NCBI GenBank assembly: GCA_964645795.1
Contig: CAZYCL010000002.1
Location: forward strand, 80,352 to 144,351
Direction: 5' to 3'
DNA from: an uncultured Planctomycetales bacterium
GTDB lineage: Bacteria > Omnitrophota > Gorgyraeia > Gygaellales > Profunditerraquicolaceae
DNA: 64,000 nt
Below are positions 1 through 64,000 of this stretch, one piece after another. The position numbers and the translations under genes are program-made. The notes beneath the pieces are model-generated. The model was not told the origin of the DNA. It made no database searches and was given only the letters and a program-made list of their open reading frames with translations. Numbering within the stretch: position 1 is the first letter of the stretch; each line of letters begins with the position of its first letter.

Positions 1-650
1 AGATCACCCAGCTGCCCCAAAACCCCCAAACCTAACCCCACCAACACCAGGTGCGGATAAGAAAAACCCAACAACGGTTGACTGGCCAGGGCTGCGATGA
101 CGCTAAAGACCAGGCCTCCTACGGCCCCTTCAACGGTCTTCTTGGGGCTGATCTTGGGTAAAAGCGGCGTCTTGCCGAAACGGCTGCCGACCAGATACGC
201 CCCGATATCGCCAAGTTTGGTAATAAGCAGCACTGCCGATAAAAGGCCCAGCCCGCCGGACAGATACCTTATTTTTATAAGAAAACTAAAGAACCACGAC
301 ACATAAAGTATGCCGAAGATCGTAGTCGAGATATCGACGGTAACACCCGAGTTCTGCCTGCGCCTGAACTGCATGATGACCAAAAACAGCATGGCCAGGA
401 CTATGAATAACAGCTCCCAGCTCTTGGTAGTCTCAAAACGGGCCATGATCGACAAGGGTATGGCCAGGCCCATGCCGATACCGAAGTACTTATAGACATT
501 AATGCCCTTCTTCTCCAGCATCGTGTAGAACTCATAGAGCCCCAGGGCGATAAAGCCGGTAACGGCCAGGGAGCAAAGCCAGTCCAGGAATATCACGGCA
601 ATGATTATGCCGATGAGCAATACCGCGCTAAAGACCCTTTTTAAAAGCAT
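1..650 (-). CDS. cdsA: Phosphatidate cytidylyltransferase (CDP-diglyceride synthase), truncated at the window edge. My own reverse-complement translation gives MLLKRVFSAVLLIGIIIAVIF...SPKKTVEGAVGG. It is not in the ORF track because there is no stop codon inside the window.
   Basis: The SPKKTVEG motif and multi-TM hydrophobic profile are typical of CdsA. The gene lies directly downstream of uppS, which is the classical order. The ATG is at 648-650, preceded by an in-frame TAG, and overlaps the uppS stop by about 23 nt. Confidence 0.7.
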   Translation of the reverse strand, partial: MLLKRVFSAVLLIGIIIAVIFLDWLCSLAVTGFIALGLYEFYTMLEKKGINVYKYFGIGMGLAIPLSIMARFETTKSWELLFIVLAMLFLVIMQFRRRQNSGVTVDISTTIFGILYVSWFFSFLIKIRYLSGGLGLLSAVLLITKLGDIGAYLVGSRFGKTPLLPKISPKKTVEGAVGGLVFSVIAALASQPLLGFSYPHLVLVGLGLGVLGQLGD

Positions 651-1359
651 CTACTTTCCCGAACCTCCTTTCACGCTTACGGTATTCTCCGATCGCCTGA
701 TCCAGGTCTTCGTCCTTGAAATCCGGCCAGAATTTCGCGCAAAAATAAAGCTCGGCGTAAGAAAGCTGCCAAAGCAGGAAATTACTGATTCGCTGCTCGC
801 CGCTGGTGCGCACCAGGAGGTCTGGATCCGGTATACCGGAGGTATAAAGGTATGAAGCAAATATCTTCTCATCAAGCGTATCTATCGAGATTTTCCCGCC
901 CAGGACGTCGCGCGCAAAACTTTTTGCCGCATCCACTATCTCCTGCTGCCCGCCGTAATTAAGCGCCAGGGTCACTGTCAATCCGTCGTTGCCGGCGGTA
1001 TCGCGCTCGGCTTGCCTTATCTTGTCCTGGAGCCTGGCCGGGATAGGCTCGCCCCTGCCCACGGCCAGGAAGCGTACGTTATTGGCGCTGAATTCCTTGA
1101 TTTCGTTATCCAGGAACATGTCGAGATAGCGCATAAGCGCCTCTATCTCTTCTTTGGGGCGGTCCCAGTTCTCCGTCGAGAAAGCAAAAAACGTGGCAAA
1201 CCGGATCCCGATCCTGGCCGCATGGCGGATGACTTCCCTGACTCTTTCGATGCCCTCCTTATGGCCGGCTATCCTGGGCAGGTTCTTGTCTTTGGCCCAA
1301 CGGCCGTTTCCATCCATTATGAAAGCTATATGGAGGGGAAGATCGTTTTTCTCAGGCAT
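628..1359 (-). CDS. uppS: Undecaprenyl-diphosphate synthase (cis-prenyltransferase)
   Basis: 243 aa. The N-terminus reads HIAFIMDGNGRWA and there is an RTSGE..R.S.FLLWQ..Y.E.YF C-terminal signature, both typical of UppS. Confidence 0.93.
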   Translation of the reverse strand: MPEKNDLPLHIAFIMDGNGRWAKDKNLPRIAGHKEGIERVREVIRHAARIGIRFATFFAFSTENWDRPKEEIEALMRYLDMFLDNEIKEFSANNVRFLAVGRGEPIPARLQDKIRQAERDTAGNDGLTVTLALNYGGQQEIVDAAKSFARDVLGGKISIDTLDEKIFASYLYTSGIPDPDLLVRTSGEQRISNFLLWQLSYAELYFCAKFWPDFKDEDLDQAIGEYRKRERRFGKVDAFKKGL

Positions 1360-1469
1360 ACCTAAAAAATCAAATAGCGTTAACGGCAGAATCCAAAAGA
1401 CCGAATCAGGCCTGCAGGAGCTTGCCTATAACGCCATTGACCCTTTAACGTTATAAGATTGGTTTAACC

Positions 1470-3050
1470 CTACTGATGGAGGCGATAATCTATGCCGGGG
1501 AAAAGATTATCTTTATGCTCGATATCCGCAAGCCACTCCTCGTCAACGGAGTTGGACCTTATATCTTCATAAAGGCGGCCGAACCTCAACAGGTGCTCTT
1601 TAGTGCGGCGTACAGCGTACTCCACATGGGTACCCGTGCCCATAATAAAACCCCAATCCGAGCTCTGGGCCAGCAGGAGTTCTCTTAAGGCCTGGTTCAA
1701 CGCCCTCTTTAGCAGGCCGTTGGTGTCCTGGTAACTGCGTGCCAGCTGCGTCATGCGCTCGGATGCGTTGTGCAGATGCCGGTAGATCCAATCGTTTGAA
1801 CCCTGAAGCCACATCTCGCTGTAACCCTTCCAGCCCCAGCTCGACATCGAAGGCACGATAACCTGATTGCGCGGGTTCTCCGCCAGATACTCGGAAGGGG
1901 TTATCAGCCTTATCTCATCCTGATCAAAGTGGATCTTCCTGATCAGGAAATCCAGCCACTGCGGACCTTCGTACCACCAGTGGCCGTAGAGCTCGGCGTC
2001 GTACGGAGAGACGATTATCGGTTTCTTCTGCATGAAGTCATAAAGGTGCTCGATCTGTCTCTGGCGGTTGAACATAAAGTTGCCGGCATGGTCCGCGGCT
2101 TTATCCCGCGCCCACTGCGGAATATACGGCTCTTTATTGTTGCCGGTTCCCGTGATCCGGTAATATTTTATCCCGGTATTGATGCGTATGCCATCGGGAT
2201 GTATATAGGGCTTTATGTAGTCGAACTCCAGGTCAAAACCTATGTCACGGTAAAACTCCCGGTAATTGTAATCTCCGGGGTAACCTTCTATTGACGACCA
2301 GACCTGTTTCGAAGATTCGAGGTCCCTGGCAAAGCAGGCCACTCCCGTGCCCTTGCAGTAGACCGGGGCGAATACCCCGTACTTCGGGCGAGGCGTGCCG
2401 TGCAGCACGCCGTGAGAGTCGCTGAAGAAGAAACGGATGCCGGCTTCTTTGAGTATTTCGTCCTGACCCGGGTAATAACCGCACTCAGGCAGCCATATTC
2501 CGCGCGGCCTCCTGCCGAAGACGCTTTCATAATGGGCTGCCGCTACCTTTACCTGCGCGCGCACAGACTCCCTGCTTACCTCCATCAAAGGAAAGTAGCC
2601 GTGGGTAGCCCCGCAGGTAATGATCTCCAGCTTTCCCATATCCTGAAAAGACTTGAAGGCATTGACGAGATTGCGATTATAGCGCTCGAACGTATCCCTG
2701 GCCCTGCAGAAATTATTAAGGTACATCGTAGCCAGCCCCTGAAAATGGGGCTGCCACATGTTCCTTTCGATCTCGCGATGCGCCAGCTCTATCAGCCTGT
2801 TTATGTGTTTGAGGTAGCGGCCCTGCAGCAAGGGATCCGCCAGCATCGAGATAAGGGTAGGGCTTAAGGTCATGGTGAGCCTGAAGTCCACTTTATCCGA
2901 GATCAGGTTCTCAAAAACGTTGATGAGCGGCACATACGTCTCGGTTATCGCCTCATAGAGCCAATCCTCCTCCAGGAAATCCTCGTGTTCCGGATGCCTG
3001 ACAAAAGGTAGGTGCCCGTGCAGAACAAGACAAAGGTATCCTTTATGCAT
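1470..3050 (-). CDS. GH57-family glycoside hydrolase, a putative alpha-1,4-glucan branching enzyme (GlgB-like, DUF1957 type)
   Basis: 526 aa with an N-terminal YLCLVLHGHLPFVRHPE block, which is characteristic of GH57 branching enzymes. Confidence 0.8.
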   Translation of the reverse strand: MHKGYLCLVLHGHLPFVRHPEHEDFLEEDWLYEAITETYVPLINVFENLISDKVDFRLTMTLSPTLISMLADPLLQGRYLKHINRLIELAHREIERNMWQPHFQGLATMYLNNFCRARDTFERYNRNLVNAFKSFQDMGKLEIITCGATHGYFPLMEVSRESVRAQVKVAAAHYESVFGRRPRGIWLPECGYYPGQDEILKEAGIRFFFSDSHGVLHGTPRPKYGVFAPVYCKGTGVACFARDLESSKQVWSSIEGYPGDYNYREFYRDIGFDLEFDYIKPYIHPDGIRINTGIKYYRITGTGNNKEPYIPQWARDKAADHAGNFMFNRQRQIEHLYDFMQKKPIIVSPYDAELYGHWWYEGPQWLDFLIRKIHFDQDEIRLITPSEYLAENPRNQVIVPSMSSWGWKGYSEMWLQGSNDWIYRHLHNASERMTQLARSYQDTNGLLKRALNQALRELLLAQSSDWGFIMGTGTHVEYAVRRTKEHLLRFGRLYEDIRSNSVDEEWLADIEHKDNLFPGIDYRLHQ

Positions 3051-3060
3051 TTTTCTCCTA

Positions 3061-4071
3061 TTACTCCTTTACCAAAGAGCTGTATTTGGTCTCGCGCGAG
3101 ACTATCGGGGTAACTGTCCTTTCCTCTATCTGGTCGGCCGATACTGCCTTGACCGGTATGAATTGTTTGCCGTCAGGCAGGGCGTAGCGTAAAGTGAATG
3201 TGCCGTCGGGGCGCAGCTGGATCTGGCGGCCCTGGACCGTCACCTTGGCGTCGGGCTCGGTAGCCCCGTAAACTATCAATTCGCAGTCAACCCACATCCA
3301 GAACTTGCGCGCCTTTTCGCCTTTCTTGACGGGGCTGGCCATGGAAGCCATGCCGGGTGAAGCCAATACTCCGGAGAACAGCGCCCTCTTCATCTGCTCC
3401 TGCCAGCCTTTGCCGGGAGAGCTCTGCCCAAGGCCAAAACCCATGCCGTATAGACGGGCGAACATATCATCGGGGATCATCCATTCTTCGTCGGTTATCC
3501 AGGAAGGCCCGTCCAGAGGAGTCTGCACGACGTTAGAGCGCAGTATCACCACGAACCTGCCGTCAGGAAGAAGCAACCCCAGATCCACGCACCAGGACCT
3601 TCCGGGTCCGGCGGTATCGATATACCAGCTGTTGGCGTAATCGTTGATATGTATGTCAAATGACCGGTTGGCGTTGGCGCCGTTAAAGATGATGCTGGTG
3701 ACATCGTAAACCCTGAGTATCTTTTTGGACCGGTAAAAATCATCCCTAAGCTCGTCCTTTAACCGCTCGTAAGTAGCGCCCCTTACCTCCCAGTAAGCGT
3801 GAAGCCACCAGGGGTCGCGCACCTGAAGCACCATCCTGTCTTTATCATACTGATAAGGCAGCTCCTGCGGCATCGGACGGCGCATACGCGGCACTTCCGG
3901 ATGCGAAAACTTGGCCGTACCTATCACGGTCTCCTGTGCGCCCAGGACCTCTTTCTGGGCCGCTGCTGCGGCGACGGGCTTCTTTTCGCTCTTCTTGACG
4001 GCGTCCCTCTTCAAACTCGGCTTTGCTACGATCTTCTTGATCCGGTCTTTGATCCTTCTGATAATCGCCAT
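3061..4071 (-). CDS. DUF4912-family protein, which commonly sits beside GH57 glucan enzymes
   Basis: 336 aa with a Lys/Ala-rich N-terminus followed by a conserved WW/Y-rich core (PWWLHAYWEV...WYID). Adjacent and co-directional with the GH57 gene. Confidence 0.55.
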   Translation of the reverse strand: MAIIRRIKDRIKKIVAKPSLKRDAVKKSEKKPVAAAAAQKEVLGAQETVIGTAKFSHPEVPRMRRPMPQELPYQYDKDRMVLQVRDPWWLHAYWEVRGATYERLKDELRDDFYRSKKILRVYDVTSIIFNGANANRSFDIHINDYANSWYIDTAGPGRSWCVDLGLLLPDGRFVVILRSNVVQTPLDGPSWITDEEWMIPDDMFARLYGMGFGLGQSSPGKGWQEQMKRALFSGVLASPGMASMASPVKKGEKARKFWMWVDCELIVYGATEPDAKVTVQGRQIQLRPDGTFTLRYALPDGKQFIPVKAVSADQIEERTVTPIVSRETKYSSLVKE

Positions 4072-4104
4072 ATATCACCCCTCCTGTCTGTGACGGCCTA
4101 AACT

Positions 4105-4127
4105 AAAAAAGGGGATCGAATCCCCTT
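4105..4127 (-). terminator. Rho-independent terminator hairpin (GGGGATTCGATCCCC stem followed by a T-tract in the minus-strand sense)
   Basis: The plus strand reads aaaaaaGGGGATCGAATCCCCtt about 44 nt downstream of the stop of the 4171-4539 gene. It is a perfect 6-bp GC stem with a run of U residues on the transcribed strand. Confidence 0.7.
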
Positions 4128-4170
4128 ATCAAATAGAACTGCGGCTCTTCGTCCTCCTCGTTATTTTACA

Positions 4171-4539
4171 TTATCTTTTACGCGTATCCGATCTATCGGC
4201 TGAGCGCGCCGTATTACCAACGGCGCCGGATCTGTTATGCTTGGCCAGCTCTTCCTTAAGGCTATTGTTTACCAGCTGCTCTTGAAGGAGCGCTTTTTTG
4301 GTCGCCTGATGCGCGGCCCTTTCGGCTGCCAGCTCATCCTCCTTGGCCTTTAGCCTATCGTCAAACTCCTGCCTCTCCTGGCTAAACTTTACCAGCTTCT
4401 CTTCCGCATCAAGCCTGGCAGCCATCTCTTTATCGCGGGCCCTCTTTTGACGCAAGCTGCCGTTACAGGAGTTGATACTGGTGATGAAGAAAATCGCACA
4501 GATGATGCTTAAAATTATCGTGGGGCTATTCTTAGCCAT
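4171..4539 (-). CDS. Small predicted lipoprotein or secreted coiled-coil protein (hypothetical)
   Basis: 122 aa. It has a hydrophobic N-terminus ending ..SINSC, followed by a highly charged heptad-like KE/AR-rich helix. Confidence 0.5.
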   Translation of the reverse strand: MAKNSPTIILSIICAIFFITSINSCNGSLRQKRARDKEMAARLDAEEKLVKFSQERQEFDDRLKAKEDELAAERAAHQATKKALLQEQLVNNSLKEELAKHNRSGAVGNTARSADRSDTRKR

Positions 4540-4580
4540 TATACCCTTGCCGGCCTATTGAAATGGTTTTTAAGCTTGGT

Positions 4581-5225
4581 TTACTTTAGGTAACTGGCGG
4601 CCCCTGCGGAAGGGAGCTCTTCCCCGCCCTTGACCTTGGTGATCTTGGGCATAACCACTATCTCAACCCTGCGGTTTGAATGACGGCCTTCGACCGTATC
4701 ATTGGAGGAGACCGGCCGATATTCGCCGTAACCGATCGCGGATAGGCGTTCCGGGCTTATCCCTCTTTCGTTGACCATATAATGCAATACGCTCAAAGCC
4801 CTGCCGGTGGAAAGCTCCCAGTTGGATTTCCACTTCGAGTGCCTTATCGGCTGGTTATCGGTATGACCTTCGATGCCGACGCTGTAAGAAGAAAGCTCGT
4901 CCTTGAGGATGGAGCTGACTTTATCAAGAATGGGATAACCCTCTTTTTTGATCTTGGCCTTTCCCGAATCAAAAAGCAGGTCGCCTACGACGGTGATCAC
5001 TAAACCCTTCTCCATCATCTGCAGCTTAACCTGGCTGTCGCCTATTTCGGTATTCAGCCTCTCTTCAAGAAGCTTTCTGGCGCGGCTGAGCTCATCAACC
5101 TCGTCTGCCAGCTCCTGTATCTTCTCCAGGTCCGAACGCCTGCCTTTTTGGATAACAAAGGTGCAGCCGCTTAAAAAAACGAATAGAACGACGAAAGCCA
5201 ACCCCTGGAAAAATTTACGATTCAT
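4581..5225 (-). CDS. OmpA/MotB-domain lipoprotein, a peptidoglycan-associated (Pal-like) protein
   Basis: 214 aa. It has a signal peptide with an LSGC lipobox. The C-terminal OmpA-like domain contains GHTDN..G....N..LS..RA and RRVEIVV. Confidence 0.85.
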   Translation of the reverse strand: MNRKFFQGLAFVVLFVFLSGCTFVIQKGRRSDLEKIQELADEVDELSRARKLLEERLNTEIGDSQVKLQMMEKGLVITVVGDLLFDSGKAKIKKEGYPILDKVSSILKDELSSYSVGIEGHTDNQPIRHSKWKSNWELSTGRALSVLHYMVNERGISPERLSAIGYGEYRPVSSNDTVEGRHSNRRVEIVVMPKITKVKGGEELPSAGAASYLK

Positions 5226-5257
5226 GGAAGACCTCCTTTAAGATTTTCCGAAAAATC

Positions 5258-5286
5258 ACTATAACACAAGGCTGAACCATAGTCAA
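5258..5286 (-). promoter_or_regulatory. Candidate sigma70-type promoter for the OmpA-family lipoprotein gene
   Basis: The minus-strand sense reads TTGACT, a 17-bp spacer, then TATAGT. About 20 nt downstream is the Shine-Dalgarno AAAGGAGG, sitting 7 nt before the ATG at 5225. Confidence 0.5.
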
Positions 5287-5335
5287 GAATTTTTCGCTAA
5301 GCACTTTTTATGTCAACTCCTTGCCATGTAGGGAT

Positions 5336-6622
<1,287 letters not shown>

Positions 6623-7861
6623 TTACGGCGTCATGGTAAAGATCTTCTGCGCGATATCCGGGTATTTAGCGACAAACTTCAGCTCGTCGTCTACCAGGGG
6701 CTTCTGGTTATGGACGTTGGCGTAACGCACCAGCTCCAGGATCTTTGCAGCCTGCTCCTCGCTATCAAAGGCCACTTCCAGCTTATCGTAAACATTCCTG
6801 AAGCCCTTGATCCCCGAGTATTCTCCGGCGGTGATCTTGCGGCCGGTCTCGATTATCTCGGGGTCCCCCCTGCCCAGCTCCTCAAAGTCGTAAAGCTCGT
6901 AATTACGCCTGTCCTTCAGGGCCCCGTCGGCGTGTATCCCCGACTCATGGGCGAAGGCGTTTGCGCCTACCCCGGGCTGATTGATGGGAATGGGCACGCC
7001 GAAAGCATACGAAGCGTAAGTGCATACCTTCCACGCTTTTTTAAGGTCGATGCGCTCATCCAGGCGGTAATCTTTCATGCCGCTTCCGTATTTAATGGCC
7101 AATACTACCGATACCAGGTCAGCGTTACCCGCACGCTCCCCCATGCCGTTTATGCAGGTGTTGATGAAGGCATCCTGCCCGCAGTCATTGGCGGCCCTGG
7201 CACCCGCGATGGAGTTAGCCACGACCAGACCCAGATCATTGTGACAATGTATCTCTATCGGTATCTGGACGGCCTCGGCCAGCTTTTTGATCCTTTCGTA
7301 TATGCTGAAAGGCGTGTCAAAGCCCAGCGTATCGCAGTAGCGGATCCTGTCGGCTCCGGCTTCTTTGGCGGCCAGGGAAAACTCAATAAGGTAATCCATG
7401 CGCGTCCTTGAGGCATCTTCGGCGTTTACGCCCAGGGCCTGTGCGCCGGCCTTGCGCGCCTCCTTTACCGCCTCCGCCATCTCGTTGATCACCGAAGCGT
7501 GGTCAAGCTTGCCTTTGAATTTATGCATGATCATCTGGTCGCTGGTGGAGATGGAAAGGTTCAGGTATTTTATATGCGGCACCGACTTGAAAGCGGCCCT
7601 CACGTCTTCCCTGGTAGCGCGGATCCAGCCGCTCAGCCTTATCGGAGACATAGCCCCGGCCTTCACCAGCTCGAGATTGGCGTTTAGATAATTGGTCTCG
7701 TGCCGCGTTACCGGAAAGCCGAACTCGGATTGGAACACCCCGAATTCGTTGAAATAAAGATTGAGCATCGTCTTCTGCAGCTTTGAGAGGCATATGCGCG
7801 AGGTCTGCACGCCGTCCCGGTTAGTCACGTCGATTATATAGATATTGGGCGTCTTCTTCAT
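6623..7861 (-). CDS. HMGL-like (DRE-TIM) synthase of the homocitrate / isopropylmalate / citramalate / Re-citrate synthase family, lacking a LeuA-dimer regulatory domain
   Basis: 412 aa. It has an N-terminal IIDVTNRDGVQT block, the metal-site HCHNDLGLVVANS motif and AHESGIHADG, which together define the LeuA/NifV catalytic barrel. Confidence 0.7.
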   Translation of the reverse strand: MKKTPNIYIIDVTNRDGVQTSRICLSKLQKTMLNLYFNEFGVFQSEFGFPVTRHETNYLNANLELVKAGAMSPIRLSGWIRATREDVRAAFKSVPHIKYLNLSISTSDQMIMHKFKGKLDHASVINEMAEAVKEARKAGAQALGVNAEDASRTRMDYLIEFSLAAKEAGADRIRYCDTLGFDTPFSIYERIKKLAEAVQIPIEIHCHNDLGLVVANSIAGARAANDCGQDAFINTCINGMGERAGNADLVSVVLAIKYGSGMKDYRLDERIDLKKAWKVCTYASYAFGVPIPINQPGVGANAFAHESGIHADGALKDRRNYELYDFEELGRGDPEIIETGRKITAGEYSGIKGFRNVYDKLEVAFDSEEQAAKILELVRYANVHNQKPLVDDELKFVAKYPDIAQKIFTMTP

Positions 7862-7873
7862 TTATCGTCTCCT

Positions 7874-8674
7874 TTATTGCCTCTTGAAAATCTTCTTAAG
7901 CTCTTCTTTGCTGGGGGCCTCTGCCCCGGAGCTGTAGATCTCCTGGTTATTGACGAAGTATACCGGCCCGCTGCTAATCTGCAGGCTTCGGCCCAAGGAC
8001 AGGTTGTTCTCCAGGAGCGCCTTGCCTTCTTGCGAGCGCGCGCAAGCTTTTATCCGTTCGGCTGCCGCAGGCCCGATACAATCTTCCCACCAGCTGCTGT
8101 TAAACCTTGTTGCCCTGCAGATAATGTAATCCCAGAATTTTCCCGGATAAAGCCTCTCAACGCATACCGAGCGCAGATACTCCTCCGCCTCGGGATCCCC
8201 CTTGGTTTTATCAAGGCGGCTGGAGGCAAGCGGCAGAAAATGCACCCTGGGTTTGAAATCCTTCACGTTCGCCAGTATATCGGCGGCATTGGGATCATAC
8301 AGGCTTAAGAAAACATCTATCTGCCCTTTTATCCTGGGCCGGTCCAAAAAGTAGGATATGCCGCTAAGCCTCGATGATAACAGGTAATACTGGCCTTTCG
8401 GCTCAAGGTCGGCCTTGAGCATCTTAAACCCATACTCCTTATCTATATCCTTGGCGAACAGATATGCGGGCAGGCTTTTAATGGCCAGTTCGCCGACAAG
8501 CTGCGCCGCCTTGGCGGAGTTAGGATAATATATATGTGAAACCGTCAACCCCGGAAACCTTTTTTCCAGAAATTCTATCAGCGGAGAATTATCCGTGGGA
8601 AGCTGGTCCTTGGGGGTAATTACGGTCAAGGCGACCTTAGTGGCTGCGCTAAACTGGCAGCGAGAACCGGGCAA
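7874..8674 (-). CDS. Hypothetical protein, possibly a thioredoxin/DsbA-like fold without a CXXC motif
   Basis: 266 aa with no recognisable catalytic motif. The C-terminal ..PVYFVNNQEIY resembles a DsbA-like C-terminus. The true start is probably an internal Met. Confidence 0.3.
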   Translation of the reverse strand: MPGSRCQFSAATKVALTVITPKDQLPTDNSPLIEFLEKRFPGLTVSHIYYPNSAKAAQLVGELAIKSLPAYLFAKDIDKEYGFKMLKADLEPKGQYYLLSSRLSGISYFLDRPRIKGQIDVFLSLYDPNAADILANVKDFKPRVHFLPLASSRLDKTKGDPEAEEYLRSVCVERLYPGKFWDYIICRATRFNSSWWEDCIGPAAAERIKACARSQEGKALLENNLSLGRSLQISSGPVYFVNNQEIYSSGAEAPSKEELKKIFKRQ

Positions 8675-8725
8675 GCCCTTATCCCGTTTTGCCCGTTCAT
8701 GCCCTTTTTCGCACTTTGGGGGTTT

Positions 8726-9652
8726 TTAAAACCCGCGCGGGATATTGGTGGCCGTCTTTTTATCGTGTGGCACATCGCTGGTCAGCCTTATCCTGCGCGC
8801 CTTCCAGGATTTGATACTGGAACCTTCCACCTCCAGGGATAGCTCCCCCATCTCTCTGCCCTGCCAGAATGAATTAAGCATGATCGTCTTAGCGAACGCG
8901 CTGCCGGCAGGCATATCCGCGATCCTGCTGTTTGAATTTATATAAACATCTATTCCCTCTACCGTATTAAGAAGCTTCAAAAGCTGTTCTTTTTCCAGGC
9001 CCCCCAATACGACGATAAGGCAGGCGCCCTGCTTCTTAAGCTCAGCGACTGTCTTGGCTGCTGCGGCTACCGGGTCGAGTATCCGCGCGTCTTTGGGAAG
9101 CTTTCGCGGGGCCGGCATATTGGCGAGCGCCAGGACTACGACCTTGAGACCTCCTATCTCATTCACGATATATTCCTGTGCGCCGGGCATCTTTATGTTG
9201 CTGCAGACGAAATAAGGCCCGGTATCTAATACGCTCTTCTTAAGGAAATCATAACCAAAATTGAACTCCTCCTGAGTTATCGCAACCGCATCATAACCCA
9301 TTAACCCCATGGCCCGGACATTCACGCTGCTGCGCAGCTTATCCAGATCTTCATTCTGGGAGTATTCGTCAAAGAACCCGCCGGCCAGGAACCCTCCGGC
9401 ATCCAGGACCAGAAGATGCGCATGCTTTTTACGCATGTCCCTTAAAGCCGTAGCCCTCCGGGCAACCCCTCCTTCGGGACTCTTAGGGCAGCGGCAGGGA
9501 TAAAGCGCGGCGTGCGTCTGTCCGGTGTAAATAATGGCGAGCTTCTGTGAAGCTTCGGCTTTAGCCGGCGCCTGGGTGAAAAAGAGGCAGGCTAGCACGC
9601 ATAACCTGAGCGCTATCGCATTATTCATGGCCTTTTTATTTGTCTTCAGCAT
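8726..9652 (-). CDS. Secreted calcineurin-like metallophosphoesterase / 5'-nucleotidase-like protein whose catalytic residues appear degenerate
   Basis: 308 aa with a signal peptide (ALRLCVLACLFFTQAPAKA). The block layout AIIYTGQTHAAL / LDAGGFLAGG / AITQEEFNFGYDF parallels the UshA-type motifs ILHTND-H / DAGD / GNHEFD, but the His and Asp residues are replaced. Confidence 0.45.
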   Translation of the reverse strand: MLKTNKKAMNNAIALRLCVLACLFFTQAPAKAEASQKLAIIYTGQTHAALYPCRCPKSPEGGVARRATALRDMRKKHAHLLVLDAGGFLAGGFFDEYSQNEDLDKLRSSVNVRAMGLMGYDAVAITQEEFNFGYDFLKKSVLDTGPYFVCSNIKMPGAQEYIVNEIGGLKVVVLALANMPAPRKLPKDARILDPVAAAAKTVAELKKQGACLIVVLGGLEKEQLLKLLNTVEGIDVYINSNSRIADMPAGSAFAKTIMLNSFWQGREMGELSLEVEGSSIKSWKARRIRLTSDVPHDKKTATNIPRGF

Positions 9653-11232
9653 TGCCTGATGGCTTTCACTCCCAGGACATTTTCGATCTTCCTGATCTTT
9701 TCCAAGAGCTCGTTGGATATCTGGCTGTCGACATTAAGCACGCTTATGGCCCTGCCGCCCGGCTTGTCGCGGCCGAAGGTCATCGCGGCAATATTGATAT
9801 GTTCCTTTGCCATAAGGGTGCCCATATTCCCGATAAGGCCGGGTTTATCCCAGTTCTGCAGGAAGATCATCTCGCCGACCGGCGCTACCTCAACGTAATA
9901 CTCGTCGATCTTGACTATGCGCGGTTGTTTATTCGAAGACAATGTGCCGCAGATCTTCTTGGTCTCTTTATCGGTCTTAACGGTCAGCTCAACGAGGTTA
10001 ACGAACTCCTGCTCCTTGCTGGACTTGGCTTCTTTGATGTTTATGCCGCGGCCCTTGGCCAGGGATACCGCGTTGATGAAATTCACCGTCTCTTTAAGTA
10101 TCGGCGAAAGCATCCCCTTTGCCAGCGACATGGTCAGGGGGCTTAAGTCGTGCTTGGTGATCTCACCGCTGTAGGATATGTCCAGCTCCAGAAACCTGCC
10201 TTCTACCAGCTGCGAAGAAAAGATCCCCAGCTTCTCGCACAATACGATATAAGGATCGAGTATCCTGCAGGTCTCGGCTTCCAGGCACGGATAGTTGGCG
10301 GCATTGCGTATACCCCTGCCCAAGAGCGCATCTCTTACGATCTCGGCCACCTCTATGGCGACGTTGACCTGCGCTTCTTCGGTGGAGGCCCCCAGATGGG
10401 GGGTCAGGATCACGTTATCTAGCTTGAGCAGCTCATGATTGGGGTCAACGGGCTCTTTTTCGAAGACATCGAGGGCAACCGCGGCGACTTTCCCCTCTTT
10501 TAGCGCGCCAACCAGCGCAACTTCATCGATGATGCCGCCCCGGGCGCAGTTGACCAGGCGCACCCCCTTCTTCATCTTGGCAAAAGCATCGGTAGAGATC
10601 ATATGCCTGGTCTCCTCGGTTAAAGGCGCATGCACCGTCAGATAATCTGCCTGGCTGAAGATATCGCTTAACTCCATGCTCTCGATGCCCAGGCTATCAG
10701 CTACCTCTTTTGACAAAAACGGATCGTAAGCAAGTATCTTCATGCCGAAAGACAACGCCCGCTTGGCCACCTCTGTGCCGATCCTGCCCAGGCCTATGAT
10801 ACCCAGGGTCTTGCCATAGAGCTCCACCCCCATGAACTTGGAACGTTTCCATTCGCCTTTTTTGGTGGAGGCGTTGGCCTGAGGGATATTGCGGGATAAA
10901 GACATGATCATGCTAAAAGTATGTTCGGCGGTAGAAATAGTATTTCCCGCCGGGGTATTCATGACGATTATGCCTTTTTGGGTGGCAGCATTAAGATCTA
11001 CGTTATCCAGCCCCACGCCGGCACGGCCGATGACTTTAAGGGACGAGGCTTCGATGATATCCTTGGTGACCTTGGTAGCGCTCCTCACGATAAGCGCCTG
11101 GTAGTCCTTGATCGCTTCCTTTAAGGCATCGGGTTTGAGGTCCGTCTTTACGTCGACTTGAAATTCTTTTACCTCTTTGAGGATCCTGATCCCTTCATCT
11201 GACAACTGGTCGCTGACTAATATCTTATACAT
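9646..11232 (-). CDS. serA: D-3-phosphoglycerate dehydrogenase with a C-terminal ACT domain
   Basis: 528 aa. It has a 2-hydroxyacid dehydrogenase fold with GIIGLGRIG. The total length fits long-form SerA with ASB and ACT domains. Confidence 0.92.
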   Translation of the reverse strand: MYKILVSDQLSDEGIRILKEVKEFQVDVKTDLKPDALKEAIKDYQALIVRSATKVTKDIIEASSLKVIGRAGVGLDNVDLNAATQKGIIVMNTPAGNTISTAEHTFSMIMSLSRNIPQANASTKKGEWKRSKFMGVELYGKTLGIIGLGRIGTEVAKRALSFGMKILAYDPFLSKEVADSLGIESMELSDIFSQADYLTVHAPLTEETRHMISTDAFAKMKKGVRLVNCARGGIIDEVALVGALKEGKVAAVALDVFEKEPVDPNHELLKLDNVILTPHLGASTEEAQVNVAIEVAEIVRDALLGRGIRNAANYPCLEAETCRILDPYIVLCEKLGIFSSQLVEGRFLELDISYSGEITKHDLSPLTMSLAKGMLSPILKETVNFINAVSLAKGRGINIKEAKSSKEQEFVNLVELTVKTDKETKKICGTLSSNKQPRIVKIDEYYVEVAPVGEMIFLQNWDKPGLIGNMGTLMAKEHINIAAMTFGRDKPGGRAISVLNVDSQISNELLEKIRKIENVLGVKAIRQC

Positions 11233-11277
11233 TTAAATCCTCCCGTTCGAATACAATTAGAAAGCAGGAGACGCCGC

Positions 11278-12420
11278 CTACTTCAAAAACACCTCTTCGG
11301 CCGCCTTGACTCCCTGCCCCATGATAAAGGCATAACCCATCCCAGCCAATACCTTTTCAAGGCAGGAGATACCGGCAATAATATCGAACTCCTCGATAAA
11401 TCCCATGTGCGCGATCCTGAAGACCTTGCCCTTTAGCTCGTCCTGTCCTCCGGCAATAGTCACGCCGTAGTTGTCGCGCATGGTCTTAACCAGCTTTTCA
11501 CCGTCAAGGCCTTGCGGGACATTCACTGCCGTCACAACGTCCGAGGCCGCAGTCGGCGCAAAAAGGCTCAAGCCTAACGCCTTCATCGCGGCGCGCGCAG
11601 CATCGGCCATCTTTCTATGGCGGCTGAAGATGTTCTCCAGCCCATCCTGCTTCATCATCTTCAACGCCTCGTTAAGCGCTATAATCAGGGTGATCGCAGG
11701 GGTAAAGGGCGTATCGGTCTTCTCCAGGGCTTTCTTGGACTTACGCAGATCAAAGTAGTAGCGCGGGGATTTCGAAGCCTCGACCAGCTTCAGGGCCTTG
11801 GCGCTTACCGATATAAAACCCAGTCCCGGAGGCAGCATAAGTCCTTTTTGCGAGCCGGAGACTACCACATCGCAGCTCCAGGCATCGGTCTTTAAGTCTA
11901 TGGCGCCCAACCCGCTTATGGCATCAACTACCAGGACCGCAGCAGTATCCTTTACGACCTTGCCCAACTCTTCGATGTTGTTGACTACGCCGGTGGAAGT
12001 CTCGCACAACGTAGCAAATACAGCTTTTATCTTAGGGTTAGCCTTCAATCTTTTGGCGACTTCCGCGGGATCCACGGCTTTTCCCCACTCCACATCGATT
12101 ATCTCGGGAGCAACCGCGTAGGCTTTGCACAACTCCGTCCATCTCTCCCCGAATTTCCCGCCCTGGATACATAATGCGGCATCTGCGGGAGAAAGAAGAT
12201 TGGCTACCGCAGCTTCCATGGCGCCGGTTCCCGAAGAAGCAAGCATGTATACATCGTTCTGGGTCTGGAAAATATATTTAAGGCCTTCGCTAACCTCCTT
12301 AATCACGGCTTGAAACTGCGGGGTGCGATGGTGGATGATCGGGCGCGCTGCAGCTTCTCTAACTTGCGGGGGAAGGGGTGTGGGCCCGGGTGTCAATAGG
12401 TAGTTCTTGCGCATTGCCAA
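11278..12420 (-). CDS. Class-V aminotransferase (serine-pyruvate/alanine-glyoxylate type). Because it is next to serA, it is probably the phosphoserine aminotransferase of this organism.
   Basis: 380 aa. It has LTPGPTPLP at the N-terminus and the PLP-lysine region SGSQKGLMLPPGLG. Confidence 0.8.
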   Translation of the reverse strand: MAMRKNYLLTPGPTPLPPQVREAAARPIIHHRTPQFQAVIKEVSEGLKYIFQTQNDVYMLASSGTGAMEAAVANLLSPADAALCIQGGKFGERWTELCKAYAVAPEIIDVEWGKAVDPAEVAKRLKANPKIKAVFATLCETSTGVVNNIEELGKVVKDTAAVLVVDAISGLGAIDLKTDAWSCDVVVSGSQKGLMLPPGLGFISVSAKALKLVEASKSPRYYFDLRKSKKALEKTDTPFTPAITLIIALNEALKMMKQDGLENIFSRHRKMADAARAAMKALGLSLFAPTAASDVVTAVNVPQGLDGEKLVKTMRDNYGVTIAGGQDELKGKVFRIAHMGFIEEFDIIAGISCLEKVLAGMGYAFIMGQGVKAAEEVFLK

Positions 12421-12468
12421 TCCTTTCTTTTAAAAGTTTACAGTTGTTGATTGTCGGGCGGTAAACGG

Positions 12469-13119
12469 TTATTTTTTCTTGTGCGGGACGATTACCTCGT
12501 CAATAAGTCCGTATTCCCTGGCTTCTTCTGCCGACATAAAATAATCCCTGTCCGTGTCTTTCTGGATGCGCTCCATGGGTTTGCCCGTATGATTAGCCAG
12601 TATCTCGTTTATCTTGTCGCGCATCTTCAATATCTCCTTTGCGTGGATGGAGATATCTGCCGCAACTCCCTGAATGCCTCCCCAGGGCTGATGGATCATG
12701 ATCCTGGAATTAGGCAGCACGAACCTCTTGCCTTTGGCCCCGGCCGCCAATAGCAGCGCCCCCATGCTTGCCGCCTGACCCACGCAATAAGTAGCCACGT
12801 CGCATTTTAAAAACTGCATGGTATCGTAGATCGCCAGCCCCGCGGTCACCGATCCCCCGGGCGAATTGACGTAAAGATTTATGTCTTTGGAGGCGTCTTC
12901 CATCTGCAAAAACAGCATCTGGGCGATCACCAGGTTTGCCACATAATCATCGATGGGCGTACCGATAAAAAGGATCCTGTCCTTGAGAAGGCGCGAATAG
13001 ATATCGTAGGCCCTCTCGTAGCCCCTGGAGGTCTGTTCGATGACCATGGGTACAAGGGTCTGCATCTTTGTGCTCATAACTTCCTCCGGATTTTGGTGTT
13101 TCAGCCTTCTATCTGCCAA
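12469..13119 (-). CDS. clpP: ATP-dependent Clp protease proteolytic subunit
   Basis: 216 aa. It has [19 protein letters not shown] and the catalytic Ser in GQAASMGA. Confidence 0.96.
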
Positions 13120-13979
13120 TCAGCTTCCTTGAGCAAAAACTCCATTACTCGGGTGGACATCTGGTTATCGAAAGCTATTGCCTCTCTTTTGGCGATCTCC
13201 GCAAGAACCAGGTAGACTTTTACCTGTTTCTTGGCGGTTGCCTCGAACTCCGCGCGCAGGCCCTTATCATGCTCTTCTATCTGCTCGCGGGTCAGCCCCT
13301 TCAGGGCAAGGTCGAGCTTCGCCTGTTTTACCAGGTCTGCCAGCTGCCGGCTCACCAGCGACGAGGGAAGATTGAAATCGAGATCCTTGGTTATGGCCTC
13401 GGCTATCTGGTTTTCCATCTTCGCCCTTTCCTGCTCCTCTTTGCGCATTAAGATCTGCCTTTCTACGGACTTTTCCAGCTGTGCAAGTTCCGGATAGGCA
13501 AGACTGCGCGCGAATTTATCATCCACTACTTCGGCCTTGCGCGCCTCTTTAAGGGAATCGATGCTGCGTTTTACCTCATCGGCGCTGACACTCGCCTTCT
13601 TAAAGACGAGTTTTATCCCTTTGTAGTTTCTAACCTTTATCTCGGGGGCTACTTCCACGGTTGCAGTAAAGCTCAAGTTCTCTTTATCCAAACGCACATC
13701 GCTTATCTGCGGCAGCTCCAGGACATCCAGCTTTTCCTGATTGACCGCCTCTTCATAGACATGGGGCACCAGCTCTTTAAGGACCTGCTCGTGGATAAGG
13801 CTGGAGTACTGCTTTTCGATCATGTCCCGGGGGGCGTGCCCAGGCCTGAAGCCCGGGATCTTGGCTTCTTTGCTGACGCTTTTATACACGTCCTCGAATT
13901 TGTTCTTGACTATCTCTCCGCTTACTGCGACACTTATCTGGCGTTTTATCGCGTCGATCTTCTTGACTTCGGTCTTCAT
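13101..13979 (-). CDS. tig: Trigger factor in a short form. It has the N-terminal ribosome-binding domain and the C-terminal chaperone arm but lacks the central PPIase domain.
   Basis: 292 aa with the [10 protein letters not shown] signature loop, lying directly upstream of clpP in the conserved tig-clpP order. It is about 140 aa shorter than canonical 430-aa trigger factors. Confidence 0.8.
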
Positions 13980-14023
13980 TTTGATCCGGTTTCCTTTCGT
14001 AAGATTTGGCTGCTATGATGAAT

Positions 14024-14746
14024 TCACATCCTGAACTTCTCGCCCAGATATATCTGGCGCGCCTGGGGGTTGTTGATCAGGTCCTGGGCGCTTCCGGAGA
14101 TCAGTATCCTGCCTTCGGCGATAAGATAGGCCCTGTCGGTGATGGAAAGCGTCTCCCTTACATTATGGTCGGTAAGAAGTATCCCCAGCCCCTTGTTCCT
14201 GAGCTCGCGGATGATTTCCTGGGCCTCGCTGACTACTATCGGGTCGATTCCCGAAAAAGGCTCATCGAGAAGTATGAAAGAGGGGTTAGTCACCAGCGCC
14301 CGGGTGATCTCCAGCCTTCTCCTCTCTCCTCCCGAAAGCGTATAGGCCTTGTTCTTGGCCAGATGCGCGATGTTGAGCTCCTTCAACAGCTCTTTGAGGC
14401 GGCTATCCCTTTCGGCCCGGCCCATGGGCAGGGTCTCCAGGATCGCCATGATATTGTCCTCTACGGAAAGCTTCCTGAATACGGAGGCCTCCTGGGATAA
14501 GTAACCTATGCCGTAACGCGCGCGCTCATGTATAGGCATGCGGGTTATGACGGTATTATCAAATACTATCTTTCCTTCATCCGCCGCTATTATACCCACG
14601 ACCATATAGAAAGTGGTGGTCTTACCCGCGCCGTTGGGGCCGAGCAGCCCCACGATCTCGCCGCGCTTGACCAGGATATCCACGCCCTTTACGACCTGGC
14701 GGCCGTCGTAGGATTTGGTTAAACCCTTAATCTCGAGAAGATGCAT
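14024..14746 (-). CDS. lptB: LPS export ABC transporter ATP-binding protein
   Basis: 240 aa. It has Walker [10 protein letters not shown], the LSGGERRR signature and the characteristic LptB C-terminal tail. Confidence 0.9.
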
Positions 14747-15637
14747 TTATTGTAGCTCCTCGGCAGAATAGATTATAAGCTCCGGGCGGCCGTTCAAAGT
14801 GATCTTTCTGTCTTTGACCGAATAAACCGCCTCATCGCTGGTAGAGATATTGTCGCCCTGGACCACCTTTACCCGGCCGCGGGCAACGACCTTGTCGATC
14901 TTGCTGCCGGCAAGCGCCTTTTCTTTCCCGGATGCGCCTTTTTCCTCAGGGCTTGCCGTAGATACGAAATAGACGTCCATCCTGTCGCTGTAGATGGTGG
15001 AATCAAGCCTTTCTACTTTAACATTATTATAAAAAGAAGCAATATTTTTTTCATAATCGATATCCATGGGCCCGTCGCAGGTGATCACTATCTTCTCTTT
15101 GCCCACGGGGCTCGGCTCCTTATCCAGCGGCAGGGGGTTGACCTGGACTTTTACGTCCTTTTCCAGGGCTACCTTTTTTAATCCCGGCTGGCCTTTGGCC
15201 CCAAGCGCATCGGCAACTATATTGTCGCGCCGGATATTCACGGGGCTGGCGGTACTGACCAACTCCTGCTTCCTGTCCCAATCAAGCGAGTCGGTAGTAA
15301 GCCTGGCACCCGCAGGGGTGGTGATGACGACATTCTGCTGAAGATGCACCTTGCCGTCATTCTTGTTAAAATCGCCCTTATCCGCCGAAAGCTCCACCTG
15401 CCCGTTATCCTGATAGAGGTTGCCTTTAATATCGTCGAGCTTGACGGAGTTAGCGAAGATATCGGCGGTCTTGCCGTAAAGATCCCAGCTCTTTTTGCCT
15501 TTTTCTCCGTAACCGGAAATGGAAAAATCCCCCATCTGCTGCTCTGATTCTACCGAAGGAGGCTGCTCTTTGGCGGATACGCCGGATACCAAAAAGAGAA
15601 TGAAGACGTAAAGAAAAACATGGCTCCTAAATATCAT
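14747..15637 (-). CDS. OstA-like periplasmic LPS transport protein (LptA, or a fused LptC/LptA)
   Basis: 296 aa. It has a signal peptide and a beta-jellyroll OstA-like repeat composition. It sits directly upstream of lptB and downstream of kdsC, which is the canonical kdsD-kdsC-lptC-lptA-lptB order. Confidence 0.7.
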   Translation of the reverse strand: MIFRSHVFLYVFILFLVSGVSAKEQPPSVESEQQMGDFSISGYGEKGKKSWDLYGKTADIFANSVKLDDIKGNLYQDNGQVELSADKGDFNKNDGKVHLQQNVVITTPAGARLTTDSLDWDRKQELVSTASPVNIRRDNIVADALGAKGQPGLKKVALEKDVKVQVNPLPLDKEPSPVGKEKIVITCDGPMDIDYEKNIASFYNNVKVERLDSTIYSDRMDVYFVSTASPEEKGASGKEKALAGSKIDKVVARGRVKVVQGDNISTSDEAVYSVKDRKITLNGRPELIIYSAEELQ

Positions 15638-16169
15638 ATCTTTTCTGTATAAGCGCCTGCCACTTACCCTGGGATTTAAGTATCAACTCCGCCACTTCCC
15701 GCACCGCGCCCCTGCCCCCGACCCTTACGGTGATATAACAGGCCGCCTGCTTTATTTCGGATGCGGCGTTAAAGACGGCTACGGGAAAACCGACCCTTTT
15801 CATCAGGCACAGATCGACCAGATCATCCCCCACAAAACATACCTCATCCGCTCCTACCTTATATTTCTTAAGTACCCGCCTCAAGGCCGAAGATTTAGGG
15901 CTGACGTCCTGAATAACCTCGGCTACCTGCATATCGCGCGCCCTGGGCCTTATGGCCCGGGAGCCCTTGGCGGTAATCAGCACGGTCGGGATATGCGCGC
16001 AGTTTAAAAGATGCACCCCCATGCCGTCGTGGACATCAAAAAACCTCAGGTCCCTGCCCGCGGAATCATAAATGATCCTTCCGTCGGTCAGTACGCCGTC
16101 GACATCCAGAAGAACAAGCTTTACCCTTTGCGCCCTCTCCCTTAACTCCTGTTTTATATCGGTGGTCAT
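15627..16169 (-). CDS. kdsC: KDO-8-phosphate phosphatase (HAD family)
   Basis: 180 aa with the LVLLDVDGVLTDGRIIY motif. Confidence 0.88.
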   Translation of the reverse strand: MTTDIKQELRERAQRVKLVLLDVDGVLTDGRIIYDSAGRDLRFFDVHDGMGVHLLNCAHIPTVLITAKGSRAIRPRARDMQVAEVIQDVSPKSSALRRVLKKYKVGADEVCFVGDDLVDLCLMKRVGFPVAVFNAASEIKQAACYITVRVGGRGAVREVAELILKSQGKWQALIQKRYDI

Positions 16170-16174
16170 AGCGA

Positions 16175-17152
16175 CTATACGAGGCCGGCCCGAAGAAGGT
16201 CCTGCACGTCCAAAAGACCAAGGGGCCTGTTATCCTTATCCACCACCGGCACTTCGTCGATCTTCTTTGAATGAAGGATATGCATCGCCTCGGCTGCCAG
16301 CATGGAGGCCCGGACAACGGTAGGGGATTTGGTCATCACTTCGCTTATCCTGCGGCTGGTCAGCCTCTGGTCGGTCTCAAGGTGCCGGCGCAGATCTCCG
16401 TCGGTAAAGATGCCGGCCAGGCGGCCGCGCCCATCGACGACGCTAGCACAACCCGCGCGCGCGCGGGTGATCTTCAAGAGCACCTGCGAGACCTTCAAAT
16501 CCTGCGAGACCACGGGGTGCGACTGGCCGCAGCGCATGATATCTTCGACTTTCAGTAAAAGCTTCCTGCCCAGCAGCCCGCCGGGATGAAAGAACGCAAA
16601 ATCCTTCTCTTTGAATCCTTTAAGCTCCAGAAGGCATACCGCCAGGGCGTCCGCCATCGCAAGGGTGGCGGTAGTAGAAGCGGTAGGCGCCAGACCCAGC
16701 GGGCAGGCTTCTGTCTTTACCGAAACATCCAGGACCACATCACTATACCTGGCTAGTATCGATTTGAGATTGCCGGTAAGGGCGATGATCCTGGCCCCGA
16801 TCTTCTTTAAAAGCGGCAAGAAATGCTTCATCTCTTCGCCCGAGCCGCTGTTAGAGATAACCACCACGGTATCTTCTCCGGTGACCCTGCCCAGATCACC
16901 GTGCACGGCCTCTGCCGTGTGCAGAAAAAGACTGGGAGTGCCGGTTGAAGCCAGTGTCGCGGAGAACTTCTGGGCGATGATGCCGGTCTTACCCATTCCG
17001 CTGACCACTACGCGGCCCTTGGTCTTGAGTAAAAGCTCCGTTGCCTTCTTAAATGAAGCTCCGATCCTTTTCTTCAGGGCCCTGACCGCTTCGGATTCGG
17101 TCTCCAAGACCTCCCTGCCGCGCCTGACTACGTTGATCATCTTTTTTTTCAT
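16175..17152 (-). CDS. kdsD: Arabinose-5-phosphate isomerase (SIS plus tandem CBS domains)
   Basis: 325 aa. It has the SIS-domain GMGKTG and a C-terminal CBS pair. Confidence 0.9.
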   Translation of the reverse strand: MKKKMINVVRRGREVLETESEAVRALKKRIGASFKKATELLLKTKGRVVVSGMGKTGIIAQKFSATLASTGTPSLFLHTAEAVHGDLGRVTGEDTVVVISNSGSGEEMKHFLPLLKKIGARIIALTGNLKSILARYSDVVLDVSVKTEACPLGLAPTASTTATLAMADALAVCLLELKGFKEKDFAFFHPGGLLGRKLLLKVEDIMRCGQSHPVVSQDLKVSQVLLKITRARAGCASVVDGRGRLAGIFTDGDLRRHLETDQRLTSRRISEVMTKSPTVVRASMLAAEAMHILHSKKIDEVPVVDKDNRPLGLLDVQDLLRAGLV

Positions 17153-17153
17153 A

Positions 17154-17966
17154 TTAAAGCGCCTTTTCTATGCTCTTTATCTGCTTTAAAAGCTTCTGGA
17201 GCGCCGCTATATCTATCATGTTCGGTCCGTCGCAGGGGGCCTTGTCCGGATAGGGATGCACCTCCAAAAACAACCCGTCGCAGCCAAAGGCTACCGCGGC
17301 CCTCGAGAGGCCGGCGACAAACTGCCTCTGCCCGCCGGAAGAGCTACCCTTGCCGCCGGGGACCTGCACGCTGTGCGTGGCATCAAAGACGACCGGATAC
17401 CCAAGCTCGCGCATTATCGCCAGGCTCCTTAAGTCCGTAACCAAATTGTTGTAACCGAAGGAAACTCCTCTTTCGGTAATAATGATCTGCTTGTTGCCCG
17501 TAGATTCGATCTTTTTGATGATCGGCCCCATGTCCCACGGAGCCAGGAACTGACCCTTCTTGATATTTATTACCTTGCCGGTCCTGGCAGCCTCTACCAC
17601 GATATCCGTCTGGCGGCAGAGGAATGCCGGTATCTGGATAACGTCAAGCACCGCGGATGCCTGCCTTAAGTCTTTTACGCAATGCACATCGCTTAAAACA
17701 GGGACATTCAGTTTTTCTTTGACCCTGCGCAGTATATCAAGGCCTGCTGCAAGCCCCGGCCCGCGGTAAGACTCCCCGGAAAGCCGGTTAGCCTTGTCAA
17801 AGCTGGATTTAAAAATGAAAGGGATCCGCAGCGAGCGCGCGATCGATTTTATCTTATCGCCTGTCTCCAGGCAGTGCTTCTCGCTTTCGATGACGCAGGG
17901 TCCGGCGATCAATACCAGAGGCATGCCTTCCCCTATTCTAATATTCTTGACCTTTACTATGCACAT
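17154..17966 (-). CDS. kdsA: 2-dehydro-3-deoxyphosphooctonate aldolase (KDO-8-P synthase)
   Basis: 270 aa with LIAGPCVIES and KSSFDKANR...FDATHSVQ. Confidence 0.95.
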   Translation of the reverse strand: MCIVKVKNIRIGEGMPLVLIAGPCVIESEKHCLETGDKIKSIARSLRIPFIFKSSFDKANRLSGESYRGPGLAAGLDILRRVKEKLNVPVLSDVHCVKDLRQASAVLDVIQIPAFLCRQTDIVVEAARTGKVINIKKGQFLAPWDMGPIIKKIESTGNKQIIITERGVSFGYNNLVTDLRSLAIMRELGYPVVFDATHSVQVPGGKGSSSGGQRQFVAGLSRAAVAFGCDGLFLEVHPYPDKAPCDGPNMIDIAALQKLLKQIKSIEKAL

Positions 17967-18688
17967 AATAATTGCCTTACCTTTTCCAGGTCCTCGGGCG
18001 TATCCACTCCGACGCTGTCGTATTTGCTTTCTACGACCTTGATGCGGTGGCCGGATTCCAGGACCCTAAGCTGCTCCAGCCTCTCGGCCTTCTCCAGCAC
18101 CGATGGAGGCATGTTCTTGTAAACAAAAAGGAAATCTTTGGTGTAACCGTAAATACCGATATGCTTAAAATATACGGGCTCCTTTATCCCGGAGTTAACC
18201 GGATAATGCGGGATGGCTGCCCGGGAAAAATACAGGGCGAAGGCGTTCCTGTCCGAAACAACCTTGACCACGTTGGGATCGTTTATATCCTGGTGGTTGT
18301 CTATCCTCTTTGCGGCGGTAGACATGGTAATATTTTTGTCGTCGATAAGCGCCTGGGCCACGCTGTTAATGGTAGTATGGTGTATCAACGGTTCGTCCGC
18401 CTGAATATTGATGACGATCCTGGCCTCCCTGAAGGTCACGGCCTCGATAATCCTGTCCGTGCCGCAGGAGTGGTCTTTGGAGGTCATTACGGCCTTGGCC
18501 CCGAACCTCCCCGCCGCATCCATGATCCTTTCGTCGTCGCAGGCGATGATCACCTCATCCAGTGCGCGGGCTGACTTTGCCTTCTCCCACACATGCTGGA
18601 TCATCGGCTTGCCCGAGATATCAGCCAGCACTTTTCCTTCGAACCTGGTCGATGAGTAACGCGCCGGAATTACCCCAAGGACATCCAT
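17957..18688 (-). CDS. kdsB: 3-deoxy-manno-octulosonate cytidylyltransferase (CMP-KDO synthetase)
   Basis: 243 aa. It has GVIPARYSSTRFEGK and IINIQADEP. Confidence 0.94.
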   Translation of the reverse strand: MDVLGVIPARYSSTRFEGKVLADISGKPMIQHVWEKAKSARALDEVIIACDDERIMDAAGRFGAKAVMTSKDHSCGTDRIIEAVTFREARIVINIQADEPLIHHTTINSVAQALIDDKNITMSTAAKRIDNHQDINDPNVVKVVSDRNAFALYFSRAAIPHYPVNSGIKEPVYFKHIGIYGYTKDFLFVYKNMPPSVLEKAERLEQLRVLESGHRIKVVESKYDSVGVDTPEDLEKVRQLLCA

Positions 18689-18689
18689 C

Positions 18690-19712
18690 TCAGCCCAGCC
18701 TCTCTACGAGTTCTTTACGGTCGGTTGTGGCCGTGCCGAGCTTTCCGACCACTATGCCGGCGGCGTAGTTAGCGATGTAAGCGGCTTCTTTCTTGCTGGC
18801 GCCACAAGCCAGCCCCAGGCTAAATACGCTGATCACCGTATCGCCGGCGCCCGAGACGTCAAAGACCTCCTGCGCAACCGTCGGTATGTGAGTGATGCGT
18901 CCGTCATTCTCAAAAAGCTGCATGCCATGCTCTCCCAGCGTCACCAGTATCGACTCCAGGTCCAGATACTCCAGCACGCCGCGCGCCGCGCGGTCTATAT
19001 CCGAGTCGCTGTCGAGGCGGTCGTTATGAACCCTGAACCTGTTTGTGGTATCCCTGATCCTCAGGTTCCTTATCGCGTTCTCAAGCTCTTTGCGGTTAGG
19101 CGTGATAGCGGTCACGCCGCGATAATACTGGAAGTTCTCCTCCTTGGGATCAACGGTGATTATCTTATCGTGCGAACGCGCCAGACCTATGACTTCTTCC
19201 AGTAATCTGATATTTATCACTCCCTTGCCGTAATCCTCGATTATCACGGCATCGAACTCATCGATATTGCCCCTGATAAAACCGGCGATCTTGCGATTCA
19301 GGCTCTCGGGCAACGGATGCGTATGCTCCCAATCGACCCTGACCACCTGCTGATGGCCGGCGATGATCCGGGTTTTGAGCGTCGTGTGCCTGCTCTTTTC
19401 CTTAAAGACGCCCCGGGTATCTATGCCCCTTTTCTTGAGCTCCGAAAAGAAGAAAGCCTGATTCCTGTCCTGCCCCGTGACACCCACCAGACATACGCCG
19501 GCACCCAAGGCGCGAAGATTATTGGCGACATTGGCCGCTCCTCCGGGAACATACGTCCTGTTGTTTGCCCAGAGCACCGGCACCGGAGCTTCGGCAGATA
19601 TCCTGTCAACCGTCCCCCAGATATATTCATCGAGGATGAGGTCCCCGATGACCAGGACCTTGGCCTTGTTGAACCTGCCGACAATGCCTTTTAGCTTCTT
19701 TATATCCTTCAT
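18690..19712 (-). CDS. D-glycero-beta-D-manno-heptose-7-phosphate kinase (HldE/RfaE domain-I type, PfkB family). No fused adenylyltransferase domain is present.
   Basis: 340 aa. It has VLVIGDLILDEY, the anion hole GGAANVA and the C-terminal DVSGAGDT. Confidence 0.85.
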   Translation of the reverse strand: MKDIKKLKGIVGRFNKAKVLVIGDLILDEYIWGTVDRISAEAPVPVLWANNRTYVPGGAANVANNLRALGAGVCLVGVTGQDRNQAFFFSELKKRGIDTRGVFKEKSRHTTLKTRIIAGHQQVVRVDWEHTHPLPESLNRKIAGFIRGNIDEFDAVIIEDYGKGVINIRLLEEVIGLARSHDKIITVDPKEENFQYYRGVTAITPNRKELENAIRNLRIRDTTNRFRVHNDRLDSDSDIDRAARGVLEYLDLESILVTLGEHGMQLFENDGRITHIPTVAQEVFDVSGAGDTVISVFSLGLACGASKKEAAYIANYAAGIVVGKLGTATTDRKELVERLG

Positions 19713-20638
19713 AGTTTTTCGATGATTGCCTGGGCCAGGAGAGGAAGCATGATCTCATGGTGGCCGATCACATAAAACCCCTTCCCGCCTGCCTCGACCG
19801 GGCGAGCCACAACGTTTAGCTGCGGCCGGTAGTGATAGATCATATCGAAGTTGGCGGTAATAAAATCCCTGACGGGATTACCCACGTTCCTGGCCAGGTT
19901 TAAGGCCTTCAAGAACACCTCCGGCAGGATCACCGCAGAGCCGAAGTTAAGCAAAACGCCCCCTTTATTAAGACGGCAAACGCATTCGCTGAAGTTGAGG
20001 AAGTCGCGCGCGCTGGCGCTTCCGGTAAGGGCGCCGTCAAAAGAAGGATGCTGATGTATGATATCCGTACCTATGGCCACAAATACGCAAACCGGTATTT
20101 TATGCTTATAAGCGTTATAAAGAAGGCTGTGCTCCTTAAATGGGAGCTTCTCGCAGGCTATCCTGGAGGCCACGCTCTCACCCAGGCCCAGCCCCTCCTG
20201 CGCGCCGCAGTTTACGGCGTTGTTTATGAAATCCGCGGTCTCCCGGCCCATGCCGAACCGCCCCGCGCGCAGGTTCTCGGATACGTCCTCCGATGTCCTG
20301 CCCTGGAAGGCGACCTCGAAATCGTGGATCACCCCGGCCCCGTTAAGGCATACGCAGCTGATGGCACCCTTTTTTATCAGCTCAATCACCACCGGATTGA
20401 GGCCGCACTTGATGACATGGGCGCCGGCCATGAATATTACCGCTTTATGTTTCTTGCGCGCCCCGGCAACGCTGTCGGCGATAAAACGCAGATCTTTGGC
20501 CTTCAATATATGCGGCAGGGAATCAAGAAAACCCCGGAAGCTGACGAGCCTGCGCGGGGGACGGGCAAAATCGGTTTTACTGACCTTGCTATAGCGCTTT
20601 TTCACCGGATATGTCCTGATCTTTTTGGTATTGATCAT
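19709..20638 (-). CDS. Deoxyhypusine-synthase-like (DHS-like) protein of unknown role, embedded in the LPS core cluster
   Basis: 309 aa. The block NPVVIELIKKGAISCVCLNGAGVIHDFEVA parallels the DHS NAD-binding segment (..MVDVLVTTAGGVEEDLIK). It is co-directional and translationally coupled to its neighbours, with a 4-nt overlap with the kinase gene. Confidence 0.45.
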   Translation of the reverse strand: MINTKKIRTYPVKKRYSKVSKTDFARPPRRLVSFRGFLDSLPHILKAKDLRFIADSVAGARKKHKAVIFMAGAHVIKCGLNPVVIELIKKGAISCVCLNGAGVIHDFEVAFQGRTSEDVSENLRAGRFGMGRETADFINNAVNCGAQEGLGLGESVASRIACEKLPFKEHSLLYNAYKHKIPVCVFVAIGTDIIHQHPSFDGALTGSASARDFLNFSECVCRLNKGGVLLNFGSAVILPEVFLKALNLARNVGNPVRDFITANFDMIYHYRPQLNVVARPVEAGGKGFYVIGHHEIMLPLLAQAIIEKL

Positions 20639-20699
20639 ACTAAATTATTAATTTTAGCACAATTCCCGGGTAAATCAATCTTAAGTTGCGGTTTCTATC

Positions 20700-20735
20700 C
20701 TGGGGACGGTTGCGGGACCACGGTCGCGCGACCGC
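20700..20735. repeat. Degenerate member of the GGGGACGGTT palindromic intergenic repeat family, including a perfect 14-nt palindrome CGGTCGCGCGACCG
   Basis: The sequence tGGGGACGGTTgcgggaccaCGGTCGCGCGACCG lies between the 19709-20638 and 20746-21513 genes. It shares the GGGGACGGTT seed with the loci at 36117, 43657 and 51557. Confidence 0.5.
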
Positions 20736-20745
20736 CACCGGGTTT

Positions 20746-21513
20746 TCACTGAGGCGGACCGTGATACTCGCGCATCTCCAGAGTATAACCCAGGCTGCTT
20801 GAACCTTTTATCTTCAGAGGAACGCGATGGCTGTCATCGCTTATCCATATCTCAAACTGCCGGGGAGTGCTGGTAAACTTATAAGCCACGAACCTGCCGG
20901 CCGGGACTACCACCTCTTCCTTGGATACCAGCCTCAAGCTGAACTCTTTTGTGGGGAGCCTGGCGATGAGGCTATAGCCTATGTCAAGCGCGGCGTTCTT
21001 GCGCAGGTAAAACGGCAGGAGTATGGCGTTGTTTATGACGTCGCCCTTTTTTATGACGAGGGTCGGCTCCTTTCTGTTGCCCTTGATTTTGCTTACGACC
21101 ACCTTGAAATCCTTTTGGTCGTAATCTTCGGTTATCTTCTCCGTAGTCGGCCACATGTTGACAAGCCTTTCCACTCTTAAAGGTAAATAAGTCACGGGGT
21201 CGCAGTAGATCTTTTCGGTATCGGCGAAGCGCGCAAGCTTTGTCTCGAACCTGACGACGCTGACCGGCCTGCCTTCCAGCTCCTCATCGGCAAGGGTTGT
21301 AAAAACCGACCTTCCCAGAGAGAGCTTGCCCAGATGCACTTCATAAATAACCTTCTCTCCGGGGTGACCCGGTTTTTTTAACTCGGTATACGGCAGAACG
21401 GACCTATGCCCAGGCGCGCTTTCATAGATATTCCTAAAGAAGATAAGCGGACTAAGGAAAAAGACCGCTACCAGGGTAAAAAACAGTGCGCGTAACAGGC
21501 GGCGCCTTCTCAT
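20746..21513 (-). CDS. Membrane-anchored hypothetical protein, possibly DUF3108-like
   Basis: 255 aa with an N-terminal TM helix (LLRALFFTLVAVFFLSPLIFF). The rest is beta-rich with no catalytic motifs. Confidence 0.4.
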   Translation of the reverse strand: MRRRRLLRALFFTLVAVFFLSPLIFFRNIYESAPGHRSVLPYTELKKPGHPGEKVIYEVHLGKLSLGRSVFTTLADEELEGRPVSVVRFETKLARFADTEKIYCDPVTYLPLRVERLVNMWPTTEKITEDYDQKDFKVVVSKIKGNRKEPTLVIKKGDVINNAILLPFYLRKNAALDIGYSLIARLPTKEFSLRLVSKEEVVVPAGRFVAYKFTSTPRQFEIWISDDSHRVPLKIKGSSSLGYTLEMREYHGPPQ

Positions 21514-23546
21514 CTGTCCAGGGCCTTTCGTGCAGCCTCAAGCACATCATCAACCGTTATATTCTTAAGACATTTGAATCCGTTAGCGCACTCATGGGCA
21601 AGGCAAGGCAGGCAGCCCCCTCCTTTATGCACATAAATGCCGTTCTCGGCGCACGGCCCCCAGCGCCGCGGGCTTAAGCCTTTTTGGTCTCGGCCGAAGA
21701 TGGACACTACCGGCACTCCGAGGGCGCAGGCGATGTGTACGGGCCCTGAATCGTTAGAGATAAAAATACTGCTTCTTTTTAACACGCTTGCCAGCTGGGC
21801 CAGCGAAGTCCTGCCTGCGAGGTTTAGGACGTTATGGCGCATCGCTCTTTCGACAGTTGCGGCCTGAGCCGCGTCACTACTGCCGGCAACGATCACGGGC
21901 TTAAATCCGTATTCATCCGCCAGGCTGTCGGCGACGAGGGCGAAGCGCTCGGCCGGCCATATTTTAGACAAGCAGCTTGCCCCGGGGTGGACACATAACA
22001 GGCGGTCCTCCTGTTTTATCCCTGAACGCTCAAGTAGTTGGCTCAGCCAGGACTCGGCGCCGGGTTTTATCGGGACATAAAACTCTTTATTTTGCCCGTC
22101 GATCCCAAGCTGCCTTACCAGATCGAAGTTATAATCCGATTCATGCCTTAAGCCCTCCTGTTTTTTGTGGGCTATCTTTTGGGTAAGCAGAAAAGCCCAC
22201 TTACGGTCATAGCCTATTCTCTGGGGTATGCCTGCAAGAAAGCTTAAAAGATGCGCGCGTATTGTCGGATGCAAGACGATCGCCAGGTCGAACTTCTCGC
22301 GTTTTATCCGACGGGAAATCCTCAGCGCCCCTAAAAGCCCCCTGTCCCTGGATCTTTTGTCCAAAAGGACGACCTCATCCAGGTAGGGGTTGCCTGCGAC
22401 GATATCCCCGGCTACGGCGCTAACCATCATTGCCAAATATGCCTGAGGGTATTTCTGGCGCACGGCCTTGATAACGGGAGTGGAAAGCACTACATCTCCG
22501 ATGCGATCGGTGCGTATGATAAGTATGCGTTTTGGGCCGCTATCTTGAGCCGGACGGATGCACGCCGCAGCCTTATCAGATAAAATATCCCGGACCCGCT
22601 CTAAAACTTCCTGCGGCTTTAAAAACGACATGCATCGTGCGTCTTTATAACGGCATTGGGCAACGGTGCATGGCCGGCAGAACAGCTCTCTTTTTATCAC
22701 CATGCTCCCCGAAGACCATGGTCCGTATTTTTTCTCGTCGCTGGGTCCGAAAAGCGCTACGGTCGGGATGTCCATATAGCTGGCTAACTGCAACGTACCA
22801 GTATCGCAGCTGACCAGGGCCGCTGATCTTTTCAAAAGATAGGCCAGCTGCCTCAGGCTTGTCAGGCCCGTAAGGTCCAGCACTTTATCCGGACAGCGCC
22901 CGGCTATGTAGCGGTTGGTATCGCTGAATGCCGCTGACCCTATGACCGCTACCCTTGCAAAAGCCGACAGATCACAACAGAGCGAAGCGAACTTATCCGC
23001 CTCCCACTTCCTCGTCCCTCCCCCGGCGCCGGTGGAAACCAGGACTATCTTCTCATCCCGGCGCACTCTCCTGGCCAGCAGCAGCTCATCGATGTAGCTC
23101 TTGTCTTGGTCGCTATAGCTGAAGCTGGGGTTTTTGGGCTTAAGCGACAGGTCTAGTTGAGGCAGGGCGTTCTTTAGCCGGTAGAGGTTACGCTCTTTCA
23201 TATGCTTGATCCTGCCGGGGATGATCAAGAAAGGTGACGTGCGCCAGCGGCAGGGAAGCAGCGCGCCGTAAAGGCTGTTGCGGTAATCCAGGACCGCATC
23301 GAAGTTTGCCCTTTTAAGACGGAAGAAAAGCTTCGTCTTTTCTGAAAGCCTGGCGTGCTTGTCATAGACGATAATCTCGAATCGCGATGCGGCGTTTGAA
23401 AAGATCTCTTTTGCCCGCGGGCCGACCATCACCGTGACTGCGGCCTGGGGAAAATTAGCGCACAGCGCATCCAGCACCGGCAGCGTAAGGATCACGTCGC
23501 CGAGGTTGCTAAGCGTGATCAAAAGTATTTTCTTGGGCGGCTTCAT
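21510..23546 (-). CDS. Fused tandem glycosyltransferase family 9 protein (two ADP-heptose:LPS heptosyltransferase-like domains, WaaC/WaaF/WaaQ type)
   Basis: 678 aa. Two complete GT9 modules each open with the signature ILLI..SNLGDVILTLPV (residues about 1-330) and ILIIRTDRIGDVVLSTPV (residues about 345-678). Confidence 0.8.
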   Translation of the reverse strand: MKPPKKILLITLSNLGDVILTLPVLDALCANFPQAAVTVMVGPRAKEIFSNAASRFEIIVYDKHARLSEKTKLFFRLKRANFDAVLDYRNSLYGALLPCRWRTSPFLIIPGRIKHMKERNLYRLKNALPQLDLSLKPKNPSFSYSDQDKSYIDELLLARRVRRDEKIVLVSTGAGGGTRKWEADKFASLCCDLSAFARVAVIGSAAFSDTNRYIAGRCPDKVLDLTGLTSLRQLAYLLKRSAALVSCDTGTLQLASYMDIPTVALFGPSDEKKYGPWSSGSMVIKRELFCRPCTVAQCRYKDARCMSFLKPQEVLERVRDILSDKAAACIRPAQDSGPKRILIIRTDRIGDVVLSTPVIKAVRQKYPQAYLAMMVSAVAGDIVAGNPYLDEVVLLDKRSRDRGLLGALRISRRIKREKFDLAIVLHPTIRAHLLSFLAGIPQRIGYDRKWAFLLTQKIAHKKQEGLRHESDYNFDLVRQLGIDGQNKEFYVPIKPGAESWLSQLLERSGIKQEDRLLCVHPGASCLSKIWPAERFALVADSLADEYGFKPVIVAGSSDAAQAATVERAMRHNVLNLAGRTSLAQLASVLKRSSIFISNDSGPVHIACALGVPVVSIFGRDQKGLSPRRWGPCAENGIYVHKGGGCLPCLAHECANGFKCLKNITVDDVLEAARKALDR

Positions 23547-24595
23547 CGAGGGTTTTGTATGAAGAGGCGCGCCTTCTCAAATACCTCTTCGCAAGTTATC
23601 GCTTTCATGCACCGGTTGTCCTTGCAGCCCAGGGCATAACAGGGAATGGGACAGCCGACATCCTTCTGCAATACGCTGACTTCTTTTAGGGGGTAAGGCC
23701 CGGTGACATCAACGGCAGTAGGGCCGAAAAGGGCGATGATCTTACAGCAGGAAACGGCATTAGCTATATGCAGAGGACCGGTATCGGCAGTTATAAAGAC
23801 CCTGATGTGCCTAAACAGCGCTCCTAACTGTTTTATGTTAAATGCCCCGCAGCCGATGATGGGCTTTTCGCGCATCTGGCCTCTTATGCTCTCAGCAAGC
23901 TTAGAGTCCTGCGGACCTCCGGTGATAATCACCCTGGCCCCAAGCTGCAATATGAGCATATCAGCAAGCCTGGCCCAGTTGAGGCTGGGCCAACGCTTAG
24001 GGTCCCAGTTACCTCCGGGATTTACGGCAATGACCAACTCCCCCTCGCCGATATTATGCCGCTTCAGGAAATCCCTGATCGCCTTCTCGTCCTCATCGCC
24101 ATAGAAAAACTCCGTGAACCTGTCCTCGACCCGAAGACCCGCTTTCTCGACAATGTTAAGGTAATAATCTATGCGGTGCAGCGAATCCTTCTTAGGCATG
24201 GGGATCTTCTTGGTGAGAAGAAAACCTCTCTTCTTGGTATAATAGCCGATCCTTTCCTTTATCCCCGCAAGCCGGCAGATAAGCGTGCGGCTAAACGACC
24301 TGTGCAGCAGAAAGACCGTATCAAAGTTCTTTGATTTAATGACACCTACGAAATCCATCTGACGCTTAAGCCCCCTGTGCCTGTCTTTCTCGTCATAGAT
24401 GATGACCTCATCCAGGTGGGGATTGTCTTTTAAGACCGGATAACAGCGGCTGGGGACAACGCAGGCGATGAAAGCCGAGGGAAAGTTCCTGCGGATATTG
24501 CGGATGGTAGCGGTGGAAAAGATTACGTCTCCGAGCCAGTTGACGTTAAATATAAGGATGCGCCGGTTTTGCGGCGCCTGGTCTTTGGGCTTCAT
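23543..24595 (-). CDS. Glycosyltransferase family 9 (LPS heptosyltransferase)
   Basis: 350 aa with ILIFNVNWLGDVIFSTATI and a C-terminal GT-B half containing ITADTGPLHIA. Confidence 0.85.
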   Translation of the reverse strand: MKPKDQAPQNRRILIFNVNWLGDVIFSTATIRNIRRNFPSAFIACVVPSRCYPVLKDNPHLDEVIIYDEKDRHRGLKRQMDFVGVIKSKNFDTVFLLHRSFSRTLICRLAGIKERIGYYTKKRGFLLTKKIPMPKKDSLHRIDYYLNIVEKAGLRVEDRFTEFFYGDEDEKAIRDFLKRHNIGEGELVIAVNPGGNWDPKRWPSLNWARLADMLILQLGARVIITGGPQDSKLAESIRGQMREKPIIGCGAFNIKQLGALFRHIRVFITADTGPLHIANAVSCCKIIALFGPTAVDVTGPYPLKEVSVLQKDVGCPIPCYALGCKDNRCMKAITCEEVFEKARLFIQNPR

Positions 24596-25413
24596 TTACG
24601 ACGCCTCTCCTTGAAAAATGTATAATATCCGGATGATTCAAACCAGAATACAAAGAGATTCCTGGCGTTCTCGGAGATACGTATGCGCTTGAGCAACATA
24701 ACATCGTCAGAGGGGTATTTTCTGCCGGGAGAAGTAGCCACCGCCACCTGATACCCGGCCTCTCTTACCAGCCTTCTTATTGTATCATTAAACAGACCTT
24801 CGGGATAACTGAAAGCGCGCACCTCCCGGGAAAGCCTTGCCTGAAGGGCGTACTTGGATGCGAATATCTGCCTTTTGATCTCAGGCCTGGACTTAAGATT
24901 CACCAGCGGCTCGGCATCCAAACAGTGGCTGCCAAAACTGACCAGACCTGAATCCTGCATCTCTGTTATCTGCTTCCATGTCAGACGCGCGTCCCCCGGC
25001 TTAAGATCGGCGGTAAGCGGCCTGCCCACCTCATGGACGATGATAAAGAGGGTCGCGGGAATGCCATATTTCTTGAGCACCGGAAAAGCCCAGGTATAGA
25101 CATCCTGATATCCGTCGTCAAAAGTAATAGCCACGGTCTTGGCAGGTATCTTGCGCCCCTCCCTTACCAGCTGGGCCAGGTCTTCCAGCTTCATGATATT
25201 GTATTTGCGTTGACGCAGGAAACGCATCTGGCGCTCAAATGTATCGGGTGAGACGATCAGGCTTTTTATCTGGGGGTTCGGGACGGGGTTTACGGAGTGA
25301 TACATGAGGATCGGCACGACGTAATGCCTGCTTACATAAATCCAGAAGCCGGCGGAAGAAACAATAAGAAAAATGGCCAACCCCGCAAAGATCCTTTTAA
25401 GCCAGCGCTTCAT
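24592..25413 (-). CDS. Polysaccharide deacetylase (CE4 / NodB homology domain) with an N-terminal TM anchor
   Basis: The CE4 motifs are ITFDDGY and HEVG...H. I place the start at the internal Met (MKRWLKRIF..., 25413), which leaves a 17-nt overlap with the upstream GT4 gene. The track's 25491 start would overlap that gene by 95 nt. Confidence 0.8.
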   Translation of the reverse strand: MKRWLKRIFAGLAIFLIVSSAGFWIYVSRHYVVPILMYHSVNPVPNPQIKSLIVSPDTFERQMRFLRQRKYNIMKLEDLAQLVREGRKIPAKTVAITFDDGYQDVYTWAFPVLKKYGIPATLFIIVHEVGRPLTADLKPGDARLTWKQITEMQDSGLVSFGSHCLDAEPLVNLKSRPEIKRQIFASKYALQARLSREVRAFSYPEGLFNDTIRRLVREAGYQVAVATSPGRKYPSDDVMLLKRIRISENARNLFVFWFESSGYYTFFKERRRK

Positions 25414-26491
25414 AGTATACCCTTTCTGTCTCTGTGACCATCTTATCCAGCGAAAAGTTGTCTTTGATGAACGTCCGGGCGCAAGCGGCAAACCCGGCAG
25501 CCTCCCAGGGATTCTCTAACAGATAAATTATCGCCTGCGCAATAGACTGCGGGTCTTTGGGCCTGGTCAGCAGGCCGCTATGTCTATCGCAAATAAGCGT
25601 CCTGATGCCTCCGATATCCGAGCCGATAACGGGTATGCCGGCAGCCATAGCCTCCATAAGCGCCAGCCCCAGCCCTTCTTCTAACGACGGAAGGACAAAA
25701 ATATCCATGGCCGAGAGGGCATCCCGAGTATCTTCGAGCTCGTCGATGATCGTAACATTGTTCTCTATCCCCAGGGAGCGCGCCTGGCTAACAAGCGCAT
25801 CTTTGGTCTGGCCCTCCCCGGCAATAAGGAGCCGGGCGCGGGGAAACCTTGCAACCACCTCTCTCATCGCCGAGACCAGATACGTGTGGCCTTTGACGCT
25901 GGAAAGCCTGGCGATGATGCCGATAACGGGTGAGCCTTCAAGGCCGAACTGTTCACGGACCTGCATCTTCTTCGCGGGCCCCTCTACCATGAACTTTTCT
26001 ACGTCGATGCCGTTATGAACAAGGCGGATATCCCGAGACTCTATTTTAAAATCATTGACGAGGTGAGCCTCTACCTCCTTGCTGATAGCGATCACTTTTT
26101 CCCCCCGGCACGGCAGCATCTTTCGAAAGAGTCGCGGCTTAAAAAATCCGTGGCAGGTCCATATATGCGCCGGCCCCGCCCTGCGGCGCAGAAGCTGGGC
26201 AACTACCTGGGTCGTGCGGCTGTTGGAGTGCGCGATATCGATCTTATGGCGCCTGGTAAAGCCCGACAGCTTAAGAAAGCTTAACAAGACCGCGGGACTT
26301 ATCTCCTGCTTGGTCCTGATCGGTATCGGGACGAACTCCGCGCCTATCTGCCTGAATTTAACAAGCAGCTTGCCTGCGCTGGAAGCGATATAAACGCGAT
26401 GACCGCGCCCAAGCATGCCGCTTGCCAGGCTCAACACATAGCTGGTGATGCCTCCGACGTTCAAGTGATTAGTTAGGTATAGAATATTCAT
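25397..26491 (-). CDS. Glycosyltransferase family 4 (GT-B, retaining)
   Basis: 364 aa with an N-terminal MNILYLTNHLNVGGI and the EEGLGLALMEAMAAGIPVI motif (E-X7-E). Confidence 0.88.
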   Translation of the reverse strand: MNILYLTNHLNVGGITSYVLSLASGMLGRGHRVYIASSAGKLLVKFRQIGAEFVPIPIRTKQEISPAVLLSFLKLSGFTRRHKIDIAHSNSRTTQVVAQLLRRRAGPAHIWTCHGFFKPRLFRKMLPCRGEKVIAISKEVEAHLVNDFKIESRDIRLVHNGIDVEKFMVEGPAKKMQVREQFGLEGSPVIGIIARLSSVKGHTYLVSAMREVVARFPRARLLIAGEGQTKDALVSQARSLGIENNVTIIDELEDTRDALSAMDIFVLPSLEEGLGLALMEAMAAGIPVIGSDIGGIRTLICDRHSGLLTRPKDPQSIAQAIIYLLENPWEAAGFAACARTFIKDNFSLDKMVTETERVYYEALA

Positions 26492-26493
26492 TT

Positions 26494-28617
26494 TTAACCA
26501 GCAAGCTTCTTTACCGCCTCAAGCACTTCGTCTACGCTGATAAGCTTCATGCATTTTTTGCTCTGGCATTGAGGCCTATAGCAGGGGCTACAGCTAAGCT
26601 CCTTCTTAAGCAGGACACAGTTATCGCTTCTGACCAGATGCCTCCTGGGATCAGTAGGGCCGAAAAGGGCGATAAACGGCGTGCCCACGGCGCTTGCCAC
26701 GTGCAAAGGCGATGAGTCCGCCGAGATATAAACAGCGCATCTTTTTATAAAACAAGCCAGCTGGTTGATAGTGGTCTTGGCGCATAGATTAATGACCTTG
26801 GGGTCTTTGGCCGAAGCGCAAACGAGATTGGCGCGCTCCCGGTCGATCTCCACGCCGGTCACCGCCACCCTCATGTCGACCTTGCCGAGCTCTTCGCAGA
26901 GCTTGACCAGATGCTCCAGGGGCCAGCTTTTCGATTCCCACCTGGAGCTTGAGCTTATGTTTATCCCCACGATCTTCTGGTGCGGCTTTATCCACTGCGA
27001 ACTCAAGAGCTCCGTAATATAATTTTCATCCTCCTGGCTGGGCCAAAGCTCAAGGCTGTAATCATCCTGCTCTATGCCAAGCCCCCGCAGTATCCTGAAC
27101 TGGTGCGTCAGCGGATCGGCCCGGTCCTTATCGTCCTTGATGCCGCGGTTGAGCAAAAATCCCAACTTGCGGTCGGCGTATCCATAGCGGTCAGGGGCCA
27201 TGCTTAAGAGGCTTAAGATATGGCTTCTGCGGTTATTTTGCAGGTCAATAACAATATCAAAGCCTCTTTTTCTCAGGCCCCTGCCCAGGGATAGAATGCC
27301 CCGCAACCCCCTGTCCTTTGCCTTGAAATCCGCCACCAGCAGTTCATCGATATGAGGAGAACGCAGCAACACATCCTTTGTCTCATCCCCCACCAGAAAG
27401 CTAATGCTATATCCGGCCCCGGGGCCTGACCGTCCGAAGTTTGTCCTGATAGCCTTTAGTGCCGCGGTTGAGAGTATCACGTCGCCCAAAGAGCTGAGCT
27501 TGATGACCAGTATTTTAAAGCTACCCAGGGCCTCTTTATAAACATCGATAGTCTGCCTGACCATCAGTTCAAGGTTATACTTCTCTTGGACCTTCTTATG
27601 GGCGTTCTCCGCCAGGCTTCGGGCCAGCTCCGGCTCCCGGTATATCCTGATCACCGCTTCGGCGATCTCGTCAGGGGAACCCGGCGGCACCAATAACCCG
27701 TTCTTCTTGTCTTCGATAATATCTACGACCCCTCCTACTTCCGTAGCCACTACCGGCACACCCGCTGCCTGCGCCTCAATGATCACCCTGCCGAAGGCCT
27801 CGTGAGTGGTAGTAGCCATGACCAGGCAGTCCAGATGCGAGAGTATCTCCGGGATATCCCTTTGTATGCCCAGGAATTCGGTGCAGTGCCAAAGTCCGAG
27901 CTGGCGGATAAGGACCTGCAGCGATTCCTTGTAAGAAGACTTGGAGGCCGGGGCGTCTCCGACGATCCATATCTTTATCTGAGGCAGGTTACGCATGACC
28001 CTGGCCATCGCCTTTATGAAATGCAGATGCCCCTTAATAGGGGTGATCCTGCCGATTATGCCTATGTTAAATACACGCGAGCGTTTTTTATCGGGGCTTA
28101 AATACTTGAACTTCTGCAGGTCAACGCTGCGCGGGATGAGCCTTATGCGCTCATAGGGGACGCCGAAATCCTCGATCATGTGTCGGGCGATGACATTGCT
28201 TAAGACGATCACGCGCTTGGCCCAACCCATGACAAAGCTAAGAAAATGTTTTTTGTAATAACCGTGGCAGGTCGAGATAAATACGGTCTTGGTGGCCCGA
28301 CAGGCAAAATAGGCGATCCAGGCCGGCACGCGGCTCCTGGCATGCACGATATCGACCTTCTCCCGGCGTATGATCTCTGCCAGCGGGTTAATGAGCTTAT
28401 ACATGGAGAAAAAAGATTTTTTATTCACGGGCAGATGATAGTGAGTGGCGCCCATAGCCTCCAGCTCTTTAACCAGCAGGCCGCCGTTGGAGACGACCAC
28501 CGCCTTATGGCCCTGCTTTATCAGGTGCCTGGCCAGGTCCAGGGTCCCGGTTTCCACGCCGCCGACGTTAAGCTCCGGTAATATCTGAAGGATATTCATA
28601 TTAAAGTATCTTTTCAA
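26494..28617 (-). CDS. Bifunctional fusion of an N-terminal GT4 glycosyltransferase and a C-terminal GT9 heptosyltransferase-like domain
   Basis: 707 aa. Residues 1-370 carry GT4 motifs (NILQILPELNVGGVE, HEAFGRVIIEAQAAGVPVV). Residues 375-707 carry GT9 motifs (ILVIKLSSLGDVILSTAAL ... ISADSSPLHVASA). The start is possibly at the internal MNILQ (28599). Confidence 0.8.
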   Translation of the reverse strand: MKRYFNMNILQILPELNVGGVETGTLDLARHLIKQGHKAVVVSNGGLLVKELEAMGATHYHLPVNKKSFFSMYKLINPLAEIIRREKVDIVHARSRVPAWIAYFACRATKTVFISTCHGYYKKHFLSFVMGWAKRVIVLSNVIARHMIEDFGVPYERIRLIPRSVDLQKFKYLSPDKKRSRVFNIGIIGRITPIKGHLHFIKAMARVMRNLPQIKIWIVGDAPASKSSYKESLQVLIRQLGLWHCTEFLGIQRDIPEILSHLDCLVMATTTHEAFGRVIIEAQAAGVPVVATEVGGVVDIIEDKKNGLLVPPGSPDEIAEAVIRIYREPELARSLAENAHKKVQEKYNLELMVRQTIDVYKEALGSFKILVIKLSSLGDVILSTAALKAIRTNFGRSGPGAGYSISFLVGDETKDVLLRSPHIDELLVADFKAKDRGLRGILSLGRGLRKRGFDIVIDLQNNRRSHILSLLSMAPDRYGYADRKLGFLLNRGIKDDKDRADPLTHQFRILRGLGIEQDDYSLELWPSQEDENYITELLSSQWIKPHQKIVGINISSSSRWESKSWPLEHLVKLCEELGKVDMRVAVTGVEIDRERANLVCASAKDPKVINLCAKTTINQLACFIKRCAVYISADSSPLHVASAVGTPFIALFGPTDPRRHLVRSDNCVLLKKELSCSPCYRPQCQSKKCMKLISVDEVLEAVKKLAG

Positions 28618-30556
28618 GCGCCGTTTTAAGACGCGAATTATCTTCTAATTTCTTCTTCTCGGGTTTATTTGACCAGAGCGCTTCGACTTCCGCGGACAGC
28701 CCGGATGGATCGACCATCCTTATGATACCGCAGCCCCTCAAGTTAGCGAGAAAACTTCTATGTTTTGCCCTTAAACCTTTGCAGTCGAAGACCAACACGT
28801 ATTTAGCGCTGCTTGCCGCTTCCGACACCATCGAGATGCTTTCCGGAGAAACAATGATTATGTCGCTTAACCCCAGGATGCCTCCCACTGCCTCCGGTAT
28901 ATTCTTTTCATTGGCGATCACCAGCAACCGGCATAAAGGATAACCGCTAAGCTCGCCTTTTACCAGCTTCTCGATGGCGGGGCTTGTGCGGCGGGAAGTA
29001 GTGACCAGGAGCTGGGCGCCCATCTTCTCCGATACGCTTTTGATCTGCCGGATGACCTCCCTGACTATATCGACCGATAAAAAGAAGTTCTTTGTGTCGC
29101 CTCCGAGCAACAGGCCGATCTTGGCAAGACGCGGATCGCCGTCTACTCTTGTCCCGGAAGATACCAGCGCCAGGCCCTGACGCTCAAGATACTCCTTATC
29201 GATAAGGTTGAGCGCCCCGTCGGTCACAACTACTGTTTTTCTACGGGCAGGCTTGTCATGCCTGGGCATGACTACCAGGTCGAAACGCCCGAAACCCAAG
29301 ACCGAGGGCTTGAGTACCGCCACCGATTTAGCAAGATTCTCCCGCGAAAGTATGTAATTGAGCGCCGCTAGGCCCGAACCGCTTGAGACGACGATATCAA
29401 ACTTATCTCTTACCAGGCCCTCATAGCTTTCCTTGTCCAGGCTGCCTTTCAGGCACCAGAGACAGCCCTGACAGGAGTATTTACCCGCCAGCAGCCCGCT
29501 TATCAGTATCTTTAGCGATGAAAAACGCCCTCTCGTGCTTACGCGTACGGTCTTTACTTCAAGCTTGATCCCTTTATCGCGCAGGTGCTCCCCGGCAAGC
29601 TTGGCTACCGCCTGAGACTGCCTGAGATGCCCGGTCTTTCCGTCATCAAGGATAAGCAGGGTTCTCTGGTCACTGTACTTCCAGATCTTATATGACCAGA
29701 GATATTCGTGCGGGTACCTCCTTATATACTCCTCAAAGATTCCGGTAAACTTCTGCAGGTTATCGCGCAGGTCGCGCTCATGGTCCCCGGTTTCCCTTAG
29801 CTGTAAAGGCGGGTGAATGACGACCTTGATATAGGGCCCTTTGATACGCGCGTAAAAAGCCGGCAGGAGCTCGGCACCGTATCTTAGGGCAAACGTTATC
29901 GCTCCTATCGGCATCGAGGCGTTCTTGCCGAAAAACTTCACCAGCATCCCGTTCTTGCCTCCCTGGTCCGCGGTGACCCCTATTGCCTTGTTGTCCCGAA
30001 GGGCGCGGATCAGGCCGCGCACCCCTTCCTTGGCCTGAACGATGCGGCAGCCCTTCTTCTCACGATAATCATTGAGCAGTTTATAGAGCCTCGGGTATTT
30101 ACGCTGCTCGCGCGCGAAAATATAGAATTGGAAGCCGAGGTTGGCCGAAATGATATTGGAAAACTCCCAGCTGCCCTCGTGCACCCCGGAGATGATCACG
30201 CCCTTGCCCTTTTTAAAGGCTTCGAAGATATGCTCTTTGCCTTCAACGGTTATGTATTTATTGAAGTAGCCGGCATCGACCGCGGGTATATAGAAAAGCT
30301 CCATGATGTTCTGGCCGAAGGCACGGTAAAACCCGGCAACGATCTTCTTTAACCGGCAAGGGGGAAGCTGGCGGCCGAGGGCGCATTTGATATTGGAATA
30401 AACCAGCGCCCGGCGCCTGCGGTCAAAAAAACATAGCAGATCGCCTATCCTCCTGCCCAGGAACAACCCGGCCTGAAATGGCAGCAACCTGACCAGGAAT
30501 CCGAAGATCTTAAAGAGGATATAGAGCGTATAATCGGTCAAGGAATTCATGTTCAT
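28601..30556 (-). CDS. Fusion of a lipid A late acyltransferase (LpxL/HtrB family, N-terminal) with an ELM1/DUF1022-like putative glycosyltransferase domain (C-terminal)
   Basis: 651 aa. Residues about 1-290 match the HtrB/MsbB-type acyltransferase layout (..HEGSWEF.. active His, ..VTADQGG..). The C-terminal 350 aa resemble the ELM1/DUF1022 family. The 3' end overlaps lpxK by 47 nt. Confidence 0.65.
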   Translation of the reverse strand: MNMNSLTDYTLYILFKIFGFLVRLLPFQAGLFLGRRIGDLLCFFDRRRRALVYSNIKCALGRQLPPCRLKKIVAGFYRAFGQNIMELFYIPAVDAGYFNKYITVEGKEHIFEAFKKGKGVIISGVHEGSWEFSNIISANLGFQFYIFAREQRKYPRLYKLLNDYREKKGCRIVQAKEGVRGLIRALRDNKAIGVTADQGGKNGMLVKFFGKNASMPIGAITFALRYGAELLPAFYARIKGPYIKVVIHPPLQLRETGDHERDLRDNLQKFTGIFEEYIRRYPHEYLWSYKIWKYSDQRTLLILDDGKTGHLRQSQAVAKLAGEHLRDKGIKLEVKTVRVSTRGRFSSLKILISGLLAGKYSCQGCLWCLKGSLDKESYEGLVRDKFDIVVSSGSGLAALNYILSRENLAKSVAVLKPSVLGFGRFDLVVMPRHDKPARRKTVVVTDGALNLIDKEYLERQGLALVSSGTRVDGDPRLAKIGLLLGGDTKNFFLSVDIVREVIRQIKSVSEKMGAQLLVTTSRRTSPAIEKLVKGELSGYPLCRLLVIANEKNIPEAVGGILGLSDIIIVSPESISMVSEAASSAKYVLVFDCKGLRAKHRSFLANLRGCGIIRMVDPSGLSAEVEALWSNKPEKKKLEDNSRLKTALEKIL

Positions 30557-31562
30557 CTCTGATCTTTAGCTTTAGCCTCGCAACAAATATGTCCACGCCG
30601 CAGTCGAAACCCCCGAGAAAAGAAAGCCTTGCCGCGTCTTTTTCGGTAGTAATGAGCGCCTCGGCTTCCGATCCGCGGGCCCGGCTGGCTAACGACTTGA
30701 TCTCATCTATGGTATAAGAATGGTGGTCTGCGAAAGCAACGCTTGAAGCTATCTTAAGGCCAACGCCCCTGGCCAGGCTCAAAAAGGCAGAAGGATCGGC
30801 GATGCCGGAAAAAGCAAGAAGCCTCTTATCTTTTATTTTCGCAGCATCAAAGATCTCCTGCGGCCTGCCCAGACTGAAGATGCCTGCTAATTGGTGCTCT
30901 GCCTCGAATATGGCTGCTGCGGGATTCAGCTTCTTGAGCCTATCCTTGATAGCGGCATCATGCCTGGCGATGTTGACCTTGGTCAGGATGAATATATCCG
31001 CTTTATCCAGGGTTTCAATAGGCTGACGCAGAAGGCCGCGCGGCAAAAGATGGCCGTTGCCGAAAGGATTACCCGAATCAATGGTGACTATCTCTAAGTC
31101 CTTATGTATGTGCCACTGCTGCAGGCCGTCATCATAAATGACCGTATCCGCGTTGTAGTCTTGTATCGCTTTATCAGTAGCTGCCGCCCTGTCCTTATCG
31201 GTAAGCACCGTAACGCCTTTTAGCCTGCGCGAGAGCATCAGTGACTCATCGGTAAACTCTCGCCCTGTCTTGATATGAGTCTTGGCATAGCTTCGCGATA
31301 TGACCGCTACCCGGCGGCCTTTCTCTGCAAGACGCGATGCAACCAACTCTACCAACGGAGTTTTGCCTGTGCCTCCTACCGTAATATTGCCGACGCTTAT
31401 GAGCTTGCAGGGAAAATGCCTGCGGCCCAGACCCCTTACTGTTATCAGGATCCTGACGATAAGGCCGTAAATAAGCGAGAACAGATAAAGAATTAATTTG
31501 ACCGGATAGGCGGCCGGGCTCTTATTGTTATCGGTTGCTATAGCGTAAAGGTAGCCAAGCAT
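30510..31562 (-). CDS. lpxK: Tetraacyldisaccharide 4'-kinase
   Basis: 350 aa. The P-loop VGNITVGGTGKTP sits at the canonical position after an N-terminal membrane helix. Confidence 0.9.
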   Translation of the reverse strand: MLGYLYAIATDNNKSPAAYPVKLILYLFSLIYGLIVRILITVRGLGRRHFPCKLISVGNITVGGTGKTPLVELVASRLAEKGRRVAVISRSYAKTHIKTGREFTDESLMLSRRLKGVTVLTDKDRAAATDKAIQDYNADTVIYDDGLQQWHIHKDLEIVTIDSGNPFGNGHLLPRGLLRQPIETLDKADIFILTKVNIARHDAAIKDRLKKLNPAAAIFEAEHQLAGIFSLGRPQEIFDAAKIKDKRLLAFSGIADPSAFLSLARGVGLKIASSVAFADHHSYTIDEIKSLASRARGSEAEALITTEKDAARLSFLGGFDCGVDIFVARLKLKIRDEHEFLDRLYALYPL

Positions 31563-31563
31563 G

Positions 31564-31989
31564 CTATTGACCCGTTAACTGAACGACCAACTCCCTGTCC
31601 CTCGGGCGGTTGTCGAACTCCGCCAGGACCACCTGCTGCCATCTCCCCAGAGACAGCCTCCCTCCTGAAAAAGGAATGGTGATAAACGGCCCGATGAGAC
31701 TGGCACGCAGATGGCTGAACCCATTGGCATCGCCCCAGGTAAGGTCATGCTGATAACTTTTGTTGCGCGGCACCAGCTTCTCATAAAGCGCCTTAAGGTC
31801 CTCGACTAACCCCGGCTCAAATTCGAAGGTAGTAATAGCCGCGGTAGAACCGACCACAAATACCGTAAGCGTGCCGTTGGTGAGCTTAGAGGTTGACAGT
31901 ATCTGCGCGAGCGAATCGGTAATATTAATCAGGTCCGGATCGCCTTTGGTCCTGAAACGAAGGGTCTCGGTTACGATCTTCATCGTCAT
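31564..31989 (-). CDS. YjbQ/UPF0047 family protein (secondary thiamine-phosphate synthase-like); paralog 1
   Basis: 141 aa with a conserved ..HLRASLIG...IP..G.L.LG.WQ C-terminal block. Confidence 0.8.
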   Translation of the reverse strand: MTMKIVTETLRFRTKGDPDLINITDSLAQILSTSKLTNGTLTVFVVGSTAAITTFEFEPGLVEDLKALYEKLVPRNKSYQHDLTWGDANGFSHLRASLIGPFITIPFSGGRLSLGRWQQVVLAEFDNRPRDRELVVQLTGQ

Positions 31990-32258
31990 ATGAGCTTAAG
32001 AAACATTAAGAGCCCTATTATCACAAAAATCCCGGCCCCAGCAAGCCTTACAGTCTCAGGCGGGATAAAACGGGAGATTACCGAACCCAACAGCACCGAG
32101 ATAACGGTTACCAGCGCATAAGCCGCTACCGAGCCGGCCCATACCGAAGCCGGTTTGCCTGACTTTGCGCTCATCCCCATGCTTACGATCTGGGTCTTGT
32201 CTGCCAGCTCCGCCAGGAACACTGCTCCAAAAGTAGCAAAAAATATCTTCCAGTCCAT
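31986..32258 (-). CDS. UPF0016 / GDT1 (TMEM165) family membrane protein, a single-repeat half-transporter
   Basis: 90 aa. The E-x-G-D-(KR)-(TS) family signature is present as ELADKTQ. Confidence 0.8.
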   Translation of the reverse strand: MDWKIFFATFGAVFLAELADKTQIVSMGMSAKSGKPASVWAGSVAAYALVTVISVLLGSVISRFIPPETVRLAGAGIFVIIGLLMFLKLI

Positions 32259-32414
32259 TACGGCTCCTTTTTACAGTAACCCTTTATATGGCATAAAGTT
32301 AACTTCTTATTTTAACATAAGTGATTAAGGCAGGCAAATGCTTTCGAGCAAAGGGCGGCGCAAATCGGAAAGGTTCATTATGCATCGATGGGAATACTGC
32401 ATTTCAAACGAAGG

Positions 32415-33083
32415 TTAACGTCTGCAGCTTCTTTCGATCAGCGCAAAGATATCGGCAAACTCATCCACGACGATATCCGCGGCCTTCAGGTAGGGTCTGG
32501 GCAGGCTGGTAGTTATGGCTATACAATACATCCCCGCCTTCTTGGCAGAGCGGATGCCTAAAGGTGCGTTTTCCACCACAACGCAATCCCGGGGCCGCAC
32601 ACCCAAGGCCCTTGCCGCTTTCAAATAAGGCTCGGGGTGGGGCTTGCCGTGCTTGACGTTATTCCCGGCGATGACCACATCAAAATTGGAGCGTATCCGC
32701 AGGGGCAGGATCCTCTTAATCTCATGGGTCGGCGTGCCGCTGACAAGACCCAAGAAATAGCCTTTGGCCCTAAGGCAGGACAAAAACTCCGCCGCGCCTT
32801 TAAAGATAAACCTTTTAAAGTACTTCTTGAATATATGGCGGCGCAATACAGAGATCTTATTCAGGGTCGAGGCATCGGGGCGAATGCCGTGCAGGCCAAG
32901 GAAGCTCGTCAAACTCTTATCCCAGCGCTCCCCCTCCCTGGAGTAAACATCAAAACAGCTAACCCTTACCCCGTAAGGCCGCAGCGCCTCGTACCAGGCG
33001 ATAAAGTGATAAGGCATGGAGTCGACGATCACGCCATCCATGTCAAAGAGTATCGCGCGCGGTAAAAAGGGGAGCTTTTTCAT
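32415..33083 (-). CDS. HAD-superfamily hydrolase (subfamily IA, beta-phosphoglucomutase/phosphatase-like)
   Basis: 222 aa. It has the FDMDGVIVDS motif I and a downstream K...GD motif layout. Confidence 0.8.
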   Translation of the reverse strand: MKKLPFLPRAILFDMDGVIVDSMPYHFIAWYEALRPYGVRVSCFDVYSREGERWDKSLTSFLGLHGIRPDASTLNKISVLRRHIFKKYFKRFIFKGAAEFLSCLRAKGYFLGLVSGTPTHEIKRILPLRIRSNFDVVIAGNNVKHGKPHPEPYLKAARALGVRPRDCVVVENAPLGIRSAKKAGMYCIAITTSLPRPYLKAADIVVDEFADIFALIERSCRR

Positions 33084-33088
33084 CTGGA

Positions 33089-33808
33089 TTAATCGGTCGA
33101 TAGGAACGAGACGTTCCTCTCGATGAAATTGACCAGCTTCTGCTGGGCTTGTGACGAGATATTGCTGAACTCCACCCCCATCCCGGGATGAAAATGGATC
33201 TGGGCCTCTTTGTCCGGGATCCAGACGACCTTGGCCTCAAGCTCCATCACTTCATCCTTCGGCGGAAGTTTGAACTTTATCAAAACGTCATCCCCGAGCT
33301 TGAACCTGTCGCAGCCAAAGATGAAAGCCCCGATCGCGCTTAGATTCAATACGTCGGCATGTTCACAGTGAGGGCCCTTTTCATACTTGCCGCGCAGCTC
33401 AATTTTAATATCCAGGGGCAGACGCTTGAACCTGCGCCTTAATTGCATCTTCTTTATGTTTTCTATGATCTGGTCTTCCTTGAAGCTGTTTAAGGCCGTA
33501 TCTTCGGAGGCGAATATCTCGATCGTGCGGTCCAGCCCCGAGACCGAAAGAACTCCTCTTAAATGCGCCGGCACGTTTACAAAACGTATCCTTCCTCCGT
33601 GGTTGACTGCTTCTCTATAGGCGATGACCAGGACCGAAACGCCCATATAGTCTATGGACTCGACATCCTCGAAGTTGCAGAGTATGTCCTTGTAGCCCTC
33701 ATGCACGCACTGGCCGACCGCCTCGACGAAATTGGCGGAGTCGACATCGACCTTGCCTGCCAGGTCAAGTATGATCACGTCCTGTTTTTTACGCGGCCTG
33801 ATAAACAT
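33089..33808 (-). CDS. STAS domain (anti-sigma-factor-antagonist-like) fused to a C-terminal PilZ domain
   Basis: The STAS region is ILDLAGKVD...SIDYMGVSVL. The C-terminus has RR..R and D.S..G PilZ-like elements. I place the start at the internal Met (33808), which avoids a 65-nt overlap with the NUDIX gene. Confidence 0.6.
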   Translation of the reverse strand: MFIRPRKKQDVIILDLAGKVDVDSANFVEAVGQCVHEGYKDILCNFEDVESIDYMGVSVLVIAYREAVNHGGRIRFVNVPAHLRGVLSVSGLDRTIEIFASEDTALNSFKEDQIIENIKKMQLRRRFKRLPLDIKIELRGKYEKGPHCEHADVLNLSAIGAFIFGCDRFKLGDDVLIKFKLPPKDEVMELEAKVVWIPDKEAQIHFHPGMGVEFSNISSQAQQKLVNFIERNVSFLSTD

Positions 33809-33857
33809 AGTTAAATTAATTTTTACCGCCACCGAAGGGCCGGCCTTTAAAGTATCT

Positions 33858-34340
33858 TTACAGCCAGCCGCAAAGGGTAAAGGCGCAGATCGTTTTGGCG
33901 TCAACGATCCTGCCGCAGCCAAACATGGCCTTAAGTTGTTTGCGGCCGATTATCCTTACGCTTATGATCTCATCGGCCTGAGGATCTCTCTTGGCCTTCT
34001 TTAAACCGTCGGCCCTATAGACGGTTATCTTCTCCGTTGAGTAACCCGGCACCGGATAAATAAAACCCAATCTCGTAAGCTTGCCTGCGCTATAGCCGGT
34101 CTCCTCAACGATCTCTCTGCTCACACAAGCACTCTCCCGTTCACCGGGCTCTTTTGTCCCCGCGGGCAACTCATAAATATATTTATTTATCACCGGACGC
34201 AACTGCCTGAGCATTATGACTGAATCGGACTTCAAAAACGGCACGACCAGCACCGCTCCGGGATGCTCTATCAGCTCCAGGTCCATGCGGTGGCCGTTGG
34301 GCAAGAGCGTTTTTCTCCTGCATATTTTAAGAAAAGACAT
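33858..34340 (-). CDS. NUDIX hydrolase (ADP-ribose pyrophosphatase-like)
   Basis: 160 aa. The NUDIX box is ELPAGTKEPGERESACVSREIVEETG. Confidence 0.85.
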   Translation of the reverse strand: MSFLKICRRKTLLPNGHRMDLELIEHPGAVLVVPFLKSDSVIMLRQLRPVINKYIYELPAGTKEPGERESACVSREIVEETGYSAGKLTRLGFIYPVPGYSTEKITVYRADGLKKAKRDPQADEIISVRIIGRKQLKAMFGCGRIVDAKTICAFTLCGWL

Positions 34341-34371
34341 TACTGGCTATCCGGTTAAAAGGTTAATTTTA

Positions 34372-34842
34372 TCAGTAGGCACTTGATTTCTGTAGCCTTG
34401 CCCAGGCCTCGAACAACCTCAGGCTCTCCTGCCGCAGCAGGCCTCCTTTTATTTTGATGTTGCTGCGCCCGTAAATCTTGAGGCGCTTATCGGTTATGGG
34501 CATCTCGTTAAAACCGAATGAAGCCGCATCTTTGATACCGGCGCCGAAAACTATTTTTCCGATCCTGGCCCAATGGCAGGCAGAAAAACACATGGGGCAG
34601 GGCTCGCAACTGGAATATATCACGCAACCCGACAAGTCTATGCTTTTAAGTTTTTTGCAAGCAAGCCGTATGGCATTTACTTCGGCATGCGCGGTAATAT
34701 CCGCCGTCTTCCAGACTGTATTATGGGCGGAACTTATCAGCCTTCCGTTCTTGACTATACAGGCGCCGAACGGTGCCTGATCGCCCTTTACGCCGGATAA
34801 AGCCTTGCGGATGGCAATACGCATGAACTTTTTGTCATCCAT
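34372..34842 (-). CDS. tadA: tRNA-specific adenosine deaminase (CMP/dCMP deaminase zinc-binding family)
   Basis: 156 aa. It has HAEVNAI and the CEPCPMC zinc ligands. Confidence 0.88.
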   Translation of the reverse strand: MDDKKFMRIAIRKALSGVKGDQAPFGACIVKNGRLISSAHNTVWKTADITAHAEVNAIRLACKKLKSIDLSGCVIYSSCEPCPMCFSACHWARIGKIVFGAGIKDAASFGFNEMPITDKRLKIYGRSNIKIKGGLLRQESLRLFEAWARLQKSSAY

Positions 34843-34843
34843 G

Positions 34844-36106
34844 CTATATCAGCGTCTTTATCAGGGAGAAACTCTTTTCCGTGGCCCCCTGGTTAGAGAG
34901 ATACAGCTCGATGGCCTTGGCAGACATGCGGCTGGAGGCTTGCGGGTCGGATATTATCCGCGAAATCCCGGATTCCAGCTGTGCCGCATCCTTAGCCATC
35001 AGTGCCGCTTCGTTTTTAAGGAAAAGGTCGGTTATGTCGCTAAAGTTGAAAGTGTGCGGGCCGAAGATAACAGGTTTTCCCAGTGAAGCCGGCTCAAGTA
35101 TATTGTGGCCGCCTTTCTTGACAAGGCTGCCTCCCACAAAGACCAGGTCTGCGGCGGCATAGAACTGCATAAGCAATCCTATCGTATCTACGATAAACAC
35201 CGTCTTCTTGCCCAGGATCGTCGATTCCGCAAGAAGAGAAAAGCGCTGCGCGGAAAACCCTTTATGTAGAATAAGCTTTTCGATCTCGCCTGCCCTTGCG
35301 GGATGGCGCGGCGCCAGGATAAGCCTTAGATGCGCGAACGTATGCAGGAGCCTGGCGTAAATATCAACCAGCAGCTCTTCTTCTCCCGGGTGGGTAGAAC
35401 CGCATACCAAAAGCGTCTCTTTGTCGCCGACCTTGAGCTTTTTCCTGCATTCAGTCGCGGAAAGCCTTGCTGTCGGCGCAGCTTTAATGTCAAACTTCAT
35501 ATTACCGGTTACCTGTATCCTTTTTTCCCCGACGCCCAAAGACGCAAACCTTGCGGCATCGGTCGGGCTTTGCACGCAGAACAAGGCTACTTTCTTAAGG
35601 ATCGGGCTGAAAAAAAATCGCGCCAGCGAATATCCCCTTAGAGATGAATCGGAGATCCTGCCGTTAACGGTCGCAACAGGGATGTTGTAGCGTGCAAGCG
35701 AGCTGATGAGGTTGGGCCAGATCTCAGTCTCGGCCAGGATAAAAACGCAGGGCAAGAGCCTCCTGATCGCCCTCCTTATGATGAAACTGAAATCCAGCGG
35801 CAGATAAATCAGGAGGTCTTCTTCTCTGACCAGCCCTTGGGCGATCTTATGGCCGGTTGGGGTAACGGTAGATATAACGAACTTCTTATCCGGATAAGCC
35901 TGCCTTAAACGCTCAAGCAGCCCCTTGATGACCATGACCTCGCCGACGCTGACCGCATGTATCCAGACCGGGCCGTGAAGGTCACTGCGGCCGGGCAAAA
36001 AACCCAGCCTTTGCGCAAAACCCTTATGGAATTTGCCGCGAAAAATATATACCGGCAAGTAGAATACGAGCAGGATCAGATAGATCAGATCGTAGATAAA
36101 AATCAT
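34844..36106 (-). CDS. waaA: 3-deoxy-D-manno-octulosonic acid transferase (KDO transferase)
   Basis: The motif WIHAVSVGEV...TPTG is typical of KdtA. The ORF-track start (36157) reads through an intergenic palindrome. The real start is the ATG at 36104-36106 (MIFIYDLIY..). Confidence 0.9.
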   Translation of the reverse strand: MIFIYDLIYLILLVFYLPVYIFRGKFHKGFAQRLGFLPGRSDLHGPVWIHAVSVGEVMVIKGLLERLRQAYPDKKFVISTVTPTGHKIAQGLVREEDLLIYLPLDFSFIIRRAIRRLLPCVFILAETEIWPNLISSLARYNIPVATVNGRISDSSLRGYSLARFFFSPILKKVALFCVQSPTDAARFASLGVGEKRIQVTGNMKFDIKAAPTARLSATECRKKLKVGDKETLLVCGSTHPGEEELLVDIYARLLHTFAHLRLILAPRHPARAGEIEKLILHKGFSAQRFSLLAESTILGKKTVFIVDTIGLLMQFYAAADLVFVGGSLVKKGGHNILEPASLGKPVIFGPHTFNFSDITDLFLKNEAALMAKDAAQLESGISRIISDPQASSRMSAKAIELYLSNQGATEKSFSLIKTLI

Positions 36107-36116
36107 AATTCTTAGG

Positions 36117-36157
36117 TTGGGGACGGTTCTGGGACCAGGTCCCAGAACCGTCCCCAA
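36117..36157. repeat. Perfect 41-bp palindrome TTGGGGACGGTTCTGGGACCAGGTCCCAGAACCGTCCCCAA, a member of the GGGGACGGTTC repeat family. It is probably the xerC terminator.
   Basis: It is perfectly self-complementary and lies in the 54-bp gap between the xerC stop (36162) and the waaA start (36106). Confidence 0.8.
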
Positions 36158-36161
36158 GGTT

Positions 36162-37031
36162 TTAGGCCCGAGGGTGCGCTTTATCGTATACGCTCTTTAA
36201 CTTCTCGGTAGTCAGATGCGTGTAGATCTGCGTCGTGGATAAATTCGCATGCCCAAGGAGCTCCTGCACTGTCCTTAAATCGGCCCCGCGGTTTAAAAGA
36301 TGGGTAGCGAAAGAGTGCCTTAAGGTGTGCGGCGATACCCCGCCTTTGGTCCCGGAGGCCAGCAGGTATTTATGGACTATACCGCGCACACCGCGCGTGG
36401 TAATGCGCGAGCCGTTTTTGTTGACGAAGACCGCGCGGTTGAGCTTTTTCCTGCGGTCCAGATACTTCCTGACCGCCCCCATCGCCGTATCGCCGGCAGG
36501 CACGATCCTCTCTTTTTTGCCCTTTCCCCGCACCTTTACGATCCCGGAGATGAAATCGATGTCATCCACATCCAGCCCCACCAGCTCCGAAATGCGCAGC
36601 CCCGATGAATAAAAAAGCTCCAGTATCGCGCGGTTGCGCAGGCCCAGGTCATCCGCGGCGTCTTTGGGAAAAGCCGACTCTATCAGCCTGTTGACCTCTT
36701 CTTCGGTCAAGAACTGCGGCAAGTGTCTTTCCTGCTTCGGGCTGGAAAGCACCGCAATGGGGTTGGTCTTAACGTAGCCTTCGCGGGTGAGGAATTTAAA
36801 AAAAGTGCGCAAGCTAGACAGGTGCCTGGAGACGCTGCGATTGGTCATCTTCTTCTCTTTGAGCACCGCCAGGTATTTGCGCAAAGCCAGGTAATCGACT
36901 TTTTCAATATCGGCCCCGGCAAGGAAACCAGCGAAATCCTTAAGGTCAAGCTGATAATTCACTATTGTGTGGGGGGAGTAATTTTTCTCGATCTCAAGAT
37001 ACCGCATGAACTTCTCGATAAACTTCTCCAT
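36162..37031 (-). CDS. xerC: Tyrosine site-specific recombinase XerC/XerD
   Basis: 289 aa with the R..HTLRHSFATHLL..G.DLR..Q.LLGH....T..Y catalytic box. Confidence 0.88.
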   Translation of the reverse strand: MEKFIEKFMRYLEIEKNYSPHTIVNYQLDLKDFAGFLAGADIEKVDYLALRKYLAVLKEKKMTNRSVSRHLSSLRTFFKFLTREGYVKTNPIAVLSSPKQERHLPQFLTEEEVNRLIESAFPKDAADDLGLRNRAILELFYSSGLRISELVGLDVDDIDFISGIVKVRGKGKKERIVPAGDTAMGAVRKYLDRRKKLNRAVFVNKNGSRITTRGVRGIVHKYLLASGTKGGVSPHTLRHSFATHLLNRGADLRTVQELLGHANLSTTQIYTHLTTEKLKSVYDKAHPRA

Positions 37032-39035
37032 TTACCCCTTTTCCTCCTTTGCCTCATCGGGCAGGGAGCGAGAGGTATAAGTGCATTTGGGAAAATTCGA
37101 GCAGCCGTAAAAGAAGCCGCGGCGAGACCTTCGTTCTATGAGCTCTCCTCCACAGCCTTCCTGGGGGCATCTTACCCCGGAACCGATGGACTTGGAGTGT
37201 TTGCAGGCGGGGAAATCCGAACAGCTTAAGAATTTTCCCCTGCGCCCCCATTTTACGATCATCGGCTTGCCGCACTTCTCGCACACCTCATCGGTAGTGA
37301 TCACTTCCTTCTTGATATTGTTCTGGGCAAAATCCAGGGCCTCTTTAAAAGGATTGTAGAAGTTTGCCAGGACTTCGGTCCTGCGGATCCTGCCTTCTTC
37401 GATATCATCGAGCTCTTCCTCCATGAGCGCGGTGAATTTCATATCCATGACCTTGGGAAAGAACTCAACCAGCAGCTCGCATACCTTGCACCCCAGCTCC
37501 GTAGGGGTAAAGTAACCTTTTATCCTTCGAATATAATCTCGCAGCACCAAAGTCGATATGATCGGGGCGTACGTAGATGGCCGGCCGATGCCGTTCTCCT
37601 CCAGGGCCTTGACCAGCGAGCTGTCGGAGTAACGCGCGGGGGGCTTGGTGAAATGCTGCGAAGGCTCGATGCCGAGATTCTCCAGCTCTGCCCCCTGGGA
37701 AAGCTCGGGTATCTGATTCTTCTTTTTAGCGCCGTTCTCTTCGCCGTCGGTCTCATCCTCCTCGTTCCTGCTGTATGCCGCCATAAAACCGTCAAAAACG
37801 GGCTTGCTTCCCGTGGCGCTGAATTTATATCTGCCCGCGGCAATATTGACGCAAGTCGATAAGAAACGGGCGGGGGTCATTTGGCTGGCCACGAACCTGT
37901 TATAGATCAACTCGTAGAGCTTGTGCTGTTCCGGGGTAAAGAACTCTTTCAGGTTATCGGGGGTCAGCATTACCAGGGTCGGCCGGATAGCCTCATGCGC
38001 CTCCTGCGCAAGCTTCTTGACTTTGTAGGCATTGGGAGATTCGGGAAGGTATTCCTGACCGTACTTCTTCTCGATAAAATTCCTTACTTCGCTTATCGCC
38101 TCCGGGGCCGAACGCGTGGAGTCCGTGCGCATGTAAGTGATAAGGCCTACGGGATTGCCCTCTCCGATATCGATACCCTCATAGAGCTGCTGGGCTATGA
38201 TCATGGTCCGGGAGGCGTTGAACCTGAGCTTATTAAAGGCCTCCTGCTGTAAAGTGCTGGTGATAAAAGGCGCAAGCGGATTCCGTTTCTTTTCGGTCTG
38301 CCTGATATCCGCGACCCTGAATTGAGCGCCTTTAAGCTCTTCGACTATTTTCTCGGCGGACTGCCGGTCCTTGATCTGGGCCTTGTCATTATCGATACCA
38401 TCGAGCTTCGCACTAAAAGAATCTTGGTTTTTGGCGCCTTTGGGCAGAAGCTCGGCCTCGATCTCCCAGTACTCGTCCGGCTTGAAGGCGCGTATCGCGC
38501 GCTCCCTCTCTACCACCAGCCTCAACGCCACCGACTGCACCCTGCCGGCGCTTAAGCCCCGGGCGATCTTGCGCCACAAGAGCGGGCTTAAGAAGTAACC
38601 CACTATCCTGTCCAGGACCCTGCGGCCAACTTGCGCTTCAACCATATTGTTGTCGAATTCGCGCGGATGGCCAAAGGCCTCCTGCACCGCTGCGGGCGTG
38701 AGCTCATGAAAAACCACCCTGAGTACCTTTTTGTCTTTGGCGATCCTGTCCTTGATATGCCAGCCGATGGCCTCGCCTTCCCGGTCAGGGTCGGTAGCGA
38801 TGTAGATAGCGGACTTATCCTTGGCTTCCTTTTTAAGCGTTGCCAATAACGTCTTCCTGCCGGCGAGGACCGCGTATTCGGGCTCAAAATCATGCTCGAT
38901 ATCCACGCCGAGGTTCTTTTCCGGCAGGTCTATGACATGGCCCATGCAGCTAAGCACGGTGAAATCCTTTCCCAGGATCCTGCCGATGGTCTTGGCTTTT
39001 GTAGGCGACTCGACTATTACCAGGTTCTTATCCAT
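37032..39035 (-). CDS. topA: DNA topoisomerase I with C-terminal zinc ribbons
   Basis: 667 aa. It has a Toprim N-terminus (LVIVESPTKAKTI), the active-site tyrosine region and CxxC...CxxC ribbons at the C-terminus. Confidence 0.92.
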   Translation of the reverse strand: MDKNLVIVESPTKAKTIGRILGKDFTVLSCMGHVIDLPEKNLGVDIEHDFEPEYAVLAGRKTLLATLKKEAKDKSAIYIATDPDREGEAIGWHIKDRIAKDKKVLRVVFHELTPAAVQEAFGHPREFDNNMVEAQVGRRVLDRIVGYFLSPLLWRKIARGLSAGRVQSVALRLVVERERAIRAFKPDEYWEIEAELLPKGAKNQDSFSAKLDGIDNDKAQIKDRQSAEKIVEELKGAQFRVADIRQTEKKRNPLAPFITSTLQQEAFNKLRFNASRTMIIAQQLYEGIDIGEGNPVGLITYMRTDSTRSAPEAISEVRNFIEKKYGQEYLPESPNAYKVKKLAQEAHEAIRPTLVMLTPDNLKEFFTPEQHKLYELIYNRFVASQMTPARFLSTCVNIAAGRYKFSATGSKPVFDGFMAAYSRNEEDETDGEENGAKKKNQIPELSQGAELENLGIEPSQHFTKPPARYSDSSLVKALEENGIGRPSTYAPIISTLVLRDYIRRIKGYFTPTELGCKVCELLVEFFPKVMDMKFTALMEEELDDIEEGRIRRTEVLANFYNPFKEALDFAQNNIKKEVITTDEVCEKCGKPMIVKWGRRGKFLSCSDFPACKHSKSIGSGVRCPQEGCGGELIERRSRRGFFYGCSNFPKCTYTSRSLPDEAKEEKG

Positions 39036-39039
39036 ACGC

Positions 39040-40137
39040 TCACTTTTGCGAAATATATTTTCCGGGCAACTGGCGGACCAATCCTGCCAAACTTAACTTT
39101 AAAAGTATAGCAGAAATCTCGGGAATATCCATACTTGTCTTTTCTCTAAGCTCATCTATATGTATCCTGTCATCATTTATCGCTTCATAGACCAGCCGCT
39201 CCCTCCTGTCGCCTATCAGCCCTGATGCAGGCATTTGAGGGGTTTTAAGCGGCCGGTGAGGCAAAGATAGCTTGCCGGCATACTCCTCAACCAGCTCCCA
39301 CACGCAAGTAACCAGCTTTGCGCCGTCTTTTATCAGCTGGTTCGTGCCTGAGGCGTTGGGAGAATCAAGGCAAGCCGGTAAGGCAAATACGTCTTTACCC
39401 TGTTCCAGGGCAAAATCCGCGGTAATGAGCGCGCCGCTGTTAGAGGCGGCTTCTACAACCAGGACGCCGAGGCTTAATCCGCTTATGATCCGATTGCGGC
39501 GGGGAAAATTCTTGGCCAGGGGAGGCTCTCCGAAAGCAAACTCTGAAATCACAGCGCCGTTATCCGCGATCTGGACGGCAAGCTCTTTGTGTTCGGGCGG
39601 ATACACCCTGTCAAGGCCGCTTCCGATAACCGCGATGGTGCGTCCCCCTGCCTTAAGCGCCCCCCGGTGGGCCGAAGCATCTACTCCCCGCGCCAGCCCC
39701 GAGACGATGACAAAACCGCATTCGGCTAAACCCGAAGCAAACTTAGAAGCCTGATTGATGCCGTAGATTGAAGCGCGGCGCGAACCTACCACGGCCAGAC
39801 AAAGACAATCCTGCGCTCCGATACTGCCTTTTATGTAAAGTACCGGCGGCGGGTCATAGATGTCTTTAAGGCTGGCAGGGTAATCCGGCTCATCCCAGGT
39901 CACGATCCTCGCCCCCTGCTTACCTGCCAGGCTTTCCTGCCGGTCTATATCCGCGACTCTTACGCAAAGGATCTTGCGGCATACCGCTTCTGGAATGCCG
40001 CAGGCTTGCCGGATCGCTGCGGGACCGCTCTTAAATACGGATGCCGGCCTGCCCAAAAATCCAAGCAGGTTCTTGAGCCTGGCCCCGGATATCTCGGGGA
40101 TCAGGTTAAGACCAATGAGGGCCTGTCGGTCTGTCAT
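39040..40137 (-). CDS. dprA: DNA processing protein A (Smf)
   Basis: 365 aa. It has a Rossmann-like DprA core (VVSGLARGVDASAH.GAL) plus a C-terminal winged-helix domain. The dprA-topA adjacency is conserved. Confidence 0.9.
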   Translation of the reverse strand: MTDRQALIGLNLIPEISGARLKNLLGFLGRPASVFKSGPAAIRQACGIPEAVCRKILCVRVADIDRQESLAGKQGARIVTWDEPDYPASLKDIYDPPPVLYIKGSIGAQDCLCLAVVGSRRASIYGINQASKFASGLAECGFVIVSGLARGVDASAHRGALKAGGRTIAVIGSGLDRVYPPEHKELAVQIADNGAVISEFAFGEPPLAKNFPRRNRIISGLSLGVLVVEAASNSGALITADFALEQGKDVFALPACLDSPNASGTNQLIKDGAKLVTCVWELVEEYAGKLSLPHRPLKTPQMPASGLIGDRRERLVYEAINDDRIHIDELREKTSMDIPEISAILLKLSLAGLVRQLPGKYISQK

Positions 40138-40139
40138 CT

Positions 40140-40643
40140 TTAAGAAGGGATCAGTTCAAGAAGCTTATCCGCTACCTCGTTTACGCTAAGGCATGAGGTG
40201 TCTATGGTATGGTGCGCCTGGGAATAAAACCGTTGGCGCTCCTTCAGGAGCCCTTCGATCTGCTCGCGGGGGTTGGGGACATTAAGCAACGGACGGTGCA
40301 GACAGCTGGAAGTACGTTTAATAATCGATTCAACACAGGCACTAAGGCAAACAATGACCCCGGTATTCTTCATCAGCTTGATATTGTCTTCGTTGGTCAC
40401 GATACCTCCGCCGCAGGCGACCACAAAATCATCCTGAATGCTTACCTCTTTTAAAACCAGTTTTTCGATTCTGCGGAAATAAGGCTCGCCCTCCCGGGCG
40501 AAGATCTGCGGGATCGGCCTCTTTTCCTTTAACTCAATGAGCTCGTCCAGATCAACAAAGTGCCGCTTAATCCGTCGGGCGACCTCTTTTCCGACGCTGG
40601 TCTTACCCGTGCCCATGAATCCCACTAAATATATATTATTCAT
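40140..40643 (-). CDS. aroK: Shikimate kinase
   Basis: 167 aa with IYLVGFMGTGKTSVGK. Confidence 0.92.
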   Translation of the reverse strand: MNNIYLVGFMGTGKTSVGKEVARRIKRHFVDLDELIELKEKRPIPQIFAREGEPYFRRIEKLVLKEVSIQDDFVVACGGGIVTNEDNIKLMKNTGVIVCLSACVESIIKRTSSCLHRPLLNVPNPREQIEGLLKERQRFYSQAHHTIDTSCLSVNEVADKLLELIPS

Positions 40644-40679
40644 ATACCGACCGATAGACAGCCTGTGAATATTATCAGC

Positions 40680-40750
40680 TTTAGCGGTTAGCGTATAGCG
40701 GGTAGCGGTTAGAAAAACCTAAACGCTATCCGCTAAACGCTATACGCTCC
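40680..40750. repeat. Inverted pair of (NNTAGCG)x4 heptad arrays separated by AAAAACC, forming a long imperfect hairpin
   Basis: Arm 1 is AGCGgtTAGCGtaTAGCGggTAGCGgtTAG (40683-40712). Arm 2 is its reverse complement with 7-nt periodicity (40719-40748). It lies between the spoVG stop and the aroK start. Confidence 0.7.
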
Positions 40751-40753
40751 TAA

Positions 40754-41005
40754 TCACTCTTGATAGGCAGCCATGACCGTCATCTCCAAGGCCTTCTGGG
40801 CATCTTCCGTCTCGGGATGAAAGGTATGGTAGTATTTGCCGTCTTTGGATCTTTCCTGCGGCATGGCCAGGAACAGGCCTTTCTTGCCTTCTACCAGGCG
40901 CAGGCCCTTGACCACATACTCGCCTATCGCCACATCCACAAAGGCCTTTACCTTGGAATCGCCTTCCAAGCGAAAAAGCCTGACTACCTTAAGATCTTTG
41001 TCCAC
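40754..41005 (-). CDS. spoVG: SpoVG family protein
   Basis: 83 aa. FVDVAIGEYVVKGLRLVEGKKGLFLAMPQERSKDGKYYHTFHP matches the SpoVG core. The start codon is GTG at 41003-41005, with the Shine-Dalgarno GGAGGTGA 7 nt upstream. Confidence 0.8.
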   Translation of the reverse strand: MDKDLKVVRLFRLEGDSKVKAFVDVAIGEYVVKGLRLVEGKKGLFLAMPQERSKDGKYYHTFHPETEDAQKALEMTVMAAYQE

Positions 41006-41073
41006 AAGCGATCACCTCCTTCGCCATAATAGACGAAAGGATCCCCGGAATCTAACAGGGATTTAACCGCTCT

Positions 41074-41361
41074 TTAATAGGCGCTTTCGGTGAATATCTC
41101 GTAACGGGTTATCTGCTTATAGACCTGGTCGTATTCAAGGTCTTCGGCGGCCTTTTCAAAAGATTTTGTCTGGTTATTGAGCAGGCCGTTGACAATAACC
41201 ACGAAGTTGGCCAGGGGTATGTTCTTGTTGAACACTACCACGCGCACGGCAACGGCATTGTAGTTCTTGCCGGAGCGGTTATTCACCTCGCCCTTGACCA
41301 GGAGGCGCTTGCCGTTTTCTTCCTTGATGAAGCTTATGTTATAGTAATCGAAGCTCGGCAT
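41074..41361 (-). CDS. Hypothetical small protein
   Basis: 95 aa with no recognisable motif. It is co-directional between aroC and spoVG and looks compositionally coding. Confidence 0.4.
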   Translation of the reverse strand: MPSFDYYNISFIKEENGKRLLVKGEVNNRSGKNYNAVAVRVVVFNKNIPLANFVVIVNGLLNNQTKSFEKAAEDLEYDQVYKQITRYEIFTESAY

Positions 41362-41364
41362 CGA

Positions 41365-42405
41365 CTATTTGATTCTGCTCTTGTAAAAACAATAAGCCTT
41401 CTTTATATCCGCAAGGCTGTCGCAGCCGAACTTCTCCAGGAGCGAGTCGGCCAGGACAAAGGCCGCTGCAGATTCTGCCACAACCCCTGCCGCCTCAACT
41501 ACACAGGTGTCCGAACGTTCGGTCGCGGCCTTAGATCTCTTCTTGGTCTTGATGTTCACCGAGTCCAGCGGATTCATAAGCGTGGATATCGGCTTCATGC
41601 AGGCGCGTATGATGATATCTTCGCCGTTAGATATGCCTCCTTCGATGCCACCGGCATTGTTGGTCTTGCGTAAATACCCTTTAGCAGCAGAGTGGTATAT
41701 CGCGTCATGCACCTCCGAGCCGAAACTAACGGAGTAACCGATGCCCAGCCCAAGCTCAAAGCTCTTAACTCCCGGTATCGACATTATTGAGGCGGCAAGC
41801 CTTGCGTCCAGGCGCCTGTCCGGCTGAACGTAGCTTCCCAGCCCCACGGGGACCCCTTTGGCCGTAACTTCGAAGATGCCTCCTACAGTGTCCCTGTTTT
41901 GCATTGCTTCGGTTATCTTGCGGATCATCCCGGATTCCGTACTCTCTCCGCCCACAGCCAATGCCCTGCTTGAGATCTTGATGCCGAACTCAGCCAGGAG
42001 TATCTTGCACAGCGCGCCAACTGCCACGGTCTGCGCGGTACTACGCGCAGATGCCCTCTCTAAAACTTGCCGTATATCGCTAAATCCATACTTCAATAAC
42101 CCTGCCAGATCCGCATGCCCCGGGCGGGGAGAAAAGACCTTATGCAGGCTCTCGATCTTATAATCTTTGTTGCGGATCAACAGGGCTATCGGGCTGCCAA
42201 GAGAAAACCTGCCCTTGAGCCCGCAGAGAATCTCGGCAGTGTCCTGCTCGATACGCATGCGCCTGCCTCTGCCAAAACCCTGCTGACGACGCTTTAACTC
42301 TTTATTGATACCGGCAACATCGACCTTTAAGCCGGCAGGCAATCCTTCGATTATGGCCAACAGCCCCTTGCCGTGTGATTCACCAGCAGTCAGACATCTC
42401 AACAT
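41365..42405 (-). CDS. aroC: Chorismate synthase
   Basis: 346 aa with the GESHG N-terminus and typical AroC core motifs. Confidence 0.94.
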   Translation of the reverse strand: MLRCLTAGESHGKGLLAIIEGLPAGLKVDVAGINKELKRRQQGFGRGRRMRIEQDTAEILCGLKGRFSLGSPIALLIRNKDYKIESLHKVFSPRPGHADLAGLLKYGFSDIRQVLERASARSTAQTVAVGALCKILLAEFGIKISSRALAVGGESTESGMIRKITEAMQNRDTVGGIFEVTAKGVPVGLGSYVQPDRRLDARLAASIMSIPGVKSFELGLGIGYSVSFGSEVHDAIYHSAAKGYLRKTNNAGGIEGGISNGEDIIIRACMKPISTLMNPLDSVNIKTKKRSKAATERSDTCVVEAAGVVAESAAAFVLADSLLEKFGCDSLADIKKAYCFYKSRIK

Positions 42406-42420
42406 ATAAACCTCTCTTTT

Positions 42421-42990
42421 TTATTTCCATAAACCCCGGCGATTCTGCCGGGCCTCCTGATATAACCTTAAGAACAGATCCGCGTATTTTACGTTGGGTG
42501 GATAGGTAAGAAGCGAGGCATAACCCTGTTTCACTATCTCGGCATTGACAAAAGTTCTGTCCTTCAAATACGCATAAGCCAGGAGCCTGCCGTAGTAATC
42601 GCGTTTTTCCACGTCAAACTCTAAAGTAACGTACTTTCCTTCAACGAGTTTGCGCGTAAACTCATAGGACTGCCTTCCCAGGCGCTTGATAACGCTTTTG
42701 TCTTCGCCGCTCCTGCGCGAGTCTTTATCCAGCTTGCTTGAATCATGCATCTCCGGAGTATCTATGCCGATAAGCCGCACGCGAACGCCGTTCTCAAGCT
42801 TAAGCGTATCGCCATCCACTACCCGGATGACCAGGGCGTTGGAATAATCATACGAATCCCCGAAAGGGATGGAGTACTTGATCTCGCCGTTTCCGGAGTG
42901 GACATTCTTAAGTATCTCCTCGCCAAAGGAGTGCCGGGTCCAGAGCAAGGCCAAAAATATCAGGATAATATAACGCATCGCAGATCTCAT
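42421..42990 (-). CDS. Secreted thermonuclease (staphylococcal nuclease / SNase-like)
   Basis: It has VVDGDTLKL....RVRLIGIDTPE and ...YGRLLAYAY. I place the start at the internal Met (MRSAMRYIILIFLALLW signal peptide). The longer track ORF overlaps the DUF3786 gene. Confidence 0.8.
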   Translation of the reverse strand: MRSAMRYIILIFLALLWTRHSFGEEILKNVHSGNGEIKYSIPFGDSYDYSNALVIRVVDGDTLKLENGVRVRLIGIDTPEMHDSSKLDKDSRRSGEDKSVIKRLGRQSYEFTRKLVEGKYVTLEFDVEKRDYYGRLLAYAYLKDRTFVNAEIVKQGYASLLTYPPNVKYADLFLRLYQEARQNRRGLWK

Positions 42991-43003
42991 TGAAGTACCG
43001 TTA

Positions 43004-43555
43004 TTATAATCCGGCCGCAAGCATCTGGGCCAGGATAACAATATCTTCGGTGCAGAAAATATGGGTAATGCTGCGGTCAAAGAGTATATTGGCCTCTGCC
43101 CCAAACTCCTCATCCGCTCCCCAGAGCTTGACCATCGCCGGCACCCCTTCAAGCAGCTCGACGATTATGGCCGCGTCTGCCCCTTCGGCTTTACGCGAAG
43201 AAAATCTTTCCAGGGCCAGAAACAAGCCTGAGGGGTTCCTGCCGAACTTCCTGATCAGCGGCTCGATGCAGCGCCGGCGAAAAGCCGGATAATACCCTTC
43301 TATACCGGAGAGCTCCCGGAAGTTGAGCCACTGGCCGGTGGGCCTGGGCAGGCCTTTGGCCTTCTGTATCAGATAATGCAACAGGATTATGGCCGTAAAC
43401 TCCTTGGCCGGGACATTGCAGGAAAGCGAGATTATGCTGCGCGCCTTGGGATCAATGCTGTAATTATCAGCCAAAAACCGCACCGACGTAAAGCTTGCGC
43501 CTTTAAAGCTTGAAAGCTCGTCCCAGGCCTTGTTGACCGCAACCTCATAGCCCAT
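43004..43555 (-). CDS. DUF3786-like hypothetical protein
   Basis: 183 aa with no catalytic motif recognised. The assignment is weak. Confidence 0.35.
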   Translation of the reverse strand: MGYEVAVNKAWDELSSFKGASFTSVRFLADNYSIDPKARSIISLSCNVPAKEFTAIILLHYLIQKAKGLPRPTGQWLNFRELSGIEGYYPAFRRRCIEPLIRKFGRNPSGLFLALERFSSRKAEGADAAIIVELLEGVPAMVKLWGADEEFGAEANILFDRSITHIFCTEDIVILAQMLAAGL

Positions 43556-43656
43556 ATGTATTTCCCGACTGATGCGGATAGAGCTGCATATAATATATAA
43601 TTTATTATATGCGAATTGCCGGGATAAACAAGTAAATAAAAGGCTAGGTCAACAAA

Positions 43657-43766
43657 GGGGACGGTTCTCAGGCTGCAGTGTTGGGGACGGTTCTCAGGCT
43701 GCAGTGTTGGGGACGGTTCTCAGGCTGCAGTGTTGGGGACGGTTCTCTTAAGAGAACCGTCCCCAA
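43657..43766. repeat. Tandem array of three 26-bp units (GGGGACGGTTCTCAGGCTGCAGTGTT) ending in the palindrome TTGGGGACGGTTCTCTTAAGAGAACCGTCCCCAA
   Basis: The three units are exact direct repeats at 43657, 43683 and 43709. The palindrome at 43733-43766 is the same element as at 51557 and 36117. The array sits in the divergent intergenic region at the only strand switch in the window. Confidence 0.9.
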
Positions 43767-43840
43767 CAATAGAAGATATTTAAACCTCTCTCCTTTATTT
43801 TCATTAGATTAAGGCGCGCTTTTCAATTATAATGTAGGCT

Positions 43841-45718
43841 ATGATCTACGACCGCTTCCAGCAGGAAGCCATTGACCACATTAACCACGACTTCTCAGTC
43901 ATTGTCTCGGCTCCCACCGGAGCGGGAAAGACCGCCATAGCCGAACACGTCATCACTACTTCTCTTGAGAAAAACATCGGGGTAATCTACACCGCGCCCA
44001 TCAAGGCGCTCTCCAACCAGAAGTTCCGCGACTTCCAGGGCCAATATACGGATAATATCGGCATACTGACCGGGGATGTCTCGATAAACGCTTCGGCGCC
44101 GGTACTGATCATGACCACCGAGATATTCCGCAACAAAATACTGGATGAACCCGAAAGCCTTGCGCGCTACTCCTGGGCGATATTCGATGAGATCCATTAT
44201 ATCGATAACCCCGAGCGCGGCACGGTATGGGAAGAATCCCTCATCTTTCTTCCGGCGCACATGAAGCTGCTGGGCCTGTCCGCTACTATCCCCAATATTA
44301 AACAATTTGCCGCCTGGATCGAATCAATACACAATAAGCCCGTAAAAGTAGTCATTGAGGATAAGCGGCCGGTGCCGCTGCATTTCCGTTTCCAGCACCG
44401 CGACCAGATCGTTGATAATGTCGGCGCCCTAAAAAGGTCTTACGGCGGCAAACCTAACAAGCTGAGTACCCTTATCAATTACCTGCGCCAGAACGATGGC
44501 CTGGCCTGTATCTACTTTGTCTTCGGCCGCAGGCGCGCAGAAGAGCTGGCTTATGACCTTTACGGTTATCAGCTATTGAACGGAAAAGAAAAACAGGAGA
44601 TCTCCGAATTATACAGCTCTTTATGCGAACGCTTTGATCTAAAGGGAGACCGCACGGCGGCAGAAATGCTGCCCCTGATCCAAAGAGGCATTGCCTATCA
44701 CCATGCCGGGATGCTTCCTACCTTAAAGGAAGTAGTAGAACGCCTCTTTACCAGCCGCCTTATAAAGCTGATATTTACCACCGAGACCTTTGCCTTAGGG
44801 ATTAATATGCCCAGCCGCTCCGTTGCCTTTGATGACTTAAGAAAGTTTTACGGCACCTACGTGCGCAACCTCAAGACCCGCGATTTTTACCAGATGGCCG
44901 GGCGCGCCGGACGGCGCGGCATAGATGAAGAAGGTTTTGTCTACTGCCGCATAAACCTGGAAAGGACAAAGCTTGAAGAGGTCAAGAGGATCATATATGG
45001 GGCGCCCGAGCAGGTAAAAAGCCAGCTGAATACCTCTTACGCCACCATACTTAATCTGTATGAAAAACATAAAGAAGAGCTCTTCAAGATTTACCCCCTC
45101 TCCCTCCACTACTTCCAATCCCGCCCTAATGAGCGCAGAGAAGCGCTCAGGCTCTTTGAGGCCAAGCTCAAGCTCCTCAAGGACTGGAATTATATAAATA
45201 ATCAAGCACTTACCCAAAAAGGAATGTTTGCCAAGACCGTTTACGGTTACGAATTGATGCTATCGGAACTTTATGACCAGAATATCCTGGAGCAGTTGGA
45301 CGAATTCGGGCTGGGGATACTGGCAGCTTCGGTGGTATTTGAACCCAGGAAAAATCAGCATGCTGCAAGCCTCTCCAAGAACGCCAAAAGGATAAGGCAT
45401 GCCTGCGAAGACATATTCGCGGATATCAAAAGGAAAGAGATGCGCTACCGGATTTATCCGGTATCCAAGATGCCTTATTTTAATTTAAGCAATGCAATGG
45501 AGGCCTGGCTGCGGGGCACAAACTTTGAAAAGGTAGTGCAGATAACCGATACTGACGAAGGAGAGATCGTTCGTTACTTCAGGATGAGCGTGCAGATACT
45601 GCGTGAGATAAACGAAGCCAAAGTTGCCTCACCTATCTTAAAGGATAAGATCAAGGAAACTATCCGCGTGATCAACCGCGATGTAGTGGACGCTGAAAAA
45701 CAGCTTCGGGAAGGCTAA
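43841..45718 (+). CDS. Ski2-like superfamily 2 (DEAD/DEAH-box) RNA/DNA helicase
   Basis: 625 aa. It has motif I APTGAGKT, motif II DEIH and motif VI QMAGRAGRRG, with a Ski2/HelY-like C-terminal region. A TATAAT at 43828-43833 lies only 7 nt before the ATG, so the transcript may be leaderless. Confidence 0.85.
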   Translation: MIYDRFQQEAIDHINHDFSVIVSAPTGAGKTAIAEHVITTSLEKNIGVIYTAPIKALSNQKFRDFQGQYTDNIGILTGDVSINASAPVLIMTTEIFRNKILDEPESLARYSWAIFDEIHYIDNPERGTVWEESLIFLPAHMKLLGLSATIPNIKQFAAWIESIHNKPVKVVIEDKRPVPLHFRFQHRDQIVDNVGALKRSYGGKPNKLSTLINYLRQNDGLACIYFVFGRRRAEELAYDLYGYQLLNGKEKQEISELYSSLCERFDLKGDRTAAEMLPLIQRGIAYHHAGMLPTLKEVVERLFTSRLIKLIFTTETFALGINMPSRSVAFDDLRKFYGTYVRNLKTRDFYQMAGRAGRRGIDEEGFVYCRINLERTKLEEVKRIIYGAPEQVKSQLNTSYATILNLYEKHKEELFKIYPLSLHYFQSRPNERREALRLFEAKLKLLKDWNYINNQALTQKGMFAKTVYGYELMLSELYDQNILEQLDEFGLGILAASVVFEPRKNQHAASLSKNAKRIRHACEDIFADIKRKEMRYRIYPVSKMPYFNLSNAMEAWLRGTNFEKVVQITDTDEGEIVRYFRMSVQILREINEAKVASPILKDKIKETIRVINRDVVDAEKQLREG

Positions 45719-45726
45719 TATGTTTT

Positions 45727-45790
45727 GTTACGAGTTACGTGTTAGCGTGTTGCGTATTTAACCCGAAGCACGTAACCCGAAACACGTAAC
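45727..45790. repeat. GTTACG/CGTAAC-rich imperfect palindromic element, family member A
   Basis: GTTACGAGTTACGTGTTAGCG....CACGTAACCCGAAACACGTAAC shares the core TTACGTGTTAGC with the reverse complement of the element at 54627-54692. Confidence 0.6.
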
Positions 45791-45830
45791 AAAAAAAGAC
45801 GACTCCTTTTTACGGGAGCCGTCTTTTTTA
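45791..45830. terminator. Bidirectional rho-independent terminator between the convergent helicase gene and the giant gene
   Basis: The sequence aaaaaaAGACGACTCCtttttacGGGAGCCGTCTttttttta forms a GC-rich stem with A and T tracts on both sides. Confidence 0.7.
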
Positions 45831-45848
45831 TGAGCAAACAATTGAAGT

Positions 45849-48800
45849 TTAGAGCGAATCTACGATGACCAGCGCCTCTTTAAGGGCGTTATCCACTGGC
45901 TGCACAGCCTCTTCCTGAAGCCTACAGATACGCATTAAACAGCTCATTAACTCTTCCTGATGACTAACCAGCTGCTTTTTGTGATAGCAGGCAGCGATCA
46001 GCTCTTTGACCCTCTCACCGGAAGGGGCAATACCGCGCTCTACCATCAGGTTTATATCTTTTAACTCCTTATCTACGTTAATTGAGGCTAACCCCGCAGG
46101 CCTGGGCAGGGCAAAGCTTAAGCCGCAGAAACCTCCCATGGGCTTGCAGGTCATGGGAAGGGCGCGGAAGTCAATTCCTCCCAACTTTTCTTCGGGGGAA
46201 TTGATGCCGCCGGGGTTAAGGGGAGAACTAGACTCCTCTTCTTGCTGCCTCTGGATACCCGTGCGAACTTTGTTTTCGCTTCCAGAGGAAGATTCTCCTT
46301 CCTCAAGCACGATTGCCCCATTCAATCCTTGCAATCTTCCTCGCCAAAAGACCTGCCTGTCACTGTTGAGGGAAACAATTATATCGTAAGACTTCTTATC
46401 ATAATTAATCTCATTGTTTATTTTAGGAGGCCGCGCCTTAAATTCTACCCTTTCCTGCTTTCCGGAGATCACCTCTTCTATGGCACGGATAATTTCATTT
46501 TTAAGTAATGGCTTGCCGGCATCATCTACTATGTGCCACCGCTTGTAATAGATATCATCTAAAACCTCAGCTGCTTGCTGCACCGGCGAGCCAGAAACTG
46601 AATTTTCAATCGCGGGGATATGGATCAACCCTTTACCGGAATAAATGCTCATTCCGGTTTCTGAGGCCTCATTTAAACCATTCACCAACTCTATAGCTTC
46701 TTTTATCTGAGATTCAGTGACCCTGAATTCTTTCTTTAGCTCTTCGATATGCAAAACTGAACCAGGAGTTGCTCCTATAAGTTTATCTGTCAACGCTGCC
46801 CTGCCGCGCGAAGAATTACCCTGCACCGGAGAGCTGGAACGCGCCAGGATCCTTAGACTGTTTCGGTCGATCCGGTTAAGAAACTCTCGAAATTTCTTAA
46901 TTGTACTTTCAGGAAAATTAAGCTTATGCATCTCATCGAATACTACATAACCATCATCCCCAAGCTCCATCAAAGGGAATCTTATATTATCTGACGCCCT
47001 CCCCAGATAAAGTATGTACCCGGCAGCCAGTATCTCCAAACGGCTTACTTCTGATGAACCCTTATTTTTGTACTCATCAGGAATACCTACATAAGGATTA
47101 TTAACGACTTCCCTGATGCCCTTCTGTGCCTCAGGGGTAAGCATGTAATATTTTAATACTCCACTCTTATCTTTTCTTAATAACCACATGATGCTTTGCA
47201 GGATCTCAGAATACCTCAGCCAGGATTTTTCTGAGTAAATCAAACCTGACTTTCTGGAGCGGGCCCAAGAAACCCCAATTATCTTCAAAGCCCTTTCTTG
47301 TTCTTCTAAAGTAAGAAAACCCCAATTTTCATTAATGGACTTTATCTCTTCACAGGAAACGGTGATCTCAATCCGTTCTTTAAAATTAGCCTCCAGCTTC
47401 CTCAAGTCTTTCTTCACCTTGTTATAGATTATAGGGCTAGAGGTATTTATAACCGGCGAGCTTTGGCGCGCCTGTGTGTTTGTTCCCTGCACCGGCGAGC
47501 TGGACACTTCTTCATAGTTTGTTAAATCTTCTGTTCTCGTGTTTCTCCAAACGGGATCATGCCAGGTCCTGACAGCCTCAAATTCTACTTTCGTTTTATT
47601 GCAAAGGAGCAAATTTGCAGCTACTTGGCGATACTGGCGATTATTGACGAAATCCCCTCCCGAATCATCTGACCTGTAATAATCCGCCGTTTCCAGAAAA
47701 TCATCTTTGAGCAACTTAATATCGTTTTTATTAAGCTCTATGATCTTATTTTGCTTTCTTAATTCCTTGGAGAGCTCTAGTAAAGCAGAAATAAGGTGCG
47801 GGATATCGTCACGGAATGTAAAATCGTTTCGATTCTTAACCAACTCCCTGTAAAAAGAAAACAGCTTGCCTATCAACTCGCTTGTTTCCGGAATATCAAT
47901 CAGGGATGCACGAAGCAGATAAAACGCTTCTAAAACCTCTCCCATGCGGCGATGATCGTCAAAGCCGTAGCGCTCGCTGTAACTGGGATAATGTCTCATA
48001 TCCAGATATTTATCAATCAGCTGCGATACAGCGGTTAGTTTCTCCTTTTTGGAAGCAGCAACATTATCTGCTATGCTTATGATCTCTCTAAGACTCATAT
48101 CCTTGGCGCTATCGATAGGCGAACTTTGGCGCGGCTTGTCCTTTGTATCCTGCTGCGATTCGCTGGAGCCGGATTCATCATCATCCGAATAGAGGGAAGA
48201 GTACAGATCCTCATCGTCCGTTTCTTCTCTTGGCTCCTCTGCGCTATCATCATCCTCCTGCCTGCCTTTACTGACCTCGTACTCTTCTAGCTCACCTGCG
48301 CTTTTTCTTATAGGGCTGGAAGAGATCTCGGTCTTTATGGTGTCCCAATCGCTAATAATCCCTGCCAGCCTTGTCTTGGCTTCTTGGATAACGGACTGCC
48401 CTGCAATATCATCCTTGGAAAGCTTCAAGAATGAAGCGTTAGCCTCAACGGAAGATATCAGCCTTTTAGCATCAAGGGTATTAAAATTATCCGAGATTAT
48501 ATAGTCGATCTCGTAAAGGCTGTCATCGTTGATCACCAGGCCTTCTTTTTGTTTAGGCTTATACTCGATTATCATGTCCTGAAGCACCATACCGGCCAGA
48601 TTGTCCTTAAAGGGGAGGTTCTTTATCCTTTTCATCAACCCGTCAAGCCTGCCGGCAACAGCTTCAATACCTTTAACCGGAGAACTGCCCGCGAGCATCC
48701 CCACTATATTTGAGGCGTTACCGACCTTCTTAAACTCATTTCTATCCAGCTTCACCGTCTTCCAGTCTTTCGCCTGGGCTTTAATGATCTCTTTTGGATT

Positions 48801-51236
48801 AGAGCTGATGAACAGGCAGTTTTGAGGACCGAGATCTTTTCTGTTTCCCAACAACATGGCTGCGGTGTGATTACCTATTGTTTCTACTCCGCTGGTAATA
48901 ACGATATAACGCTCGTTGCTGGCTGAGGCTTCGTTGAGATACTTTCCCGCAGGGGCCTGCGTATCTATTGCCTCCACAAAATAAGCGGGTAGAAAGGCCT
49001 TCTCAGAGACAGGGACAACTATTACCTTGATCAAAGACTCTTTCACTTCAGGCATAAGCGACTTAAATCCGGATAAAAGAGGACTCAGGTCTTTATTTTT
49101 GTTATAATCATCGACCAAGGCCGCTATTGTCTCCTCTGTAACTATGGGGCTGGAGGCGGCCGCCTTGATGGCCTCTTGGGCCAGACGCTCCTGCATATCG
49201 GTATCCCACCAAAAAGCTCCTATTTTAACGCCGGGGCCGCCGCTGTATTCGATATAGATAGCTGAGGTGTAACTTATGTTTAAAATGCTTGGGGCCAGGC
49301 TTCGGATGACCCTGTCAAGTTGAACGGAAGTATTTCTGTCGGACGAGGCTTTCTGGCGGGCCTTTAGAATATCATCCAATATGCCTTTGACAAAACCAGG
49401 GATATCCTTATCAGCGATCTTTGATCTGATATATCCCTGGATGATGCCGGCCATATAATCATAATTACCACGAGCATCTTTCAGCGCAGCCTGGATCGCC
49501 TTGCGGGCCGAGGCGAAATCCATATCCTTGCTTAAACTTAAAGGACTGGAAGAGATAATATTTTTGACTTCCGGCATGGCATTGCCGTTCCAGCTTATAA
49601 TAAAAGCATCCGTAGTATTGGATTCTTCGGGATCGTAATTGTTCACATGGATGCTATTGGGGCTATAGCTTATAGTAAAAGGAAGGCGCCTTCTGTCTTT
49701 AATTCTGGTGGCATCGAACATGCTGGCTTTCTGCGTTAATATACTTTTGCCTTTATTGGCCTCCTCCAGGTATAGCGCGCTGACCAGCGAATTGCCTCCC
49801 GCATTAACCGCAAAACCCCGCGTTATCAACTCCTGCCTGAGCAGATCATCAAACATCCGCGCCTTACGCACAAACTCCGGGCCGGCAATGGGGCTGCTGG
49901 AATCGTCATCATCCCACCAAACATCCTCATGGTCCGATTCGTCTTCGCTTCTGTCCGGCGCTTCAGGCTCCGGGATCACCCCATCTTCGGGATTGATATT
50001 CGGGAACTTAGGCTCTTCATTGTTTTCTCCCTCGGTATTAGAAGGACGAAAACCGAGAGGGCTGGAACCGATCTTTACGCTTGCCAGCGGGTTTCCCGCC
50101 GTAGCGGGCACAGAAAGATGAACGAGCCCGGTATTAGCGGCAGGCGGGACCAACGCTGCCTTGCCGCTAAAAACATTGAAGATGCTGATGGGGCTGGAAA
50201 AAGACATGTTCTTGCCGGTAAAATCTGCGCCGCCTGAAAAGTAACTCCTGATAGATGCCCCGGTAAGAGTGCTGACAGGGGTCTTAAGATTGTATTCTCC
50301 CTTGTTAAAAGAATCCTGGTATTGTTTAAAGTACTCTGTTTTCGACCAGCTTTGAGTTGAAGTAAGATCGGCCAAGTTCTGGCTATTAATATAGGAGGAG
50401 TACGTGCCGCCCTTGCCGTAGAACCTGGATTTGAACCAACGGGCCAGGATCAGAGAGTAGTAGACCTGTCTTAGCTTAGCATAAGACCTGGAGTTGTTTA
50501 CCTCTTTAGTCAGCTGGGGAATGATGAGCTCGCGGATGAGCCGGGATGAGTATTCATTGAGCTCTTTCTGCCTGGGATCATTGAACGAATAGACTGCCGA
50601 GTCCTTCAGATGGTCCTGTTCGAGCATTACCCTTAAGTTTGCTTTGTAGATATACGCGGAGTTTTCTGATTCACGGATGATTATCTCACCCGGCACGATC
50701 CAGGGCCGGGTGAGCGTAGGGATGGAGACGTTCTCCGTGCCAAAGAGCTCAGCTGCTTTCTTATAGAGCTTATCCCAGTAGAGCTTTCCGTTAGGAGTTT
50801 GTGGCGAGGTAAGACGCGCGGTATCTTTTTTAAGCTTGAGGTCTGCCCCTAACAGGATCTTTCCCACATCGGTGCGCGCCAGAAGACCGGAGATAATATT
50901 ATCTTCTGAGTCAGGCCTGAGATTCACCCAGAAGTTATCATCGCTTAAACTAACGCCTATAAAAAAGTATTTCAGGAGCTCTTGGCCGGAAGCCTCAATA
51001 GAGGCGTCCTTAGGCTGCTTAAGATCTCCTTTATCTAAAAGCAGGTTTATACTGTTCGAAGGCAGGTCATAGGAGAAGTATCTTAGGTGCGGCAGGCGGA
51101 ACTTTTCTACGCTTAAACGCGAGCCTAGCACTCCCATATGGGAGGCAAGATTCAGGTCTACGGCTACCTGGGCAAAGCCAAGTTGAGTGAAAGAAAAGAT
51201 GAAGACTAGCATTAGCGATACTATCTTCTTTGCCAT
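45849..51236 (-). CDS. Giant secreted protein of unknown function, about 1795 aa, with at least 13 copies of an S-S-P-[I/V/L] motif and poly-acidic tracts
   Basis: It is the longest ORF in the window. I place the start at the ATG at 51234-51236 (MAKKIVSLMLVFIFSFTQLGFAQ signal peptide), with the Shine-Dalgarno GGAGGG 6 nt upstream. The track's 51329 start has no RBS. No known domain signature was recognised. Confidence 0.8.
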   Translation of the reverse strand: MAKKIVSLMLVFIFSFTQLGFAQVAVDLNLASHMGVLGSRLSVEKFRLPHLRYFSYDLPSNSINLLLDKGDLKQPKDASIEASGQELLKYFFIGVSLSDDNFWVNLRPDSEDNIISGLLARTDVGKILLGADLKLKKDTARLTSPQTPNGKLYWDKLYKKAAELFGTENVSIPTLTRPWIVPGEIIIRESENSAYIYKANLRVMLEQDHLKDSAVYSFNDPRQKELNEYSSRLIRELIIPQLTKEVNNSRSYAKLRQVYYSLILARWFKSRFYGKGGTYSSYINSQNLADLTSTQSWSKTEYFKQYQDSFNKGEYNLKTPVSTLTGASIRSYFSGGADFTGKNMSFSSPISIFNVFSGKAALVPPAANTGLVHLSVPATAGNPLASVKIGSSPLGFRPSNTEGENNEEPKFPNINPEDGVIPEPEAPDRSEDESDHEDVWWDDDDSSSPIAGPEFVRKARMFDDLLRQELITRGFAVNAGGNSLVSALYLEEANKGKSILTQKASMFDATRIKDRRRLPFTISYSPNSIHVNNYDPEESNTTDAFIISWNGNAMPEVKNIISSSPLSLSKDMDFASARKAIQAALKDARGNYDYMAGIIQGYIRSKIADKDIPGFVKGILDDILKARQKASSDRNTSVQLDRVIRSLAPSILNISYTSAIYIEYSGGPGVKIGAFWWDTDMQERLAQEAIKAAASSPIVTEETIAALVDDYNKNKDLSPLLSGFKSLMPEVKESLIKVIVVPVSEKAFLPAYFVEAIDTQAPAGKYLNEASASNERYIVITSGVETIGNHTAAMLLGNRKDLGPQNCLFISSNPKEIIKAQAKDWKTVKLDRNEFKKVGNASNIVGMLAGSSPVKGIEAVAGRLDGLMKRIKNLPFKDNLAGMVLQDMIIEYKPKQKEGLVINDDSLYEIDYIISDNFNTLDAKRLISSVEANASFLKLSKDDIAGQSVIQEAKTRLAGIISDWDTIKTEISSSPIRKSAGELEEYEVSKGRQEDDDSAEEPREETDDEDLYSSLYSDDDESGSSESQQDTKDKPRQSSPIDSAKDMSLREIISIADNVAASKKEKLTAVSQLIDKYLDMRHYPSYSERYGFDDHRRMGEVLEAFYLLRASLIDIPETSELIGKLFSFYRELVKNRNDFTFRDDIPHLISALLELSKELRKQNKIIELNKNDIKLLKDDFLETADYYRSDDSGGDFVNNRQYRQVAANLLLCNKTKVEFEAVRTWHDPVWRNTRTEDLTNYEEVSSSPVQGTNTQARQSSPVINTSSPIIYNKVKKDLRKLEANFKERIEITVSCEEIKSINENWGFLTLEEQERALKIIGVSWARSRKSGLIYSEKSWLRYSEILQSIMWLLRKDKSGVLKYYMLTPEAQKGIREVVNNPYVGIPDEYKNKGSSEVSRLEILAAGYILYLGRASDNIRFPLMELGDDGYVVFDEMHKLNFPESTIKKFREFLNRIDRNSLRILARSSSPVQGNSSRGRAALTDKLIGATPGSVLHIEELKKEFRVTESQIKEAIELVNGLNEASETGMSIYSGKGLIHIPAIENSVSGSPVQQAAEVLDDIYYKRWHIVDDAGKPLLKNEIIRAIEEVISGKQERVEFKARPPKINNEINYDKKSYDIIVSLNSDRQVFWRGRLQGLNGAIVLEEGESSSGSENKVRTGIQRQQEEESSSPLNPGGINSPEEKLGGIDFRALPMTCKPMGGFCGLSFALPRPAGLASINVDKELKDINLMVERGIAPSGERVKELIAACYHKKQLVSHQEELMSCLMRICRLQEEAVQPVDNALKEALVIVDSL

Positions 51237-51294
51237 CTCAGACCCTCCATTTAATAAATCTTTCGCAAACTGTTTAACAATCAAAGACAAAAAA

Positions 51295-51339
51295 GGGAAA
51301 GAAATTGTCAGCAAAGGAAACCGTGGCAATTTCCTTCCC
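51295..51339 (-). promoter_or_regulatory. 13-bp stem hairpin (GGGAAAGAAATTG...CAATTTCCTTCCC) in the presumed 5' UTR of the giant gene
   Basis: The inverted repeat has one mismatch and a 19-nt loop. It lies 59-103 nt upstream of the start codon and just downstream of a 200-bp AT-rich island. Confidence 0.4.
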
Positions 51340-51556
51340 TTTAATGATACGAAACTAATATTATATAAAATTTAACATATATATCGCCTTTGTCAAGGCT
51401 GGAAAACGATTCTTGGCAGGAGATTTAGCGTAGAATGCATAATATGTTGGCATCCAATCAGTTACAGACTAAACAAAGTTTATATAAATATCAAAAATTT
51501 AAATATTTGAGAAATAAAATGAGAAATAAAAGGTGCCTGTTCTAAGGTTTCAGTGT

Positions 51557-51589
51557 TGGGGACGGTTCTCTTAAGAGAACCGTCCCCAA
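51557..51589. repeat. Palindrome TTGGGGACGGTTCTCTTAAGAGAACCGTCCCCAA (GGGGACGGTTC family), a probable terminator of the PGI-like gene
   Basis: It abuts the stop codon at 51591. It is preceded by CAGTGTT, which is the same junction as in the 43657 array. Confidence 0.8.
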
Positions 51590-51590
51590 T

Positions 51591-53681
51591 TTAGAAGGAT
51601 GCCTTGAGCAAAGATAAGCTTTGCGCAGTATCTGGCAATCTTAAGAAAACTCCTAAACCGCCTGCTTCCTGGCGTAGCTCGGTAAGGGCTTTAAATGAAG
51701 CTTCGGCAAAATAATCCCTGACCATATGCGAAGGTACGCCGTCTAAATATCCTTTGGCAAAACCTACTGCCGGATATGCATAGCCGAAGTCTTCAGGGAC
51801 AAAGGAAATAATTAAAGGAAGGAACCTTTGAGGCTTGGCAAGCACCTGCTGGTAACTGATGTGCTGGTCGCTGGTCCCTTGCATCACCCACTCCTCTCCC
51901 TTTCTTACCAGGTAGTCCCTTAGGCTATAGAACTTATCTGCCTCAAGATAAATAAACGGGATAAGCTTGCGGCCGGATTCACGGGTGATCATCTTTAGCT
52001 TGGTTACAAGCGAAACCAATTCCTTTTTGCCTTTAATGAGCTTTAAGGATTTAAGTTTATCGATATTTGACTGCACGGCTGCTTTCCCGGCCTGCTGCTT
52101 AATAAACGCCTCGGCCTCATCCACGGCTTGGGGCCTTGCGTTACGGGCTTCCTGAAGGGCTTTCAATTTTTTTTCAAGCAATCCTTTGCCCAGCTCAACG
52201 TATGGCTGGCGCAGGAAAAGATTCTGCTGGATGATCCTGGTAGCAGGATTAGCGGGGTCGTTTAAATCCACTGCCTCTGCCTTAAGGCCGGCTTTGCTAA
52301 GCGCGCGAGCAATAAGGCGCGTGCCTACGGTATTGGTCATGCCGTAGAAAGTACTGAACAACCTTGCAAGAAGCATTGCCAGCTCCTGTTTGGCGAGGCC
52401 CTTGAAATCATCGAGCTCGATATTAAAAACATTGGCAGCCTTAATGCTTCCTGCGGCCTTTATCCTGCTTAGGTTTATCATTAGCCTATTGGCCTTTTTG
52501 ACATAGCGCTGTTTTTGGCTGGGCCAGTCTTTTTCCCTGACAGCGATAAGATTTATGAAGCCGTCCTGCCAGATGCTCTCGTTGAAATTCTGCTCGATGG
52601 ATTTGCCGAACCAAAATAGATAATCGGGTAAAAGCAGCGCTATATCAGTTACTCCTTCATCGAGCATTTTGTTTCCCAGAATCACGCCCAGATGCTCTCC
52701 CCGGCGGATATCGGATATTGCCTGCCTTCGGCACTGCCAGTAAGCCGAAGCATCCAGATCGTAATAGGCCAGAAAGGTCATCATGTGCAGGTCCGCGGTC
52801 CAGCGGCCGCCTACGTTATCGAACATCGCCCCAAATCCAGGGGCATCATCGCCAAACTCCCTGTCTAAACCTGAATTCCTGATAAAAGCCGAAAGCCTTG
52901 AGGCCTGCGGCCTGTCGGTAGTCTCAAAGAACATATTCCCTAGCACGACAGCCAGTATCTGCCGCGTCTTTTCAACGGTTATGCTTATGCCGCATCGGGC
53001 GGCGGCATCTTTGACTTTTGCTACACTAAAACCCCTGAACAACTCCTCACTCTTGCGCTCGACTCCGTCAATAAAATTTATCTCATGCAGAAGGTCCAGT
53101 ACGGTCTCGGCGAACCTTTTACCGTCCACATCCATAACATATGCCACCTTCTCAAGCAGGAGCGCGAATATCTGGACAAATATAAGCATGGTTTCATCGG
53201 TTGAGCCGGATTTGGAGCTGGGGATAACTACGACCTGGTCCCATCCTATGCCAAGGCGCCTGACCTCATCTTCCATCGAACGGCGGTAGTCTTTGCCTAA
53301 CTCGTACTCACCGGTGATCTTTACCGAACCGCCATCCAGTCTCTCGAATGCCGAAGCGATCCCCTGAAATGGAGTATGTTGGCCGCCGATACCGGGCTTT
53401 ATAACATACCTTATCGGCCTGCCTATACGCTGCTGGCGCCGCCGGAAAAACTCTTTCATCCTGCGCACCCCGCTTAGGAATATCTCCTGGCCGCCGTCTG
53501 CGTAATAACCCTGATTGCCGCTGAAAGCGTGGGAGCCGTCAATGGCCGCACCCTCTGCCACCCCGTAGCCTGACTGGAGGTAGCCGCCGCTTAAGAATGT
53601 TGCCGCGGTATCCTTGTTACCCGCAGCGTATAGGGGGGCCGTAAGCTTCTCTCTGATGACCTGTGCCTGCTGTTTTTCCAT
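51591..53681 (-). CDS. Divergent glucose-6-phosphate isomerase (PGI/SIS superfamily) like protein with an extra C-terminal region
   Basis: 696 aa. It has the PGI-like motifs IKPGIGGQHTPFQG (GIGGS-like) and VVVIPSSKSGSTDETM (SKSGxTxET-like). It is about 150-200 aa longer than canonical PGIs. Confidence 0.5.
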   Translation of the reverse strand: MEKQQAQVIREKLTAPLYAAGNKDTAATFLSGGYLQSGYGVAEGAAIDGSHAFSGNQGYYADGGQEIFLSGVRRMKEFFRRRQQRIGRPIRYVIKPGIGGQHTPFQGIASAFERLDGGSVKITGEYELGKDYRRSMEDEVRRLGIGWDQVVVIPSSKSGSTDETMLIFVQIFALLLEKVAYVMDVDGKRFAETVLDLLHEINFIDGVERKSEELFRGFSVAKVKDAAARCGISITVEKTRQILAVVLGNMFFETTDRPQASRLSAFIRNSGLDREFGDDAPGFGAMFDNVGGRWTADLHMMTFLAYYDLDASAYWQCRRQAISDIRRGEHLGVILGNKMLDEGVTDIALLLPDYLFWFGKSIEQNFNESIWQDGFINLIAVREKDWPSQKQRYVKKANRLMINLSRIKAAGSIKAANVFNIELDDFKGLAKQELAMLLARLFSTFYGMTNTVGTRLIARALSKAGLKAEAVDLNDPANPATRIIQQNLFLRQPYVELGKGLLEKKLKALQEARNARPQAVDEAEAFIKQQAGKAAVQSNIDKLKSLKLIKGKKELVSLVTKLKMITRESGRKLIPFIYLEADKFYSLRDYLVRKGEEWVMQGTSDQHISYQQVLAKPQRFLPLIISFVPEDFGYAYPAVGFAKGYLDGVPSHMVRDYFAEASFKALTELRQEAGGLGVFLRLPDTAQSLSLLKASF

Positions 53682-53684
53682 AGA

Positions 53685-54623
53685 TTATTGCAGCTTCTTA
53701 AAGTTAAAGTAATCCCGGATTATATCTTTATGGTCAAAAGCAAAGCTTATTCTATCCAAATCCGCTTCTTTGATTATTCTGATATCAGCGGCATCGTCGC
53801 CTGCTTTGGGCACACCATGCGCCTCAGCAAAAAACACAGTACCTATGGTATGAAAGCGGGGATCCCTGGCAGGATCGGAGTAAGTGTGAAACTGCTTTGC
53901 ATCCGTTATATCAAGCCCGGTCTCCTCCTTTGCCTCTCTTGCCACCGCCTCTTCCAGGCTCTCGCCGTAATCGACAAAACCTCCCGGAAGCGCCCAGCCA
54001 AAAGGAGGGTTGCTCCTCTCGATCACCACTACGCCCCCGCCTATCTCGATGATCGCATCTACTACTATAAAAGGCCCGTTTTGCAGGACCTCCACCGCGT
54101 GCTTGAGGTAACTCAACAGGCTCTTCTCAAAGACCCTGAATGCCTCTTCATCATATAAACAAACGGTGATTTCTTTCAATGAACTTTTGCCGAACCTTGT
54201 GTGCCGGTAGATCTCCTGGGCCATGATCTTGGATGCGGCCAAAAGCGCAAATCCGCCTGTGCCGCAGCCTAACGCAGGAAACGCAACCGAGCTGACCTTC
54301 AGCTCCTCAGCGGCTCTCAGGGCACTACGGCAGGAGCTTCTGATCTTGATCTCATCGGTCTTAAAATCCATACCCATAGTAGCAGCGTGGATCACGTATT
54401 TAGCGGGGAGCTTTCCCGCCGACGTTGCCACAGACTCCCCGATCTCTATCGGCCCTTTTTTAACTGCTTCCTCTTCGATCTCTTTGCCGCCTTTTTTTCG
54501 GATGGCGCCGGCCACACCCCCTCCCATGACCAGCTTATTGTTGGCGGCGTTGACGATGGCGCCGACCTTGAGATCAGTGATATCGGCTTTAATGACTGTG
54601 ATTTCGGTATCTTTAATCTTCAT
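53685..54623 (-). CDS. Macro domain (ADP-ribose / O-acetyl-ADP-ribose binding) fused to a NUDIX hydrolase domain
   Basis: The Macro motifs are ADITDLKVGAIVNAANNKLVMGGGVAGAI and AFPALGCGTGG. The NUDIX box is GWALPGGFVDYGESLEEAVAREAKEETG. I place the start at the internal Met (MKIKDTEI, 54623). The track's 54686 start reads into the upstream repeat. Confidence 0.85.
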   Translation of the reverse strand: MKIKDTEITVIKADITDLKVGAIVNAANNKLVMGGGVAGAIRKKGGKEIEEEAVKKGPIEIGESVATSAGKLPAKYVIHAATMGMDFKTDEIKIRSSCRSALRAAEELKVSSVAFPALGCGTGGFALLAASKIMAQEIYRHTRFGKSSLKEITVCLYDEEAFRVFEKSLLSYLKHAVEVLQNGPFIVVDAIIEIGGGVVVIERSNPPFGWALPGGFVDYGESLEEAVAREAKEETGLDITDAKQFHTYSDPARDPRFHTIGTVFFAEAHGVPKAGDDAADIRIIKEADLDRISFAFDHKDIIRDYFNFKKLQ

Positions 54624-54626
54624 AAT

Positions 54627-54692
54627 GTTGTTGCGTGTTACGCGTTGTGTGTTACGAGCTAACACGTAACCCGTAACGCCAAACACGTAGCA
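54627..54692. repeat. GTTACG/CGTAAC-rich imperfect palindromic element, family member B
   Basis: GTTGTTGCGTGTTACGCGTTGTGTGTTACGAGCTAACACGTAACCCGTAACGCCAAACACGTAGC lies between the YjbQ stop and the Macro-NUDIX start. Confidence 0.6.
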
Positions 54693-54697
54693 AAATC

Positions 54698-55114
54698 TTA
54701 CTCTCCTATCACCTTAACTAGCACCCGCTTGCGGCGCTGGCCGTCGAACTCTCCGTAAAATATCTGCTCCCAGGGCCCAAAATCGAACTTCCCGCCGGTG
54801 ATCCCTACTACTACTTCCCTGCCCATGATCGTGCGTTTTAAATGCGCATCCGCATTATCCTCTCCGCTAAGGTTGTGCTGATACTTGTCTTTGCCGTAAG
54901 GGGCCAGCTTCTCAAGCCAGGCGCCGAAATCCTTATGCAGACCGCCTTCATCGTCATTAATGAAGACGCTGGCGGTGATATGCATGGCATTTACCAGGCA
55001 TAGGCCGTCCCGGACCCCGCTTTGCTTTACGATCTCCAGGACCTCAGAGGTGATATTGATAAACTCCTGGCGGTCCTTAGTCTCAAACCATAGGTATTTA
55101 GTGTATGTCTTCAT
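54698..55114 (-). CDS. YjbQ/UPF0047 family protein; paralog 2
   Basis: 138 aa with HLKRTIMG...[17 protein letters not shown], typical of YjbQ. Confidence 0.85.
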
Positions 55115-56507
55115 TCTCGCCTCCGCGCCGATGAGTTCTCTTGGTCTTAGGAAAATCCTTTATCGCATCCAATGAATTCACCAGTTCATCCTCAGGCAGG
55201 GCATAATCGTTAAGCTCTCCCGCCAAATACTTCTCATAACCCGCTAAATCCATTAGGCCGTGCCCGCTATAATTGAAAAGGATCACCTTTTCCTTTCCCT
55301 CTTCCCTGGCTTTCCTGGCTTCATCGATCACGCAGGCGATGGCATGGCTGGTCTCGGGCGCGCAGATCGCCCCTTCCGTCCTGGCCCAAAGAAGCGCTGC
55401 TTCATAACACCTGATCTGGTCATAAGAAGCGGGCTCCAGCAATCCGTCTACGATCGCATGGCTTACTAAAGGCGCCATGCCGTGGTAGCGCAGGCCTCCG
55501 GCGTGTATCGGCGCCGGCACAAATTTATGACCCAGGGTAAACATGGGCAATAGCGGGGTCATTCCCGCAATATCGCCGAAATCATAAGTAAACGGACCGC
55601 GGGTGACCGTAGGGCAAGCCGTAGGCTCAACCGGTATAATCCGTATCTTCTCGCCGTGTATCTTATCGCAAACAAAAGGGAAGGATATCCCGGCAAAATT
55701 ACTGCCTCCTCCTACGCATCCTATGACTACATCCGGGAGCTTCTCTCCTGCCAATTTCAGCTGGGCCTTTGTTTCAAGGCCGATGATCGTCTGATGCAGC
55801 ATTACATGATTAAGCACGCTGCCCAGGGAATAACGGGTCTTTCCGCTGGCATCGCTGACCGCCTCTTCGACCGCTTCACTTATGGCAATACCCAGGCTGC
55901 CCGGGGTCTTAGGCATCTTCTTTAATATCTCCCGCCCAACTTTGGTGTCTGGGCTGGGGCTGGCCACGCATTTTGCCCCCCAAACCTGCATCATGACCTT
56001 ACGCATCGGCTTCTGGTCAAAGCTTATGCGCACCATAAAAACTTTACACTCCAGCCCGATCAGGCTGCAGGCAAAGGCCAGGGCGCTGCCCCACTGGCCA
56101 GCGCCGGTTTCGGTGGTCAGTTTTTCTATCCCAAACTGCTTGTTATACCATGCCTGGGCCACGGCGGTATTGGGCTTATGGCTGCCGGCGGGGCTGGTGC
56201 TCTCATCTTTATAATAAATGCGCGCCGGTGTCTTAAGATGTTTCTCAAGGTATTCGGCGCGCCGCAATGGCGACGGTCTCCAGCGATAGAGTATTTCCAA
56301 TATCTCTTCGGGTATATCAATCCATCGCTGTCTGGAAACCTCCTGTTCGATAAGGTTTGCCGGAAAGACCTTCTCCAGCATTCTAGGGTCTATGGGCTTG
56401 CCTTCGGCAGAAAGCAAAGGCTCCATAGGCGTAGGCAGGTCTGCAACCAGGTTATACCATTTTCTGGGGATATCCTTCTCTTCCAGGTATATTTTTTTCT
56501 GTGACAT
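55098..56507 (-). CDS. TrpB2-type tryptophan synthase beta-subunit-like PLP-dependent enzyme
   Basis: 469 aa with the PLP-lysine region [11 protein letters not shown] and [11 protein letters not shown]. The length and N-terminal extension fit the TrpB2 class. Confidence 0.8.
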
Positions 56508-56515
56508 AAATTCTC

Positions 56516-57166
56516 CTATCGGCTCCTGACAACTCCTCTCCTGCTACATAATCTAAAAACAAAACATTTGGAACAAAAAGGCGAAACCGGCAAACATATA
56601 TTCTGTCCGAAGCCAACCATCAAGGTATTTAATTCTATCCAGAGCCTGCGCGGCACTATCTTTTTAAGTGCTTCTTGCGTATCTTCGGGGTTGCCGGTCT
56701 TAACCCATCCCAGGCGGTTGGATATACGGTGCACATGGGTATCGACGCATATCGCCGGGATCCCAAACCCCAGCCCCAGGACGAGGTTGGCGGTCTTAAG
56801 CCCCACCCCTTTGAAGGAAAGCAGGCTTTTGAGGTCAGACGGCACCTTGCCTGAAAAATCCCTTATGATCCTGCGGCTTAAGCCAAGGATGACCTTTGCC
56901 TTGTTGCGATAGAAACCTACCGGATATATGAGATTTTCAATGCGCTTAGATGTTAATTTTACCATATTAAAGGGATCATCCGCAATCTTAAATAACTTTG
57001 CGGCGGCCTCGACAGTAGTCTTGTCCTTGGTGCGCAGGCTTAATATACAAGAGACCAAAACCCGATAAGGGTCATTTTCGAAGGAGATGCGGGTGACCGA
57101 GGGAATAATAAAAGGCCGGACCTGCCGCCTTATCCGGCTAATCACTAAAAGCGTGCTTTTGGACAT
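56516..57166 (-). CDS. nth: Endonuclease III (HhH-GPD DNA glycosylase with a 4Fe-4S cluster)
   Basis: 216 aa. It has the HhH motif [19 protein letters not shown], a catalytic Asp (VDTHV) and C-x6-C-x2-C-x5-C at the C-terminus. Confidence 0.88.
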
Positions 57167-57167
57167 G

Positions 57168-59003
57168 TTAGATGCGATTGCTGGCCGAGATCATGGTGCG
57201 GATGCCGTTATTGACTCTCTGTTTAAGCAGATCTTCCAGGGATATAGGAATTCTCAGCGACCAGTTGCGGGGATCGGTGGTGCCGGGTGAGTTGATGCGG
57301 TATTCGTAGGGATCTCCTTCCAGGATATCGGTCAGATACAGCCAGTCGATGATCGTATTGATGCAGAACACGGAACTTGAGCCAAGGTTCATATCAAATG
57401 CCTGGCGGGTTATATGCGCATCGCTTTTCTCCCGCATGGCGCCCTTAATCGCCAAATGCTTCCAAAGCTTTTCTTTCTCAAGGTAGGTATTCTGATACAT
57501 ATCGATAAAATCCGCCACCTCTTCCTTCTTCTTGCCCAGAGTCTCTACCAAAGTCTCTGCGGATTTCACCTCTTCGCGCCAGCGCAGCCTCCCGTGGCGG
57601 CTGCGTTCGGGATCAAAGAGCATATTTTTTATTCGTTCGTAATCTATGTGCCGGTCACTGCACTTACGCATGAACAGGGCTTCGTCGACCGTTCCAGCTT
57701 CATTCTCCCACCAACCGCAGAAATTAGTGGTGTCATGGGTAGAAAGCATTGTCACCGATATCGTCCGGTATTCCTGGGGAGGAAGGAAATCATGCTTTGA
57801 AACCCAGTCCTTGACCCAGCGCTGCACGTCGTTTCCGGGAATGCCGAACTCTTCCAGGGCTTCGGTGCAGGTCTTAGGGACTACGCCCAGGTCTTCGGCG
57901 CAAAGAAGCATCGAAGTATTATTGATAATAAAAGTGAGGATGTTGCGGCCGTGTTCTCCCCAGAGCTTTTCATCCCGAGGGTCAAAGAAACCGTTTAAAC
58001 CCTGGTTCTCCAGCGGGTCGGCGTATGGTATGCCCCAAATACGGAAAAGCCCCACCACGTGGTCTATCCTTAATATATCGTAGAAGTTCTGGGCGAACTT
58101 GAGCTTTTCCTTCAGATACCTCCAACTGTCAGAAATGATCTTTTCCCAGTTGTAAAGAGGCATGCCCCAGCGCTGACCTTTAGCGCAGTACATATCGGGA
58201 GGGGCGCCTGCGGCAAAATCCAGCTTGAAAAACTCTCGATGCGCCCATACATCGGCGCTGTCGCGGGAAACCAGGATCGGCAGGTCTCCTTTGATGAGGA
58301 CGTTTTTTTCTTTGGCGTACTCTTTTACCTGCCTGAACTGCCTGAATAACTGCCACTGCAGCCACATCTGGAACTCGATCTGCTGCCTGTAGCCGGAACG
58401 GAAATCTTCAAGCTCTTTCTGGTGGCGGTCGCGGTAGGCAGGCGGCCATTCATACCACGGCTTCATCTGATGGCGCTCTTTGAGCACCTTAAAAAGCGCC
58501 AAATCTTCAAGCCAGTAGCTGTTTTCTCCTTTGAACTTCTCAAAGGCAGAAGACTCTTTGGCGACACCTTCATAAACCGCACCTAAGAACTTTAACTTCT
58601 CCTCTTTGATCTTATAATCGACGTGCTTCTGGCTGCAGGGGTATCTGTCCCTTAAAGAACTGATCTCCTTTGCCGCCGCCCCTGGCCCGCAGAAATGTTC
58701 CAGGCCCATATACATCGGCTCCAGGGCAAAAGAGCTGATGGAATCATAAGGACAAAAGGCAGAGCCGACCTCGTTCATCGGCAGCAACTGGATGATGGAG
58801 TTACCCGTAACTTCGGCCCAGTCAATGAGCAGCTTGAGATCGGGGATCTCGCCGATACCCGTACTGGCCTTGGAGTAAAGAGAGAAAAGCGGGGCCAGGA
58901 CCCCGCTTCTGCGCTTAATCTTCACCTTTTTCCATTTATTACGGGAAGCGGTCGTTAAAAGACCTTCGAGGGAGTCGGTGTTTGCGGGCAGGCTTGGGCT
59001 CAT
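57168..59003 (-). CDS. malQ: 4-alpha-glucanotransferase (amylomaltase, GH77)
   Basis: 611 aa with typical GH77 blocks (...LRIDHVVGLFRIW..., ...AEDLGVVP...). Confidence 0.88.
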   Translation of the reverse strand: MSPSLPANTDSLEGLLTTASRNKWKKVKIKRRSGVLAPLFSLYSKASTGIGEIPDLKLLIDWAEVTGNSIIQLLPMNEVGSAFCPYDSISSFALEPMYMGLEHFCGPGAAAKEISSLRDRYPCSQKHVDYKIKEEKLKFLGAVYEGVAKESSAFEKFKGENSYWLEDLALFKVLKERHQMKPWYEWPPAYRDRHQKELEDFRSGYRQQIEFQMWLQWQLFRQFRQVKEYAKEKNVLIKGDLPILVSRDSADVWAHREFFKLDFAAGAPPDMYCAKGQRWGMPLYNWEKIISDSWRYLKEKLKFAQNFYDILRIDHVVGLFRIWGIPYADPLENQGLNGFFDPRDEKLWGEHGRNILTFIINNTSMLLCAEDLGVVPKTCTEALEEFGIPGNDVQRWVKDWVSKHDFLPPQEYRTISVTMLSTHDTTNFCGWWENEAGTVDEALFMRKCSDRHIDYERIKNMLFDPERSRHGRLRWREEVKSAETLVETLGKKKEEVADFIDMYQNTYLEKEKLWKHLAIKGAMREKSDAHITRQAFDMNLGSSSVFCINTIIDWLYLTDILEGDPYEYRINSPGTTDPRNWSLRIPISLEDLLKQRVNNGIRTMISASNRI

Positions 59004-59809
59004 CGCAGGAATATAAGCCTTATCGCCTTATCAAACCAGAAAAGGGCTATGAGGCAAGCCAGGGCCAGAAAGGGGCCGTAAGGCATGGTGTGGTCTTTTT
59101 TCCTGATAAGATTGTAAATTCCGAATACCAGACCGAAAAACGGAGCAATAAAAAAGGTAAGGGTCGCCCTCTGCCAACCGAGGAACGCGCCGATCATAGC
59201 CAATAGCTTTACGTCTCCGCCCCCCAAAGATTCTGTCTCGCCCTGAATAGGAGGCCTTTTTAACAGCTTAAAATACACTAAATCAAAAAGAGAGCCGGTC
59301 AAGAAGATGAGCCCGCCGCCGACCACCGCTCCAACCAGGGAGTTGACCAGCGGTTTGAACGAAAAATAAAACGGCGAAAGCTCTACCCCCCGTATGGCGC
59401 TCAAGACAAAACCCAAAAGCATGCCTCCGATAGAGACTTCGTCTGGGATGATGCGCTCCCTTATGTCGGTGAAAGTAGCTACGATCAGGCCGCAGGCAAA
59501 CACGATATAAAAGAAGAAATCATAGCTTAGGCCGTAGCGGGAAATCAGCGCCGCAAATATCGCCGCCGTTATCAACTCGACGACAAAATACCGCACTGAT
59601 ATCGGCTGGCGGCAGTCCCGGCACTTTCCCCTAAGGATGAGGTAGCTTAATAAAGGGATGTTATCATAACCGCGTATCTTCTTACGGCATTTTGGGCAGT
59701 GAGAACGGGGCCAGACAACCGACTCACCCGACGGCAGGCGAATGATGCAAACGTTAAGAAAACTGCCCACCAGCGCTCCGAATACAAAAGCAAATAAGCC
59801 TGAGATCAT
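59000..59809 (-). CDS. pilD: Type IV prepilin leader peptidase (A24 family)
   Basis: 269 aa. It has the N-terminal CPKC...C..C zinc tetracysteine, a polytopic membrane core and catalytic Asp residues. Confidence 0.9.
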   Translation of the reverse strand: MISGLFAFVFGALVGSFLNVCIIRLPSGESVVWPRSHCPKCRKKIRGYDNIPLLSYLILRGKCRDCRQPISVRYFVVELITAAIFAALISRYGLSYDFFFYIVFACGLIVATFTDIRERIIPDEVSIGGMLLGFVLSAIRGVELSPFYFSFKPLVNSLVGAVVGGGLIFLTGSLFDLVYFKLLKRPPIQGETESLGGGDVKLLAMIGAFLGWQRATLTFFIAPFFGLVFGIYNLIRKKDHTMPYGPFLALACLIALFWFDKAIRLIFLR

Positions 59810-60663
59810 ATTTTGCCGACTCCTTCGTTTAGCGCCCGGGACATTATCTGGATAGGGGCAGATACCCCGGTAAAATGCCCAAAGGAAAGGGCGCCTTGAT
59901 ATAAAAGCATCCCCAGGCCGTTGGCGGTCTTTGCGCCGACTTTCTTGGCCATAGATAACAGTTTCGTTTCTGCGGGATTGTAAATCAAATCGTAGACAAA
60001 CAACCCTTTATGCAGCATCTTTTCTTCTATCAAGCAGGGATCGGATCCTTTTAATCCTACGGGAGTGGCATTTACAAGCAGGGCCTTATCTCTTATCTCT
60101 AAGTCCCGGATGCCGGTTGCTATGGACATTTGAAAATCAGGGAACAGGCTTTTTATCATATCGGATAAATTTCTTGCTTTGGTCTTATCGATGTCAAAAA
60201 CAGCGGTTTCTGCGGCTCCGAGCTTGGCCAAAACGTAGCTGACGGCCCTGGCAGCCCCTCCTGCTCCGATTATGGCAGCCTTTTTATTGGCGGGCTCGAA
60301 GTTCTCTTTTAAGTGCTTTTCAAAACCCGGGATATCCGTATTAAAACCTTTCCAGGAGTTGTTCTTCTTTACCATGGTGTTGACGGCTCTTACCTGTTTT
60401 AAATAAAAAGACTGCCGGTCAAGCTCGACGTAATTTAATACCTTTTCTTTATAAGGGACAGTGATGTTCAGGCCGCAAATACCGCTTTTATCCAGGTCTT
60501 TTAAGAACCCTTCGATTTCTTCGGGCGCTACTTCGAAGGCCTTGTATTCTGCATTAATATCCAACGCGCAAAATGCCGCGTTGTGCATTAGGGGCGAGAG
60601 GCTGTGTTTTACCGGATAGCCCAATACGCCGTAAATCGCTTTACTTCCATCCTTAGTCATCAA
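59806..60663 (-). CDS. aroE: Shikimate dehydrogenase
   Basis: 285 aa with GYPVKHSLSP.MHNAAF and the NADP site GAGGAARAV. The start is either TTG at 60663 or ATG at 60660. Confidence 0.92.
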   Translation of the reverse strand: MMTKDGSKAIYGVLGYPVKHSLSPLMHNAAFCALDINAEYKAFEVAPEEIEGFLKDLDKSGICGLNITVPYKEKVLNYVELDRQSFYLKQVRAVNTMVKKNNSWKGFNTDIPGFEKHLKENFEPANKKAAIIGAGGAARAVSYVLAKLGAAETAVFDIDKTKARNLSDMIKSLFPDFQMSIATGIRDLEIRDKALLVNATPVGLKGSDPCLIEEKMLHKGLFVYDLIYNPAETKLLSMAKKVGAKTANGLGMLLYQGALSFGHFTGVSAPIQIMSRALNEGVGKI

Positions 60664-60691
60664 GTATGTAATTTTTTCGTTTTACGTAAAT

Positions 60692-60776
60692 CGGTTGCGT
60701 AGTCAGAATCGTAGGTCGTCTTACGTTTTAGGTCACGTTATACGTATAACGATAAACGTTTCCAGCTACGCAACCG
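60692..60776. repeat. ACGT-rich intergenic element with an 11-bp inverted repeat (CGGTTGCGTAG ... CTACGCAACCG); GTTACG/CGTAAC family member C and the terminator region after leuA
   Basis: The arms at 60692-60702 and 60766-60776 flank multiple TTACGT/ACGTAA motifs. It lies between the leuA stop (60795) and the aroE start. Confidence 0.55.
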
Positions 60777-60794
60777 TATAACTATTTACGTTAA

Positions 60795-62300
60795 TTAAAG
60801 GCTCTCGATCTTGTTAAGCGCGTTGATGTATGCCTTAAGCGAGGCCTCGACGATATCGGTAGAGGAGCCGCGGCTGGTAACGGTCCTGCCCTTGGCCTTG
60901 AGCCTCAGGCTTACCTCTCCCAGGGCGTCTTTGCCCTTGGTAACGGCTTCGATACGGTAATCCTGCAGTTCGCCTTTTACGCCGGTGATCTTATCTATGG
61001 CCTTAAAGCAGGCATCTACCGGGCCGTCTCCGCCGGACTTGGCGAAGATCTCCTTACCTTTGTATTTAAGGGTAACTTCGGCGGCGGGAGCCACCTTTGT
61101 GCCGGAAGTAGTGACAAAACTTTCCAGCCTCCAAACGGGCTTGATGCTGCCGGTATGATCCTCAACAATGGAAACGAGATCGTCGTCAAAGATGTTCTTT
61201 TTCTTATCCGCCAGCTCCTTTAGCTTTGCGTTGACTTCGTCAATTTGAGCGGCAGTCAAGTTGTATCCAAGCTCCTTGAGCCTTTCTGCCAAGGCGTGCC
61301 TTCCCGAATGCTTGCCTAAGACGATGCCGGTGCCTGTAAAACCCACGTCCTCGGACCGGATAATCTCATAGGTTGACCTCTCTTTCAACACTCCGTCCTG
61401 GTGTATCCCGGATTCATGCCTGAAAGCGTTAGAGCCGACTATGGCTTTGTTAGGCTGGACCACGAATCCGGTCAGCTTGCTTACTAAACGCGAGGTCTTG
61501 TATATGTTAGGCGTAACGATACCGGTCTCTACGTCGCCAAAAAGATCGCGGCGGGTCCTGATGGTCATGACGATCTCTTCAAGCGAGGCGTTACCGGCGC
61601 GCTCGCCTATGCCGTTAACGGTGCATTCGACCTGGCGGGCGCCGTTCTTGATCGCGGCCAGGGAATTGGCAACGCCTAAGCCCAGATCGTTGTGGCAGTG
61701 CACGGAAAGCACCGCCTTGTTGACATTGGAGACATTTTCTTTAAGGAACCTGATCAAGCTGCCGAACTCCTCAGGATAAGAATAACCTACCGTATCGGGA
61801 ATGTTTACCGCCGTAGCCCCGGCATCGATCACCGCTTCGACCACCTGCTTTAAGAAGTTGCGCTCGGTGCGCGAGCCGTCTTCGGGAGAAAAATCAACCT
61901 CCGCGCAGTATTTTCTGGCGTATTTTACGCTCTCCACCGCCAGACGCAGTATCTCATCCTCCGCCTTTTTTAGCTTATACTGCATGTGGATCTTGGAGGT
62001 GGCCAGGAATACGTGTATGCGCGGCCTCCTGGATAAGCGGACCGCCTCCCACGCAGCGTCGATATCGGCCTTTACGCAACGCGCCAAAGCGCAGATAACC
62101 GGGCCTTTTATCTGCTTAGCGATTACCTGGACAGAAGACAGGTCTCCGGGGCTGGATATCGGAAATCCCGCCTCGATCACGTCTACTCCCAAATCCGCCA
62201 AGGCGCGGGCGACCTCAATCTTTTCCGCCGGGTTCAGGCTCGCTCCGGGCGCCTGCTCCCCGTCCCTTAAAGTTGTATCAAATATTATAATTTTGTCCAT
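60795..62300 (-). CDS. leuA: 2-isopropylmalate synthase (or closely related citramalate synthase) with a C-terminal LeuA-dimer regulatory domain
   Basis: 501 aa with the FDTTLRDGEQAPG and HCHNDLGLGVANSLAA motifs plus a C-terminal regulatory domain. It is adjacent to ilvC and ilvH. Confidence 0.85.
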   Translation of the reverse strand: MDKIIIFDTTLRDGEQAPGASLNPAEKIEVARALADLGVDVIEAGFPISSPGDLSSVQVIAKQIKGPVICALARCVKADIDAAWEAVRLSRRPRIHVFLATSKIHMQYKLKKAEDEILRLAVESVKYARKYCAEVDFSPEDGSRTERNFLKQVVEAVIDAGATAVNIPDTVGYSYPEEFGSLIRFLKENVSNVNKAVLSVHCHNDLGLGVANSLAAIKNGARQVECTVNGIGERAGNASLEEIVMTIRTRRDLFGDVETGIVTPNIYKTSRLVSKLTGFVVQPNKAIVGSNAFRHESGIHQDGVLKERSTYEIIRSEDVGFTGTGIVLGKHSGRHALAERLKELGYNLTAAQIDEVNAKLKELADKKKNIFDDDLVSIVEDHTGSIKPVWRLESFVTTSGTKVAPAAEVTLKYKGKEIFAKSGGDGPVDACFKAIDKITGVKGELQDYRIEAVTKGKDALGEVSLRLKAKGRTVTSRGSSTDIVEASLKAYINALNKIESL

Positions 62301-62321
62301 GTTCTACCACTCTATCTTATT

Positions 62322-62433
62322 GTTTCAAGTTGTGAATTCTGCTGAGCGGGTGGCTTGGTTTGATTTTCGAGTTGCGTGCTGCGGCGAGAAAACAAACCAA
62401 GACAGGCCCCGCGAAGCCTAGCACAACTTGAAA
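62322..62433 (-). promoter_or_regulatory. Long imperfect hairpin in the leuA 5' leader (outer stem GTTTCAAGTTGTG/CACAACTTGAAA; inner stem CTTGGTTTGATTTTC/GAAAACAAACCAAG). It may be an attenuator or riboregulator.
   Basis: It is about 110 nt of nested self-complementarity immediately upstream of the leuA start (62300). It has no similarity to the other repeat families in the window. Confidence 0.45.
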
Positions 62434-62439
62434 TCGTTT

Positions 62440-62729
62440 TACTTCTTCATCCAGGGCATTAAATGAGGCCACGACTTACGGAGCCCGAAGGGCGAGGTAA
62501 GTCGTTGGGCCGAATTTACGCCGAGCCTGCTCAAAAAATTTATATCAAATTTTTTGAGCGCTTAGGCTAGGCGCTACTTCTTCATCCAGGGCATTAAATG
62601 AGGCCACGACTTACGGAGCCCGAAGGGCGAGGTAAGTCGTTGGGCCGAATTTACGCCGAGCCTGCTCAAAAAATTTATATCAAATTTTTTGAGCGCTTAG
62701 GCTAGGCGCTACTTCTTCATCCAGGGCAT
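62440..62729. repeat. 135-bp direct tandem repeat (2 full copies plus a 20-bp partial third) duplicating the last 7 codons of ilvC together with two downstream hairpins
   Basis: The unit boundaries at 62440, 62575 and 62710 all begin TACTTCTTCATCCAGGGCAT. Each unit contains the stem-loop GGCCACGACTTAC..GTAAGTCGTTGGGCC and the AT-rich hairpin GCTCAAAAAATTTATATCAAATTTTTTGAGC (62529-62559 and 62664-62694). Confidence 0.85.
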
Positions 62730-63701
62730 CATCTCCCTTAACTGCCTTCCCACCTTCTCGATCTGGTGCTCATCGCCTTCTTTAAGCAAGCGGTCAAAGT
62801 TCTTGCGGCCTTCCTCATTCTCTTTTATCCACTCCTTGGCAAATTTACCCTTGGTTATTTCTTTGAGCATCTTCTTCATCTCTTTGCGGGTCTTCGCGGT
62901 AATAATCCTCTTGCCGCGGGTAAGGTCGCCGTAGCAGGCGGTATTGGATACCCTGCGCCTCATGCCTGATATTCCGTACTCCTGGATAAGGTCAGTGATG
63001 AGCTTTAGCTCATGCAAGACTTCAAAATAAGCTATCTCCGGCTGATACCCTGCCTCCACCAATGTATCGAATCCGGCGATTATCAACTCGCTGACGCCTC
63101 CGCAGAGCACCGCCTGCTCGCCAAATAGATCGGTCTCGGTCTCTTCGTTAAAGGTAGTCTCGATCACGCCGGCCTTGGTGGCGCCGATTGCCTTGGCATA
63201 AGCCAGGCCGATCTGCTTGGCGCTACCGGAAGCATCCTGAAATACAGCCAGGAGGCTTGGCACGCCTTTACCTTCTTCGTACATGCGCCTTACTAATGCC
63301 CCCGGGCCTTTGGGAGCGACCATGAATACGTCGACCTTCTTGGGCGGCTTGATCTGCTTGAAGCGAATGTTGAAACCGTGAGAGAAACAAAGCGCCTTGC
63401 CCTTCTTAAGGTTCGGCTTTATCGCCTCATTATAAACCTTGGCCTGGACATGGTCTTGGGTGAGTATCTGGATGATGTCGGCCTTCTCTGCTACCTCGGC
63501 CGCCGGCATCGGGCTGAAACCGTCTTTTTTGGCCTGTTCGTAATTCGGGGTCCCTTGCATTTCGGAAACAATAACATTGCATCCGGAATCACGCAGGCAT
63601 AGCGCCTGTCCGCGGCCCTGTATGCCGTAACCGATAATGCCGATGGTCTTTCCTTTTAATAAATTCAAATCCGCGTCATTTTCGTAGTAAACCTTGATCA
63701 T
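62709..63701 (-). CDS. ilvC: Ketol-acid reductoisomerase
   Basis: 330 aa with [20 protein letters not shown] and a typical class-I KARI C-terminal knot domain. Confidence 0.96.
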
Positions 63702-63718
63702 CTTCCTACCCCTTTCTT

Positions 63719-64000
63719 TTATGCTATCGCGATCCTGCCGGTCCTGGCCAACTCCTTGATCCCAAACTGGCCCAATCCTTCCAAAAGCTGTTTTACCTGC
63801 GCCTGATCACCCACCGCCTCGATTATCGCCTCCTCCTCTTTATGCTGTATGAGCTTGGCGACATGTTTATTAAGCAGTGCTTCGATCTTCGGCTTATCTT
63901 TCGAAGAGTAATTTATCTTTATCAGGACAAGCTCGCGGTCAACGTGTTCCTTTTTGGTAAAATCCGTCACGGTGATCACATCGATGAGCTTGTTGAGCTG
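63719..64000 (-). CDS. ilvH: Acetolactate synthase small (regulatory) subunit, C-terminal part; the N-terminus lies beyond the window
   Basis: The C-terminal ..[11 protein letters not shown] ending matches IlvH/IlvN. The ORF continues in frame past position 64000 ([13 protein letters not shown]...). Its position upstream of ilvC is canonical. Confidence 0.75.

Follow-up and report, generated by a model that had tools for sequence, protein, structure and literature searches.

In the 64-kb stretch of Omnitrophota DNA analysed here (the window), a gene for a DUF3786 protein and a gene for a Ski2-like helicase are transcribed away from each other, and the spacer between them carries a short tandem array that runs into a palindrome (Table 1). 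The initial annotation had called this the only strand-switch region; it is the sole divergent one, but a convergent switch was found at 45718-45849. Tandem Repeats Finder reported a period of 26 with 3.5 copies, 100% matches and a score of 182 for 43657-43747 (consensus GGGGACGGTTCTCAGGCTGCAGTGTT), which confirmed the perfect 26-bp array described previously. Each unit is made up of a 13-nt core, GGGGACGGTTCTC, and a 13-nt spacer, AGGCTGCAGTGTT. Direct copies of the core start at 43657, 43683, 43709 and 43735, the fourth of them forming part of the palindrome, in which it is separated from an inverted core by a TTAA centre. This palindrome had been given as 34 bp long; it is real, but its length had to be corrected to 38 bp, with two 19-nt arms (43731-43749 and 43750-43768) that are 100% complementary and have no loop between them. 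It thus consists of two facing cores without a gene between them, and the entity that is repeated is a 12-13-nt core, GGGGACGGTTCT(C), in four direct copies and one inverted copy (architecture >>>><).

On folding, a 17-bp hairpin was obtained from the palindrome on both strands, and the folding z-scores at the locus were -6.4 and -4.3; this low folding energy is due to the palindrome itself. Another Omnitrophota MAG shares an identical 31-bp piece of the palindrome (L053:181-211). The array recurs unchanged, with equal copy number, in an independent assembly (L001, GCA_020047475.1), which across 7.3 kb was 99.96% identical to the window, with 3 SNPs that all lay outside the array. Three Logan contigs of the same strain break exactly at the palindrome (starts 43745 or 43769), as can be explained by the tendency of assemblers to break at multi-copy repeats; these breakpoints notwithstanding, the array of about 110 bp is shorter than a typical read.

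Table 1. Features of the divergent spacer and other family copies in the window, with three transposase loci of Clostridia.
Sequence	Feature	Coordinates	Strand	Basis or remark
Window	Third family copy: perfect 41-bp palindrome TTGGGGACGGTTCTGGGACC-A-GGTCCCAGAACCGTCCCCAA	36117-36157		Between xerC-like gene and kdtA
Window	DUF3786 gene	43004-43555	-	Pfam PF12654, E 1.4e-37
Window	Lineage-specific extra DNA (~225 bp), with AT-rich palindrome and repeat cluster	43556-43784		Orthologous-spacer comparison
Window	AT-rich near-palindrome, TATAAT on both strands	43586-43612		Inverted repeat I8, 43586-43598/43600-43612
Window	Three identical 26-bp units, core + spacer	43657-43734	+	Tandem Repeats Finder, direct-repeat family D1
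Window	Perfect 38-bp palindrome TGTTGGGGACGGTTCTCTT/AAGAGAACCGTCCCCAACA	43731-43768		Inverted repeat I1, 19+19 nt
Window	Fourth direct core, left arm of palindrome	43735-43747	+	Exact core match
Window	Inverted core, right arm of palindrome	43752-43764	-	Exact minus-strand core match
Window	Ancestral DUF3786 promoter-like site TTGAAA-N18-GAAAAT	43797-43826	-	Promoter scan, orthology
Window	Helicase promoter-like site TAGATT-N17-TATAAT, 7 nt 5' of ATG	43805-43833	+	Orthology, by-eye alignment
Window	Ski2-like helicase gene, DEAD + Helicase_C + DSHCT	43841-45718	+	Pfam
Window	Second family copy: degenerate 26-nt unit (51532-51557), then 34-bp palindrome (51556-51589)	51532-51589		
L012	Y1_Tnp transposase gene	934-1722		Pfam; flanking palindromes 792-823 and 1743-1774
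L060	Y1_Tnp transposase gene	1645-2391		Pfam; flanking palindromes 1541-1573 and 2428-2460
L006	Y1_Tnp transposase gene	4679-5479		Pfam; six tandem cores on one side, four on the other, inward-facing

To learn how the spacer had come to carry these repeats, we compared it with its counterparts in related genomes. Hundreds of Candidatus Omnitrophota proteins match the helicase at 75-79% identity, and the Omnitrophota loci compared were syntenic with the window. In six of them (L123-L128, from at least four related Omnitrophota genomes), the divergent gene pair is kept throughout and the spacer is only 53-70 bp long and repeat-free; the repeat cluster must therefore lie within lineage-specific DNA. 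Only the part of the window at about 43786-43840 aligned to the spacer of these relatives, and the non-core parts of the extra DNA found no match in the other sequences compared. This comparison shows that the element is contained in extra DNA of about 225 bp, in a divergent promoter region that would ancestrally have measured about 60 bp.

The same relatives were informative about the promoters. A TATAAT 7 nt from the helicase ATG had been taken as a hint of a leaderless transcript; the hexamer was found at 43828-43833, with the ATG at 43841, and the relatives keep TAGATA-N17-TATAAT (scoring 10/12) ending 6-8 nt before the ATG, so that a leaderless helicase transcript is supported by conservation. 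The corresponding DUF3786 site of the relatives is TTGATT-N16-TATCAT/TAAAAT; between about 6 nt (L128) and about 19 nt (L125) separate its end from the called ATG, and in the short spacer of these genomes the promoter-like sites of the two genes overlap. We infer that both genes would ancestrally have been leaderless, or nearly so. In the window, the old DUF3786 site is now about 240 nt away from the DUF3786 ATG, with the repeat cluster intervening. The AT-rich near-palindrome that had been noted just upstream of the array is also genuine (13-nt arms, 92% complementary), and it may serve DUF3786 as a new proximal promoter; its minus strand contains TTGTTT-N16-TATAAT, though this stayed below the threshold of the promoter scan. 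The insertion would thus have spared the helicase promoter and displaced DUF3786 from its old one, leaving the latter gene either with a leader of about 240 nt that contains the hairpin or with the new AT-rich proximal promoter.

The repeat is not confined to this spacer. When up to two mismatches were allowed, the core was matched 11 times in the window against 1.4 expected, and a count of 11 was reached in none of 100 shuffles. The 64 kb contain exact cores at three loci, and the core is present in 3 of the 7 perfect hairpins with a stem of at least 10 bp. At the second of these loci, a degenerate unit that is about 77% identical to the unit of the focal array is followed by a palindrome with the same 34-bp sequence as the focal one, 1 nt past the stop codon of a minus-strand gene (51591-53681). 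The presence of this degenerate unit implies that the layout of core, spacer, core and inverted core predates the recent triplication. The third locus holds a variant with a longer inner stem; this copy is missing from L128, in which the xer-kdtA spacer is only 6 bp. Presence and absence at the two orthologous sites (DUF3786-helicase and xer-kdtA) form the pattern that insertions produce. No tRNA or tmRNA genes were found in the window.

To see how far the repeat is distributed, one genome per species was scanned for GGGGACGGTTCT-N2-14-AGAACCGTCCCC, a pattern that demands the exact core. The exact inverted core pair was obtained in at least 117 genome stretches. Among the matches listed were Lachnospiraceae and other Clostridia, including the isolates Oribacterium sp. 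NK2B42, AC2029 and NE2001; MAGs of Bacteroidales and Prevotellaceae; Micropruina (Actinomycetota), including one isolate; at least 12 Omnitrophota MAGs; and single matches in further phyla. The outer stems and the loops differ by lineage, yet they stay palindromic, and the constancy of the 12-mer between lineages is built into the exact-core search, which inflates the apparent conservation, partly within arrays too. Hairpin variants GGGGACAG and GGGGACAC were seen in Omnitrophota and Lachnospiraceae. Of the long perfect hairpins, the core accounted for 22 of 38 in an Omnitrophota MAG and, out of 16 each, for 12 in Oribacterium and 14 in RUG12082, shares that are biased upwards because the loci were picked for at least one copy. 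No match to the inverted core pair was found in 2.9 million viral contigs, and a metagenome scan for flank plus core gave one chance match in an apparently unrelated contig. A literature search with the core sequence returned unrelated primers only, and the RepRanger paper deals with other taxa; the family is previously unreported from Omnitrophota. The core repeats also account for many assembly breaks in these genomes.

With respect to genes, the family palindromes lie at a median of about 22 bp past a stop codon. Among 100 that could be classified, 64 were in co-directional, 27 in convergent and 9 in divergent gene spacers, which means an enrichment in convergent spacers (27/100 against 12% of spacers overall). 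Head-to-tail arrays joined to inverted copies, with a period of 20-26 bp, were found in eight further stretches (L006, L014, L027, L048, L039, L045, L080 and L087), their copy numbers being 4+4 in L014, 2+9 in L048 and six plus arrays of four in L006. Isolate genomes, among them that of Micropruina glycogenica JCM 10248, have analogous arrays as well. Within arrays, 1.2% of core positions and 8.1% of spacer positions varied, a comparison biased by the use of the core itself to locate the units.

Genes accompanying the repeat were sought by comparing the ORFs near it. The first all-against-all comparison yielded only generic families (ABC transporters, response regulators, helicases); among the ORF families shared by three loci, one family of about 250-aa Y1_Tnp (IS200-like; Pfam E 1e-16) proteins emerged, which recurs near the repeats in three high-copy genomes (L012 from the isolate Oribacterium sp. 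NK2B42, L060 and L006; Table 1). The best NCBIfam match of these transposases was REP_Tyr_transpos ('REP-associated tyrosine transposase'); scores reached 88 bits (cut-off 80), and the IS200 model stayed far behind. No variation was seen in the family at H60-V61-H62, the HUH motif, or at Y119, and the C-terminus of the L012 protein gave weak matches to HTH_3 and HTH_23; a PDB sequence search with the transposase gave no match. More than 5,000 members were present in the protein collection, some of them named 'REP element-mobilizing transposase RayT', and many were encoded on contigs of about 1 kb, as is expected if repeats flank the genes.

Seven further members were inspected, from AC2029 (two assemblies), Butyrivibrio proteoclasticus, Maledivibacter, Acetoanaerobium and two JGI Clostridia. 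The core GGGACGGTTCT was located within about 310 bp of the gene in all seven and on both sides in six. Taken together, the ten Clostridial loci (L006, L012, L060, L129, L130, L131, L132, L134, L137 and L138) have GGGACGGTTCT within about 310 bp of the transposase gene in 10/10 and on both sides in 9/10. The cores face inwards on both sides in most of the ten; both flanking cores have the same orientation in L132, and L138 has exact cores upstream only, with a degenerate copy downstream. In five loci (L131, L132, L134, L137 and L138) the cores are single and non-palindromic, sometimes in the loop of a short hairpin, and for this reason the association is no by-product of ubiquitous terminators. 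Distant homologues in Sporomusa and Legionella share another end, GGG(G)TCAGGCC. Set side by side, the groups of flanking cores read GGGACGGTTCT and GGGGTCAGGCC.

All the links between core and transposase come from Clostridia. HMMs built from 3 and from 120 members detected no Y1 transposase gene, neither in the window nor in the Omnitrophota loci searched, which amount to about 280 kb. A weak tblastn match in L082 was considered as an Omnitrophota transposase and discarded, as it falls within a 609-aa ORF, and so were two family members on JGI contigs, P0158 (in L137) and P0164 (in L138), as these contigs are Clostridia-like. Even so, we infer that a cognate enzyme of this kind exists, or recently existed, in the present Omnitrophota genome.

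RAYT-like proteins whose genes are flanked by terminal inverted repeats (TIRs) and not by GTAG REPs have been named TIRYTs, and the units TIRtrons (Di Nocera 2013, PMC3733652). Most TIRYTs belong to subclass 2.1 of the Y1 HuH superfamily, whose proteins are long, with a C-terminal HTH or DnaA_C-like domain, and which is present in 14.9% of strains (Quentin 2018, PMC6006769). In the literature that we searched, the term TIRYT is confined to these two papers. On the evidence given above, we consider it probable that the array and palindrome are a five-copy cluster of a REP-like repeat and that the family represents the TIR set of TIRYT, or subclass 2.1 Y1, transposases, the filing under subclass 2.1 resting on the features described.

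According to this proposal, the repeat core would be the 11-12-nt sequence GGGACGGTTCT, and the full element would have a core on either side of the transposase gene, facing inwards (core> gene <core). The dispersed palindromes would then be both ends placed back to back with no gene, in other words miniature non-autonomous derivatives. The focal element would already have carried a second core one 26-nt unit upstream, as is seen at 51532-51589, and recent amplification of this unit, through slippage between the direct cores during replication or through aberrant processing by the transposase, would have given the three perfect copies; the perfect identity of the units had been read as a sign of recent expansion before, a view that we endorse. 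IS200/IS605 and RAYT enzymes work through single-stranded hairpin intermediates, and by analogy with IS200/IS605 and REP-RAYT the cognate Y1 transposase may mobilise single-stranded hairpin DNA at replication forks. No target-site duplication or target motif could be defined, and TTAGG-like words flank some copies. Multiple cores per end, as in L006, may be functional binding sites. The focal cluster is thus most likely inserted selfish repeat DNA and not a dedicated regulatory site, and its insertion most likely moved DUF3786, incidentally, about 225 bp from its ancestral leaderless promoter.

A bolder version can be put forward, which we regard as possible but doubtful. In it, GGGACGGTTCT would be the sequence-specific docking site of one TIRYT lineage, with hardly any change between Clostridia, Actinomycetota, Bacteroidota and Omnitrophota; the tandem arrays, with their period of about two helical turns, would work as multi-site ends of a transposon, to which the C-terminal HTH/DnaA_C-like domain binds; and the palindromes would be actively mobilised mini-elements, partly co-opted by Omnitrophota as gene-end hairpins. 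If true, this would provide the first defined DNA substrate for subclass 2.1 Y1 HuH proteins and an unusual REP-like repeat with cross-phylum sequence conservation. TIRYT and other subclass 2.1 Y1 proteins are common and yet, to our knowledge, without known substrate or function, and we know of no experimental record of these repeats being bound or moved by a TIRYT. The core sequence offers a concrete oligonucleotide for TIRYT binding and cleavage. An exact 11-12-nt core that is tied to TIRYT genes and common to several phyla is, in our opinion, a more interesting result than the focal locus itself.

Other explanations of the locus were weighed against the probable one, a transposase-associated repeat. 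The array could go back to a plain hairpin at a gene end that acts as a terminator or stabilises mRNA; slipped-strand mispairing would have multiplied its left arm, and, such hairpins being ubiquitous, the proximity of transposases would be incidental. The position of the family palindromes shortly past stop codons and their enrichment in convergent spacers would fit with this, as would the A-tract, hairpin and T-tract-like flanks seen in one Omnitrophota MAG and the orthologous spoVG-aroK spacer, which has a hairpin in every genome examined, with differing sequences; perfect units are compatible with slippage, too. However, the focal locus lies between two gene starts with no upstream gene to end, the scan of 43400-43950 gave no terminator-like site, with a T-tail on neither strand, and the copies at 36117 and 51556 have their T-rich side on the strand that does not suit a terminator. 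An exact 12-mer common to several phyla is unexpected for a purely structural element, direct arrays retain the core though they cannot form hairpins, and all ten transposase genes have a core nearby, including single non-hairpin cores and inward arrays. We therefore consider a mere gene-end hairpin unlikely. That the array and the palindrome are an artefact of assembly, with a repeat having been collapsed or invented at a contig junction, is hardly credible: the same-strain Logan contigs do break exactly at the palindrome, but the independent assembly spans the region with the identical array, the array is short enough to be covered by typical reads, and comparable arrays exist in isolate genomes such as that of Micropruina glycogenica.

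Two further readings ascribe a function to this particular site. In one, the units would be iteron-like operators controlling the divergent DUF3786 and helicase promoters, and it is true that this is the sole divergent promoter region in the window and that the sites are perfectly identical and regularly spaced by 26 bp. The six related loci nevertheless keep the gene pair and the promoter core while the whole segment is missing, the core also stands behind unrelated genes in the window and in hundreds of other places, and no regulator gene is adjacent, which makes a locus-specific operator quite improbable. Of the suggestion that the array binds protein, the part that survives is possible binding by a transposase. 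The other reading is a small-RNA or repeat-RNA locus, for instance a type III antitoxin array of the ToxI kind or an RNA that acts as a protein sponge, with a transcript that would start at the AT-rich element and end at the hairpin. ToxI arrays have tandem repeats followed by a strong hairpin, a layout that is resembled here, and both the folding z-scores and the AT-rich promoter-like sequence nearby could be quoted in its favour. Against it, no Rfam family was matched at gathering thresholds, and the searches across the window and, with permissive E-values, at the array gave spurious miRNA-hairpin matches only, a terminator tail is absent, no ToxN-like gene is found and the neighbours are DUF3786 and the helicase, and the core is a genome-wide, cross-phylum DNA repeat. 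The small-RNA locus suggested by the initial annotation is accordingly very improbable. Striking as it is, the repeat in this promoter region is no evidence for a dedicated regulatory or small-RNA system.

Several known kinds of element were compared with the family. A CRISPR array was rejected, since the 13-nt 'spacers' are mutually identical. Integron attC sites, Tn3-type inverted repeats, parS, DnaA boxes, CIRCE, DNA uptake sequences, KOPS/Chi and tmRNA or tRNA mimicry were set aside as well, for misfits in order, length, copy number or sequence. Rho-independent terminators share with most family members a stable G+C-rich hairpin a few bases past a stop codon, but a T-tail is absent on the transcribed strand at all three copies in the window, and the focal copy is upstream of both neighbouring genes. 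Gene-less derivatives of DDE elements are similar in being dispersed intergenic DNA that is essentially both ends of an autonomous element; they differ in length (70-300 bp, against 30-60 bp here), in that no target-site duplication was found here, and in that the presumed transposase of this family is a Y1 HUH and not a DDE enzyme. In the binding sites for TnsB in Tn7 and in L1-L3/R1-R3 of Mu, several direct sites of about 20 bp are found per end, facing inwards as in L006; the analogy is one of function only, as the chemistry and the family of the transposases are unrelated.

The likeness to the REP/BIME/REPIN sequences and RAYTs of E. coli and Pseudomonas is closer. Both are short extragenic palindromes located mostly downstream of genes and clustered in places, a Y1 HUH transposase gene is flanked by repeats in both, the best NCBIfam match here being the RAYT model, and assemblies break at both kinds of repeat. 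On the other hand, the GTAG or CGTC tag is absent here (no GTAG adjoins the palindrome in the three copies of the window), and the stems are perfect, whereas classical REPs are imperfect palindromes of 20-40 bp with an unpaired GTAG at one end. BIMEs alternate in orientation while the present array is direct, and classical REPs are species-specific while this core is common to several phyla. Head-to-tail arrays are rare in classical REP families. CGTC-tagged REPs were also considered, given that the core contains CGTC, and rejected; those have 8-9-bp stems, an unpaired tag and no transposase (Di Nocera 2013, PMC3733652). The earlier label 'REP/BIME-like' is thus apt in so far as the repeat is dispersed, lies mostly past stop codons and stands beside a RAYT-like Y1 gene in Clostridia, and it does not extend to classical REP/BIME identity.

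The best agreement was obtained with the TIRtrons of TIRYTs. Many TIRs share GGGGWSAS (PMC3733652, PMC6006769), and TIR repeats can be moderately abundant families occurring as dimers or clusters (PMC3733652); beside subclass 2.1 genes, REP-like sequences were not detected by Quentin et al. (PMC6006769). The core GGGGACGG agrees with GGGGWSAS at 7 of 8 positions, with G in place of A at position 7. Compared with TIRtrons, the present family has a longer exact core (11-12 nt) and mostly perfect back-to-back palindromes; its copy number is high, and up to 9 units are joined head to tail in arrays. As in TIRtrons, the core begins with GGGG, and in Clostridia the identical core flanks genes for Y1_Tnp proteins that are some 250 aa long and carry an HTH-like extension at the C-terminus; single repeats, inverted dimers and clusters are all seen in intergenic DNA, with a core common to several phyla, and the homologues in Sporomusa and Legionella repeat the pattern with a shared end of their own.

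All of the Omnitrophota genomes examined have a hairpin in the spacer between spoVG and aroK, its sequence varying from genome to genome. The hairpins of L094 and L021, two Omnitrophota loci, contain the exact core and differ in their loops; the spacers of L123, L124 and L127 hold nested hairpins (AGGGACGGTTCT...GGGGACAC...), and that of L128 the hairpin GGGACTGTCCC. Many of the stems start with GGGGAC. In the window, the spacer is filled by a heptad hairpin (40678-40750), and relatives have the GGGGACGGTTCT hairpin at this place. This heptad hairpin belongs to a second repeat family in the window, composed of imperfect long hairpins with 7-nt periodic words (TTAGCGG/TAGCGTA..., TGTTACG/CGTAACA...), and all three members were classed by TRF as 7/14-bp arrays.

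Other tandem repeats were observed as well. A perfect duplication (135 bp x 2.1; TRF score 580) occupies window 62440-62729 and includes the final ~21 nt of the gene at 62709-63701 and, in two copies, a hairpin downstream of it, GCTCAAAAAATTT-ATATC-AAATTTTTTGAGC; the repeat arose by a recent duplication or is an assembly problem. Separately, L021 has a tandem array of about 12 copies of TGTTTTTC (positions 50-140) immediately 3' of its xerC-like gene, where the window has its 36117 palindrome. As for assembly, many transposase genes are carried on contigs of just ~0.8-1.5 kb (protein matches P0121-P0240), and for the window's strain the Logan contigs (L002-L004) begin at window 43745 or 43769; short-read assemblies are systematically broken by the repeats.

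In the Omnitrophota relatives (L123-L128; corresponding stretch of the window, 43797-43841), the divergent DUF3786 and helicase genes both look leaderless, or close to it. The distance from the end of the -10 hexamer to the ATG is 6-8 nt for the helicase; for DUF3786 it is ~6 nt (L128) or ~19 nt (L125) to the called ATG. The two promoters overlap within ~60 bp. The mechanical ORF with the SNase domain (window 42421-43152) begins at TTG and overlaps DUF3786 (43004-43555) by 149 bp; its true start is probably further downstream, because the gene as called in L001, an independent assembly of nearly the same strain, is shorter (185 aa). Between the convergent helicase and 1826-aa genes lies a classic bidirectional terminator-like hairpin. 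Canonical terminators with a T-tail are thus in use at other sites of this genome. The 1826-aa and 696-aa ORFs match nothing in Pfam at E<=0.001; at the corresponding place, relatives encode large S8-peptidase, FG-GAP or Big-domain proteins.

Positions of the hairpins, large ORFs and transposase-associated ends
Feature	Position	Detail
spoVG-aroK spacer	L094:425-453
spoVG-aroK spacer	L021:4607-4642
spoVG-aroK spacer	L123:~4520-4610
spoVG-aroK spacer	L127:~7365-7445
spoVG-aroK spacer	L128:~7110-7180
spoVG-aroK spacer	window 40644-40753
Heptad hairpins (TRF)	window 40678-40750, 45720-45795, 54628-54692	each within an intergenic spacer
Terminator-like hairpin	window 45786-45830	AAAAAAAGACGACTCC-TTTTTAC-GGGAGCCGTCTTTTTT
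Large ORF, minus strand	window 45849-51329	1826 aa
Large ORF, minus strand	window 51591-53681	696 aa
Core in hairpin loop	L131:~2830-2860
Core in hairpin loop	L132:~2930-2960
Core in hairpin loop	L134:~1405-1430
Core in hairpin loop	L137:~5855-5890, ~6770-6805
Core in hairpin loop	L138:~5925-5955
End at distant Y1 homologue	L135:1420, 2389	Sporomusa termitida plasmid
End at distant Y1 homologue	L136, upstream of 1501	Legionella adelaidensis plasmid

Several transposase genes are adjoined by a core without an inverted partner, and here the core forms the loop of a short hairpin with a stem of 5-9 bp, for example TGCACCAAA-GGGGACGGTTCT-TTTTGGTGCA. Such a placement near several of these genes suggests recognition of the core as single-stranded DNA. 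In Oribacterium sp. NK2B42 (L012, L023, L050, L058), the core has an outward extension, TTATCCACC / GGTGGATAA, that matches the DnaA-box consensus TT[AT]TNCACA at 8/9 positions. A DnaA_C-like HTH domain has been reported in subclass 2.1 Y1 proteins (PMC6006769); its pairing with the DnaA-box-like extension could be a coincidence.

More distant Y1 homologues have another end. An inverted pair of GGGGTCAGGCC accompanies the Sporomusa termitida homologue and the end GGAGGGTCAGGCC that of Legionella adelaidensis, both unlike the core. This end, too, is common to different phyla, and it fits exactly the published TIR motif of TIRYT genes, GGGGWSAS.

Follow-up and report, generated by a model that had tools for sequence, protein, structure and literature searches.

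In viral polyproteins, unrelated functional units are carried in one chain, with a short conserved site at each junction. The gingipains of Porphyromonas gingivalis (RgpA, Kgp, and HagA) combine a Sec signal, a pro-region, modules, and a C-terminal sorting domain and are processed after export; their modules are parted by short protease-recognition sites, at which Arg/Lys-X bonds are cut by their own protease, and the type IX secretion system recognizes their C-terminal domain, a beta-sandwich. The P97/P102 adhesins of Mycoplasma hyopneumoniae are cut at S/T-X-F↓X-D/E (arrow, cut) in disordered stretches between folded parts. Omnitrophota are widespread, ultra-small, uncultivated bacteria, presumed to be predatory or host-dependent, whose large proteins are a current puzzle. 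The Archaeovorins described by West-Roberts et al. (10.1101/2023.11.21.568195) exceed 30,000 aa and carry many transmembrane helices, and the available parts of that report include speculation that they are cleaved post-translationally. According to the accessible text of its report, an exported fusion of cytoplasmic pathway enzymes, chorismate mutase-cyclohexadienyl dehydratase (PMC10520331), offers a precedent for signal-peptide-bearing fusions whose enzymes would ordinarily be considered intracellular.

The window, the 64,000-nucleotide stretch of DNA analyzed here, contains a real gene, from a diderm bacterium of the Omnitrophota type, that encodes a protein of 1,795 aa (Table 1). Its open reading frame (ORF) runs from ATG to TAA on the reverse strand, and its start codon agrees with a public gene call. 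An earlier note on this DNA had singled it out as the window's largest ORF, exactly as found here, with a strong ribosome-binding site and expression signals of its own; these are borne out by GGAGG ahead of the ATG, a leader hairpin (ΔG, −35.8 kcal/mol; z, −3.0) followed by U6 upstream, and a hairpin with T-runs downstream. The downstream neighbor is a convergent Ski2-like helicase gene. KDO, Lpt, LpxK, and OmpA genes encoded in the window indicate an outer membrane. Directly beside the 1,795-aa gene lies a free homologue of a cargo module (51% identity) that has no signal peptide, which casts doubt on where the fused versions work.

The protein is predicted from sequence rules to carry a Sec-type signal peptide and to be exported, as the earlier note had also read it. 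Its one hydrophobic segment is N-terminal and consists of a basic n-region, an h-region, and a small-x-small cleavage pattern, with a charge distribution that favors an N-in, C-out orientation. Relatives retain the n-region, an h-region of ∼13 residues, and the pattern FxQxGFA↓Q. Since twin arginines occur in only 21 of 169 members, the signal is not of the Tat type, and Tat export was ruled out.

We are confident that this protein is a member of a large family, as yet without a name, that is built as cap, cargo, and cap and in which a Ser-Ser-Pro motif serves as an inter-module junction signal. The homologue search proposed in the earlier note, which had pictured a lone giant, instead placed the protein in a very large Omnitrophota family joined by conserved end caps: at least 745 proteins, almost all labeled Omnitrophota, share with it only aa 1 to 345 and aa 1680 to 1795. 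Species-representative genomes hold at least 555 loci of the family, with several per genome. The N-terminal cap (N-cap, ∼320 aa) is about 55 to 70% identical in these relatives. Over this cap our protein is 57 to 70% identical to 16 aligned members, with more than 100 invariant columns, and it carries all of the cap's hallmarks (FWVNLRPD, DLQLKKD, IPTLTRPWIVP, KVMLEQD, and YFSGG). The C-terminal cap (C-cap, ∼115 aa) is 31 to 63% identical between our protein and the aligned members; within it the hexapeptide GGIDFR (aa 1684 to 1689) is invariant and lies ∼115 aa from the C terminus in complete family ORFs of 609 to >3,000 aa. Some family ORFs of >3,000 aa extend past the ends of their loci. 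The Cys-containing tail of the earlier note does contain Cys (five of the protein's eight lie within the last 100 aa), but it is this conserved C-terminal cap, ending in ...EALVIVDSL. Of 168 members, 124 have an N-cap that terminates in GG-hydrophobic-(D/N)-hydrophobic, and its end, ...FSGG-[I/M/V/L]-[D/N]-[L/F], resembles the GG-I-D-F-R with which the C-cap starts; because of this likeness, both caps may derive from a single ancestral unit into which cargo was inserted.

Both caps are conserved far above the cargo, which in relatives includes transaldolase (TAL), phosphoglucomutase (PGM), PGK, GAPDH, enolase, TIM, PPDK, kinases, and HEAT or TPR repeats. In the 1,795-aa protein, the middle comprises seven domain-sized orphan modules and two acidic spacers, and no homology was found among the seven modules. 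The profile searches upheld the earlier reading that no domain is recognizable: Pfam, NCBIfam, PADLOC, and PHROGs yielded nothing for the full protein. Against PDB sequences, the N-cap and the middle returned nothing and the C-cap only a weak match to a PPR-like helical hairpin; structural comparison gave no match at all for the N-cap and only generic, uninformative helical repeats for the C-cap. The middle (1,200 to 1,270 aa) had two matches among 5.8 billion proteins, one of them the protein's own database entry, and four among 1.84 billion representatives, all of them modules of family members except P0122, a 500-aa secreted protein. With so few matches, the cargo of this protein is essentially orphan.

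The family resembles gingipains by analogy of layout, with a Sec signal, an N-terminal region, successive modules, and a conserved C-terminal domain; unlike them, it has a helical C-cap and enzyme or orphan cargo, no protease was found, and there is no sequence or fold similarity. By the same kind of analogy, it is like P97/P102 in being large, with a short linear motif in disordered stretches between folded parts, but it belongs to an unrelated phylum and uses another motif, and P97/P102 have neither cap domains nor enzyme cargo. Like viral polyproteins, it joins unrelated units in one chain with a short site per joint; unlike them, it is chromosomal, multicopy, and cellular, and has no protease in cis, its processing being a prediction. 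The Archaeovorins and this family, as far as the available parts of the Archaeovorin description go (10.1101/2023.11.21.568195), both occur in Omnitrophota, have similar predicted export or membrane association, and overlap in cargo (TIM, GPI, PGM, FBP aldolase/phosphatase, PPDK, NUDIX, HEAT, TPR, and radical SAM). In contrast to the Archaeovorins, our protein is 1,795 aa long with a single hydrophobic segment, and by Pfam it has none of the Archaeovorin glycosyltransferase, methyltransferase, hydrolase, peptidase, radical-SAM, or NUDIX domains, some of which its relatives do have. The chorismate mutase-cyclohexadienyl dehydratase fusions, as partly described in PMC10520331, are two-domain, rare, and without caps or junction motif, whereas the capped family is phylum-wide and multigene. 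We found no description of the family in the main Omnitrophota papers, no paper mentioning GGIDFR or FWVNLRPD, and, in the available parts of the Archaeovorin report, no mention of the N-cap, the C-cap, GGIDFR, or the SSP motif; the family is undescribed in the literature. The Omnitrophica SpeD fusions (PMC10407285), also considered, are unrelated to it. The family supplies tractable members of normal size for work on the large proteins of this phylum.

The 1,795-aa protein has exactly 13 SSP[IVL] sites (Table 1); I, V, or L comes after every SSP tripeptide that it contains. Composition predicts 0.18 sites, and 2,000 shuffled sequences averaged 0.17, with none exceeding 3; the claim of at least 13 copies far above chance therefore survives the composition check that the earlier note had itself named. 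That note also listed three copies conserved at the DNA level. Among the 13 canonical sites, only those at aa 1246 and 1468 (both SSPVQ) are nearly identical in DNA; the copy near position 46578 corresponds to aa 1549 and reads SGSPVQ, a variant. Codon usage varies among the remaining sites, which argues for selection at the protein level, as had been proposed, and rules out a DNA-level recombination signal. Across the family the motif is [SAVGT]-S-S-P-[VILM], with weaker variants SSA and [AG]SP. A logo of 264 family sites has five informative positions and flanks without conservation, and the family-wide enrichment is 20-fold for SSP[IVLM], 5.6-fold for SSA[IVLM], and 5.7-fold for [AG]SP[IVLM], with controls at about 1-fold. 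In nine motif-rich loci, family ORFs contain 68 sites in 22.6 kaa and neighboring ORFs, mostly cytoplasmic, none in 22.5 kaa; in the window, only one other likely real gene carries a site (one site). Since the motif is missing from non-family ORFs of the examined loci, a genome-wide linker style was ruled out. Motif density differs greatly between lineages, and about half of family members have at most one canonical SSP site. Among the relatives examined, the 1,795-aa gene is the most extreme case, its 13 sites delimiting modules, spacers, and caps.

The motif is an inter-module junction signal in the family, occurring after the N-cap, before the C-cap, and around each cargo module. A site lies within 30 aa upstream of GGIDFR in 100 of 151 members (1.8 expected), and 150 of 350 homology breakpoints fall within 12 aa of a site (38 expected). 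In eight relatives scanned with Pfam, no site lies inside any Pfam envelope; TAL, PGM, GPI, and enolase are each flanked by sites, with enolase ending at 1099 and the next site at 1105. Modules are clearly shuffled among paralogues, and the few module matches of the 1,795-aa protein stop at motif sites in both partners, as do the alignments of the module at aa 699 to 850 with P0003, P0002, and P0121; P0010 likewise bears a site at its own matching end of the module aligned from aa 447. Sites 347 and 1670 are in low-pLDDT segments of the cap models. A six-member alignment, which addresses the question of site conservation raised in the earlier note, keeps the sites while linker length and sequence drift. 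The motifs had been described as scattered and as preceded by acidic runs, and this holds: they sit at joints between mutually non-homologous modules matching no repeat family, and acidic tracts precede sites 447 and 1038. Internal repeats were ruled out, since the modules share no similarity, and a repeat adhesin with SSP in its repeat consensus is excluded by the dissimilar modules and the empty Pfam search.

Table 1. Positions in the window of the 1,795-aa gene, its expression signals, and the parts of its product
Feature	Position	Strand	Basis or remark
Promoter-like site TTGACA-16 nt-TAAATT, with TG extension	51369..51396	-	10/12 matches, the region's best; consensus match only
5' leader hairpin, 16-bp stem around UUGCCACGG, then U6; terminator- or attenuator-like	51286..51342	-	Folding
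Ribosome-binding site GGAGG, 8 nt 5' of ATG	51244..51248	-	Sequence read
Coding sequence	45849..51236	-	1,795 aa plus stop
Sec-type signal peptide, aa 1-23, MAKKIVSLMLVFIFSFTQLGFA↓Q	51168..51236	-	Only strongly hydrophobic segment
N-terminal cap, aa 24-346, ending ...IRSYFSGGADF	50199..51167	-	Conserved across family
Junction site 1, FSSPI, aa 347	50187..50198	-	In low-confidence tail of N-cap model
Junction site 2, GSSPL, aa 391	50055..50066	-	Motif match
Acidic spacer, aa 395-446	49899..50054	-	SSP-delimited segment aa 391-446 is 34% D/E
Junction site 3, SSSPI, aa 447	49887..49898	-	Start of module match to P0010
Junction site 4, SSSPL, aa 563	49539..49550	-	Motif match and module alignment
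Junction site 5, ASSPI, aa 695	49143..49154	-	Motif match
Module aa 699-850, common to P0003, P0002, and P0121	48687..49142	-	42-48% identity
Junction site 6, GSSPV, aa 851	48675..48686	-	Motif match and module alignment
Junction site 7, SSSPI, aa 973	48309..48320	-	Aligned to site 2281 of P0004
Acidic spacer, aa 977-1037	48126..48308	-	SSP-delimited segment aa 973-1037 is 35% D/E
Junction site 8, QSSPI, aa 1038	48114..48125	-	Motif match
Three-site cluster: SSSPV, aa 1246; QSSPV, aa 1259; TSSPI, aa 1266	47430..47501	-	Motif match
Junction site 12, SSSPV, aa 1468	46824..46835	-	Aligned to site 1580 of P0016
Junction site 13, SSSPL, aa 1670	46218..46229	-	14 aa before GGIDFR
C-terminal cap, aa 1683-1795	45852..46190	-	GGIDFR, extended LP..QPMG.F.GL.F.LP; four-helix bundle with 5 Cys
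Hairpin with flanking A-runs and T-runs; bidirectional terminator-like	45791..45829	.	Between the 1,795-aa gene and the convergent helicase gene

Given this placement, the chain is probably cut or modified at the SSP joints. We tentatively favor, at somewhat less than an even chance, a Sec-exported, polyprotein-like carrier whose junctions are processed by a trans-acting enzyme. The protein would cross the inner membrane unfolded through the Sec pathway, and a dedicated enzyme acting in trans, for which we hold an endopeptidase likeliest, would read the junction sites after export. Cutting would release or loosen the modules, as in polyprotein maturation, and export, anchoring, or assembly would be the task of the two caps. 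The earlier note had likewise imagined polyprotein-like processing sites, which fits what the relatives show, with cleavage itself a prediction. From its wider interpretation, the real motif, the protein-level selection, and the placement at joints are retained, while the lone giant and the adhesin or toxin are not; no adhesin repeats, toxin domain, or immunity-like neighbor was found. Of the co-occurring protease that it proposed to look for, none was recurrent beside family genes in 78 loci, though one may be encoded elsewhere in the genome. No protease, secretion, or immunity partner gene was conserved in those loci, nor did the window or the surroundings of a member carrying PGK reveal one; comparison of the window with family loci revealed no synteny. 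The N-cap has no invariant His or Cys, and the Pfam, NCBIfam, PADLOC, and PHROGs searches found no protease domain in the protein. With at most one SSP site in about half of the members, the canonical site cannot be essential to family function. Tandem sites 5 to 13 aa apart (1246, 1259, and 1266) are unusual for cleavage, and binding or modification fits them at least as well. Many proteases are stopped by a Pro in the position that immediately follows the two Ser.

Several known export and delivery systems were considered and rejected. The C-cap is helical, with no beta-sandwich sorting domain as in type IX secretion cargo, and the C-terminal conserved region, at 115 aa, is not the beta-barrel of at least 250 aa of an autotransporter (type V secretion). 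No hydrophobic segment beyond the signal peptide was present, whereas sortase, exosortase, or rhombosortase substrates (LPXTG, PEP-CTERM, or GlyGly-CTERM) would have a hydrophobic helix between a C-terminal motif and a basic tail. Polymorphic toxins (Rhs and CdiA) were set aside, both ends being conserved with a variable middle, and the downstream gene being a Ski2-like helicase. A viral origin was also rejected, the N-cap occurring in only 2 of 2.9 million viral contigs, both weakly relevant.

The same sites could be read in other ways. If the motif were a modification sequon, for instance for O-glycosylation of one Ser after export by an oligosaccharyltransferase or glycosyltransferase, the modification would stiffen the linkers and shield them from proteases. 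PglL-type systems O-glycosylate Ser/Ala/Pro-rich contexts, and the Bacteroidota sequon is D-[ST]-[AILVMT]. The sites lie in Ser/Ala/Pro-type linkers of a Sec-exported protein and are often clustered, the P and A variants are both enriched, as in such O-glycosylation contexts, and Pro after Ser disfavors proteolysis. However, general O-glycosylation systems mark many exported proteins, whereas this motif is confined to the family in every examined locus, a comparison that is weak because most of the non-family ORFs are cytoplasmic; no oligosaccharyltransferase-like gene is linked to family genes, and the pattern matches no known sequon. We consider modification rather unlikely. Specificity of the motif to the family would suit a docking peptide read by the N-cap or C-cap, in cis or in trans, through which the proteins would build themselves into a cargo-displaying lattice or scaffold at the surface or in the periplasm. 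A site is almost always found just before the C-cap, several sites per chain would give multivalency, and the caps are more conserved than the cargo, as expected of shared interaction surfaces; but many members are capped and have few or no sites, and we regard docking as quite improbable.

An explanation that needs no reader at all is a passive linker, in which a flexible Ser-Ser, a rigid Pro, and a hydrophobic domain start are inherited during shuffling. Ser-Pro commonly occurs in linkers or as a helix N-cap, modules are shuffled between paralogues, and motif density varies by lineage. Nevertheless, the flanked folds (TAL, PGM, enolase, HEAT repeats, and orphan modules) are unrelated and therefore share no structural need for the motif, four to five positions stay constant despite differing codons and a drifting linker, ordinary multidomain proteins of the same loci are without it, and a 20-fold enrichment is hard to reach by inheritance alone, all of which leaves the passive linker unlikely. 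Quite unlikely, in our view, is that the proteins are not exported, the N-terminal stretch being instead a scaffold on the cytoplasmic or membrane face that tethers a metabolon, with the motif as a hinge. The cargo is overwhelmingly of cytoplasmic, cofactor-dependent types, and the free homologue beside the gene (51% identity) is without a signal peptide; West-Roberts et al. (10.1101/2023.11.21.568195), in the available parts of their report, also doubted extracellular predictions for such domains. Against this, the canonical signal layout is conserved in the family, the charge distribution favors N-in, C-out, and the C-cap is rich in Cys.

Returning to the exported, processed carrier, a broader and more speculative extension, which we consider rather unlikely, is that Omnitrophota export central-carbon and nucleotide enzymes as capped, Sec-dependent polyproteins that are matured at SSP sites and coregulated through a dedicated leader RNA and a promoter box. 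Part of cytoplasmic metabolism would then take place beyond the cytoplasmic membrane, whether in the periplasm, at the cell surface, in vesicles, or within attached prey or host cells. The gene in the window would represent a member in which fast-evolving orphan modules have taken the place of other cargo. For the carrier model as a whole, it is hard to explain physiologically why enzymes that need ATP or NAD, such as PGK, GAPDH, and kinases, should be exported. If these enzymes do act outside the cytoplasm, metabolic reconstruction from Omnitrophota genomes would change, because such domains are at present scored as ordinary glycolysis in KEGG-style calls. Processing at the joints, if it occurs, would be a rare case of cells adopting the polyprotein strategy and would offer a handle on the maturation of giant Omnitrophota proteins. 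The family also offers testable handles in its two cap domains, an export signal ahead of housekeeping enzymes, and a motif that can be searched for in metaproteomes.

The leaders of family genes matched no known family in Rfam and constitute a candidate new class of cis-regulatory RNA. This leader RNA and a palindromic promoter box are common to many family genes and together delimit a candidate regulon; the leader hairpin of the 1,795-aa gene matches the family leader model R1 weakly, at 8.7 bits. A factor is presumed to bind GAAAGCGCTTTC.

The longest ORF in the window (45849-51236, minus strand) is intact and begins at an ATG, a start identical in the public gene call. Its 1,795-aa product matched nothing in Pfam, NCBIfam, PADLOC, PHROGs, or PDB sequences. 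A search of 5.8 billion proteins recovered at least 745 relatives of this query, and all those with a named source among the matches listed were Candidatus Omnitrophota or Omnitrophica. The relatives share with the query only aa 1-345 (53 to 66% identity) and aa 1680-1795 (30 to 67% identity), which correspond to the signal peptide with the N-cap and to the C-cap; the query is not an orphan. Scanning one genome per species, we confirmed at least 555 family loci, and the best 80 alone already include three or four per MAG. The complete family ORFs at these loci measure 609 aa at the shortest, exceed 3,000 aa at the longest, and have a common head, and in most of them GGIDFR lies ~115 aa before the C-terminal end.

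The middle of the family is interchangeable. Cargo in relatives includes, among others, transaldolase, phosphoglucomutase, two kinds of glucose-6-phosphate isomerase, PGK, GAPDH, enolase, TIM, FBP aldolase/phosphatase, phosphoglycerate mutase, PPDK/PEP synthase, guanylate and adenylate kinases, NUDIX, HD, HEAT, TPR, and DnaJ. The query's own middle is close to unique: it had just four matches among 1.84 billion representatives, three of them modules of family members. The remaining match, P0122, is a secreted 500-aa protein in its own right; it has no caps and shares one module with the query (aa 1075-1216, 33% identity), so at least one orphan module exists outside the family. N-cap-only ORFs, which end in a stop codon (see the table), may be true cap-only genes, pseudogenes, or products of misassembly. 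Two IMG/VR contigs classed as viral (L083 and L084) carry an N-cap at 66 to 68% identity and are probably misclassified cellular fragments.

At the N terminus, family members have a basic n-region, an h-region of ~13 residues, and a conserved FxQxGFA|Q. A Tat signal was rejected: twin arginines are not conserved in the family, and the signal is therefore of the Sec type. The C-cap opens with the conserved, extended sequence GGIDFR..LP..QPMG.F.GL.F.LP, after which comes a confidently modeled four-helix bundle. Similarity to this bundle was limited to designed binders and generic helical repeats. In 124 of 168 members, FSGG-[I/M/V/L]-[D/N/E]-[L/F/V/M] closes the N-cap, echoing the GG-I-D-F-R at the C-cap start. 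These motifs at the cap edges look like a duplicated cargo insertion point, which would be compatible with one ancestral protein that received cargo at a GGID site. In the query, a further copy, PGGIN, lies 10 aa before GGIDFR.

The query contains exactly 13 S-S-P-[I/V/L] sites, and each SSP tripeptide in it precedes I, V, or L. From its composition, 0.18 sites would be expected, and the maximum in 2,000 shuffles was 3; the over-representation reported in the earlier note is thus real and far beyond chance. Codon usage varies between the sites, and near-identical DNA is found only at aa 1246 and aa 1468, both SSPVQ, which argues for selection on the peptide. The seven longer intersite segments (116 to 208 aa) have a hydrophobic content like that of folded domains and showed no similarity when compared with each other, so the motif does not belong to a repeat unit. 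Sites 447 and 1038 are each preceded by an acid-rich segment delimited by SSP (aa 391-446 and 973-1037, respectively; ~35% D/E). At all 13 sites (46218-50198, minus strand), one of the two Ser codons is TCN and the other AGY (nominal chance, ~4e-5); this pairing is absent as a family-wide rule (62 of 122 sites) and may be mere local history of those sites.

Across the family, 264 nonidentical sites gave the logo [S/A/V/G/T]-S-S-P-[V/I/L/M], with flanking positions carrying no information. None of the sites in eight Pfam-scanned relatives fell inside a domain; instead, sites bracket each enzyme, as in the relatives P0006 and P0035 (see the table). When middles were aligned all against all, 150 of 350 alignment end points, which are partly nonindependent, lay within 12 aa of a site versus 38 expected, and the query's few module matches each terminate at a site in both partners. 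In an alignment of six TAL-carrying members, the sites held their column while linker length and sequence varied. In 100 of 151 members (1.8 expected), a broad-motif site lies no more than 30 aa ahead of GGIDFR. The weaker variants SSA[IVLM] and [AG]SP[IVLM] are each enriched 5- to 6-fold, and controls showed no enrichment. Site density differs among lineages: of 120 relatives examined, 27 carry four or more sites, whereas 62 carry no more than one. The motif is family specific: at nine motif-rich loci, family ORFs held 68 sites versus 0 in an equal length of neighboring ORFs. In the window, one other likely real gene besides the query has a site.

These data establish a family with a conserved export-type head and tail, unrelated swappable modules, and, at every joint, a pentapeptide that is specific to the family and selected as a peptide. 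The proteins would be exported via the Sec pathway, and a dedicated factor would recognize the joint sites. We tentatively favor endoproteolytic maturation at the joints, at somewhat less than even confidence, since a short, strictly conserved site stands at every boundary, both cap boundaries included, amid drifting linkers, a pattern that is the hallmark of a processed polyprotein. Against this reading, no protease was found, some sites are in tandem only 5 to 13 aa apart, a proline directly follows the serines, and many members have few sites. The sites could instead receive O-glycosylation or another modification, which we consider unlikely, or act as a passive hinge, which seems less likely again.

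A cytoplasmic scaffold whose N-terminal signal has been misread would fit the cofactor-dependent cargo and the free homologue of a cargo module that adjoins the query gene; we nevertheless regard it as improbable, slightly more so than the hinge. Least probable of all is that the sites are a docking motif for the caps. The earlier note's idea of a polyprotein-like molecule with processing or docking sites survives, with endoproteolytic maturation as its putative mechanism, and its suggestion of an adhesin or toxin found no support.

The closest published work is a preprint (bioRxiv 10.1101/2023.11.21.568195) on Archaeovorins, giant Omnitrophota proteins with TIM, GPI, FBPase, PGM, aldolase, and PPDK domains that are predicted to be extracellular; its authors speculate on cleavage by C39 or S8 domains. 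The query differs from Archaeovorins in size, transmembrane content, and domains, and the caps, GGIDFR, and SSP junction motif were not found in the sections of the preprint covered or by term searches of it. Term searches of the other Omnitrophota papers turned up no reference to fused or polyprotein-like genes, and the family motif strings occurred in no paper of the literature searched. Neither the architecture nor the junction motif was found in any source searched (Kizina et al. 2022 lay outside the search). The query does not have the features that define type IX secretion cargo, autotransporters, sortase-type substrates, polymorphic toxins, and repeat adhesins, and these assignments were rejected. 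The closest functional analogues would be surface polyproteins of the gingipain type and the processed adhesins of mycoplasmas, neither of them homologous. Within its large, uncharacterized, phylum-restricted family, the query stands out as an extreme case.

As the earlier note had proposed, the query gene has its own expression signals (see the table). A conserved leader precedes about one-third of family genes; it comprises, in this order, a hairpin whose apical loop is UGGAGG, the sequence UGCCACG, and an intrinsic terminator. The 5' arm of the terminator, CCGGAUU, has an alternative pairing partner in an AAUCCGG farther upstream. With a covariance model seeded by eight sequences, 29 matches were found in 1.12 Mb, 28 of them directly 5' of family genes. 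In the 29-sequence alignment, which is model fitted and hence biased towards structure, 90.7% of cells pair (70.7% when shuffled, 32 to 51% in slid controls), and covariation is strong, with compensatory changes in 18 of 21 pairs. With no Rfam match, the leader is a candidate new cis-regulatory RNA. The query's leader retains only UUGCCACGGU and the terminator-like hairpin (8.7 bits). Just upstream of a CTTGAA-type -35 element lies a palindromic box, GAAA[GAC]CG[CT]TTTC; it occurs 36 times in 1.02 Mb, 33 times ahead of a family gene, and is absent from the window. Its distribution suggests a shared transcription factor operator and a regulon, and leader and box together suggest that the family is coregulated. 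At one locus (L034), two family genes lie in tandem (~2950-7970 and 7974-15230), the first with its own leader RNA and palindromic box.

Locations of features in the query, the window, and family loci
Feature	Location	Detail
N-cap end in query	aa 335-340	
C-cap start in query	aa 1684-1689	
GGAGG	8 nt 5' of query ATG	ribosome-binding site
TTGACA-16-TAAATT	upstream of query ORF	promoter-like
Stable 16-bp hairpin, then U6	within query leader	
Hairpin bordered by T-runs	downstream of query ORF	terminator-like
Weak echo of leader model	window 51287-51371	minus strand
Leader loci	L009:618-725, L017:7871-7976, L025:7855-7960, L027:440-546, L069:6129-6232, L079:9829-9937	and 22 more
Palindromic box	e.g., L021, L026, L044, L056, L068, L076	32-33 loci
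N-cap-only ORFs	L014:8001-9053, L036:748-2013, L022:6276-7127	283-421 aa
P0006	site 541, TAL 562-939, site 950, PGM 1015-1405, site 1571	PGM, Pfam domains I-III
P0035	enolase 636-1099, next site 1105	
Envelope cluster	window 14024-36157	minus strand; LptB, LptC-LptA fusion, KdsC/D/A/B, PfkB kinase; three heptosyltransferase-type genes (one doubled GT9, one GT4-GT9 fusion); LpxL-ELM1 fusion, LpxK, KdtA

Neighbors of family genes are housekeeping genes that differ by locus: a Ski2-like helicase, a Macro-NUDIX protein, and a GH77 enzyme beside the query, and gyrBA, glmS, rsmI, and groEL at other loci. No recurrent protease, secretion, or immunity gene was found at the loci examined. The gene directly upstream of the query (51591-53681, minus strand) encodes 696 aa without a signal peptide and matched nothing in Pfam or PDB sequences. 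Its aa 36-696 are 51% identical to a cargo module of the relative P0017 (aa 418-1067), which is followed by an SSP site; this enzyme-like unit therefore exists both free and as capped cargo. An SKSGSTDET stretch in the 696-aa protein recalls sugar isomerases. Elsewhere in the window (7874-9652, minus strand), two adjacent ORFs of 266 and 308 aa, both without a Pfam match, lie between a homocitrate-synthase-like gene and serA. Because the window encodes KDO synthesis, LptB/C/A, LpxK, heptosyltransferases, and OmpA, the organism has an outer membrane and periplasm. The long codirectional envelope cluster (see the table) marks it as a diderm with LPS and a genome rich in gene fusions.
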